A stretch of 64,000 nt of DNA from Cycas panzhihuaensis (GCA_023213395.1 CM041465.1:34169741-34233740), one strand, 5' to 3'; shown: positions 1-64,000, numbered from the stretch's first letter. Numbers and translations: made by a program. The notes: generated from the letters alone by a model not told the origin.

Positions 1-1506
1 AATCCTACTAATTACTCTTTGGGTTCTCTCCATGGTGTTTAGGAAATATATGCTACTTTTATTAAGATTTATCTTCTAGTTCATCATAACCCTAAACCTT
101 TCAAGCTTACTTTTTGTGGCTTTAGCTTCCATTATAGAAACCCTCCCTAGTAAGATATTATCATCCACAAAATGGCAATGGACTACATTATCCACCCTCG
201 AGGTAGGTTTTAAACCCATAATCTTACCTACCTTTCTAGCCTCCTCCACAGACCTTCCTATTAACAATGAATAGGTACAGGGCTAAAGGATCCCCTTGCC
301 TTAAGCCTCTAAAGCCTGGATAAAAAACTATCGAGGTGCCATCAACTATCACATAGAACTTTATAATGCAACTGTTTATCCAGTTCCCCCAGTAGTCACC
401 AAAGCTAAACGCTTTGATACAATCCATCAAGCAGTCCTATGACACCCTCTCATAGGCCTTAGAGAGGTCAATTTTAACAATCATCCCATGCTCTTTCTTT
501 TGGGAGGTCAAATGAATTATTTTATGGACCACAATTATATCGTCTAGAATCTATCTACGTTTGACAAAGCTATCCTGACTGCATGATATGATCAGTAGGA
601 GGGTGCTCTTGAGCTTATTAGCTAGAATCTTCGATAAAATTTTATATTTTACATTACAAAGGCTAATAGGTCTATAGTCCTCCATACTTTTTGCATCTCC
701 CTTCATTGGAATCAAGACTAAGAAGGTAGTCTGCCATTCTCCATGAACTTTGTCATTCTTATAAAATTCTATAACAACCTCTAAAAGATTATATTTGATA
801 ATATCCCAATATTCCTGGAAAAAACCAAGGGGGAATCTATCTAGACCAAGAATTTTCTCCCTCTTCATACTAAAGACAACTCTTCTAACCTCTTCTAGTG
901 AGATAGGGGCTTCTAAAACTCTGTTTATCTCTTCTCCTATAATTTTTGGGATTAAATCAAGAACTTCTCTCCTAGCCCCCCTATCCTGACATCCAAGTTC
1001 ATTGAACATATCTTGGAAGTAGTCCATTGCCACTTCCTTTATGCCTTTCTATTCTAAAATTTCCTCACCATCATTATTAATCAATACTTTGATTTGGTTT
1101 TAGGATCTATGTTTTAGTGTGGTCATGTAAACGAATTTTGTATTTTTATCATCCTCGACTAGCCATAGGGCTCTAGATTTTTATTTCCAATGGATTTCCT
1201 CCTTTAAAAGGATTCCTTCTAGCTTATAGAGGAGATCTCTCTCATTTTAGTCTAAGGGCTGAGATCTTCCTTCCTCCTAGATCTTCACCTCCACCTCCTT
1301 GAGCTCCCTCAGGATCTTGCTCTTAATTTAAAAAATATTCCTTTAGGTTCTCTTATTCCAATCTTTAACCTAATGTTTCATCCACTTCAATTTTTTGGAG
1401 AACCTTAACATCGCATATCCTTCCATTAATTTCATCTACCACTCTTTGATTAGCTCTTGAAGGCCTAGGTCCTTAGTCCACATAAGCTCGAAGCAAAATG
1501 GGGCAC
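1..1506 (-). mobile_element. L1-type LINE, ORF2 reverse-transcriptase part (degenerate; runs off the window's left edge)
   Basis: Minus ORFs 551-1033 (YRPISLCNVKYKILSKILANKLK) and 236-430 (GLRQGDPLALYLF) and 76-267 (HFVDD) are plant L1 RT motifs. PFCFELMW linker motif ends at the copia insertion point. Confidence 0.93.
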
Positions 1507-1803
1507 TGAAACGAGTTAATATCATAAGGTCATTACATTAGTTGATTATTTCTAAAAATGGTCTTAAGTAAACTTTAAATTAGATCACTTAAGTAAAATG
1601 CACTTTCATGTGCATTATGTATAATTTCATTTCACTTAACTCTAATGCTCCATCTCTCAACATAAAAGTAAAAGCTCAATGGAGGAGGCTCATTCTTACC
1701 TCTCTATTTTGTGAGAGCTACTCAATTTCTCTCAAGTCTCTCTTGCTCCCATGTTTTCCTTGTATTTAGTGCATGGAGATAAAGGATGGATCCACTCTTT
1801 TCA
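1507..1803 (+). repeat. 5' LTR of the copia element
   Basis: Colinear with 8723-9020. Starts TGAAA, ends TTTCA, followed by the PBS. Confidence 0.93.
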
Positions 1804-2329
1804 TGTGGTGCTAGAGCTTACTTTCTCCATATTCCTCACCTATACTTACAATAGAGCTATCACTTCCTTCTTCCCCATAATCCATGTGGTGAAGGAGATT
1901 ATAAAAGTGGATTTAGAATTATTTTTAAGTTCTTATCATAGCATATTTAATATTGTTTGCTTTCCCTTTCTCTTTTAAAGGTTTGGAAGCATAATACAAG
2001 GAGTTGTACGGATCAAGGATTTCAATCCTTTGGTAGCTATTTATGCTATCTCATTCTTCTTTTCTTTCCCCTATTTTTATCCATTTAATAAGGAGAAATA
2101 TTGTAAAAAAAAAATTAGCTTTTATAAGAATGATTATAAGGGGAGATTCTACCAACTTTTTTTAAAGAATTTAGAGTCATTTAAAATATCCATCATTGTA
2201 TACTCTCACCTTGCCCATATTGGGATCCTGGTGATAAAAAATGATGAAAATTTCATATGGTATCATGTGTTGATGAGATATTAGTAAGCTAAAATTTCTG
2301 AAGAAATAAAATCTACTTATTAAAATCCA

Positions 2330-2663
2330 TAGGTCTACCAAATATTCTACAGAGCTCTAATTAACCTAATTCTAACTGCTAAAGATGAGGTTCTGAGTCT
2401 AGTTTCTAGTACAAAAACTGACACCCAATTTCGTTGTCATATGAGAAAGTTATTGATGTTTTAGTGAATAGTAGTTATTTTTAGTAAAAATTTTAGAAAA
2501 ATATATTCTACCAACTTTGTAGGACTGCCAAAAATTTTACAGAACTCATTTAGACCTAATTCTAGTTCTTGAAGATGAAGCTCTAAGTCTAGTTTGTAGC
2601 ACAAAAACCAGAACTCAATTTTATTATTTTAAGAGAAAGTTATTACTATTTTAGTGAAGAGTA
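2330..2663 (+). repeat. Diverged direct duplication (~145 bp match, ~190 bp period) in the copia 5' leader
   Basis: 2330-2474 and 2520-2663 align (taggtctaccaaa../taggactgccaaa.. through ttttagtgaa). Confidence 0.8.
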
Positions 2664-3534
2664 TTTTTTTTTATATTAAAAAGAAAAAAAAAATCTTCCT
2701 TCTTTTTATAAGGCTTAAAAGCCCATTGTAAAAGTGAGTAAAGAAAACACTTGGATCGAAGTAACATCCATTGTCCTCACTCACTTATTATCATTACATT
2801 TTAACACTCCAAAATCACTTTAAGTAAGCACTCTAAAGACACTCAAAGCAAGCACTCCAAATAAGCACTTTATTTTCAATTATATGTACGTTTGATGCAA
2901 ATTTGATAATCTTTTCACTCTCCCTAAAAGGAACGCATCACGTACATTATTTTTTGCTATATTATACCTATTCACATACTTGCCAAGGTTGAGATACTTT
3001 GGTTGGTAGAATGCCATGCCATAAAGGAGATGTGGGTTTCAAGTTAGAAATGGACTAAACCAGAATATTGGTGAGGTTTGGTTAGCCATATTATCGTGCC
3101 TTAATCAAGGATCATCCTGATAACCAGCCAAAAAAACTAAAACTTTAATACAGTATTAAAATATACCTAATTCAATATTCATCATAGCCATGGGTATGAA
3201 CATACCACTCTTCAGAGGAGGTATATAGTTGCTTATTAATGAACTGGGTGAGGATTGGGAGTACCTGGGCTCCATTGTGACTTAGATTTGATCACCAAAC
3301 ATAATTGTAAGTATCATAGGTGAAGGCCAACTTAATTCTACTAGAAGCCTAGGCATACCTTCAATAACCTCAATTATATATTGGACATAAGTTAGAGGTT
3401 ATTGGGTTGATTATGCACCTTACATTTAAGTTTTAAGTTGTGTACACTCAATGATGCTAGCTTCCACATTGGCTTACAATCTTGTATATTGATCACTTAC
3501 TTATTTGTAAAAAGTAATCCATAGTATAATCACA

Positions 3535-3735
3535 ATCATAGTGATCCTCATATTCCTACTCTATTAGGCCAATATTTACCACAAGTATTGGTGACCAATT
3601 TTCATCATAGTGCTTCTCTTATTCCTATTACATCAAGTTAATATTTGTCACAAGTGTTAGTGGCTAATTTTAATCATAGTGCTTCTCATATTCCTATTAT
3701 ATCAAGTTAATATTTGTCACAAATGTTGGTGACTT
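3535..3735 (+). repeat. 69-bp tandem repeat, ~3 copies, upstream of copia gag
   Basis: Unit ATCATAGTG..TATTCCTA..CACAAGT.TTGGTG starts at 3535, 3604 and 3673. Confidence 0.85.
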
Positions 3736-6700
3736 TTCTCTAAGTTGCTCCCTTTATCTTGGAGAAACCATTCTCACTTCTTCTTCCTTCTATTACACTA
3801 CTTCATTACATCTTCCATTTGTAAATAATGATTGGTCATTTATTACCATCACTTTTATAGTCTCTTGTTCATTTTTTCCCTTCTCAAAAGATGCCATGTC
3901 TTTATAGTTCAAGTAGAATTTGAATTGCATTCTTAAAGGGAACGAAAATTGGGACAAGTAGTTCACTAGTGTTAGAAATTCTACAAAGTATGAAGGTCTT
4001 CAGAGAGATCACTTACAACTTACATCATTTGTTGCTACTGCAACTACTTCTAAAGGAGGTGCTCTAACTGCTCCCATTGAAGTTGTAGCTAAATGCCAAT
4101 GGAAACTTGATGATTATAAAATCCATGTAGGGATACTTCTTATCACTAATTATTCCTTACATGATCTCATTGATGAAGTCGTACATGATATAGTATGGAA
4201 AGTTCTTAAATGCATTACATAGACTTTCTTGATTTAGTCATGTCTCCATATCCTAGATTATAAAATCCTACTGGGAAGTCTTCAATCTAGTGGCATTTTG
4301 AATACCCTAAACTTTGAGGATCTTGTTGACAAGTTTATTGAATTTGATAAGACCTTTGATACCAACTTTGTCACTATATCAGATCTAACCGATGCTACTT
4401 TTGAAGTGGAATAAGATCTTTTTTATACCAAAAATCAAGGTCAATACTCTCATAGAGGTGGTAATTCCCATGGAAGAGGCAGGGGTAAACAACAAGGATA
4501 ATGTCCTCTTAGTCAACAAGCTCTTTAACTCCAATAAAAATAGTCTCAAGGCCAAGGCTAAAATAATTAACCTAGAACTAGATCTAGCAATCAAAGATAA
4601 TCTAACCAACCCAATACTTCTTATGGGATTGGAAATCAATTAATTATGTGCCAAAGGTATCATAGAAAATGACACTATGCCAAAAATTATAAAACTACCA
4701 CTAACAAACTACCAAGCTATCAACAACACCATGGTGCACATAATATTGATAATACTTCTTTTAAAAATGCTTTTGGTGGAACACAGTTTGCTCATGTACA
4801 CCTTCAAAGAATTGGGACCACTTCATTAAATATTATTGATAGATCTGCTAAGTATATTGAGGCTCATTGTGGTTATGCTTATTCACTTTTGCCTTTACCA
4901 CTTGGAGTTTCAAATAGTGCCACCTCAAATACTTCATCTTGGATCATGGATATTGGAGCAACACAATATATGACTTGTCATCACTAGTTCTTTTAGGATT
5001 TTGACCCTAACGTTCATGGTGCTATATGCATGGCTGATAAATTATCTCAACCAGTTAAAGGATTTTGAACCATTTACTTGAAACTCCTAGGCCTTCTAGA
5101 TTTTACCCTTATTGATGTTTTATATATTCCTACTCTAAAGTAGAACCTGCTCTCCCTATCCACCTTTGTCTCTTGTAGATTTGATTTGAGTGTAACTACA
5201 AATAATAAAACTCTCTGTGTCATTCACCCTCCTTCAAATGTTGTGGTTATGATCAGAATTCTTGGTGGCAAACCTTTTCGCCTAACTAGCTCACCATCTT
5301 CTGAAGCTAACTATGTTGATGATGACTCTACTTTTACCACAACCTTGACTCATTAAAATTTATCCCAACTAACCCTATGGTATGCTCATATGGGCTATAT
5401 CAAAATTGATTGTTTAAGAGAACTATATACCACTCTTCCTGGTATGCCTAGGCTCTCCTCTAAGCCCTTCAAGTGCGAAGCATGTATTATTGTTAAATCT
5501 CAAAGATAACCTTTTCCTCATAGTTAGTGGAAATATAGGCAACCTTTGCAGCTTGTACACTCAAATATATGTGGTCCTATGCCCATCCCTTCTCTCAAAT
5601 AGAAGTGGTACTATATTACTTTTATTGATGATTTTACCAAGAAAGTATAGTTTGCTTTTCTTGTAAAGAAAGATGAAGCCTTTTCTATGTTTTAAGGCCT
5701 ACGTGGAAAATGAATTTGGATTTAAGATCAAAATACTCAGGATTGACAATGGTGGTGGGTACACCTCTAATGAGTTTAAATCGTACCTATATCACCATGG
5801 GATTAAATATCAGACCATTATTGCAAGTACACCCCAACAAAATAGAGTTGCGAAGCGTATGAACAAGACCATCACGAACATAGCTTATGTTATGCTGGTA
5901 TATAAGAATGTACCTATCTGTCTTAGGCTAAGGCTATATGGATTGCCATATATTGCATTAACACTATTAGTCCCTCCAAGCCTGACCCCTCTCTACATGA
6001 AATGTGGTATGGACAAACCCCCTCTATCTCCCACTTCAGAATTTTTTGCTCTACTTGTTATACTCACATTCTAGAGGAACACAAAAACAAGCTCTAAGAT
6101 AGAGCCCTTAAAAGCATCTTTATCAGATACCCTATGGACAAAAAAGGGTACAAGCTTTTTTACCTTCACAATGTAAAATCATCATCACTAGAGATGTTAT
6201 CTTTACAGAGACTGAAGATCAATTACTCAAACTTAACTCTAAGATACCTTTATATTAATTTAATGATGCTACTGAATTTGATGTCCAAATTCTAAAATTT
6301 AAGAGGGGAGATGCTCAACAATTGCTCAAAATCTTAGAATCTGATAATAGAGCCCCAGAGGATATAAGCTATCACTCTCATCTAATATGTACATATCTAG
6401 CACCATCATTTGAGAACAACCAAGTTGACAAAGGCAAAGCCATAGCAGAAGGACCACCTTCTCTAACATCAGTGATTGGCCCATCTTCTCCAATATTGTC
6501 ACTTCCTCCATACCAAACATTTCACATGATCCTTTTTAGGATCAAAATGAATACCAAGAGGCTATAGAAATAAAAACCTCATTTCTAATGTGAGGTTTTC
6601 GTGAAGCCTACCAGCTATAGAAGGATATGCGACCAGATGACATAGGCAAAACTAGAACTAGAAGTGCCCATAGAGCACGGATGTATGAATCACTTTCTGT

Positions 6701-8722
6701 TGAGCTTGAACCAGTAGAACTATACCTTACTCTCAATAAAGAACCCCTAATGTACCAAGAAGCTGTAAAGAATACAACTTGAAGAAATGCCATGAATAAA
6801 GAGTACCAATCTCTTATCAAGAACGGTACATGGGAGCTTGTTGATACAACACTTAGAAGAAAGGTAGTTCAAAAGAAATGGATGTTCAAAAATAAGTACA
6901 GATCAGATAGTACCCTAAAAAAACATAAGACAAGGTTGGTAGCAAAAGGATTCATGCATAGGGAAAGCATCAACTACACAGAAATCTTTGCTCCTACAAC
7001 CAAGTGGCCTACAAATATAACTCTTATAGCCTTGATTACTAAACAAGGTCAGAAAATCCACCAACTCAATGTTAAGACCATATTTCTCAATGGATACCTT
7101 AAAGAAGAAATTTACATAGCTCATCCAAAAGGATATGAGATTACCGATCAAGAGCATGAGGTTTGTAGACTCAAAAAGTCCTTGTATGGCCTAAGACAAG
7201 CCCCTCGTGCTTGGTTTACCAAGTTATCTAAAAGAATGAGGTAACTTAGATATGAGGCTCGTGAGTATCAAGAAATTAATATAACACTATTCATCGAGTG
7301 CCAAAATGATAAAGTCACTTATCTCTTAATCTTTATGATTGATATGCTAATAATAGGGAATAATGAATTGGTAATCAACTAGTTGAAGACGGACCTTGTT
7401 AAAACTTTTAAATTATCTGACCTTAGGTTGATGAAATATTACTTAGGAATTGAAGTAACTCAAAAGAATGGTAACATCTTTCTCTCCTAAAAAAAATATA
7501 TCAATGGTCTTATGACAAAGTTTCAGTTGGAAGATGCTCGACCAGTGGCTACACCTATGGAACCTAATATTAAACTCTCAAGTGATGGTGATACTAGGGA
7601 GGTAGACACAACACTCTATAAGTAACTTGTAGGTAGTCTCATCTATACTACCAACATAAGACTAGATATTGCACACTCTATCGGTATTCTTACAAGATTC
7701 ATGACAAATCCTAAGCAAAATCATTGGCAAGTTATAATATGAGTGTTGAGGTACTTAAAGATGACTAGTAAATATGGTCTGTTATATGAACCTAATGTAG
7801 AATTTAAACTTTATGCATACATAGACTCAGACTTTGCTGAAGATAAAGACATGGGAAGATCTACATCTAGGTATGTAACATTTTTTGGAATAACACCAAT
7901 ATCATGGAGATCCAGACAGTAGAAGATAGTTGCAGATTCAATTACCGAAGCTGAATATATTACTACTTCTGAGATAAGCAAGGAGGTGATATGGCTTAGA
8001 AAATTATTGAATACATTAAATGCCACCCAAACAAGGTCTACTAGATTACATATAGATAATCAATCTATAATCTAAATGGCTAAAAATCCTATATTTCACT
8101 ATCATACCAAATATATAAATACAAAAATTCATAGGATTAGAGAACTAATTCATGATGGCATAATTCAACTGGAGTACTATCCCACAATTGATCAAGTGGC
8201 TGATATCTTCACTAAACCACTGAAGAGGGTAAAGTTTGAACAGTTCCAAAGGCAACTCAGCCTTAGGGCCTCCATCTCTGATTGATTGAAGGAGATGACA
8301 ATAGGACCATCATACTCTATCTCATTCATGAAAATCCCTTATGGGCATGGAAGGACAAGAGTAAGTCCATGCTCTATCCCATTTGTGAAAATCCCTTGTG
8401 TGCATGAAAGGATAAGGATTACATCATTTTGGAAAATCAGAACCTATAAAACCTAAAAGGGCATGGGGGATGACCAAATGGTATATGGAGACTCATTAGA
8501 TTTTAGCTATAAAATTTATTGTACTAATTGGCTATCTGACTTCATTTAAAGAGCCACCTAACCTAAGTCAGGTTAGTAGATTAGAAAATCTGTGAGTTTT
8601 CTTCCCCATGAGGGTTTCATACAAAAGTGTCATAGTAGTTTGTTTTATAAGAGGCTCAAATGAAGACCTCATAGGATAGAATAAAATAGGATGAAATGAC
8701 ATTCTACTATTAAGGGAGAGAT

Positions 8723-9020
8723 TGAAATGAGTTAATGTCACAAGGTCATTACATTAGTTGATTATTTCTAAAATGGGTCTTAAGTGAACTTTACATTAGA
8801 TCACTTAAGTGAAATGCACTTTCATGTACATTATATATAATTTTATTTCACCTAACTGTAATGCTCCCTCTCTCAATATAAAAGTAAAAGCTTAATGGAG
8901 GAGGCTCATTCTTACATCCGCATTTTGTGAGAGCTACTCTCTTTCTCTCAATTCTCTCTTATTCCCCTATTTGTCTTTGTATTTAATGCATGGAGATGAA
9001 GAATAGATCCACTCTTTTCA
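8723..9020 (+). repeat. 3' LTR of the copia element
   Basis: Preceded by the PPT. Matches 1507-1803. Confidence 0.93.
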
Positions 9021-11690
9021 AGTACCCATATAACTCTTATTATTAGCAAATCTTAGCACCAATGGGAAATGATTTGAAACCGTCTTTAGCATGGCTTCTA
9101 AGGATATTTTACTATACTGATTAGCCCAAGCATAGTTCATTAAGATTCTGTCTAATTTGACCTGAATATGATTGGTTCCCAACCTTCTATTAGACTAAGT
9201 AAACTTTGTGCTCGTAAGGTGGACATCCATCATACCTCCCTTCTACATGAATTCCCCTAGGTCCTCCATGCTCTTTGTCCAACTTCCCTGATTGTATTTC
9301 TTTTCTTTAAGGAACAAGGCTATATTGAAATCCCCAACTATCAACCAAGGATCCCTCCAGTCTTTATAGGCATCCAACATCTTGTCCCACAAACATTTCT
9401 TCTCTTTCTACATGAGGGAGGCATAGACATTCAAGACTAGCCATTTAATGTTTGATTTCCTATAAGTCATCCAATAGGAAATGAAGTGGTCCTTGATAAG
9501 GCATGCCTCTCCCTCCTAACCTTTGGGGTTCCACATGATGGTGAAGCCACCTGAATCCCTATGTCCATCCTTAGTAATCAAATCTACTCCTTTCTAAATT
9601 CTATTCCCATTAGCTACTTCTAGCTTTGTTTCATGGAGAAGGAGAATATCCAGCTCTAGGTGAGCTCAAAAATCGCTAACCATTCTATATTTCAATGGGC
9701 CATTTATACTCTAAGTTTTCCAGGAGGACCTCATCATTTACCTTTTGTTCTGGGGACTAAACCTCCTCCATCCCTACAGGTTTTTTGGCTCCCTTGGTTA
9801 ATTTGTGAGGCTACCTCACTTTCTCATAATAGCCTCATAGGGGGCCTTCTGACCCGTCTTTCACTCCCAAAATCTAGACCCTTGGCTTGATCTGGGTCCT
9901 TGTACTCCTCTTGAGTTCCTTTGTCTTTGATTTTCCATATCCTCTCAGGTCTTGCTTGCTTCTCTTACCTGTCTTCATGGACTAGGCCTTCATTATGAAG
10001 GGTGGCCTCCTCCCTTAATAGGGTCTTCTCATCTTTGTTAGTTATCTCTGTCTCTTCTATGTAAATATGGTTATGAGTTGGGATTGGAGTCATCCTAACT
10101 TTCTCTTTATCTTCTTCTTCCCTAGCTTCGAGGAGGGTATCTTCCTCATCTAGGTTTAGCTCCTTTCTAGCTTCTAGAAGGTCTTCTTCTAATCTCTTCC
10201 CATCATCAGGAGCATCTGGGTGTCCACCTTATTTGTCATTGTCCTCACCCTTGTCTTCCTAAGGGATTTCCTTAATCTCTTTCTTTTGTTCTCCTAGGTA
10301 CTTTTAAGAAAAATGGCCTAGGCACTTGCATTTTAAACATCTTATGTTATCAAGTTCATATACTAGTTTCTGCTCCCTGCTTCATCCTTCACCATCTATT
10401 TTCACTTATTCAGGGAGAGGTCTATCCATCCTGGCCAGAGCATATAATCTAGCATTCATAACCCTACTTATATTTCCAGTGGATGAGTCCACTACTAATA
10501 AAGGGCCTATAGCCTTTGCTATCCCCTTGATAATGTCCATATCCCAAGCCTGTAATGGTAGACTTGGAAGCTGGACCTAAAGAGGGACTTGTTTAATATA
10601 TCCCTCATCTGGATCAAAGTCTGGATGCCACTTCTCTAAGAGGATACCTTTCCTCGTGATTATCTAAGGCACCTTAAGTAAGACATTTATTATATCTTCT
10701 TGGCATGTAAATTTAAAGAGCACACAACCCTTTGGGAGTGTTCCTACCTCCACTAACCCTTTTAGTCTCCATCTTAGCCCCACCTATTTCCTAATAAGGT
10801 CTACTCCATGTTTAGGACCTAAGAAGCACCCTACTAACTAGTTCTCTAAATATTTCTCTATATGGTTAGATATTCTCTTAAGAATAGGGATCCTGATGGA
10901 ATTATCCTTTATTATAGGGTTTATATTAATTGGTTCCTCTACTTTATTCCTCAAGGCTTCTAGGTATGATTTCCCTTGATTTGGAATTTGGTTTGGAATT
11001 TAGGAATGTATGTGGGTCTGATCTAGTTTCAAATCCTCATTATTTTCCATATTTGTTAAAGCTTTCTGTATTGGTCTAATTTATAATGCTTCAAATAGAG
11101 CTTTATTATATAGCTGAGATAAAAAAATTACTTACCCAGCATTGCAAGGGTTTTTGTCTTGGCCACTTCGATTTTGAAGGGGAAAATAGAGGCTTGTCTT
11201 CCAACTCTGCCTCCAACGTATACATGTCCTGAATGTTAGGCCTTGTCATTAATTCTTCTCTCTTCTGAAGTTGGGCTAGAACTCCATCTGTCTTTTGTTC
11301 TGGTAGCCACTCATCTAAACACAAAACCCTCTATCCTAGCTCATGCCCTTCTCCTAGGGCAGTCACCCTCCATTCTAAGGAAATGGCTTCCATACTACTT
11401 TGTCTATCTGGTTTTGAAGTCACTAGTCTAAACATGCCCTCCACCTTGGCTTCTGAATAGTACCACTATCTCAAAACCTAATCTGGAGGTGGGAGACAAA
11501 TATTATCATGCAAGCCCATTCGTCTCACTTGTCCAGCCTCCCAACGATCAAGAATGGGGATGATACATCCCCTCCATAACCTTCTGGGTCTGATTCCTCT
11601 CTTGGTGATCTCTTGCAGGAACCCTAAGTCGAAGAAGAGTGTGTTAAATCGCAAGCCCTAGCTAACCAGTTGTTGCCTCGCGTAGTTGCT
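9021..11690 (-). mobile_element. Same L1 LINE, 5' part: ORF1 (DUF4283/zf-CCHC type) and ORF2 APE endonuclease, degenerate
   Basis: Minus-strand translation gives VSNHFP (SDH motif, ~9065), IVGDFNI, LLLHETK, and ORF1 motifs VQLPSLP (~10570) and CLKCKCLGH (~10320-10340). The 5' boundary is approximate. Confidence 0.88.
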
Positions 11691-11699
11691 TAATCCAAT

Positions 11700-12393
11700 A
11701 TAATAAGAAAAAAAGAATAACTATAATGAGAATTGAAGATTTGTTTGATCAAATGAAAGAAACCAAATACTTTTCTAAAATCAATTTAAAGTTAAGTTAT
11801 TACCAAATCTGAATCAAGGATGATGATATATTCAAGATAGTTATTCAAATAAGGCATCCTAACTATGAATTCATAGTGATGTCATTTGGCTTGACTAGTC
11901 ATCTAGTAATTTTTATATCTAATGAATAATATATTTAGAAAGTATCTAAACACACTTATTATAGTTTTGATAGATGACATCATGATTTATTTAAAGACTA
12001 AGGAAGAGAATAAGGAACACTTGAAGATCATATTATAGCTTTTAACAAAACACTATCTTTATGTAAAGTTAAGTAAACTTGACTTCTAAAAATAACAGGT
12101 ATATTAATTAAGCCATGTCATTTTAGAAGAGGGGATTTTCATCTATCCTCAAAAGATTCTTATAATCCTTGAGTTGCTATCACTAAGGAATATAATTAAG
12201 GTGAGAAGCTTTATGGACCTAGTAGGTTATTATCATAGGTATATGGAAGGATTCTCAAAGATAGAATGCTCTATCACTCCATTACATAGAAAATGGGTGA
12301 AATTTAAATGGACTACTAAATGTGAAGTAATATTCCAATTATTTAAAAAATTACTTACCACTACCCCATACGTAGCATTTGATTCAAATGCAT
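11700..12393 (+). mobile_element. Chromoviral Ty3/gypsy (Tekay/Del-like) RT fragment
   Basis: RIEDLFDQMKETKYFSKINL.., VLIDDIMIY, VRSFMDLVGYYHRYMEGFSKI. Interrupted by E1 at 12394. Confidence 0.88.
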
Positions 12394-13309
12394 TGTGTGT
12401 CATGCGCCTATCTATTATGTCATTACTCTTAATGAAGTATGTAAGCACAAGGGACAACTAATATGATGCAAAATATAATATCATTACAATAGGGAACTGC
12501 GCCTAGTCCTCTCACAACCAGACGCAAACCCAGTAGTATACTAAGAATTGACAGTTAAACTGACTTACACTGAGATTAGAATTATATGATGAGAGGTATC
12601 TTGGATAACTACCTACTACTATATACAATACCATACATCTTATTCTTTCCCTTAAATAACACTATTCCCAATGATCTTAACTATAATAAGTTATAACGAG
12701 TACAACAGTTAATTCTTGTGTGTTCAAAAACATAATTTGTTTATAATAATATTCTTTGTAGGTTGTGATCTGTTCGTAACTCTGAATTAAATCATGATCT
12801 ACTTGTGATCTTGACTTTAACTACGATCTGCTTGCAATCATGACCCCAACCACGATCTACTTGCAATCTTGTCCCATACTACGATCTACTTATAATCTCA
12901 TCTCAAACCATGATCTGCTCGTAATCTTGCCCTGAACCATGATCTGATTGTGATCTCAGCCCAAACCATGATCTGCTCATGATCTTGTCCTGAACCATAA
13001 TCTACTCATAATCTCATCCTGAACCACGATCTATTTGTAATCTCATCCCAAACCACGATCTGCTTGTTATATCTGCCCAAATCGCAATCTACTTGTAATG
13101 TTTACCTAAATCACAATCTACATATAATGTTTGCCTGAATCGTTATTTACTCACAATGCTGACCAAAACTGTAATTTGCTTACAATCCAACCGAACTACA
13201 ATATGCTCGTAATCTGACTGGATTGTAATATGCTCATTGTCCTGACTATTCACTACAATCTAATCGTAAAAGTCTTTACAAAATTATGTGTTCCTTTTAC
13301 CTCAACACA
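12394..13309 (-). repeat. 3' LTR of E1, with a 29-bp tandem repeat (~12770-13260)
   Basis: Aligns with 21577-22384. Unit ~ACCACGATCTGCTCGTGATCTCGTCCCAA. Confidence 0.92.
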
Positions 13310-13449
13310 TCTCCCCCATCAAAATTCCAATAAGTATCCTCACTTATTTTTGAAAAAATTTTCCATTCCTTCCCTTCCTTTCAAAAAAGGTAATTAATAA
13401 TTACTTACACATCATTTAATTCTCTACACAACTGATTCATTGCTTGATG

Positions 13450-15200
13450 AATGTAATTTGCACCAGGTCAGGCAATAGTTGCTGGAATTCAGATTCCCTG
13501 CAATTGACAATGATCTACTATGATTGTAACGTCTCAAAGTGCATCTAGCTATGCCAATGTTGGTTTCTCTCCTTTATGTAACTTTGAGATTTCTTCCTTT
13601 TCTTCATTGTGCATCTTTTCCATTCTTATTAAATCCTAGCACAAATGATAAATTCTTGACAAAAATCTATTTATGTGTTGCGCTTCCTTCTCAATCTCTA
13701 ATATCCATGCATCTAGCTTAAGAATTACATCCTATAATCCTAGAAGAATCTCCTATTGGAAGCGGCTTTTAAATTCTTGTACCTTCGAAGAAATCTCATT
13801 TGTATTCTTGACCCACAAGATAAATTCCTTTAAAAATACTAATTGAGCTTCTGTTGCTGCCAATATATCGTCTAGATTTTAAATTCTTTGCATATCTAGC
13901 GGTGGTCTTGAATTCCTTTGCTCCAACTTTGTTACCAGTTGCCTTGTCACCCTTGCCAAAAAGGAAGTTTTCCATTGAGAAACATCCTATGGATCATAAT
14001 GTAATGGATCCAAGCCCTCCTCCAGGTAGTCTTTTGACTGATTGAATTCTACCTCTACTAGTTAATTGTTCAATACCTCTAAAATTTCTTGTTATCTCTT
14101 TTCTACTGCCTGCTTCCTCCTTTTCTAATTTTCTTCTTCTTCACACTTCAAGGGCTCAACTGTCTTGGCTTCTTCTATTCTAGTTCCTTTATGACAGGCT
14201 CTTCTTCTACCTTTCACTTCCCCTCCCTTATTTTTGCCTTTAATTTCTTCTTTTCTCTTTGCTTCCCTGCTGGGTTTTATAATATTTCTTCTATTCATGG
14301 CTTCTTTTCCACTTCTTCTTGCACTTTTAGGCCTCGGTGGAGAGTGTTAACTTGCCAACATGCCTGAATCTAGGTAGTAACTTATTTATGTAGTTTTTCT
14401 TGTTGTGATGCACCCCTTTCATGATCCCTTGAGTAGAATTCTGTCCACTTAGCCAGAAGAGGTTGTCCTTCTTCCACCATTGGTAACTAAATTCCTAGGC
14501 ACTATGAAAAAAGAAAACCTTGAAATAAAGTGGGATAAAGAAATAGGACAGATTGAATGGCACCTCTCACTACTTCCCAATTCTATGAGAACTTGGCAGC
14601 GACAAACTTGGCCCAATTGAAATTCTGGCCTTCGGTAACATTGATCAACATCATTCAGAGAGGGGTTGGTATAAATGAATTTTTTTGGCCAAGAATAATA
14701 CTTGTGAATACAAAATAGGTAATCCAATGCATTTCCTTTGGCGAAATGACTAAAATCTAAATTCGTGAAGAAGAAACATCCAACTCTTTGGCTCTAATCT
14801 CCTGAGCAACTTATTCCTGAGATATCTGCTTGTCCTTGGGGATATCTGGGCCTTCGTTTGGTAATCTAGTTACTCTTGTGATTGCATTTGTCAAGCAATC
14901 TAATAGAGATGGTTACCACATTACTAGCACCATGGTCGTTGATAGAAAACTGCATACATTCGGAAGCACTCCAACCAATACATACCGATCGAGGCCTGCA
15001 ATGGTCATTTTTTTCCTACACTCATCTTCTAGTTTTATTTCATGCCACTATCTCTGAATTTGTTCATCCTCAAATTCTCGAAAGATAGCTATCATCCTCT
15101 GCCATTCTGTTGCCATCACTTACTTCCTCGGCTTTTCCTTCTCTGAGTAGTTCCTTGTTCTCCCATTCTTGCCTTAATAATTGCTCATGGCTCATGCATT
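13450..15200 (-). pseudogene. Degenerate accessory ORF of E1, between integrase and PPT
   Basis: Minus frame gives EDECRKKMTIAGLDRYV..AITRVTRLPNEG followed by an E/K-rich tract. Homologous to E2 46700-48310. Boundaries approximate. Confidence 0.65.
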
Positions 15201-18200
15201 AATTTAGCTCATCGCCTTCCTATCTTGTCACAATCATGGAAAGGCAATCATTTAAGATTACGATCACATTCCTTAATAATAATCACCTTTTTAATTCTCA
15301 TGTGAATTTAATGACCCTATCACATTAAGATCTTTTAATAATGACCTTAACTTTGCATTTAATTATGATCACTTTTAAATTATTTGCCACATTTGTCTTT
15401 AAAGGTCACCATTTATGAGGTCGTTATTCATTCTCCCATGATCATCTCTTCATGATGGCACAATTACTACCCTATATTTTGCATCATTTTTGTTTTTAAA
15501 TCTCAAGGTATAAGGCTTCAGCCTACTACCATTCACCATCTTTGTTAATATTCTACCATTAAGATATATAAGTTGGACTACTCCATTCGCACCTATATGT
15601 ATTACCTTGTATGGTCCCAACCAGCGCAGCTTCAACTTCCCTAGTTTTGTATGAAATTTACTATTGTACATCAGTACTAAGTCATCCTCTTGAAATTACG
15701 GTGTTCTTATGTGTTAGTCATGTTAGACTTTCCATTATTATTTCTCTGTTTGTAATTCCCACAATGCTCGTGTCCTTTTTCCATCCAACTTAAATAATTC
15801 CATAGTTCGTAAGTTCCATGAGTCTTGTTCATTCATTCTCAACTGTGATACCACTCGAAAATTTTCCAATTAGAATTCTAATAGAAGTGCTACTTCTAGT
15901 CCATACATCAATTGAAAGGGTCTCTATTTATGTGGTCACTTGATCGTTGTCCTATCGACCCAAAGAATATAATGTAAACATTTTGCTCAATCTATTCTTC
16001 CTTTGCTGCATATTTTTGATAGGGCAATCTTCAAAATTTTATTAGTACTTTCTATCTGACCATTTTCTCTAGGGTAGTAAGGGGAAGAATGAAAATGTTG
16101 GATCATAAATTCATTAGTTAACTCTTTTATAGTACTATTTAAAAATCTACTACCTTGATCTGATACCAATTCTAATGGGTAACCAAAACAGATAATAATG
16201 TCTTCATATAAAAATTTTATAGTACTTCTTGTATCGTAATGTCCAAAGGGTCCAGCTTCGGTCTATTTTATGAAAAAGTCTATGACTACTAATATATATC
16301 TTGCATTTGTTTGTTTTGTTGGGGGACTTATTAGTTCAATGAAGTCTAACCCCTATTTTTCAAAAGGTGCCTATGTTAAAATTAGATGTAGAGGCATAAA
16401 ATGATTCTTGCTTAGCTTACCCACCTGTTAGCACGCATCGCATCCTTTTATCCATTTTTTCGTATCCTCGAATATTGATAGCCACCAAAAGCTTGCCAGT
16501 AGGATTTTTCTGACTATCGGTTCAACTCCTTGGTGCTTGGCCATGACCCCTTTATGTGCTTCTCACAAGATGACTTACACCTCATGCTCCATTATGCAAC
16601 ATTATAACACACCATCTGAACCTAATTTGTATAGCATCCCTTGTACCAATTGGAATGGAAAAGTTTTATGAAGAAAACTTTATCGTTCAACTCTCTCTAG
16701 CCATTTCATTGTCTATCCAGTGGCTAGGTATTTCACAATCCCTTCATACCATTTTGATATAGCCTTTATAGACAACAATTGTGTATCTGGAAAGTCATCT
16801 GGTACTCTTGTGGCTAGTTCCCCTTCCACTTCCCTTTAAAGCATATATGGTATCGTATGTTTGTCGCCTTTTTTAACTATAATTTTGAAATTAAATTCTT
16901 GAAATGACATCACCCACCTTCTAATTCTTCCTTACAAAATAGGCTTAGTTATTAAGTATTTCAAATCTTAATGATCTACATAATAAATGAGCAGGTTAGC
17001 TAGCAAATAATGCCTAAACTTTTGTAGGGTGTAAACCATGCCTAGACCTTCTGGCTCTATAATTGAATAATTTCATTTAGCATGGGTTAAGTTTTTGTTG
17101 GCAAAGTGGATAGGCAAATCCACATTGTTATTACTAGGTTTCATTAGAATACATCCTATTTCCATCAAGGAAGAATCAACATGAATATAAAATGGTTGAT
17201 CCCAATCTAGAAATCTTAAGGTAAGGGCTTCAACATTTTTTTTTTTAGCACTTTGAATGCTAGTTATTGTTGTAAATTCCATTCTCAGGCTACTTTTTTC
17301 TTGAGCAATTTTTCTAAGGGATTTACAATTTGTGCATATCCTTTAATAAATTTCCAATAGTACGCTATCATACCTAAAAAGGCATTCATCTGCTTCACTA
17401 TTTTAGGGACTCAAAATTTTAGAATTATTGTTACTTTAACTAGATCTGTCCGTAGACCATCCTTGCTTACAATATGCCCTAAAAGAGATCTAAATAGAAC
17501 TAAAAACATACATTTTGCCAAGTTTCAACAAAGCTTACTCTTCTGGAACATCTCCAACATTACTTTCAAATTTACCAGTTGATTCTTTAGCAATGAATAC
17601 AGTGTCTAATCATCTAAGAAAACTTCAATGGACTTACCAATTGCATGCTAGAAAATGTTTATAATAATTCTCTAAAAGGTAGCTGGTGTATTTATTAAAC
17701 CAAAGGGCATTACCCCGTATGAATATATCCCCCGTTCGGTGATAAAGGTTGTCTTCAACTGATCTTGCTCCATAATTCTCAGATGGTTATGTCTATTGAA
17801 TCCATCCATGAATGAGTAGACTTCATAACTTGCTACCTTTTCTGGAATATCCTTTGTGAATGGTATTCGAAATGGGTCTCTTTTTGTTGCTTTATTAAGG
17901 ACTCTGTAATCCATATAAACACAAAGCTTCCAGTTCTTTGTGGGTACCACCACTACTAGGCTTACCCATTCACTGGTTTCAACTTTAAAAATATATCCAA
18001 CTTCCAATAATTTGTCCAATTCTGCTTTCAACTTTTCCTTATATTTTAGATTCATCTGATAAGGATGGTGGCGAACTGGTTTCGTTCCCTCTATTAACTT
18101 GATTCGATGTTCTCCCAGTTCTAGTGGTATCCCTTTTAAGTCCTGATAAACATCTTTATATTCCAAAAACAAACTTATGGCATGTTGTGTAATCTCCTTA

Positions 18201-21200
18201 TCCTAATATACTCCTATTGGGATTAATTGGGGATGTTCTTTCATGCCTACATCTATCTATTGTATCTTCAATTGTTTGCTCTGTATTGCCTTGCCATCTT
18301 AATTCAACATATATGCTAGTGTTTTCTCGATTACTCTGTTCCCATACTCTATGTTAGAATATTCCTCAGGAAATTCACCACCTTTTTGTTCTACTTCAAT
18401 TTGATTACAACTTAACTCAATTCCTATTTCAGAGGTGTTTATCTAGGAATCATCAATATCTCGAAGTGTGGACAAGTTACTATCTTGGTTTTGAAATCTT
18501 AATAAAAACTTTTGCACAATTCATTCCATGATCTAAACTTACTACTATTAATCAAGAACCATGCTGCAACTTGACCCTTAAGTGACAATGCAAACAAATA
18601 ACAAAAATATTGATGTTGATTATTATTTGTTAACAATTAATTATAATAGTTTATATGATTTTTGGCCTAATCTGCTTATCCCTAGAACTTTCTTCTGTTA
18701 TTAAATTTTTCCTCTAGTCTTAGTATGCTCTATGATGCTTCTTTTCCTGTTACGTCATTTGATTCTGAAGAATTCATACATGCTTCTAACTTATAGCATG
18801 AAGCAAATTCTATCTTTACCTAAGTGTTCTACAGCCAATTCATCATATATGTTGATGATGCATTACTTGCTACATTTGTTTAAAGTTAATATACCACTTT
18901 CGAGCATGGGCTTATAATGGGTTTTGATCCCATAGTTGTGGATGAAGCTCATTCTTCATTAGCTATCTTCTCCATCTGAGGCCCATCCAAGCATAATAGC
19001 AAGGTCACCGCTTTATTTTTGGCTTTTAGTATGAATGTGAATCCCCCTGGTCTTGAATTGCTTTTGTTGCCAGTAACCACGTCTCCCTAGTAATGCGGGA
19101 TGCATTCTTTTTTCATTTTGCATTTGCACCACTGCAAAATCTAATAAAACAATGATTCCTATAACCGTGGTTGGAACATTCATTAATGTTCCCATTGGTC
19201 TTACTTGCAACTAGTTGGATGGTCTAATTAAATAGTCCAGGGCTACTGTTTCTAGCCTTTCTAATTCTATCCAAGAAGACTTAGGGAGCACATTGACTCC
19301 TGATCCTCCATCCACAATTATTTTATATAACATTGTGCCAAAAATGATCATTGGCACTCTTGGATCGACCCCTTTTTCTTTAATAGCTATCATGACGGGT
19401 TTTTCTATCTAATCTAAAATCAATTACTGAAAATAGCCAACTTCCCACAATTTAAATACTACCACAATAGGAATTGAGACCCCTAACTTAATCAATAAAT
19501 CCTTAACCATCTAAAGCCTTGACCATGGATTCATGCCTTCCTTTGATTGAATTTTTGTAGGGGACATCTATCGCTTATATATTTGTCCTTTCATTCTTCT
19601 TGATGAGCTTCTTCTTGATGTACTTTACCCATTATATCTTGTAAGATTTTGACAGATTCTTGGAGTCTCTACTTTTCTACTACTAGATCCAAAAAGGTAT
19701 CCTAGATAGGTGTGGAGGTTGTCTTTCTATTTCACATTTGCAATTGGAGAGGCACTTCCTTATCTAGAATTATTGAGGCCAAATTCGTATTTTGCATGTT
19801 ATTCTTTGGACAATTTATCCACTCATAGTCTATCGATCCACATTCTTCACAAATGAATTCTCCATCCTTTTTTTCTAATGGGTAGTTTGATCTTAAATGA
19901 CACCATTTTTTACATAAAAAATATCTGACTAACTTGGTATTTCCTTTATATTACTTTTTTGTTTTCTTTAGCTTTTATAGGAATACATTATGGATATCAT
20001 TCTTAGGACAAGAAAAACACTCCCACTTATTGTGCTTTGTTTTCTTACAATACTCGCATCATGCTGGTGTTTTATTATGTTTGTTCCTCAGATGCCCTTA
20101 TTAGTTACATGGTGATAAACACCATATATTTTCTCATGATTTTTTTAGATGCAACTTGGCAAGTTCTGAACATAAATTCTCCATCTCTTGATTTTGGTAC
20201 ATATTAGCCAGGTTTGCCACTGATGGTTGTTGTTTTAATGCTTCCACTTCCCTTCTTAACACCTTGATCTCTGGATTTATTCTTGTTTGATAATGTGCCC
20301 CCCATACTCGCTGAGAAAGAATTGGACCCATTTTCCCTATCTGTTGATTGGCCCATTGAGAGTATGTAGTCTTCATTTGATTTTCAAACTTCAAAGCTAA
20401 CCCACGTATTTGTTCGTAGCTATTCATCGGATGCAACAAAATTTTATCTCTCAATTATAGAATTAGTCCTTGCACAAAATATTTCATTGTTAGCATTGGG
20501 CTAATTGCTGTTATTGGCTACATTTTACTCATTATTATCTACATACGTCTATCAAAATTATTTACAGATTCTCTAGGATACTATTTTGTTTCTTCTAGGG
20601 CTTCGAAAATGGCCATGGGATCTCTTAATTTTTGGAATCAATCTAGAAATTGATCTTGTATTCTATCCCATTATAGATTATGTGCTGCAACATACCAGAA
20701 CCATGCAACTGCTACTCCCCGTAAGGTGGAAAAGAAATAAGCTTTTGTCTCCTTTGGGTTTGTAACTTTCTTTATCTTTAACATATTTTTAAACAATTCT
20801 AAATGATCTCCAGGTTCTGTTGATCTATCAAATTGTATGCTCAAGAATGTAAAATCATTTTGCATAATTATGTAGGGACATGTTGATCCAGCTCCACTTC
20901 TTTGGCTCATTCCTTACAATGGTAGATTGCCACTTCCTCCTACATTCGTAAACAACAATTGATTCGATGATGATCCACCATCTCCTTAGTTTCCTCCTGG
21001 TGGTATACTTCCCCCGCCTGTATTTCGATTGGAGCTTTCCATTGTAACTTTGAATAATGGATTCAAAATGTGGCTTAAGGGAGTTCTAACTTCTACCAAA
21101 TGATGGTTCCACTCTTTGTCTATTGTGCTATATAATTCTAGTTCGATCAAACTATTTCTTCTTTCCTGTATTGAGAATTCTTCCATGATTTCTTTATGGA

Positions 21201-21576
21201 TTTCCTTCATCTGATCTTCTACTTTAGGGGGATCCTCTTCCAATGTGTACCCTTGGTTACTTTCTATTTTGATTATCTTTTCTCTGATAGACTCCTCCAA
21301 TATTTTCACCTCAGTTCGCCTTTCCTCCTCCTTACTTGACTTTTTTCTTGAACTTGAGCTAACAAGTGGTCACATTTTCACTTGCTTCCTTGGCGTAATT
21401 ACAAATCTTAGCTTTCTTACTCTACCCTAGAGTCTATCATTCTCCAAATGCTTTTCACATTCTTTTTATGATTCTTTTTCTACCTTGGATGGCATGGAAG
21501 AGGTTTCATTATTTACTTGGCTCTATCCATCATAATATCGCTGAGTCCTCCAGATTTCATTAGACAATGGAACCAA

Positions 21577-22384
21577 TGTGTGTCGTGCACCTATCCATTA
21601 CATCATTGCTCTTAATGAATTATGCAAGCACAATGGACAACTAATATAATGCAAAACATAATATCATTACAATAGGGAATTGCACTTGGTCCTTTCCTAA
21701 CTAGACACAGACTTGGTAGTACACTGAAAATTAACGATTAAACCAACTTACACCGAGATTGGAATTAATTTTAAAAGGCATCTTAGCTGACTACCTAGTG
21801 TTGTATACAATACCATATATCTCATTCTTTCCATTTTCCCCTTAAATAACATGATTCCCAATGGTATCAACTATAATAAGTTACAACGGGTATAATAGTA
21901 AATTTTCGTATGTTTAAAAACATAAGTTATTTATAACAATATTCTTTAGTGGGTTGTGATCTATTTGCAATCTTGACTTAAATCATGATCTGCTCATGAT
22001 CTTAACTTCAACTACGATCTACTCATGATCACAGCTCCAACCACAATCTACTCGCAATCTCGTCCTGGACTATGATCTGCTCGTGATCTCGGCCTGAACC
22101 ACGATCTGCTCGTGATCTCATCCCAAACCACAATCTTCTCACAATCTCAACCCAAACCTTGATCTCCTCGTAATGTCTACCTAAATCATGATTTGCTCAT
22201 AATGTCTACTCAAATTGGGATATGCTTGCAATGTCTACCCAAATTGCGATATGCTCACAATCTAACCAAACTGCAATCTACTCATAATCTGATCGGATTG
22301 CAATTTGCTTGTTGTCCTGACTATTCACCACGATCTAATCGTAAAAGTCTTTATAAAATTGTGTGTTCCTTTTGCCCCCCCACA
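21577..22384 (-). repeat. 5' LTR of E1
   Basis: Matches 12394-13309 with fewer 29-bp units. PBS immediately downstream on the minus strand. Confidence 0.92.
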
Positions 22385-22389
22385 CGCAT

Positions 22390-24258
22390 ATTATGTGTAT
22401 ATTGAAGGCATTGGAGTAATGTTAATGTATAATAGAAAAGTAGTTTTCTATTAATTAAGGAAGCTAAAAGATCATGAAAAGAACTATCATATGCATAACT
22501 TAAGCTTGTAATTATTATTCATGTATTAAAGGCATGGTGGCATCATTTTCTTAAAAATCCATTCAAGATAAACACAAATCATGATAGCTTGAAGGACGTC
22601 TTCACATAGCCACAATTGAATGTGAAGTAGAGGAAATGGATGGAGTCCAATATGAGTATAATTTGCAAGTACAACATATTAAAGGAAAAGAGAACAAAGT
22701 AATTGATACACTTAGCTGAAGGAGGCATGTTGCTTCAATAAGCATCAATGAATCAAATTCAAAGGTAACCATAAGGCAAAAGTTGTTTAATGATGAATGC
22801 TATAATGAAGTGTAGGATTTCTTAAAGAGGAAAAATGAATCAAGACCAATAGATGCTAAACTACTACATAAGTTTGGGGGATACAAAATAATAGATGATG
22901 GGTTTCTCATGTTTCAAAATCAAATCTAAATGCCCATAGGCATGGGAATTTAGACAATCGTCATAAAAAAGACTCATGTACCATATGCAAGTCATCTAGG
23001 TTACCAAAAAATATATGTAGTAACCGAAAAGCATTACTTTTGGGCTGGTATAAAAATGATACTGTGAATTATGTTGCAAAATATTTACAATATTAGAAGG
23101 TCAAAATTGAACACAAACATTCAATAGGTTTTAGACAACCATTAGACATTCCATAATGGAAATGGAAAACTATATCTATATATTTTATTACAGAATTGCC
23201 TAAGAATTTAGGGAAGCATGATTCAATCATGGTAGTTATGGATAACTTAACTAAGTCTACACATTTCATTCCAGTTTGTACTACTCACATAAACTCTGAC
23301 ATAACTATAACTTTTATAAAAGAGATTGCAAGGATGTATAGCATTCCAAAGGCCATCGTTTCAAATAGGCATACAAAGTTAACTTTAAAGTTTTAGTGCA
23401 CCTTATTTTTAGAGTTGGGAACCGAGTTAAACTTTAACATTAAGTGCCATCCCAAATCCAATGGACAAGTTGAAAGGGTAAATTAGGTTCTTGAAAACAT
23501 GCATCGCATGTACATAATAGAATAATTGTTCAAGTAGTAAGCTTATTGTATTTTGTGAAATTTGTATATAGCAACACCTACTACTCTTTGTTAAGCATGA
23601 GCGCTTCTGAGGCATTGTATGGGTGGCCATGTAGTGTGTCACTCAACTAGAAAATTTTGGAAGATGACCCTGTGATTTGCCTTGACATGCTTAAAAAAAT
23701 AGAGTGACAAGTGGTCAACATTTAGAAACACTTGAAAGTAGCTTGGATATGTAAAAGAGATATGCAGACATGAAAGGATCAATGGAGGAGTATAGTGTTG
23801 GAGAGCACACTTTTCTACGAATCAGACCTAAGTATAATTCACTCAAATTGGGCATTTGTAAAACACTTACAACTAGATATTATAGTCCATTTGAGATCTT
23901 GAAATGGATAAGCTTCTATAGCTTATAGGTTTTCTCTATCTCTAAACTTAAGAATTCATGATGTGTTTCGTATTTCTTTATTAAAAAATATATGCTCGAC
24001 TCTAAACACATCTTTGATTGGACTACCATTGAGATAAGACTAGGTTTTGAGTTTGAACAGGAACCATTGTGAATTCTAGAGGATAAAGAAAAAAGCTTGA
24101 AAAACCATGTCATCAAGTTTATCAAAGTTCTTTAGAAATATTTGACTCCTAGGGAAGCCACACAGAAGCTTAAAGAAGAGATATGACTTATCAACACCTT
24201 TATTTGTTTATAGGAAAATATCACATTAGGAATGATGCTTCTAATAAGGGGAGGGGGA
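22390..24258 (+). mobile_element. Chromoviral Ty3/gypsy continued: RNase H, integrase, chromodomain, PPT
   Basis: RKLKDHEKNY, GKENKVID, integrase ORF 23196-23396 (DSIMVVMDNLTKSTHFIP), chromodomain-like EPL.IL..KVL.K...EAT (~24060-24180), PPT AAGGGGAGGGGGA 24246-24258. Confidence 0.88.
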
Positions 24259-25649
24259 TGCAAAGATCTAACTTCAACAATCATAGATTAGAATTGTATT
24301 TTATAATTTGATTGTATGAATTCCTATTTATTAGAGATGATTTTAATTAGTTTATATTTATTTATGTTATTAGAGTATAACATCCCATTGTAAGATGGAA
24401 GTTTATTCCATACTTTGTTAGGTGTAAGGATGCACCACATTTTTGTTGTTAGTTTTGTAAGATTTTGTCTAAGGTATGAACCTTTATAACTATGTATGAA
24501 TATACAGTAACATTTATAATTATGTAAATTCCTTTAATATTCCTCCCATTAATAGAAGGGAAGCCAAATTACTCAAATAAGATAGTATGGTATCGAAGAG
24601 GATATGATCTAAATGAGGGAGGAATAAAGGGTAGTTATGATAAAACTTTGATTGTAAGTGAGTTTTTACAAAGTCATAGTTTTAAATAAGCTTTAGAGAA
24701 GATGCTTTTCACTATAGGCTAGTTTGTAGGTTGGTTCTTTATTGCAATAGGAGTTTTGGGTGAAGTTTACGATAGTTGGAATTAATAGGGAAGAAGTTTA
24801 TGAATGAAAGCATCTGTGAGCAAAGCATATGGTGAAGTTTTGGGAGTTAGCACTCCGTAGGAAGTTGTCTCACTAGAGGAAACTGTCGAGATGGTTGAAA
24901 TCCACAAAATGCATATTCATGAGAGAGTAAGATGTGAAGAGAACAATAGTCGTTGGATCATTGGATGCTTGGTAGCATTAGATAAACTTTATGATAGAGT
25001 GTTTTGCTTATTCTAAGGAATAAGAGAATGTTGGTAATTAACATAAGTTACAAGGTGAACTTTTGCGGTGATGTATTAGCCATTCAAATGTATAACACCT
25101 TAGGAAAAGAGACAGAGGAGAGGTCAATTAGAGTTACAATTACAGTTAGAGTGGAAAATTAGAGAGAGATGGAGAAGTTGTGAGAGTTGTTGAGAGAGAA
25201 ACATTGAGATAGAGTATGTTATGCACAAAGACTATTTATGTAGGAAATTGTATCTTAGGATATTGCAGAAGTTTCGTAATATATAGTAAAGACAGGAAGA
25301 GATTGACATTTAGTTTTCTTTGTATTGAGCATCTTGAAAGATGGATTCCAAAAGGATAATATAAGACATATTCATTCCTTATTAACCACCATCATTCCAT
25401 ACAAAGGCTTGACTTGGTAGGCATCATGATTGTATTTTTAAACTACTACTTTAGTCTCATTGGACTATTTTATTATGATAAATTGAATGTTTAAAAGGAA
25501 ATTGGGTTGGGTGATTCCCGTTTCCTTTGAGAGTTGAGTGAGCCCCCTCTATATTTATATGAAAGAAAATTGGGCTAATTTTTTTTTCTACTCTATGTTT
25601 GGGATAAGAAATTGGGTTGAGGGGTTTCCCATTCCTCTCCTTATTTGCA
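24259..25649 (+). repeat. Probable 3' LTR of the chromovirus
   Basis: Starts TGCAAA directly after the PPT. Candidate end TTTGCA (6-bp inverted terminus). No second copy in the window to confirm the end. Confidence 0.55.
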
Positions 25650-28600
25650 TGGTATAGAACATGTAAGAGATTACTGCAAGATAGTCTAAAAATACTAATT
25701 CAATGGGAAACTATATGTGGTATGATGTTGTTAAACGAGATCGACACATGGATGTTGTGTGAATAATATTTTATCATAGAAGCAATGAGATCTTATTGGG
25801 AATTTAGTGTAACTCTATATTGAGAGAATTTACCAGTACTCTATTATTCACATCATGTATTCCAACTTGAGGACAATTTTCTTTGCAGGGCTTCGAATGG
25901 TTGAGCAATGAATCTGTTTGAGCAATCTAATTTTACTTTAGAATCTTGTGCATGGAAGTCTATATGCATTGATGTGTGTAAAAATATATTGGTTCCTGAG
26001 AATGCTATTTCCTGATATGATTATTTAGTTGAAAATTTGTTTAAATAATTATTTAAGAACAAACTTATAGCCCACTTAGATTGGTAGTATTTATTGGGCA
26101 TTTACATTGTATTGTTTTAACTCTAAATAGATTAAACTTCATATAGCCTAATGTTTAGGATAGTTGGTGCATGTTTTTGTTAAGGAACTTGTAATAGTTC
26201 TAACCATCACTAATGAAGAGGGGTCAAAGATTTTGGATCCATCGAGGTTGGGCCATGACAGGAAAAACAAAAAGGCCTATAAATGCTACTTTTTATTTAC
26301 TTCTTTGCATGTTAGTATTTTTAATGTTACGAGTCCACAACAAAACATGATTTGCAATACATGCATTTTTCTAAATTAAAATGGATGCTTTAATGTCTCC
26401 TCTCCCAAACTAATCATAATTTTCCGACCTAGTTTTAGGGAGATAGTTTCTAAGGTGGTGGCAATTTGCTTCTTTTGGACTAGAAGGATGACCTATTATA
26501 TTTTGGCCCACCTATCTAAGGCAATGGTGTAAAAAGCATATTTTAGCATACCTTAATGTAAGGTTAAACATAATTCAATATTTTTGATATATATACCATT
26601 GGCTAAGAAATTGGAAGTAATAAATTATTGAATGAAATTTATTATATGGTAGAATTCCTCAATCAAAAGTGAATATGCATTTGCAACATTTACGTGCTTA
26701 ACTTCATCAAAGAAATGAGCTAAATTTCTATATAGAGTATATCATATTCATTCTCAAAGAGAAGTGATTTGATCATTGCAATAAAGTTTGTGTTATGTTA
26801 TTATGATGGTCCATATTTTTTGAACTAGATTGGAGAATAACTTTACTCGTGGGTCAAACAAAGTTCAAGCTCACCCTTCTTATTATAATTCATTGGCAAA
26901 AATGTAATTACCTATGCTTTTTAATATGATGGTGTAAATTATTATGCAACAAATTATTTGATAAATGACTTGAATTTCTTAAGCCAAAGTTTCCTTTTTA
27001 TCTAATTGCTACTTGTGACATTCTATTATTACTTTTACTACATTACATTTTGATCATTGATACTTATAAGAATGATAAGTATGATGCTTATTATTTTTTT
27101 CTATACATTCATTAAAGTTACTATGATGTTTGTGTTGTGGCTTTGACAATCATTTACTTTTGATGCCGAAAGATTTGCAACTTTATGCCCAAAGTCGAAA
27201 ACCACTTGCAAATGATCGATGCTCGTGTTTATTAGTGAAGACGTTGGAGAAGATATACACCTCCTTAAATAACTTACTAATGATTGTACAACATTTCATA
27301 CTTGTTTCTAGAAATTTAGTTGTTTGCATATTTTCTAAGTCAAAGCTTTCCGTATGTTGGCATTTCTAATATGGCAAGTAAGAATTGCCACCTACCCTGC
27401 CAAAATTGAAGCCTACATTCTCCTTTAAAAGAGCAACACTTATATTAGGAAACAAATTAGTAACACTTACCCTAAGCTTTCCACTTCACTCACTCATGAA
27501 TATTTAATTGTGATTTGCCTTTAACGTGGACCTAATTGATTCTCGTGGCTATTTGATTTTTTATTGACCCTTAATGCTTCCATGACCACCAAGCAATGTA
27601 TTCACTCGTTGATTCAATTCAATGACCAACAGCTTGAACCATTAAGAACTGGTCCGAACGGAGAATTTAAAACTCTAATGTCTCTTTTAATTAGGGTCCC
27701 AAGCTTGATGCTTGGACACGGGAATGGCACACTAGTAAGCTGAATCAAAGAGAAGTTTTACTCAACATCATGTGATTGATTGTTATTGAGAATGAAATCA
27801 AAATTATGTGTGCAATTATCCATCTTCTGTGAGTCGAGGAAATGGTTATGGCGAACTCCCTTCAAACGAAACTTGAATTGTACACAAATTGAGTTCATGG
27901 TTATAGGTAGAGTGCAAGTTGACCAGCTGAAATTGGAGGTAGCAATTCGTAGCTCTTTAATCTTAAATCCGCCCTGAAAAATGTTTTCGAACGTACCTTA
28001 ATACGCCATTTCATTTTATTTTCTCCACTCAATATAACATGGTAGTGGGATTTCGTCCTAACTGCCATACACGAACAGAAGACAAATATGTTTGGCCCGC
28101 ATGAATCTGTAACTACAGTTTTTAATTATGTATATAAAAAAAATGGAGGGGAATAATTTAGAAGTCACTCGGTCATATGAAAACACGAGCTGTATAACTA
28201 GTTACCCCATAACCTTCAAACTAAAATCTAATGACCTATAAGGAAGCTGGGGCTCTCCCGAAAGACAGCTACGGGACTACTAGCAGACCACCATCATTTC
28301 CTCGACTCACAATTTTGTTTGCAGTAACATCATCCGCTATTCACATCAAAATCCAAACACATTGGTAGAAATTGACGACTCTATTCGAGACAGGCCTCGC
28401 AAATTATTTGTTGATTGGAAAAAGAATCATATCATGACTTTCTCCTCTTTAAGAAAAGACACGACCCAAATTTAATACTTAATAACATCTTCGTATAGTT
28501 TAATTCATCTAGAAATCGAAGTGTGGTAATAGCAAAACTGCAAACAAGCAATCCGTAACCGATTAGTAAATATGTTCTGATCACCCTAACCGATTCATCA

Positions 28601-28916
28601 TCCACTACCTCAAAATATGGATTCGACGGTCTCTTCCTCTTCGTTTCTGCACAAACATCTAATCCGTGTTAAATCTAAGCAATGCAGCAGCTCAGAGGAG
28701 GAGGAATCGCTACAGGGTAATTGTAGAATAGCGGGGAAAAAGGGTATGATGCATTGCAATATCCTGCACTTGGGTAACAAAACCTTGAAGGCATCCAACC
28801 CAACTGACCTGCTATATTTCATAAAGCTGAGAGCGCTGTAATTAATTAAAGATCATCAGTTACAAAATAAACATGGAAGCTATACATCATTAAAAGCGCA
28901 GGGAAATGGTAATTAA

Positions 28917-30671
28917 TCAGGGAGCAGAAGGACCGAGACCCAAATGAAGATCCAACCCATTGGTATCATCAATGATAGGGGATTGATTCACCTTTAGGTG
29001 GGACTGCCCAGCCAATTCATTAGTGCCACCACCGTGAGGCTGACAAAGCCTCGCTCCAGAGTGAGTTGCACCGAGCGTTTCCAATTCTGAGGCGGCCTGA
29101 GGTTGAATCAAGTTACCCAAATGCCTGGCCTGCGCCCTTGCTTGGAACGGCGACGGCGAATTCATGGAATATGGGCTTTGGCTTGGGCTTGACCCAAAGG
29201 CTCCGTAAGTGGGAGACACAGAAGAGAAGCCAAACTGAGCGCCGCCAGATTGGGGGACATAAAACCATGAAGAACGTCCGGCTTGAAGACTCGATCCAAA
29301 ATATCCCAACCCTGCAGGCGGCTGCTGATACCCTAATACATGCGGGAATGGAGAGGGCGGCGCAGGGAATCGAGGGTTAGAAGCTGGCGGGATCTCACCA
29401 CCGCCTCCAAAAGCGCATATATTGCGTGCAGCGTGCGGATTCAAGAGGGCAGAACCAGGGAGGCGATGCATGCCGAAAATATTAGTATTCCCATGACCCG
29501 GTCTGCCAACTGCGCCACTCGCAGCGGCACCTCTGCTGGCCTGTATCTGCGCCCGCTTGGCCTGTTGTCTTTCCTTCTTGTGTGCATTCTGATGTCCTCC
29601 CAGGGCTTGAGAATTCGCAAACTCCCTGCAGCAATATTGGCATTCGTATTTGCGACTATCCGAAGCTGAATTGCTACCGCTTTCTGCACCCTGTAAGCTC
29701 ATGTCTTTGGAAGCTGATCTCCCTTCCGCCGATTCCATATCTCCTAATTCCCCACGGCCATCCTCCTGAGTTAGGTGAACATTAATTCCCATCTTCGCAT
29801 GGCAGCCTCCGTGCATTTGGGCTTCGCGATCTGCCGATAATGATCCGTCAATCTCGTTTCTATATGACCAGTTCCCATCAGTGGACGCAGAAGCGCTCGT
29901 TACATCGCCAACCTGCGTCGGCATCTGCTTCAACTCGAACCCAAACAATTTCATAGCCTTCGACTCCTTTCTGTTAACATCCTCCGATGCACAGAGATCT
30001 TCGGTCAGACCCTCGCTACCCTGGTCCCTGCCGAAATCTCCTTGCTCGAGATCTTCATCTCTGTAAACCCCAGCAGTCGCGCCGCGATGGATTCCAAGAG
30101 TAAATGACGAAGGGGCAACCGTTTCTTCCCGACTCTCATTATTAATCCCAAGATTTTGGTTGTGAAGAGGGGGTCTGGCATGCAGATCGGTGCACTCCTC
30201 CACCACTTCCTCCCCCATGGAACTCTCCGTCTGGCGGTGCCCGGTAAAATTGCATGGATGCTCCGGTTCACGTCTGATGAGCCTTTTCAAGACTTGACCG
30301 GCACCTCCATCGGCCTTTGGCCTGAATAGATAAGACGGTGAACGACTCGAATCCTCACCGGTTGCATCCGAGCCGTCGGGAGGGCGCCATGGATTCTGCT
30401 GGGTTGCTGCAGCTCTGCAATCCTCTTCCTGCTGCCGCTGCAGTTCCAGATTCGATTCTGGGTGCCGGGGACGCTTAGATGGCATGGGGCCGAGCACCAG
30501 AAGACGACCTAATAATCCATCAATACGCGATGATTTTCTCCCGCTAATTCCTCGTTCTGACAGGGTAATCTTGGCAAGTTCCGGCACGAATCTATTGGCG
30601 TTGGATGGTAGCGGTACAGCACACATGAACCGGCTTCTCGCCGCCCTGGTTGGCCACTTAAAATCAATCAA
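28917..30671 (-). CDS. Single Q-type C2H2 zinc-finger transcriptional repressor, ZFP5/ZFP6/GIS3-like, apparently intronless. The ORF-track start is TTG; in-frame ATGs at 30626 and 30485 (522 aa) are likelier starts
   Basis: Uninterrupted GC-rich ORF with [29 protein letters not shown], a KLFGF motif and a C-terminal EAR motif (LDLHLGL). Confidence 0.93.
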
Positions 30672-30679
30672 TCGCCCAC

Positions 30680-32300
30680 TCAGGCGATGGAATCAGTGTT
30701 AACGCTGAGAAGGGAAAGTTTGGGATTGGAGGCACCTTAACATTCGTCCTCTCATCTTCACGTGATCTACCAACAAATGACCAACCACCGCTTCACCTCT
30801 TCACCTCACGACAGCGCTGAGCCCCTCCACGCGGGGAACAAGTGGATCGCAGCCGACTCCCCCGCCCTGCGGAAAGAGGGAGCGCTGCCAAAAGAAAAAG
30901 GAACGGGGCAAACGCACCTCCACCTCCGTCCCTGTCTCGCCCCTCGATGCCCAACTGATGTTCACTCAACCCAACGCTAATTCTTTTGCACCACCAATGA
31001 AAAGGCGCCGAATAATGGTCGACCTTGGTCCCTGGCGGAGCGCACTATAACCAACCCATGGGACCAACGCGGACATCCCAAGACGCAATCTCTTCTGGGG
31101 AAGCGCACCCATATTCCATCCATCCATCCATCCACTCATTCATTCATTCATACGCGGTTCGGGTGGCCTTGAGAATCGTCACCCGGGACCCACATGGCAT
31201 TGGCCCTCCCCCAACTACTCCGCTTCCGTATGGGAACGCATATCGAGGTAGAATGCGGGTGGGGTCCCTGCCTGCGCCCTCCTCTCCAGACACACCGATG
31301 GCGCTACCCAATACAACCTGACACCCACGACGCCTGCTGCCCGTTCCTCATTGCCCACCCCCGCATCCTCATCCTTGGCCTTCACTTCTTCTCATTAACA
31401 TCGCCGCTACTTCTAACCTCTACCTACGCTACCATCGCTCCTCCACACAAACCAAAACATGAGCGCTTACAACACGCAAGTCTAGCACCCATTCCGGGAC
31501 ACTTGTCGGCCATGAAAACGACCCCCTCCCCTCTTTCGCGCCACGTGTTCCATATATTCGGTTGCCGAGAATCCAGTTGCAATCCGGGTTCTAGTTCTAG
31601 TTCCGGTTATAATCGCCGCCTCTCATTTACGCTTCAACGTTCCAATGGCATGCCACCCTTAACTAGCCGTTAATCCAACCCTAAGCCCTCCCAAGCAGGG
31701 CCTTCAGCTGCCTTCTTTCATAAAGTATTGTATTGTGGAGCCGAACCTGTGCGCCCCACCACGTGTAACTTTGTCAAATCTGAACGATCTTGTGTCAGAT
31801 ACGAACTCATCACCGAAATGACGCTCACATCATCTCCAAGTCCTTTCCATGAATTTATTTTATTTTCCATCTGGTGCCTCGAGCAGGCTTTCGTTTGGTT
31901 TGTTAAGGAGAGATCAATAATTCGTTGGCATTCGCCTTCCAGTTTCTTCCCATGTGCACATGCTGACTATTTCTTCCTGAACCCAACACGTTGACGTTTG
32001 TCCTGCATTATGTGCGGAACCAGGGGATGATCTGATTTGTTGAACACGAAAAGATGATGTATGCAGCCTTCTATATCCATATTTCAACAGGTCGGGACGC
32101 CAGGCTTATGACACAAGTCGTTTAAAATGTAGGCTCTCTCGAGACGTAACATCTTTAGGTTATTAATCAAATGCAAGTACATTCCAATTAAGTGTAAAAA
32201 GCAATGAAAAGAATATGACCCGAGGGATTCAAAATGTCAATCGTTATCAAACGCACGGAAAAGACATCGAATACTCGTCAAGTAGGTTACCAAAAATTCA
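30680..32300 (-). promoter_or_regulatory. CpG-rich 5' region/promoter of the zinc-finger gene
   Basis: GC/CpG-rich and TE-free. G-boxes CACGTG at 30759, 31542 (GCCACGTGT, ABRE-like) and 31760. TCP-like GGGACCCAC at 31185. TGTCTC at 30933 and TGTCGG at 31504. Function of individual motifs untested. Confidence 0.5.
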
Positions 32301-32843
32301 TTGCCTAGGGATCCAGGATCTCAACAAATCTTACTAGTTTACATGAGCCAACGATAATAATATAACTTAAAACAAAGGAAACTCTATTTAAGAAGACAAG
32401 AATCCCCTACCGTATGTTTTGAATATGTCATTATTTTGGCTTTACTATATATCCACAATACTTTAAGGTTCCAAGTTGAGTTGTCATTGTTAAATATAAA
32501 GTGTCTTAGCATTTTGTCAAATCAAATCATAATTAATGTTTTCCAAGGCCGTGATCATGAACCCACAAGCGAAATTTTCGCTCTCTTAAAACTTTACATT
32601 AAAAACTCCTTAGAAAGAAAGCCAATTATAAAATGCACACTTATTTGGAAGTAGTTGTCAATGAAGGATGCATACAATCAAAGTTGTCATGTCTTAAACT
32701 TATGATAAATAAGTGAAATAGAAAGGACATAAGTGGACAATACCCATATCACATTCTTGAGATACAAGGGCCCAATGCAAAGGAAATGTAATATCTTAAG
32801 TAATACACACACACATACAAAAATGTATATAAATACTCATTCA

Positions 32844-32867
32844 TATATATATATATATATATATATA
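32844..32867. repeat. (TA)n microsatellite
   Basis: Direct dinucleotide run. Confidence 0.9.
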
Positions 32868-33199
32868 TCTTATGCATTTTATGTATCTTATAAATGTTAT
32901 ATAAATAGATGCAAACATTAAACGAATAACCTCAAGCAATATAAATAAACAAAATTCAATTGTCTATTTCAATATCACCCATATGATGAATAAGTGTAAT
33001 TATTTTAGGAGATTTCAACCAAATATCTATGTTATTGCCTATAATTTATGACATGTAAAATAAAATAATAATAAACAAAATAGTTTTAACCTGTTCATAA
33101 AATCATAGTTATTACTCATTGAAGTATGCTTTGTTCTAATAAAATTGTATTTTATTTGTCTTAATTATATATATTACAATAATAAAAATCAATACTAGC

Positions 33200-35100
33200 C
33201 CAATCTTTAATGTAAAAGAAGTACCATCTTTTATTTAAAGGGGTATAATAATAAGAAATTGAGCCGACACTGATAATAAATGCTACTCATTAAATTAAGT
33301 ATTTATTAAATTATTTTACACCTATAATGATGATGATTTTTATGTGGACCCAAAAATATATATGGCTATATATATACTTAAACACTGATAATATATTATA
33401 CTATCTAACACTTGTAAAAACATCATATATTATCATAACCCATAAATAAAATTATATATAAAGGTAATAGAAATAAAGGTACAATTCTGTCAATATGACG
33501 TGCTATAGTTTGGTTATAAGTGTGATGAAGTGATTAAATTTGTATAAGAAACCTAATATACTGCTTTCTAACTTCGAATAACCAATGTATCACTTTCAAT
33601 TATTAACACACTATTAACCATTTATCATTTCTCAACCTTAATAAAAGGAGATTACCATGAATCCCTTGATTTAAGAAAAGAAGCAAAAGGGATAAACTAT
33701 GACAAGGTTAAATTAAATTTTTGCTTTCTCGCACATGACTATCTTTATACATAAACATATACACATATATTTTTATGCTTGCTTAAGACTGCAAATATTA
33801 CGGTCTTTTTTAATGTGATCATAAATTTTATTGTGTAAACTTATATAATAGATATGGATAATTGTGGTTGTATTTATTACATAATAACTTCTATGCATAT
33901 TAATTTATCTTTGCAATAATAAATAATTAAAACTAATAGTCTTTTCATGTGAATATTATATGATAATTAAAATTTCAAGCTAGATTGCATATTATATGGA
34001 TAAAAAAGGTTCACAATGTATATTATGTTCTTTATTAAATAAACAAATAAAATGATCATAATGTATTATAAAATGGTAGTTTAAAGAAAGTACTATATTG
34101 AGAAAACTTTGTATAAAATAATAATCTATATGTACCAAAATAAAATTTATTAAAAAATATAAGATCATGAAGTCATTTTAGATTGGATCTTACTGCTCCT
34201 TTATAATATTTTACCTTCAAGTTTATCATGAATGTTTTCTATACATAATTGGTTCATGAGGTAAAAACATTTTAGTCTCAATCTCTAGTTTACAAAATAA
34301 CAAAATTTGTTTCCTTTATACTTTATACTTAATTATCAACATTAAATTATCACATGATATAAAAGAATCTAAAGGATACTACCGCACAAGAAACAACAAG
34401 AATACAATTTGCTAATGGTATAAAAAAGTATACTGATCTATAAGATTTATTGATTTTTATAAGTATTATTCATTTACAGTAAAACATCACATTCAACATA
34501 GTTGTTATAATAATAAGCATACGTTTTATTTTCACGGTGTATTCTTTAAGTTTATGTTAAACACTTTAGAATAATATGGTGAATGACCATGTAGGAGGAT
34601 TAAACTGGGTTTATTTTTTCAAAATACAAGTGCATTAAAGAATAAACTAATGCATAAATTAATAAATAATTCATAAAAGATACTAAATTTTAAAAATGAA
34701 TGTAATAACTACACATACTTATGTTATAAAACTTACTACTTCTAAGGCTTTTTAAAACTTGTATGGTTATTCTTTTAGGGATAGAATTTCCTAATGATGT
34801 ATGCTTATGATAATGCTATATTTTATATTGGACAAAAAAGATATTCATATCATTTAACATGGACAAAATTTTATGAGATTGATTCCAGTGAATTTTGGGT
34901 ATAATTGTATTATATAAAATTTATTTGTTATTATTCTAAAATTATTTTTTCATATTATTCTGAATTGAATTGAGGATCAAATAAGAATTCATTGGACTTT
35001 ATTATGATGCTACACTTTAAACATTTATATCAATAAGAATTAAATATTATATATGGCATTTTATATGAAAACTAAGGAACTCTATAAGGTTTAATTATAT
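33200..35100 (+). mobile_element. Possible very degraded hAT-type transposase relic
   Basis: Scattered fragments in the expected order (ILRK ~34096, DLLIF/RFIDF ~34445, IDSSEFWV ~34880, IEDQ..SLDFIMML ~34970-35010). No intact ORF or TIR identified. Confidence 0.3.
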
Positions 35101-36277
35101 TTATTAACAAACAAAAGTAGAAAAGAGGAGTTCAAAATCAAGAAAATAAAATTTCCCTATTTTTAATATCCATGCTAAATTTACAATAACATAAGCACTT
35201 AGATGTATAATTATTGATTTAGTTTCTCTAGATTCATTATATATAATAAGTGGCTATATCTAGTATAAACAAAGACTAAAGTTAAATCGATAGAGCATAT
35301 ATAAATCATATATATTTTGTTGTTTCTACTTTTAGATGTTAGTGGAATCTATTTATGTCTTTATTGGCATGACTTTGTATTTGTAATATAAAATAACCAA
35401 CATAATAAATTTTGAGGTATCCTAATAGATAAAAAGATGAAATAAGTTTGTACACTCTATATGATAAAATAAATAATAAGACAAGTCTATGAAATACTTT
35501 TATATATTAAATTCATTAGAACTAATGCCATAAAACTTTATCTTTATTGAGTTAATATATTAAGGCTGTTTCTTATGATCATTTATGATATGTCTCTTTC
35601 TTAAAGATAAGTCACTGGGTAAGAAAATCCCTAATGAAACTAACCACCCATGCTTTAATAAGCTTTATATGGGGTAATCATTATATCTTAAGTATATGTT
35701 ATTAATTATGTTACTTTTAGAATTTAAATTTCTTTCCATTATTTATTATTTTATCATTTCATTAGCTTATTCCGTTTAATAAACCTAAAATTTTAAGCAT
35801 CAATAAGCTTATGTAATGGAAATAGTTAAATCATTTTCTTTCTCTTACTATTCATTTACCATATCAAAATTTATTTCTTAGCTAAAAAAATAAAGAATAA
35901 AATATAAAATAAATGTGTAATTATTAATTAGGAAGGTTATGATAATTATGATGTGATACTATAAATAAATAATACTCATAAAAAATGATAGCTATTATAA
36001 GTTAGTATATTTATGTAAAATCACCAACTGCTTACTTTAGTTTTTAACTTTAACATATATAAATATAATTTTATATGTAATTTTCCTATTGCAATCCTTA
36101 ACTCTAACTATCATTTATTAATATAGAATAACCTGTATCGAGGTTTAACATGGACCAAATTATAGGTTAATTAATTATTAATAGAAAAATGGATCATATA
36201 CTTGGTGTTAGTTCAGGATAGTAGGGTCTTAGGCTTATTTAGTTAATAGATGCATTTTTCCATACATAAATTCAAGT

Positions 36278-39200
36278 TTTTATTAAAAAAAGATGATTAG
36301 TTTGATATGAAATATTATATACAAGTATAACAAAACATAGAAGAGATTATCATCCTCTTCATCCCTCAAATTATATATACAAAAAGTAACCACATGGCTA
36401 TATGCAATTACAAATTAATTGCCCTTAATCTAAATAAAACTTATTCAAGCTTCAAATCCATCCCCTCCTTATATAAGATTTGGTAATTCCCATCTATTAT
36501 CCCTTAACAAGGTAGCTCTCTCTTAATTTCCAACCTTTATACTACTTGAACTTGACATTAATTGGTAGCATAATTTGTATAGTCTTACCATGCCTACTTG
36601 GTAGAGACCCTGAACCTTAGATAAGGGTAGATTAACTAGTATGAGGGGTGTGATGCCTAAACTACACTTAGTAAATAGTTCTTGAACTAGCTTTAACCTC
36701 ATGACTAGCTTCTATGATGGCCTTAATTGGAGAATTGATGTGATATTGCCTCCTCTAAACGTACCTATTTTATTATATAGGGGGATCGAGGCCTAATAAT
36801 CAATCAACTCAAGGAGATAGGAGATTTTAGTTAAATATTCTATACATGAGTGTTGATTTATAAAAATAAGGAGTTGGCATAATAGAAATAATTTCATAAG
36901 TAAAACAAATAACATGAGATTTACCATTAAAAATCATAGCATTCTTCTGTTTCCAAATATAATGTAAGACTTTTATATACAATAAACCTTAGGCTTTATT
37001 AATGGTCTATGATCTAGTTTTCATATCCCCTAGTATGGAATTATTCTAGCCTATGGCATTGTAGATGACTGGTTTGGAAAATTCTCTAACCTAATCCCAT
37101 GTTGACTTGGCTAGTAGGCATTATTATAATAGGTGTAATACTATTTCTTAATTTCTATAGAGTAGATAAATGAGGTCAACCTATCATAATTTAGCCAACC
37201 TGTCCATGATAGTAAGGCTATTTTATAATAATAACCAAGAAAAGAATGTTTTCTTAGGTTCTATAGGGGTTTCTCATGCTTGCAAAAATTGTTTGCACCA
37301 TATCTAGTCACTACTTGCTATGCCTTAAATCTTAGTTAGATTGATAAATACCCTGTCACCTATCACCATCAACTTATACATGTGTAAGATATAAAATTTA
37401 GAAAATGGCTTAGATATATACCATACCTAGTCTTTCTACTACCTCTCATCATATTTAGTAGATAAATTAAAAATTTAGGCTATTATATAACATTAATGTA
37501 TCTCCTTCATAATGACTTTATAAAAAATCTTAAGGGAAAGGATCATGTTTTAGTACATTCCATGCCTTATAATAACCATAACTTCTATCAAATAACTACC
37601 CAATCATTGTAAGCCCTTTCTTATACAGATGCCAAGCTTCAAACCATGGTGGTTATCCTAAGCACTTCTCTTCCTTCTAAATTAATGGCAAAGACCAGAT
37701 AGAATGTGGAATAAATTTAAGTCCTTTTATAAGATCTTGGCCTCTCCACGTCAACTACTTTTTATAGCTCTCATAGGATTTCCATGTGATTTTAAACAAT
37801 GAGGAACCCACCTCCTTAATAAGAATTGGAGTGATTAGTATTATTTTAAAAATTTAAGTTGAAGGTAAGAAAGCTAGTTGGGCTAATGTTGCTTAGGTTA
37901 TACTTGAGAAGAACCTCCTAGGGCTCATCATATTCTATGTTATAATTAGCTATTTCGCATAAAGAGCCTAATCCTAATGTTTGATATCAATGATTGCTAG
38001 GACACATTCTTCTTTTGATCTTTAATGGACCTACTAGCTCACTTAACTAAAGTCTTTCTTCCCATCTCTAGGGGACCATAAGAATGAGCTAAGAAATTTG
38101 ATTAGTCACTTATAAATTGATTCAATAGGATCTAACATGAAGAATAGTACACATGCATGGTTACTAACACTTTAGAGTAGATTTGTTATCTCCTTGCCAA
38201 TGATAGAAACTTTATATACCATCCTAAAAGTTTCTTTTCTACTTTGTTAATTATACATTCCCACATTTTAGTTAGAGATGCTTCAAATCTAAAAGGAATG
38301 CATAAGAATTTAAAAATTTCTCCATTACTTATCCATGCCTACTCATACTACTTTATAGCTAAGATGGCCTATGCTTTAGGGATTAAGAGTAATAAGAAGT
38401 TTTTCTGTATTGAAATTTAGAGCTCGAGGCTAAGTAAAATATATCTATAGTCTTTAAGACTACCTTAATAGACCCCTCCTTAGCCCTCATTGTGAGAAAT
38501 GAATCATCTACAAAGTGCCCATTTACTGATTAATTTCTTATTTAGGCATTGTAATCCCTATGATCACATCTTACTTAATCTCATCTTGTAGTAAATATCT
38601 TAGCACATCTACAACTAGCATAAAAAGATATGGGTCCAATAAGCAACCCTATTTGAGTGGCCTTTATAGGTTAATTAGGTGGTGAGTGCTTAGTGTGATA
38701 AAATTCTAGTTAAGACATTAATAAATAGAGTTTGTTCCATATGTATAAAGTAGTCCCCAAATCTAAAAGTAGCTAATAGAGATAATATAATATTTCATTT
38801 CACCAAATCATTAATTTTTTAAAAATCAACCTTTATTAAAATAATATCATGTTAAAAGACTTTGGCCTATTCTATTTTATTAGAATGTTGAATTTGATAA
38901 AAGTTAATCTAATGTTTAATTAGTGGATGAGTCATAATTGGTTGATGTAAAGATATTCTAATGCATAATCTTGTTGGTTGATGTACTGGCAAAATATCAT
39001 TATATGATGATGATGATGTGATATAACTATATAATGGAAATATATATTGTAAGGCAAATTAGATCACCTAGTCCTCCTTGTGAAGTTAGATGAATCATCA
39101 GGAGGACTTATTAATTATCTTTCATTAATATGAGATCTTATATATATTCGAAGGTGGTCTTTCCCATTCATAGGTTTTCCATGTTAAATATGGTATCACA

Positions 39201-39477
39201 TATATAATTATATGATTGACTTTTTTGCTCTTATCTTATCCTTATTCCTTTATTATTTTTATTATATTATTGATTGATTATATAATTACATCTATCTACT
39301 ATTTGATTATATAAATTATTATCATAATGTTAACATGGTATGATAACCTATTCAAAATTTTCATTATAAATTTTAAAAATTTCTTTTGATACAACTAATA
39401 AATTATCAAGAATATACATTTTCCTAAAGAAATTTATTTATTCAGGCCTAATCATCTATAAAAGGATGTATCTCACA
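36278..39477 (-). mobile_element. Second L1-type LINE, 3' part with RT (heavily decayed)
   Basis: Minus: HFVDDS (~38505), LK*GCLLDPYLF (~38625-38660), IKVDF (~38830), MIRPE..YILDN (39400-39470). Possible AATAAAAAA tail near 36278. Confidence 0.75.
38886..39348 (+). mobile_element. Orphan LTR with adjacent decayed tRNA-iMet PBS, inside LINE 2
   Basis: TGTTGAA at 38886 ... TTAACA at 39335, then TGGTATGATAACC. LINE RT reading resumes on both sides. Confidence 0.6.
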
Positions 39478-40089
39478 CATGTGCAGATAGATTAGACTAA
39501 TTGTAAGTACGACTTAACCAATACGACCAAACCAGTGCAAGTGTGACTAGATCAGCTGCACGTACAACTAAATCAACCATAGGTGTGACCGAACCAGTTG
39601 TAGATGTGACCAGACTAGCCATAGGTGTGACCAAACTAGTTTCAAGTATGACTAGATCAACCGCGGGTATAACCAAACTAATTACAAGTGTGGCCAGACT
39701 AGTGTAGGTGTGACCAAAAGACACATAAGTATGATTAGGGTGGTTAAAATATGACTTGACGTATTAATTATAGTGTAATAGAAGTGGTTGTGGAACCACT
39801 CAAGGAGTAAGAGTAGTTATAACTATAAAAGATATATTTATAGTCATATTGTGAAGGGAAAGAGACATATTTGAGTGTGTGAGGAGTTTCTTTTTTGTGT
39901 TGTTTGCCACTTATACTACAACATTTTGTACTCTATCTTGGCCTGTGTCTAGTTGTGAGAGGACCAGATGCAGGGCCTCCTATTAATAGAATTAGTTTTT
40001 AGGCTCTGTATTCTTTGAGCCATTTTATCTGCTCAATGTTATTATGTATATTGTAATATTAATAGTTAGGGCAGAAAGTAGGGTACCCA
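39478..40089 (+). repeat. 5' LTR of E2, with a 21-bp tandem repeat
   Basis: Aligns with 48444-49082. Units ~GGTGTGACCAGACTAGTTGCA, 39500-39730. Confidence 0.9.
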
Positions 40090-43000
40090 TCAGTTCCATT
40101 GCTGGCTATCCAAATGTAGGAGGAGAAGGATGAGTGTTCAAGAATAAGGAATTACAAAAGGGCTATCCATACCACCAAGAGTGAACTCTACAAGGAAAAT
40201 AGAGACATGACAGGAGTGAAGCCAAGGTTAGGAAGTAGAGAAATTATAGGAAGGGACCACAAACCTAAGGAACCCATGGAGAGGAAGCAGGTAGGAAGAA
40301 GACAACTTATAAAGGGGCAATAGGAAGAAAGTCTGACCCCAAGAAAATGAGAAGATCAGAGTAAGGAGAAAGAAGAGGAGATAGGAGATCAATCCTAAGC
40401 AGAAACCTAAAAAGGAAGTGAGGAAGATCAAGCGAAAATTTAATTAAGGTATACAGAGGATAGAGCCCTAGAAGAAGAAAAAGATAAACAAGTAAGCACA
40501 GAAGAAGAAAGATCGACAAGATTTGAAGTTTATAGTACCACTGTGGTAGGATGGGACTGCCATATTATGGAAATTAGGGATTCTTACTCTCACGTTTTGA
40601 ATCCATTATTCAACAAAATAGTATAAATGATTTTTGGTACATTTTTCTTGGGAGGAAGTCCATAAAGTATAAATGTTACTCCCCCTAACATAATAAACCT
40701 TGTAGGAGGAGGGCGAGTTTAGGAGTTCTAAAGGGGAATACAAATAAGAATTCACAAAGTGGCCTAAGTTCAGTGGGACTAGTGAATACAACGCAATGAT
40801 ATATGGTAGGGGGAAATCAAGTAAACCATTGATATATTGTCATTCAAAATGATGCTATATTCGAGCACCTACAATTTCATGGCTCAAGTGACCCAAGAGA
40901 CCATTTAGCCCTCTTTCCAATATGTTAAAAATAAAAAGACTTCAAGATCCTAAAGAGATTAAAGCTCAATTTGTTTCAATATTAAGAGGAGTTGCAATAG
41001 ACCAGTACTAGTATATTTCAGTAGCCAATCTAATATGGGAGGTGATTCAGACATATTCTTGGATAGGTTCCAAAGGCTACATGATCCAATGGCTATTTTT
41101 TAGGCCTTGGAAGAAATTAGGCAAATACTAGGTGAGTTTGTTAATGACTTTGATGGTAGATTAAGAATCATTATGAATAAAATGGATCATGTGATTCCTA
41201 TGAATCCTATGTTATCCTTGAAGTATTTTATCCAAGGATTGTTACCCCACCTAAAGGAGAAAGTCACTTTGCATCCATTAAATAATTATAAGTAAGTAAA
41301 AGACTTAGCTCTAAGGTTTAAAAATAAAATCAAAACAGGATACCTACAGCTAGGTTTTCAGATGGTTGGATAAACATTGGAAAATATTTCTTAATGGGAA
41401 ACAAATTCTAAGCTAGAAGCATTGAAAAAAGAGATTGAAATGTTAAAACAGTAGCCATTTACTTTACTTCCTACAATAAATCAACTAAACCAAAAGATTA
41501 AAAGGTTAAGAACTGAAGTAGCTAGATTGAAATTAGAGAAGATATGAGAAAATATATGGTGTCCTCCACCTTGTGGATAAGTTGGATATCTAATAAATGA
41601 GCATCCATAGTTTCTAGAAAAGAAATGGTGTTAAATATATAGATGAAATAATCATAACACCTGGAAGTTTTATCATAGGACACTAAGAAATGAAGTGCAA
41701 GATTCCTTTTATTAAAAAATAGATCAAAATTCCTTTTAAACAATATAAAGGAAAAAGAAACTAGTATAGTGTCATTTATGCTCCAAATGGGGTTATTACC
41801 GGATAGATTATCCATTACAAAAGTAGGAAGGAGACTATATTTATGAAGAGTGTGGTCTAACAAACCACGAATAGGTGAATTTCCACAAAAATATTGGTCC
41901 CAAAATACAAACTTCTAATCTGGCAACAAAAATACTAGATGTTGAGCAACCAATGTATGTGTAAACGAGGAATAGAAAGACAACTTCCACACCAGTCGAA
42001 GAGAATTTTATGAATCTAGTGATAGAGAAAAGGAGATTATAGGAAGTAATACAAGCCTCATAGGAAGTAATAAAGACAATCCAACAAGAAGTAATAAATC
42101 AAGCAAATAGATACAAAGGGCAGGTATATCAAAGAAGAACAACCTTTCAGGGAGAACAATTAGAGAAAAATCCTTGATAGAGGTTGCACGAAGTGAAGGA
42201 TCTTGTAATGGAATTAGGAGTCTTAGTTCCCATTGCTACTATCTTCAGGTGGTGGGAGGCAGGATACTTTCAACAAGTGATACTAGATCATATTGAGAAA
42301 CTATTGCTATGAGCCTTGAAGACCAAATCCATTGATCCCAGAGTTCGAATGACTCTTCCTAGAACAAAAATTTACAAAACCATTGTGGATGGTGGATCAG
42401 GAGTAAATGTACCTCCTAAAACAACATGGATCTCCTTGGGAAGGCTTGAAATGGTTTCCCTAAATTATGCCATAAGATTAGCAAATTAGTTATAGGTGAG
42501 ACTAACGGGGACTTATTGAATATACTAGTGGAAGGTGCAAGCATTTCAGTCTATTTAGACTTCACAGTAATAAGGATGCAAAATCATCAAAAAACCTACC
42601 CAACATTATTGGGAAGACTTGGCTATTGGAAACTGAGTCCTTATAGGATTAGGAAAGGCTAACATTCACTTTACATGCAGCAGGAAAGAAAGTAGTACTT
42701 TCCCTCTATTCATACAGTCCCTAAATTGAAAAGGTAGAAGATGTAGATACAACATCTACTACAACAACCACACCAGTAACTACTATAAGTCCCTACTAAG
42801 AAACAACATTCCAGGCCTTGAAGACTCTGCCTCATCTTCTAAGTGAAGCCTCATCGACATATATATTAGATTAGTTACAAATATCATAGGAGGATATAGG
42901 AGCAGAAGCACTAAACTATTACCACCTAGAGTTATGTAAGGACAATTTAAAGGATATGATGGAAGCTAGACAAACTTCAAATCAATTAACTTAGGAAGAA

Positions 43001-46000
43001 AAACAAATAGGTAACATGAAGAAAATTGAGGAGTTACCTCAGTATTAGGGGAAAAGAGGGGGATCAGAAAATTATATAAAATTTTTTGTTGAAATTTTAA
43101 ATGATAAAAGAGATGATCAGTTATATTTATTTGTTTTGACTCTATTTAGACAAGCACTATAATGGTTTAGAGCACACTAGAATTAGTTTTCTAACTGGGT
43201 AGATTTGAAAATCTACTTTTGATTCATTTCAAAGTTTTGATGATCAAATTCCCATGTTTTAAAAAGATCCTAAACAACATGTTCAGGACTGTATAACTAT
43301 GTGGGAGAGGATTCATAGGCTCGAAAGGAAATAGGTACATCAGTTACCTATATCCCTTATAGGTACTAGCCTGATTTACTACCTAATAGAAGAAAGAAAA
43401 TATCAAGGGAGTTGGGATTGGGTAGAAGCAGTTAAAGGATTTATAAAGACTTTTTCTTCTCCCTTATCAAAGGTGGAAGACTATCATCAGTTAGAAAAAG
43501 AAGAGGAAAGGAAGAATTCTCCTACATCTTACTCCTATATGGAGTATGTATAAAAGGAAATTTATCAAACTTCAGCTTACCAGTTATAATCAGATGGGAA
43601 AACTATTCAAAATGAGGAGTTATAATTGAAAGGAATTAACATTAGATCAGAAAAAGATCCTAGGATGATAACCATTAGAGACTACTAGGAAACATAAATG
43701 ATACAGAAAGAAATAGAACTTTTTATAGAATATAAAGATATCTTTCCTTGATCCTATAAGGACCTCAAAAGAATTCCTCCAAAACTCAAAGAACATAAGA
43801 TTAAGTTACTGGAAAACACCAAGCTAGTAAGATAGAGACCCTACCAAATGAATCCTATATATAAAGAGCAAGTAAAGGAAGAATTAAACAAACTTTTAGA
43901 AGCAGGATATATTTTTAAAGTAGAAAATAGTGAGTGGGTAAGTCCAGTAGTGGTCATCCCAAAAAAGAACAAGAAATTACAAACTTATATAGATTATGGA
44001 GCTTTAAATAAAGCCACAAAAAAGATCCATTTCCAATTCCCTTTATAGAGGATGTATTAGAAAAGGTGGCTAGACATGAGATGTTCTTTTACTGATGGGT
44101 TTAGTGGCTATAATCAAGTTCAAATAGCCCTTGAGGATCAATCCAATATAGCGTTCATGACAGACTGGGGTACTTACATATATACAGTAATGCCCTTTAG
44201 GCTTCCTAATACACCTGTCACTTTTCAAAGAATAATCTTAAACATCTTTTAAGAAATGATAAGAAATACAGTAGAAGTTTTCCTTGATGATTGGACCTTA
44301 TACAATTTACTTAAAAACCATCTAACTTAGTTGAAATTGATGTTAGAAATTTGTAGGAAAAGTCAATTGTGCATGAATATAGAGAAATGTACCTTTATGG
44401 TACCATTCGAATCATTGTTAGGGCACATAGTAATAAAGGAAGGACTGCTGACTAATATAGCCAAAGTTGAAATCATCCTAAAATTTCTAGTTTCATAGAA
44501 TATGAAAAATTTGAAAGGATTTTTAGTGATTACTCAGTACTACTATAAATTTATATGGGGTTATGCCCATATCGCTTACCCCTTAGAATCATTGTTAATA
44601 AAAATAGTGGCTTAGAATTGGACATTGAAGCAATAACTATCATTTGATATTTTGAAAAAAAAGATAGTGGAAGCTCCTGTGTTGAAATTTCTAGATTGGA
44701 ATAAGCCATTTCATGTTCATGTGAATGCTTTGTTATATGATATTAGGTGTATTTTGGCGCAACCAGTAGATGAAAAAGTAGATCTTCTTATCGCTTTTGC
44801 AAGTAGGAAGTTAACTTCTGCAGAATGTAACTACACAGTTACAGAAAGAGAAGGATTAGGTATGATATATGCCTTACAGAAGTTTAGGCATTATTTACTA
44901 GCTAATGCTTTTGTGTTTTTCATGGATCATCAGGCTTTGTAATGTTTAATTAATAAACCAATCTTACAAAGTAGAAGAAGTCATTAGTTAATGCTTTTCC
45001 AAGAATTTATGTTCAAGATTATAGTGAAAAAGGGTGAAAAACACATTGTACTAGACCAACTTTCAAGAATTCAGGAAAGAGAAGCGACAACAAGGGTTTC
45101 AAATGATTTTCTAGATTACAAATTATTATTAGTGGAAGATGTTCCCCCATGGTATGAAGGTATTATTGAATACCTACCAACATAGCAAATGCCATAAGGA
45201 TTGGGTATGATGGAAAGAAAGAGCTTTATTAAAATAACCTTTCCATTTTAATTGATAGGGGGAACGTTGTATAGGATGGGACCTGGTGAGGTATTGAGGA
45301 TGTGCATACTTGAGCATGAGGTGCAGGCTATGCTTCAAGAAGCCTATGTGGGGGCAACATCAACTCATCATGGAAGTGAAGCCATTGTGCAAAGATATTA
45401 TTGGTAGGCCTATGGTGGCCAACACTATTTGAAGACTCAAAAAATGGATAAGAATTTGTGATGTATGTCAATGAATAGGTGAGCCTTAAAAGAATATTTT
45501 TTTACCATTACACCCTATATTAGCTTAGGCCCCATTTGAAAAATAGGGATTGGACTTTGTAAGACCTATCAATCCTCCTACAAAAAGAACCAATTCTAGA
45601 TACATTTTAGTGGCAACTAATTTCTTAACAAAATGGATAGAATCCAAAACTATGAAGACGTGACACTAGAAGCACTGCTTATTTTCTATATGAAATGATT
45701 ATAGTGTGATTTGGTTGCCCATTAGAAATAGTCTCAGATTAAGGGGAGAGCTTTTTGAATCAAACTATTAAACATCTAACAACATAATTTTTGATACAAT
45801 ATGGCAAATCCTCACCTTATTACGTAAGAGCAAATAAGTAGGTGGAAAGCACCAACAAAATTTTAAAAAATGCTTTAATAAACATTTATAATGCATAACA
45901 TACTGACTAGGTAGACATGTTACATTCAGTCCTATGGGTAGATATGACAATGAAGAAAAGTCCTCATAAGCACACACCCTTCCAGTTGGTATATGGATTA

Positions 46001-46610
46001 AAAGCAGTGGTCCCCCTTAAATTTTAGGCAAAAAGTCTTTGGGTAGAACATCAACTAAGATTGGAAGCGGAAGACTCATACGATTAATAGTTACTATAAT
46101 TATTGAGATTATATGAAGAATGTGCTAGGGTTTTATGGGAATTACAAATAGAAAAAAGAAGAAGAAAGGTATGGCATGATGGCCATTTAAAGGTCTCAGC
46201 GTATAAAGTAAATGATTTAGTATTATTGTATGACAATAACTTTAGAATAAAACTAGGAAAAATAAAAGTCAGATGGCTAGGATCTAATAGGAAATCATAT
46301 TTATGAATGGAGCAGTTGAATGGTAAACCATTGACAAAGCTCATCAATGGTAGTAGAATAAAATTGTATAGGTATTAAGAAAAAATGAGCACAAAAATCA
46401 ATGGGATAGATTGTCAAGTTAGTTAATGGTACCCATTAGAGCTAATGATGTGATTAGACAAAGTGGTTAATTTAAGTGACAAATGAAATAATGAAAAATG
46501 GTGGTGGTTGTTAATCAACTACCAAGATTATGGGGTGTACAAAAGTAGGTGTGACCATCATTAGTAATAATGAACCACGACAAGCAAAAAAGACAGGTAT
46601 AATAATCTAA

Positions 46611-46710
46611 TAGGACAGTGCACAAGAATCCCCACACTGATAGGACAGTGCATAGGAGCCTCAACACTGATAAGACAACGTATAAGAGCCTTGACACTAA
46701 CAGGATAAAG
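46611..46710 (+). repeat. 30-bp tandem repeat between E2 integrase and accessory ORF
   Basis: TAGGACAGTG..ACACTGA units at 46611, 46641, 46671, partial at 46701. Confidence 0.8.
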
Positions 46711-48310
46711 TGGGAATAGAGATGTGAGCAAGGATGGTGAAAAACATCATATTTCAAGAAAATGACAATCCTTGTATTTAGGCCAAATAGTGATAAATGA
46801 AAGATGAGGACAGTAGGAAAACAATGATGATTGATATAGGGTTCAGAAGATATATATTAGTTAGTATATTTCCTTATTCAATTAAATTTTTAAATACAAT
46901 AACTTCGTCAGTATCTCAAAGATATTAGATATCTCAGCTGAAGCAATTACAACTGTGATAGGGCTACCTAATATAGGAGAACCTATTAGACATTATACAT
47001 AAATACCAAGGGAAGAAGTAGCGAAGTGATTGGGGGTGAATCTGAAAGAAGTCTCTAGCTCAGGAATTTACATCGAAGGAATCCAATAACTAGAAAAAAT
47101 CTATTTTGCACATTTTATTTTTACAAAGGTGATTTTGATGCAAAAGAATTTATACATCCTTGCAAATTTAAGAACAATAATTAATTAGGTGTCTAAAGGC
47201 ACCCAATATAATTGGGAAATTTTTTTGAAGCAAAGATTCAAGCAAAGTTTATAGATGACTCAGGAGATGATAAAATTACTTACATTTTGTCATGTTACCT
47301 TAATATAAGGCTTGTTATTTGCTCAGTGTCTAAATGTAGAATTACGAAAACTAGAAGGAGGATAGCATTAGCTTGTTGGACTAGCATTGATAAAAATAAT
47401 TAAAGATGGAAGAAAATATAGAATAAGGATGAAATATGGATTCAAAGTCAGTATCAACTATTGGAGATAGAAAAATACGTAATCGAGGTCAAAGAAGAGG
47501 AAAAGGTATAGGACGAAATAAAGAAGGAACAAATCAGACAAGGAAAAAGAAAATTATATGAAGGGAACAAAGAGAGCTAGTAGTAGTGTTGTGCAGATAA
47601 ACCTATAGAGGATCAAGTTGAAAGACAAAAAAGAATAAAGATGGCATAGGAGAAACATAAATAAGAAATTATTAATAAAGTAAAAAATTAACCACCTGAA
47701 GTAGAGTATAATGTGGATAAAGAAATTTTAGAAGAAGGATTAAATCCTTTGGACTATGATCCACAGGATGTATCCAAATAGAGAACTTCATTTTTGGCTC
47801 AAGTAACTAGGCAATTGGTAAGGGAATTAGAAAACAGAACTAGGTAATCTCCGTTAGAAACATAATGGATTAACTAACTAGAGCAACAGTTATAGGAAAC
47901 AGAGAAGAAGTTAGAGGCTTTGAAGAACTTCATATTGCAATGGGTGGATGATGTTGATGAAGTATCACCACAGTTACAATGGTTTAAAGAAAATTTTAAT
48001 CAAAGTATTCTAGAATATTTATAGCTAGTATTCCATCATCTTAAAGCCTATATACTTAAATCATATGAGGAATCACAATGTTGTTTAGAGTTATGGTAAC
48101 AAATGAGAGCATATTGCTTAAAATTAGATACTACCCAAAGGATGAATATAGAGTTATTATAAGAAATTGATCAACTATATTTAGGAGAAAAATTAACACT
48201 TCCATATCTGGATACCCTTTGAGATATAGCTCTTCTATGTAAATATGTGAGGCAAAGGGGTTTCAACCTACCACCCTAGATAGGAAAACCCGATTTAGAA
48301 TTTATCTAGT
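46700..48310 (+). pseudogene. Degenerate accessory ORF of E2
   Basis: KDEDSRKTMMIDIGFRRYI..AITTVIGLPNIG (46943-46978), then an E/K-rich region. Homologous to the E1 accessory region. Boundaries approximate. Confidence 0.65.
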
Positions 48311-48443
48311 AAGAAATAATGAAAATAAAAGAGGACTAGAAAAAGAAAAGTTAATTTTAGATGACGGAAGGTAGAGGAGGTAATAGAAATTTTTAAAATT
48401 TTGAACAAGTGAGGTCACTCATTTAAAAAGATCATGGGAGAGA

Positions 48444-49082
48444 TGTGTGCAGATAAATCAGACCAATTATAAGTGTGATAGGACCAATGAAGGTGTGACT
48501 AGACTAGTTACAAGTGTGACTGGACCAGTGTAGGTATAACTAGATCAGCCATAGGTGCAACTAGACCAGTTACAGCTATGACCAGACCAGTCGCAAATGC
48601 GACTGGACTAGTTGTAGGTGAGACCAATCTAGTCACAAGTACAACTGCACCAATTTCAATCGTATCTAAACTAACCACAGGTGTAACCAAACTAATGTAA
48701 GTGTGATTAGAAGATATGCAAGTATAACCAATGTAATTAAAATATAACTTAATGTATTAATTATAGTGTAATATGACTAGTTGTGGAACCACTCAAGGAG
48801 TAAAAGTAGTTATAACTATAAAGGATGTATTTATAGTTGTATTGTGAAGGGAAAGAGATAGATTTGAACATGTGAGGAGTTTCTTTTTTGTGTTATTCAC
48901 CACTTATATTGTAGCCTTTTGTACTCTATCTTGGCCTATGTCTAATTGTGAGAGGACTAAACATAGGGCCTCCTGTTAATGGAATTGGTTTTTGGGCTCC
49001 ATATTCTTTGTGCCATTTTGTTTGCTCAATGGTATCATGTATAATAAAATATTAATGGTTAAGGTAGAAAGTAGGGTACGCA
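48444..49082 (+). repeat. 3' LTR of E2
   Basis: Follows the PPT, TG...CA, matches the 5' LTR. Confidence 0.92.
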
Positions 49083-49087
49083 TCACA

Positions 49088-49894
49088 CTCATGGATAGTG
49101 CTTTGGCTAAAATTTTATAAGATACATTGGATGGAGTAATGGGCCTTTAATTCATGATGATATTTGAGTCACCCCCTTTGAGAATCAATTTAATACTACC
49201 TTGGTTTATCTTGCTACCTAATGAGCAAGTATAAAAGGCTTCTTGGTATACCTTAAGAAGAATATGGCCTATCAGATCCTAAGTGGCTTTGTTAAATTCA
49301 TAAGAAAATTCATCAACTCTAAGGGCTTTCTCATTAGCCATTTCCTATAGTGTATTCTCTAATTTCCTTAACTTAAGGGGGCATCATAACTATCTCTCTA
49401 AGGCTTTAAGAGTTTATTTAAAATCAACTACATATATTTCTCTAAGATATTACTAGTTTACTTAAAGGGTGATTATGCTTAAAATACTTACAAGTAATAT
49501 AACCTGAATCCTCAATGTTTTCCTCTTATCTAGTTAATCTCCTATTTAGAGTTTTTAGAGTTGTGGTGTTCTCCCTTGAATGTTTATTTGTCAATATAGA
49601 AGAAAAATTTAGAGAACTATTCCCCATCCTTAATCTGATACATCTTAACATGTACTAGAGCCCCTTTAGCTTTTCTAGTCTCTATAGCCTTGAGTTATAG
49701 GGAGAGAATGATTACTTATTTCTAGAGGTTTTTATCAAAAGGATCAACATCTACTATATATTTAGAGAATATCAACTTTCTAGTAGCTTCCCTCTTTACC
49801 CTTTTTCTAAGAAGGGAAATTTTCTTACCATAATATCTGAGGAAAGAGGTTGCTCTACTAACAACTTCCTCCCACCATGTGATCCACCTAGTAG
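49088..49894 (-). mobile_element. LINE 2 continued (pre-RT linker and RT start)
   Basis: Minus: NVSYKILAKALS directly at the E2 junction, EMANEKALRVDEF (KxPGxDG-like), ITWWE. Confidence 0.75.
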
Positions 49895-51353
49895 TATTAG
49901 AAAATAATGTACATTTATATACTTAAATATAATTAGTCACGTAAAATAGTCATAAGTGATTGATCACCAAAAAGGTCAAATGTGATTGGTTGTAAGTGAG
50001 GCACATGCTATCCATATATGCCCACAAAGTACTATATAAATATGTAGTATGTGATATAATGCATGTTAGAAAAATTTCATCATGGTGATGTTAATTTAAC
50101 TAAAGGTATCTCATGATACCATTGATCTTGGGAAAATCTTATGTTGCTTATTTTTCTTAACATGGTATTAAAGCAAAAAAAGACATAAGGAGATGGTATC
50201 CATTTGAAGACTAATGATTGCATGGTTGAAATGGCCAATATTAAGTTAATTCATAAGTTTAATCAATTGCCTTTTTTTTTTCTAGTTTGATTAATTATTT
50301 CATTAGGGCTATTATTAAGGATTTAAAAAGGTGAAAGTACCCTACTAGGTGTGGTATATCTGTTGTCTATTTGATGCAATTCTACTAAGGTATTTTTAAC
50401 TCTGTTTGACCATCATTCTTGTTTCATACCCTATGAGACCATTTGTAAAAAGAAAACCTCATTTTATACCATTTAAATTTTTTTAATATATATGCACTCT
50501 TCTATTTTACTATTTATCTTTGATCTATTCATTATTCAATGGTTGAAACCCTATGCTCTCTACCATATACTTGTGCCACTAATACATTATATCTATGTTT
50601 TATGAGCCACTCATGGTGTTTGTGACCTAATTACTATGAAAATCATGGTTTGTCTATTGCATTCATTAGTGCTCATGTTCTGTTTATTTTTTATACTTAA
50701 GTTCTTATTGTGTAGTCTCCAGAGGATCTATATAAAGCATTGTGTGATCTCTATTTTACTCCATTATTTTATGCCTTAAGCTCTTGTGTGATTTATTGTC
50801 TACCCCGTATATTGCTACGAATGATCTACTTATACATCTATGATCACCTTACATGAAAGATCAAGTCTTCAACCCATCATTCATCATCATCTACATGAAG
50901 TGATTTATTATCAAGCTCACTATCAAAGATTTTTCCCATCCATCTACCATTGCTAGTTCATTGTTTATGTGAATTTTTTTGACCCTGTGCCTTGTTTTCC
51001 TTATTTGAAAGATCCAAGGAAAGAGGATATTTTATTTATAAAGGAGCTATTTTCATATTTTTTGATCTGATTTCAAAGTTTGAGGTAGTTTCAATATTAT
51101 CTCAATTAAATTTCAAGGCAATCTAATCATAGAATTCATGCACATAGGCAAAGATTTAACTTCAGCTTATTTTTAAAATAAATTTATTATTAAATTAAGT
51201 TAAAAAAAAAAAAAAATTGGAGTCTAACCAACTTCTTTCGAGTCAATAAGTGGTTATATTAAGAGCACAAGCAACCTACCACCAACATATCAAAGATGCT
51301 TAGGTCTTTTTCATTTCGTTTTTTAAGGTACATGTACTGTTTTTATCATAACT
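49895..51353 (+). mobile_element. 5' portion (LTR 49895-50162, PBS, long leader) of copia-type element A1; resumes at 57900-57949
   Basis: LTR ends TTAACA, followed by TGGTATTAAAGC. LTR and leader are homologous to A2 (57950 onward). Leader is interrupted at the TAACT target site. Confidence 0.7.
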
Positions 51354-52138
51354 TATTAGAAAATAAGATGAACAACTCTGATACCAAATATTAGATTAAG
51401 CATACTAGCTTTGATTCTATGTTAGAAAATGAATATTCTATGAATAACAATAAATGAAAAGGATGAGTGAATGATAAAGAAATGGAAGTATAAGAAGACG
51501 AATCATGTATATGTTAACATAATGAAATGGAATAATGGATAAACTTTAAATTAGAAAGAAGGTTGATGCACATACTTATAGTATAACTCATCACATATAT
51601 GAGAACCCTCATTGGTCAACTTGTTATGGGCTGGAACCAATTTCTATATGGCACATAACTCAAGAAGACTTCGAATATAAAATATAAATAAACCTAAAGA
51701 GAGTATGAATAAGGATAGTTATGCAATTAGGTATTACATCTAATATTTTCCCCTATAGCAGATAATTATATAAGATGAAATATTACTACAAAAGATACAA
51801 ATATGAGTTTTCAAATGAAAGGTAAAATATAAGCTACTAAAATGAGATAATTTGTTACTAATCCCCTTAAAGTAAACTCCATCTACTAGTCCACATAGGT
51901 AACCAACCATTGTGACCATCAATTAGCTAGAATGTTCCTTTGTATACATGGTATAGTTAGTGCTAAATTGACTTTACTTAGGGAACACATTATCCTACAT
52001 GGCCAACAAGTAAGTTGATGAAGAAATATGTAAAAATAACTAAAAAAGGGTCCCACCACTTGCCTATATAAGATAATATGAGTAACTTCTCCAACTTCAA
52101 TAATTGAAGACATATTGCTTTAAGTCCTTACAATTGGC

Positions 52139-52276
52139 AGCCCATCGAGGCCATTGTAGGCCCTAGCATCATGTTAAAGCCCATAGTGGCATGTTATAAC
52201 CCATGAAAGCATGGGTTATAACATGCCACTATGGGCTTTAACATGATGCTAGGGCCTACAATGGCCTCGATGGGCT
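52139..52276. repeat. Perfect inverted repeat, 67-bp arms with 4-nt loop (AAAG)
   Basis: 52139-52205 is the exact reverse complement of 52210-52276. Confidence 0.97.
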
Positions 52277-53358
52277 AAAATTTTCATCAATAAATATCAT
52301 AACTATGACTAATAATTATATATGACTAAAATATAATGTAAATAACTCTCTCGAATGATAAATTTCAATGTGAAATGGGTTCTCAAGAGCCTAAAATGAG
52401 CCTATATGATAAATTATACATGTTATCCCCTTATTTAGGGTATATTATACTAATAAAATGTATAAAAAATGATATGAAACCTTAGAAAATACATGTATGT
52501 GCCTAAAAATGCTAAAAAAATGAAGAAAAATAAAGTTAAAAAAAAAAACTTTTGACTTCGAGTTAAAATATCTACATATAATCAACTCTAAGTAATGTCA
52601 AGTGACTTGAAAAAAACTGATGATGACTCCTTGAAAGATAAAAACTAGGGGCTTAGCCCCTTTGTTGGCCAGCACGCAGTCATATGAGCGCTACGATATG
52701 ACTAAGGACTAATGCTTAAGGGGTTATGAACTTTAAATAAGATTCTAATTCAATTAATTATATTTTATAAATATAAAAAAAAAAACTTTTCTATAAAGTT
52801 TTGAGGTCTACCAAAGTTGAAAAATAAATGTCAAAATCTTAATCAAATTAAAAGAACATTATATAATCCAAAAATAGGGTTATACTATTTTTCTTTTTGC
52901 ATTAATTTTTTTAGTCTCCATTATTATTATAAGTGTATGAAGATGCGATGAGGGAGATGATGATGATATTACAAAGGCATTCTTTGATGGCTCAAAGGTG
53001 ATCATAGTAGGGGATGTAGCTCATCGATGGTGTCTTTGAGTCTTCTCTATTCTTAACTCTCAAGGGTTCGCTTGGCCTTCTATTTATCTGAATAACTACC
53101 ATTAAGGTAGGTAATTCCCCACACTCAATCTTAAGACCTGGAAATGGTAAATACCATCAATAAATGAAGCATTCATTTAGAAAATATACCAATAGACATC
53201 ATGGAAAGGTTTTCACCAGTATTAGTTCATCGATGATTGATGTGTTCATAGACATGGGTACAACTTAGAATCCTCCAAATCCTTTGAAAAATCTAGATCT
53301 TACGATCGATCCATCTAAAAGATCTCTTTTTATTTAGGGCAGAATGCTAACTCACTCT

Positions 53359-56236
53359 TTTTAAAACATAATGTTTAATGTTGGTTTATGTATTTTGTTA
53401 AGTGTCCCTCTTAACTCTTATAGGTATATTTTATTATGATATTAAAATATGTGCATACATATTCATGTAAATATCCTATTGTTGGACATAAGGATTCTTT
53501 CACTTGATTGGACAAGTATGAGGCCAATTGTACTATAAGTATGTATTCATGCCTAATGTAATAATTAGAAGGTGATTATTTTCCTACATCTTTATTATCT
53601 TTCATATTGTATATACTTTATGTTTTGTTTATTCATTTATTATTTTATCACTATTTGCCTCATACTTACAATATATTTTACATTCATATTTATATTGTGA
53701 TTTCAAAGGTAATCTTTGAATCTTTATTTTAAACATGGTATTAGAGCAAGGTTGAATACAAGCTCCTATGGTGAGGCAAAGATCTTATCAATACTTTTTT
53801 GTTTGAGCCTATTTTTTAGCCCATTTAGGAACCTATAGATTCAAGCCTAAAGATATGCCATAGATTGTCAATCGATCATACCTAAAGAAGAATAACGACC
53901 TTTGACAACCATCGCAGAATGAGATTTTATCCATGTGTTTAAACCTGCTCATCTACACTACCAACCTTAGCCTTTCCCACATATCATAAGCATATGCCCT
54001 ATGCCATAACTGGCCATATACAGAGCAATCTACAAATTTGAGATGCCACAACTAACCACTGTGATCTTGATTTGTATAACCTTGCCATAGTGAATGGAAG
54101 ATCCATACGGTTGATACGCTTATTGCTTCTTTATATAAAAGATATAACCAAAAGAAATACAACCATAGAGAAGCCGTACTACTACTATTTGTAGGAGGAG
54201 ATATCAGCTACCCATCCATCATGCCTCTCAATTAAATAAAAATAGAATAGAATTAACCTGTGAAATGTTTTAACCTGAACCATTAAACTAGAGTGTATTT
54301 ACTAAAGGCTCTAAGTGCAATCTAAAGTAGGCGACCATGAAAGTGGCTCCATGCTCCATTTACAATCACATTAGTTTTTGTTACAGACCTACCATAAAGT
54401 TTGGATTACACCCACCACTCTTCACCTCAGAATATACAGAAATACCACACAAATAGCCAACTCATAAGATCTATAGAGCTTATGAAGGAATAGAATAGTC
54501 ATCAAATTTACATGACTTGGTCACATCAACACCATAACTATGACTGTAGTCTAGACTAGTTACAATCATGTGTACAATGATCATATGGAATCCCTCGATC
54601 ACTAAACATATAGTTGATGATGTGAGGATGGATAAGCCCTCCTTGGTCGATGGAGAAGAGATTGAATGAAGGAGAATTTTTAATATAGAGATAAATTTGT
54701 TATTTGTGTAGGGTTAAATCAACAAGGTCAAATTTTTGATACCCTTAAAAATATATATATTGATATGGTTTACTTTATTTAATTATTTTAGATGTTTTTT
54801 CAGTTCTAGTTGTAGGGGTTCTTCTCAGTTGGGAAGTAGTCATATGGGCAGACTATGTGACTAAGGGATAAGCATTAAGAGGGTGGACTTCAAAATATAA
54901 TAAATCAATTTAGATAATTCTTTATTTTTTTTAAAAAATTATTTAATAGTTGATTATTTTTTTAGATCCACTTCTATTTTATTAAGGATCACATAACCTT
55001 TTATGACCAACTAGTGCTTTTTCCTTTATAACTTCTTATTGGGATGTCATAATTTAGTGCTATTAGTTGTGTTGGATTTGTTGTTTCAAGATGATTGAAA
55101 TAGGTGGTTGCAAGACATAGTTCAAGATTTAGAGACTTGTTATTTAAATCAGTAAAGTTCATAAAAATACTTAAAACTTCATAAAAAGTATATTTCATGA
55201 CATTTTTTTATATTTGATTTCATATATCTTGCAGTTTTTCAGCATTCCTAACATGGTAATGTTATTTTTCAATTTGAAAGTAAGAAGAGTAATGTTTAGT
55301 TCAAATTTAAGCAAAAATTACTTATTCATGATAGTTTAAAGGCTCTTAAGAACCCTTTTTATACTTATGAGAGTTTTTTCTTGCAAATCACATATGAAAT
55401 TTCTTATTGGTAGCTATATTATTATCTTTTAGTAGAAGATACTTCATAAAAGCATATTTGGTTATTTGTAAACTTTAATACTTAAACCCCAAGTGATATT
55501 CATCTATATCCTTAAAGAATCACATAGGCTTCAAGGTGTATCCTATTCTTATCCTTAAAAAAACCATGGATTAGTTGCCTCAAACAAGAATGAAGAAATA
55601 ACAAATTGGTTGCCTCAAATAGAATCAAGTTACTTTGGTACTTAAATCATTTACTTGAAAGACTTGGTCTTGAAATGAAATTAACTAATGTTGATTAAAC
55701 CATATATCCAAAGGAGGTTCTTATTCAAATGGCAGCTATAGTAGAAGTTGTAGATATAACCAGTACCATATGGAGCCAATTTTTATTTGTTCTAGTAGTT
55801 TTTACATAATGTTATGGATGTGACATAAAATATTTTCTTGGGGGGAGGTGGGTGTTAAAACATAATGTTTAATGTTAATTTATGTATTTGTTAAGTGTAC
55901 CCCTTAACTCTCATAGATATATTTTATTATGATATTGAGATGTATGCATGGGTGCACACCTATTCATGTAATCATCCTATTGGTGGATATAAGGGTGCTT
56001 TCACTTGATTAGATAAGTATAAGGTCAATTATACTATAAGTATGTATTCATACCTAATGCAATAATTGGAAGGTGGTTATTTTTTCACATCTTTATTGTC
56101 TTTTATATTATACATACTTTATCTTTCATTTATTCATTTATTATTTTATCATTATTTACCTCATAACTGTAACATGTTTTACATTCATATTTATATTGTG
56201 ATTTCAAAGGTAATCTTTGAATCCCTATTTTAAACA
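53359..56236 (+). mobile_element. Non-autonomous LTR element C (TRIM/LARD-like, 2.9 kb) nested in B
   Basis: LTRs 53359-53735 and 55853-56236. Perfect ACTCT TSD. PBS TGGTATTAGAGC at 53736. G-rich PPT before 55853. No recognisable gag/pol in the 2.1 kb interior. Confidence 0.92.
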
Positions 56237-57462
56237 ACTCTCATAATTTAACATAATTTTTCTTTGATATGGGGTTTACAAAATAAGCTGCTAAATTTTC
56301 TTATTTTGGGAACTAAATCTATTTTGATCTTACTACTCCATTTAGTTTTACCAAATATAAAACATTGCATAGATTTATATATGTGGATAATAGTAAGATC
56401 TTAAGAGTGCCCAATAACTAACTATTGAAAGCTATGCTTCCTATTAATCTCTCCAACATGGTAGAAGCTAAGGAAACCAATATCTCTAAGGCTCTCTAAG
56501 ATGGGTCAAATACTGACCCAAGATTAATTGATAAAAAAAATAGTAGGCTATTAAGGTCTTCTACTTTTTATACTTGTAATATTAAGGCTAGTTTTAAAAG
56601 TTTCTTTTTCTTTTATGGGTTCTTTGCCCATAGGTAGGAGAAAAATGAGTAGTACTAATTATTACAGAGGCTAGTAATGATGAAAGTAGAGTTGAGGACT
56701 TGTCTCACCTATATGAATGCTAAAATGGGCTTCAACTTAGATGATAAACTAGACCATCAAACCCCCCTATTTTCTTTTTTCTTTTTTTTTTAAAGATATC
56801 AAACAATGATAATGGATGTTTCAAGGTTAGATGTAGACTATCTAAATAAAGAGTCTTTTGATATTGACATGATTACACATCAGCATAAACATCTAACATT
56901 TTATCAAAGAAAATAACCCAAATTTCTAAGCTACAGGGATGTCTAGTCCCATAACCTTTTCTTCATATTATAAGGCTTTTTATTTTTGAAAATGATCTCA
57001 TCCTTATTGATACTAGATATGCTACTTTTATAAGGTGATTAGGACTACACGAGTAATTGATTTGCTCATGTTTCTCCATGACTAGTAACTTTAAAAAAGG
57101 TTCTATAACAACTTTAAAATACTCTAAAATAGGCTATAAACAACCTTTAAAATAATATTAAAATCATCCTTTTAATAACTTTAATTAGGCTTTAAAACTA
57201 GCCTTATAACAACATCAAAACAACTCATTCAAATGACTAAAAACTATGATAAAATAGTCCCTAATGTATCTCAAATGACAATAAAAGTAGTCTTATAAAT
57301 GTGCATAAAACTATAGCAAAAGACGACTTCAAATGCCTTTAAAAATAACTTTAAAAAAGGTCATTAATTAGGCACAAATCAAGTTCCTAAATGCATTCAA
57401 ATGGCTATAAAATATGAATGAAACAAGGTCTAAAATGTTACTCTCAAAGATTCAAACCTTGG

Positions 57463-57574
57463 AATCTGATACCATGTTAGAATATAAGATTATATAGCTT
57501 TGATACCATGCTAGAAAATAAGATGAATAACTATGATACCAAATGTTGGGTTGAGTATACTAGCTTTAATACCA
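57463..57574 (-). repeat. Array of four tRNA-iMet PBS copies separated by 21-22 nt LTR-terminus-like spacers
   Basis: Plus-strand (g)ctctgatacca-like 12-mers at 57463, 57497, 57530 and 57563. Two also present in the other LTR at 51375 and 51408. Confidence 0.88.
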
Positions 57575-57949
57575 TGTTAGAAAATGAATCTACCATGAAT
57601 AACAATAGATGAAAAGAGTGAGTGAATGATAAAGAAACAATGTGCAAAAAGATGAAGCATGTATATGTTAATACAATGAAATGGATGAATGACCAAACTT
57701 CAAATTAGAAAGAAGGATGATGTACATATTTATAGTCTAACTCACCACATATGTGAGAACCCTCATTGGTCAACTTATTGTGGGTTGGCACATATTTCTA
57801 CATGGCACACAACTTAAGAAGGCATCAAATATAAAAAATAAATAAATCTAGAGATAATGTAAATGGAGATAGTTATATAATTGGGTATTACACCCAATAT
57901 AACTTTGTAACAAAGAGTTCAATTTTTAAACTGTCTAAACTATTAAAAT

Positions 57950-62420
<4,471 letters not shown>

Positions 62421-64000
62421 TGTTGGAAAATAAATGGAGTGCAGAGTGAAGCAAGTATACATAAATCAATCTATATTGTGAATCATAAGCTAAAGTATCA
62501 TATTATTCAAGCCATTGTATAGGAGTATACATCAAATCTCTACAGTAGGTGGTGTCAAAAGACACGAGAGTTATACACCCCAGAAAATATATAGATGTGA
62601 GAGAGGAGGGAAATCTCTTCAACCTCCAAAATTTAAATAATAATAAAATAATACATAACTCAATATAAAATTAAACTCACCTAACTTACCTTTAACATGT
62701 GTGTTCTCACATGTGTCTAAGGTGGGAGTGGGGTGATGAACATTAACCCCAACAAACTCCTCCTTAATATTCATCATGATCATCCTTCATTTCTCCTTGA
62801 ACTTATGGTATATGTACTTAAAGAAAACTTTGAATACTTGTGCTTTAGCTTGATAGTCAACATGTTTGATGTAGTTAACAACAACTTGCTTTATCACCCA
62901 TTCAACAAAGTTTGTCTCTTTAATATCATGTAGTGAGAGTAGCTTCTAATAGGTGTAGTAGAGGTAGCTTAATTTATATGAATAGAAATGACTTTGTATT
63001 GATCTTTATCCTTCACTTTAGTTGAGTCCATGATATATATCATCTTACCAAATGTGACATTGAAGTCATTATTTTCATTGAAATCTATACTAGTACAAGA
63101 AATGTTAGTCTTTTCATCAGAATATACTTACTCTAACATCTGCCTTACTGGAAAAACATCATCAATGTAATTAGTAATATTAAAATTTAAGGGATCTCCC
63201 CCATAAATCAATTCTAATGTATTCCACACTGATTTAGATGTAGTTATTTCTGAAACACAAGAAAATATATTATCATCTATGCTACAAAATAATAGAGCTA
63301 GGGCTTCATTATCCCTTTTTAAATATTCTTTCTTATTTGGTTCATATCCATCATTTATATATTTCCAAAGGTCTTTTGAGATAAAGTAGGCTTTCATTAT
63401 GGTTCTACAAAGCTGAAAGTCATTTCCATCAAATATTTAAAAGCAAGTATTGCTTAGATTCATTGCCATTGTGTAGAGGGCTTTAGTAAATCATCAAGAA
63501 ATATGATTTTCAATGAATAAATAAGATAAGTAATTCTCTAATGAACGTATGATGCAAACTTTATAAAGTCACAATGAATACAAGTAAAAGGAAATCAAGG
63601 TATTCTTCTTCTTTTAATGAACCATGTAATCTAATGCTTTCAAATTGAGATACTCTTGTAGGAAAATAAGAAGCTATATGCTTTTTTGATTATGATGCAA
63701 GGTAATAAGGAAATCCTTAATACTTGAATGTCATTTAATTTTTAGAATATTAGTTTGAACTTTTGAGACAAATAACTAATCAATAAAATTTGAAACTAAT
63801 CTTTTGCAACTTTCAAGTTGAAAAAAGACTAAAGCTTTTGATAAAGAATAAAATGACTTCTTGACTAATCTGAAAGACAAAGATATTAGATTTAAAATAT
63901 CAAAGTGTTCCTTCATAAGAACAAAAATAACTATAAGAAATTTGTAATTTTTGAATAAAAACTATGCTTCAAGTGATTAAAAGTGCCAAGAAACTATTTA
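62421..64000 (-). mobile_element. Internally deleted copia element D: 3' LTR 62421-62754, PPT, short gag; runs off the right edge
   Basis: TGTTGG...CCAACA LTR. Minus PPT AAGGAGGAGTT. Gag ORF 63128-63397 (KAYFISKDLWKYINDGY..DNEALALL..VWNTLE) lies only ~370 bp from the PPT. Confidence 0.78.

What the first reader, a model, noticed from the sequence alone, without database searches (positions are those of the whole stretch)
18490..18695. Second Gag capsid-like domain inside Pol, between protease and RT (E1; also in E2)
Downstream of the protease the minus strand reads KF*G*AD*AKNHI...YLFALSLKGQVAAWFLINSSKFRSWNELC..FLLRFQ (last block after a frameshift). This echoes the element's own Gag capsid (QFDRSTEPGDHL..YFFSTLRGVAVAWF..WDRIQDQFLD) and the retrotransposon-gag pattern F-x2-L-x-G-x-A-x2-W-F...W-x2-L-x3-F. 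Canonical Ty3/gypsy Pol is PR-RT-RH-IN with no capsid domain. The same domain at the same place in diverged E2 argues for a conserved family trait, not a stray insertion. Hypothesis: a capsid-like module left on RT after proteolysis docks the enzyme into the particle lattice or tunes assembly. I do not know of a description of this architecture, but could not search for one.
Basis: partly seen in the sequence, partly recalled or inferred. Interest (0 to 1): 0.85.

Follow-up and report, generated by a model that had tools for sequence, protein, structure and literature searches.

The report
Extra capsid-like piece inside retrotransposon Pol
Two long-dead plant Ty3/gypsy retrotransposons in this window each carry a second, partial copy of their capsid (Gag) N-terminal domain between protease and reverse transcriptase, an arrangement I found no description of; whether it ever did anything could not be tested.

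Summary
On the coding strand of element E1 (12394-22385, minus) the stretch 18699-18455 lies between protease and RT. It matches a profile of natural retrotransposon Gag capsid domains at 42.8 bits, against 45.7 for E1's own Gag. The best of 3.2 Mb of composition-matched decoys scored 22.7. The diverged element E2 (39531-49085, plus) has the orthologous piece at 43034-43264, at 28.8 bits against 28.4 for its own Gag.

[quoted passage not shown] It has no C-terminal lobe and no zinc knuckle. It shows no insertion boundaries and is collinear in both elements. In E1 it shares a reading frame with its flanks apart from two frameshifts.

It is not a recent copy of Gag: identity to either Gag is 22-27%. 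The closest relatives I could reach (RT 45-57% identical) lack it. No intact family member could be fetched.

Most likely this is an ancient in-frame partial Gag duplication or capture in the variable PR-RT spacer, carried by active ancestors. A role as a capsid-binding module is inference only. Verdict: real feature, new variant of a known kind, function untested, interest about 0.5.

The parts
18455..18699 (-). E1 CA2: second Gag capsid N-terminal-lobe-like module in the PR-RT spacer. It is decayed, with 4 stops and 1-3 frame breaks.
   Evidence: Profile-to-DNA alignment: 42.8 bits (profile columns 2-85 of 131) against a decoy maximum of 22.7. With a shorter profile: 29.5 bits and 0 of 5.1 Mb decoys at or above 27.4. 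hmmsearch on the six-frame translation gave iE 0.0015-0.01.
43034..43264 (+). E2 CA2a: ortholog of E1 CA2.
   Evidence: 28.8 bits to the Gag profile (columns 3-74). 33.5 bits to the E1 CA2 reading against a decoy maximum of 27.5. Collinear flanks.
43347..43517 (+). E2b: possible second, weaker Gag-N-lobe-like unit. It lies inside the roughly 56-70 aa that E2 has extra between CA2a and the pre-RT region. Uncertain.
   Evidence: 21.6-22.3 bits to the Gag profiles, with 3-4 decoy hits that strong per 5.1 Mb. Only noise-level similarity to E1 CA2. AF2 gave three helices at low confidence.
20515..20829 (-). E1 canonical Gag capsid (CA1).
   Evidence: 45.7 bits to the Gag profile; hmmsearch iE 1e-7.
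19806..19919 (-). E1 remnants of two CCHC zinc knuckles after CA1 (cysteines decayed; approximate coordinates).
   Evidence: Direct reading of the translation. The clearer counterpart is in E2 at 41770-41883.
19046..19408 (-). E1 aspartic protease (D-G-G-S-G active site, L-L-G-R motif).
   Evidence: Reading; tblastn of relatives covers 19076-19375; tblastx against the E2 PR.
18700..19045 (-). E1 spacer between PR and CA2. Its conserved pieces are in the same reading frame as the first part of CA2.
   Evidence: tblastx blocks collinear with E2 42662-43006; frames read.
15453..18403 (-). E1 pre-RT region, RT, RNase H and integrase.
   Evidence: tblastn coverage by up to 237 relatives.
12394..13309 (-). 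E1 3' LTR, containing a 29/58-nt tandem array.
   Evidence: Self-BLAST; end alignments and target-site duplication TGCAT/CGCAT; TRF.
21577..22385 (-). E1 5' LTR.
   Evidence: 80% identical to the 3' LTR with transitions:transversions 131:28.
40872..41241 (+). E2 canonical Gag capsid (CA1).
   Evidence: 28.4 bits to the Gag profile. 66.5% DNA identity to the E1 gag.
42313..42653 (+). E2 protease.
   Evidence: Reading; tblastx against the E1 PR; tblastn 42370-42617.
43431..46369 (+). E2 pre-RT region, RT, RNase H and integrase.
   Evidence: tblastn coverage; blastn against E1.
39531..40092 (+). E2 5' LTR (BLAST-defined ends).
   Evidence: 79% identical to 48524-49085.
48524..49085 (+). E2 3' LTR (BLAST-defined ends).

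Best explanation
CA2 is a real, inherited piece of Gag. [quoted passage not shown] This happened in an ancestor of the E1 and E2 families, which are non-chromovirus, Athila/Tat-like Ty3/gypsy elements of a GC-poor seed plant, probably a gymnosperm.

Shown:
- Its Gag-like identity.
- Its extent: N-lobe only, no C-lobe and no zinc knuckle.
- Its position and strand.
- Its collinearity in two elements.
- The absence of insertion boundaries.
- Both carriers are dead copies (LTRs about 80% identical).

Inferred:
- It was translated as part of Pol in active ancestors.
- It stayed under some purifying selection. Both copies still fit a Gag profile as well as the elements' true Gags do, although they are only 28% identical to each other.

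Most likely mode of action, on low confidence: a capsid N-lobe mimic that binds Gag N-lobes. This would tether Pol products to the assembling shell or damp or time assembly, as the N-lobe-only protein RTL8 does with PEG10.
For: - Whole-window profile scans find only four strong Gag-like sites: the two Gags and the two spacer sites.
- Scores were 42.8 bits (E1 CA2) and 28.8 (E2 CA2a), against 45.7 and 28.4 for the true Gags and a decoy maximum of 22.7.
- No decoy reached the E1 score in 5.1 Mb.
- Orthology of E1 CA2 and E2a: 33.5 bits against a decoy maximum of 27.5, with collinear flanking blocks.
- In E1, everything conserved from 19045 to 18517 is in one frame. PR, the second half of CA2 and RT are in another. 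So two frameshifts account for the whole stretch.
- There are no repeats or boundaries around the segment.
- E1 is a complete element with a target-site duplication.
- The distance from the PR motif to the RT core is 378 aa in E1 and 448 aa in E2, against 210-322 aa in relatives. The extra length fits one added domain.
- The same slot is known to accept another domain, aRNH, in gymnosperm Tat elements (PMC13468544).
- An N-lobe-only Gag-like protein that binds a capsid N-lobe and enters particles has a precedent (PMC11684626).
- Ty3 capsomers are built from N-lobes (PMC6525542).
Against: - Only two decayed copies exist and no intact family member was obtained. An open PR-CA2-RT frame is therefore inferred, not seen.
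- The nearest reachable relatives (RT 45-57% identical; Riccia, Selaginella, unnamed assemblies) have one Gag and no Gag-like hit in the spacer.
- CA2 diverged much faster than Gag: 28% against 54% identity between E1 and E2, with tree branches of 1.1 against 0.2-0.55. This fits weak constraint.
- Pfam does not call the stop-free pieces, although it also misses the true Gag and PR pieces.
- AF2 on the fragments gave only helices with no usable fold.
- The Gag profile I used is home-made from 31 sequences.
- In Ty3 the N-lobes face outward while Pol lies inside, so simple docking into the lattice is not obviously possible.
Confidence: 0.6

Rival explanations
1. Neutral passenger. A Gag fragment was copied into the PR-RT spacer by template switching during reverse transcription. 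It was merely tolerated there as in-frame filler, with no role in the particle. Its Gag-like look is residual ancestry.
For: - Spacer length varies widely among relatives, from 210 to 322 aa.
- CA2 is no better conserved between E1 and E2 than the rest of the spacer: 28-33% against 38%.
- It has long tree branches.
- Only one capsid lobe is present.
- It is absent from the nearest reachable relatives.
Against: Both copies still score as high against a Gag profile as the true Gags of the same decayed elements. They do so despite being only 28% identical to each other and 22-27% identical to Gag. A segment drifting freely for that long should have lost the profile hallmarks in at least one lineage.
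Confidence: 0.3
2. Post-mortem contamination. A fragment of another element's gag landed in the already dead copies, or the region is a nested insertion with its own boundaries.
For: Nesting is common here. E1 itself sits inside another gypsy element.
Against: - The segment has the same collinear place, strand and flanking blocks in two elements at different loci.
- There are no terminal repeats, target-site duplication or LTR-like boundaries.
- The frame is continuous with the upstream spacer.
Confidence: 0.03
3. Chance resemblance of AT-rich decayed sequence to a short Gag motif.
For: The stop-free pieces get no Pfam or PDB sequence hit. Pairwise similarity of E1 CA2 to the E1 Gag is at decoy level (26.5 against 27.5).
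Against: Composition-matched decoys never approach the profile scores: 0 hits in 5.1 Mb and 3.2 Mb. The only strong hits in the 128 kb of both strands are the two Gags and these two collinear sites.
Confidence: 0.02
4. The long spacer holds a different known insert: the additional RNase H that some gymnosperm Tat elements carry between PR and RT.
For: That architecture exists in gymnosperm Tat elements (PMC13468544). The extra length of about 130 aa would fit.
Against: A profile of aRNH domains from five relatives finds nothing anywhere in E1 or E2. The Gag profile does hit the spacer.
Confidence: 0.02

Closest known systems
Canonical Ty3/gypsy Gag capsid (Pfam Retrotrans_gag PF03732, Ty3_capsid PF19259; Ty3 and Arc structures)
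   Same: CA2 has the same sequence profile over the N-terminal lobe. That covers the F-x-G start, the helix with L-x-G-x-A-x-x-W and the following W...F...F helix. It scores as high as the elements' own Gags.
   Different: CA2 sits inside Pol, after the protease. It lacks the C-terminal lobe that makes the lattice dimer and trimer contacts in Ty3 (PMC6525542). It also lacks the zinc knuckles. It is only 22-27% identical to the Gag of the same element.
Tat elements with the 'copia-like' layout (additional RNase H between PR and RT) in gymnosperms
   Same: The same slot in the polyprotein of the same broad group of plant non-chromovirus elements has accepted and kept an extra domain (PMC13468544).
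   Different: The inserted domain there is an RNase H. Here none is detectable and the insert is Gag-derived.
RTL8, an N-lobe-only Gag-like protein that antagonises PEG10 particles (mammals)
   Same: It is a capsid N-terminal lobe without the rest of Gag. It binds the PEG10 capsid N-lobe, is incorporated into particles and lowers their yield (PMC11684626). This is a working model for what CA2 could do.
   Different: RTL8 is a separate domesticated host gene. CA2 is a module inside the element's own Pol, and no interaction data exist for it.
Ty1 p22/p18 self-encoded restriction factor (truncated Gag; recalled from memory, not checked here)
   Same: A partial capsid protein encoded by the element itself that interferes with particle assembly.
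   Different: p22 is the C-terminal part of Ty1/copia Gag, made from an internal transcript. It is not an extra domain in Pol.

Membership tests
Ty3/gypsy LTR retrotransposon (carrier elements E1, E2) | Two LTRs flanked by a target-site duplication | tested here: met
   E1 LTRs are 12394-13309 and 21577-22385, with TGCAT/CGCAT flanks. An E2 LTR pair was found; its target-site duplication was not examined.
Ty3/gypsy LTR retrotransposon (carrier elements E1, E2) | Domain order Gag - PR - RT - RNase H - integrase | tested here: met
   Translations, tblastn of relatives and the Gag profile all give this order, with CA2 as an extra between PR and RT.
Retrotransposon Gag capsid (PF03732 / PF19259), applied to CA2 | Match to the curated Pfam model above its gathering score | tested here: inconclusive
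   No hit for any stop-free CA2 piece. The positive controls (the E1 true Gag piece and the PR pieces) also got no hit. The reading joined with X at the breaks has no reference, so it was not sent.
Retrotransposon Gag capsid (PF03732 / PF19259), applied to CA2 | Significant match to a profile of natural Gag capsid domains | tested here: met
   42.8 bits (E1) and 28.8 bits (E2) against a decoy maximum of 22.7. 29.5 bits with 0 decoys in 5.1 Mb. The profile seed domains were Pfam-verified as Retrotrans_gag.
Retrotransposon Gag capsid (PF03732 / PF19259), applied to CA2 | Both capsid lobes (N-terminal and C-terminal) present | tested here: not met
   The alignment stops at profile column 85 of 131 in E1 and 74 in E2. 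The pre-RT region follows within about 15-80 aa.
Retrotransposon Gag capsid (PF03732 / PF19259), applied to CA2 | Four-helix capsid-lobe fold (Arc / Ty3 N-lobe) | tested here: inconclusive
   AF2 without an alignment gave one long helix for the E1 piece (pLDDT 80) and three helices for the E2b piece (pLDDT 58). There was no tertiary fold to search with.
Retrotransposon Gag capsid (PF03732 / PF19259), applied to CA2 | Followed by a nucleocapsid zinc knuckle | tested here: not met
   No CCHC pattern lies between CA2 and RT in any frame. Knuckle remnants follow only CA1.
Athila/Tat (OTA) non-chromovirus lineage | RT/RH/IN phylogeny with reference sets (REXdb) | not testable with these tools
   No reference library was available. 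The nearest RTs are bryophyte and lycophyte elements, some with aRNH.
Athila/Tat (OTA) non-chromovirus lineage | Long region or extra ORF between integrase and the 3' LTR | tested here: met
   About 2.1 kb lies between the end of integrase homology (15453) and the LTR (13309) in E1. A block is shared with E2 (14022-13932 against 47731-47821).
Athila/Tat (OTA) non-chromovirus lineage | Primer-binding site not for tRNA-Met | tested here: inconclusive
   The sequence after the 5' LTR is not the tRNA-Met type in either element. It recalls a decayed tRNA-Asp site, but that is from memory only.
Tat clade, 'copia-like' layout | Additional RNase H domain, here expected between PR and RT | tested here: not met
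   A profile from five aRNH domains of relatives gives no hit in E1 or E2.

The most novel reading that the evidence does not exclude
A lineage of plant Ty3/gypsy elements kept, under selection, a capsid N-lobe module inside Pol. The module binds Gag N-lobes and so controls how Pol products are recruited into the particle, or how fast the particle assembles. It would be a self-encoded, RTL8-like assembly modulator built into the polyprotein.
Probability: 0.2. Interest if true: 0.75.

Novelty: new variant of a known kind. Interest (0 to 1): 0.5.

Why it matters
Extra domains fixed in LTR-retrotransposon polyproteins are rare. Known examples are the chromodomain, additional RNase H and env-like ORFs, and each has pointed to a step of the replication cycle.

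A capsid lobe duplicated into Pol would be a new entry on that list. It would bear on an open question: how elements set the Gag:Pol balance and bring Pol into the particle. It would also be a natural parallel to host N-lobe-only proteins that tune capsid assembly.

There is a practical point as well. Reference pipelines deliberately discard elements with a repeated domain type (PMC6317226). Architectures like this one would therefore be filtered out before anyone looked.

If it is only tolerated filler, it still marks the PR-RT junction as the permissive insertion site of this group.

Tried and rejected
- Pfam on 20 stop-free pieces found nothing, but the true Gag and PR pieces failed too, so the result is uninformative.
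- The CA2 reading joined with X at its breaks has no reference. It was therefore used only inside scripts and was not sent to Pfam, the structure predictor or the big protein searches.
- PDB sequence searches returned chance hits only.
- AF2 on the fragments gave helices only, so I ran no fold search.
- My one search of the 1.84-billion-protein library used the RT ORF. The best relatives are 45-57% identical, with one 116-aa fragment at 71%.
- The CA2 piece had no word-sharing candidate among 5.8 billion proteins. The RT ORF found two short unnamed fragments.
- The metagenome scan gave one 35%-identical locus cut at the contig end. The viral scan gave none.
- The idea that the spacer holds an additional RNase H was rejected.
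- Gag hits just upstream of RT appear in some database proteins (P0026, P0133, P0009 and others). These are chimeric or repeated chromovirus gene models, not this architecture.
- DNA-level similarity among CA2a, E2b and the gags is weak (z up to 3.8) and was not used.
- The CA1/CA2 tree is unresolved, so no donor can be named.
- Weak Gag-profile hits in the 3' regions (about 13570 minus, 47289 plus) are at decoy level and not collinear, so I dropped them.

Full report
**Setting**

The window is GC-poor plant DNA (33% GC). It holds one GC-rich host gene, a C2H2 zinc-finger ORF at 28917-30671 on the minus strand. Its best named relatives are gymnosperm proteins from Ginkgo, Cryptomeria and Taxus at 35-41% identity. 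The host is therefore probably a gymnosperm that is not itself in the protein collection. The very low GC and the 5:1 excess of transitions between LTR pairs recall the deamination-driven decay described for Welwitschia (PMC8275611). That is a guess, not an identification. Nothing suggests human DNA.

**The carriers**

- E1 is a complete Ty3/gypsy element on the minus strand, 12394-22385.
  - Its LTRs are 12394-13309 and 21577-22385, flanked by TGCAT/CGCAT.
  - It is inserted into the RT of another gypsy element on the plus strand.
- E2 lies on the plus strand, 39531-49085.
- Both are old. The LTR pairs are 79-80% identical and the coding regions are full of stops.
- E1 and E2 align at DNA level only in gag, PR and RT-IN, at 63-66% identity. 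Roughly 20 points of that divergence are post-insertion decay.
- Both read Gag capsid, two zinc-knuckle remnants, protease, a long spacer, RT, RNase H, integrase, then about 2 kb before the 3' LTR.

**Checking the observation**

The quoted minus-strand reading is present. I had no curated capsid model that works on broken sequence, so I built profiles from natural Gag domains.

- The seeds were the Pfam-verified Retrotrans_gag domains of three RT relatives. They were extended by iteration within the 150 relatives found with the E1 RT ORF.
- On the six-frame translation of the whole window, these profiles hit only the E1 Gag, the E2 Gag and the two spacer sites.
- I then wrote a frameshift-tolerant local alignment of a profile against DNA. 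I calibrated it on reversed and block-shuffled copies of the window.

| Site | Shorter profile | 131-column profile |
|---|---|---|
| E1 Gag (CA1), 20829-20542 | 32.0 bits | 45.7 bits |
| E1 CA2, 18699-18455 | 29.5 bits | 42.8 bits |
| E2 Gag (CA1) | 24.7 bits | 28.4 bits |
| E2 CA2a, 43034-43235 | 19.0 bits (E2b: 21.6) | 28.8 bits |
| Best decoy | none at or above 27.4 in 5.1 Mb | 22.7 in 3.2 Mb |

The 131-column profile also covers the helix upstream of the Pfam domain. Aligning the E1 CA2 reading, with X at its breaks, to the E2 DNA picks 43080-43264 at 33.5 bits. The decoy maximum there is 27.5, and the flanks are collinear on both sides.

**Anatomy**

- CA2 covers profile columns 2-85 of 131.
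- Pfam coordinates on two relatives put my column c at about position c+10 of the 198-position Ty3_capsid model. CA2 therefore corresponds to roughly positions 12-95.
- That is the N-terminal lobe. In Ty3 this lobe is a four-helix bundle forming the protruding capsomers, while the five-helix C-terminal lobe makes the lattice contacts (PMC6525542).
- The C-lobe part of the profile and any zinc knuckle are missing. The conserved pre-RT region follows after about 15 aa in E1 and about 80 aa in E2.
- E2's extra stretch contains a second, weaker N-lobe-like unit at 43347-43517. It scores 21.6-22.3 bits, and 3-4 decoys per 5.1 Mb are that strong. It may be a partial tandem repeat or chance.
- In E1 all conserved spacer blocks and the first half of CA2 share one frame. 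PR, the second half of CA2 and RT share another. Two frameshifts therefore suffice to restore colinearity in a copy that has lost about a tenth of its bases.
- No direct or inverted repeats bound the segment.

**Origin**

- On shared profile columns, the two Gags are 54% identical to each other.
- The two CA2s are 28% identical to each other, and CA2 is 22-27% identical to either Gag. That is about as far as CA2 lies from the Gags of distant relatives, at 24-31%.
- A tree leaves CA2 unresolved on long branches.
- CA2 is therefore not a recent copy of the resident Gag. It is either an old duplication or a capture from another element, made before the E1 and E2 lines split. No donor can be named.
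- The distance from the PR motif to the RT core is 378 aa in E1 and 448 aa in E2, against 210-322 aa in six relatives. The excess equals one or two such modules.
- The relatives have a single Gag and no Gag-like signal in the spacer.
- Apparent Gag-next-to-RT cases among the database proteins are chimeric, repeated chromovirus gene models.

**Alternatives tested**

- Gymnosperm Tat elements can carry an additional RNase H in exactly this slot (PMC13468544). A profile of that domain finds nothing in E1 or E2.
- Chance is excluded by the decoys.
- A post-mortem nested insertion is excluded by collinearity in two loci and the lack of boundaries.

**How it most likely worked**

Shown: a Gag N-lobe-like coding segment lies on the sense strand between PR and RT in two diverged elements.

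Inferred: it was part of the Pol reading frame of active ancestors, and it was not free to drift. Both copies still fit the Gag profile as well as the true Gags do, although they share little identity with each other.

The mechanism I consider most likely is an N-lobe mimic that binds Gag N-lobes. The closest working precedent is RTL8, an N-lobe-only protein. It binds the PEG10 capsid N-lobe, enters particles and reduces their yield (PMC11684626).

Simple docking into the lattice is not self-evident, because in Ty3 the N-lobes face outward. I put about 0.6 on the identity-and-inheritance statement with some constraint. I put about 0.2 on a specific assembly function and about 0.3 on a merely tolerated passenger.

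**Comparison and novelty**

- The carriers meet the tests for Ty3/gypsy. They look like Athila/Tat-type non-chromoviruses without the extra RNase H, but lineage assignment needs REXdb.
- CA2 passes a capsid profile test but fails two defining features of a full Gag capsid: both lobes, and a following nucleocapsid. I therefore file it as Gag-derived, not as a capsid protein.
- Full-text searches found no description of a Gag-like module between PR and RT.
- The main plant reference study removed all elements with repeated domain types as presumed artefacts (PMC6317226). Such cases would therefore not be catalogued.

**Limits**

- Only two dead copies were available.
- The profile is home-made.
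Broken readings were joined only with X, inside scripts.

**Verdict**

The feature is real and the architecture appears undescribed. It is a new variant of a known kind, its function is untested, and I score interest at 0.5.

Noticed in passing
window 11657-12437 (+) and 22654-23853 (+): E1 is nested inside a third Ty3/gypsy element (E3) of a different lineage. Its best matches are chromovirus-like proteins. E3's RT homology stops at 12392, exactly at E1's target site, and pol homology resumes beyond E1's other LTR. No Gag-like signal was seen for E3.
   Followed up: partly
window 28917-30671 (-): An intact 584-aa ORF, GC-rich at 54% against 33% for the window. It encodes a plant C2H2 zinc-finger protein with the QALGGH motif and a C-terminal LDLHLGL (EAR-like) motif. 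Its best named relatives are gymnosperm proteins at 35-41% identity, which hints at the host group.
   Followed up: partly
window 1507-9020: An 89%-identical direct repeat pair (1507-1803 and 8723-9020) brackets ORFs that read like Ty1/copia integrase (5673-6074) and RT (6792-7244). This is probably a younger copia element.
   Followed up: no
window 551-1033 (-): A 160-aa ORF that reads like the N-terminal part of a non-LTR (LINE-type) reverse transcriptase.
   Followed up: no
window 12789-13142 and 21958-22373: E1's LTRs contain a 29/58-nt tandem array of about 6-10 units. This accounts for the length difference between the two LTRs (916 against 809 bp). E2's LTR has a short 21-nt array at 39577-39639.
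   Followed up: partly
window 58000-59800: A 1.8-kb low-complexity array of TA/TG/TC-rich short units, self-similar on both strands. It produces long artefactual ORFs.
   Followed up: no
window 51357-57900: Two further nested direct-repeat pairs: 51357-51746 with 57512-57900 at 83%, and 53361-53735 with 55855-56236 at 86%. They suggest more old LTR elements or solo structures. No pol homology was detected there.
   Followed up: no
window 21563-21576 (-) and 40094-40110 (+): The putative primer-binding sites of E1 and E2 share a T-T-C-C-A-T-T-G core and are not of the tRNA-Met type. They look like a transition-decayed tRNA-Asp site, but that is from memory only.
   Followed up: no
window 18681-18683 (-) and 43046-43048 (+): The codon between the conserved F/Y and G at the start of CA2 is a stop in both elements: TAG in E1, and a stop in E2 whose codon I did not read. 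If the E2 codon is TGA, both would be one G-to-A change from TGG, so a decayed tryptophan codon would be a simple explanation rather than a conserved stop. This was not checked.
   Followed up: no
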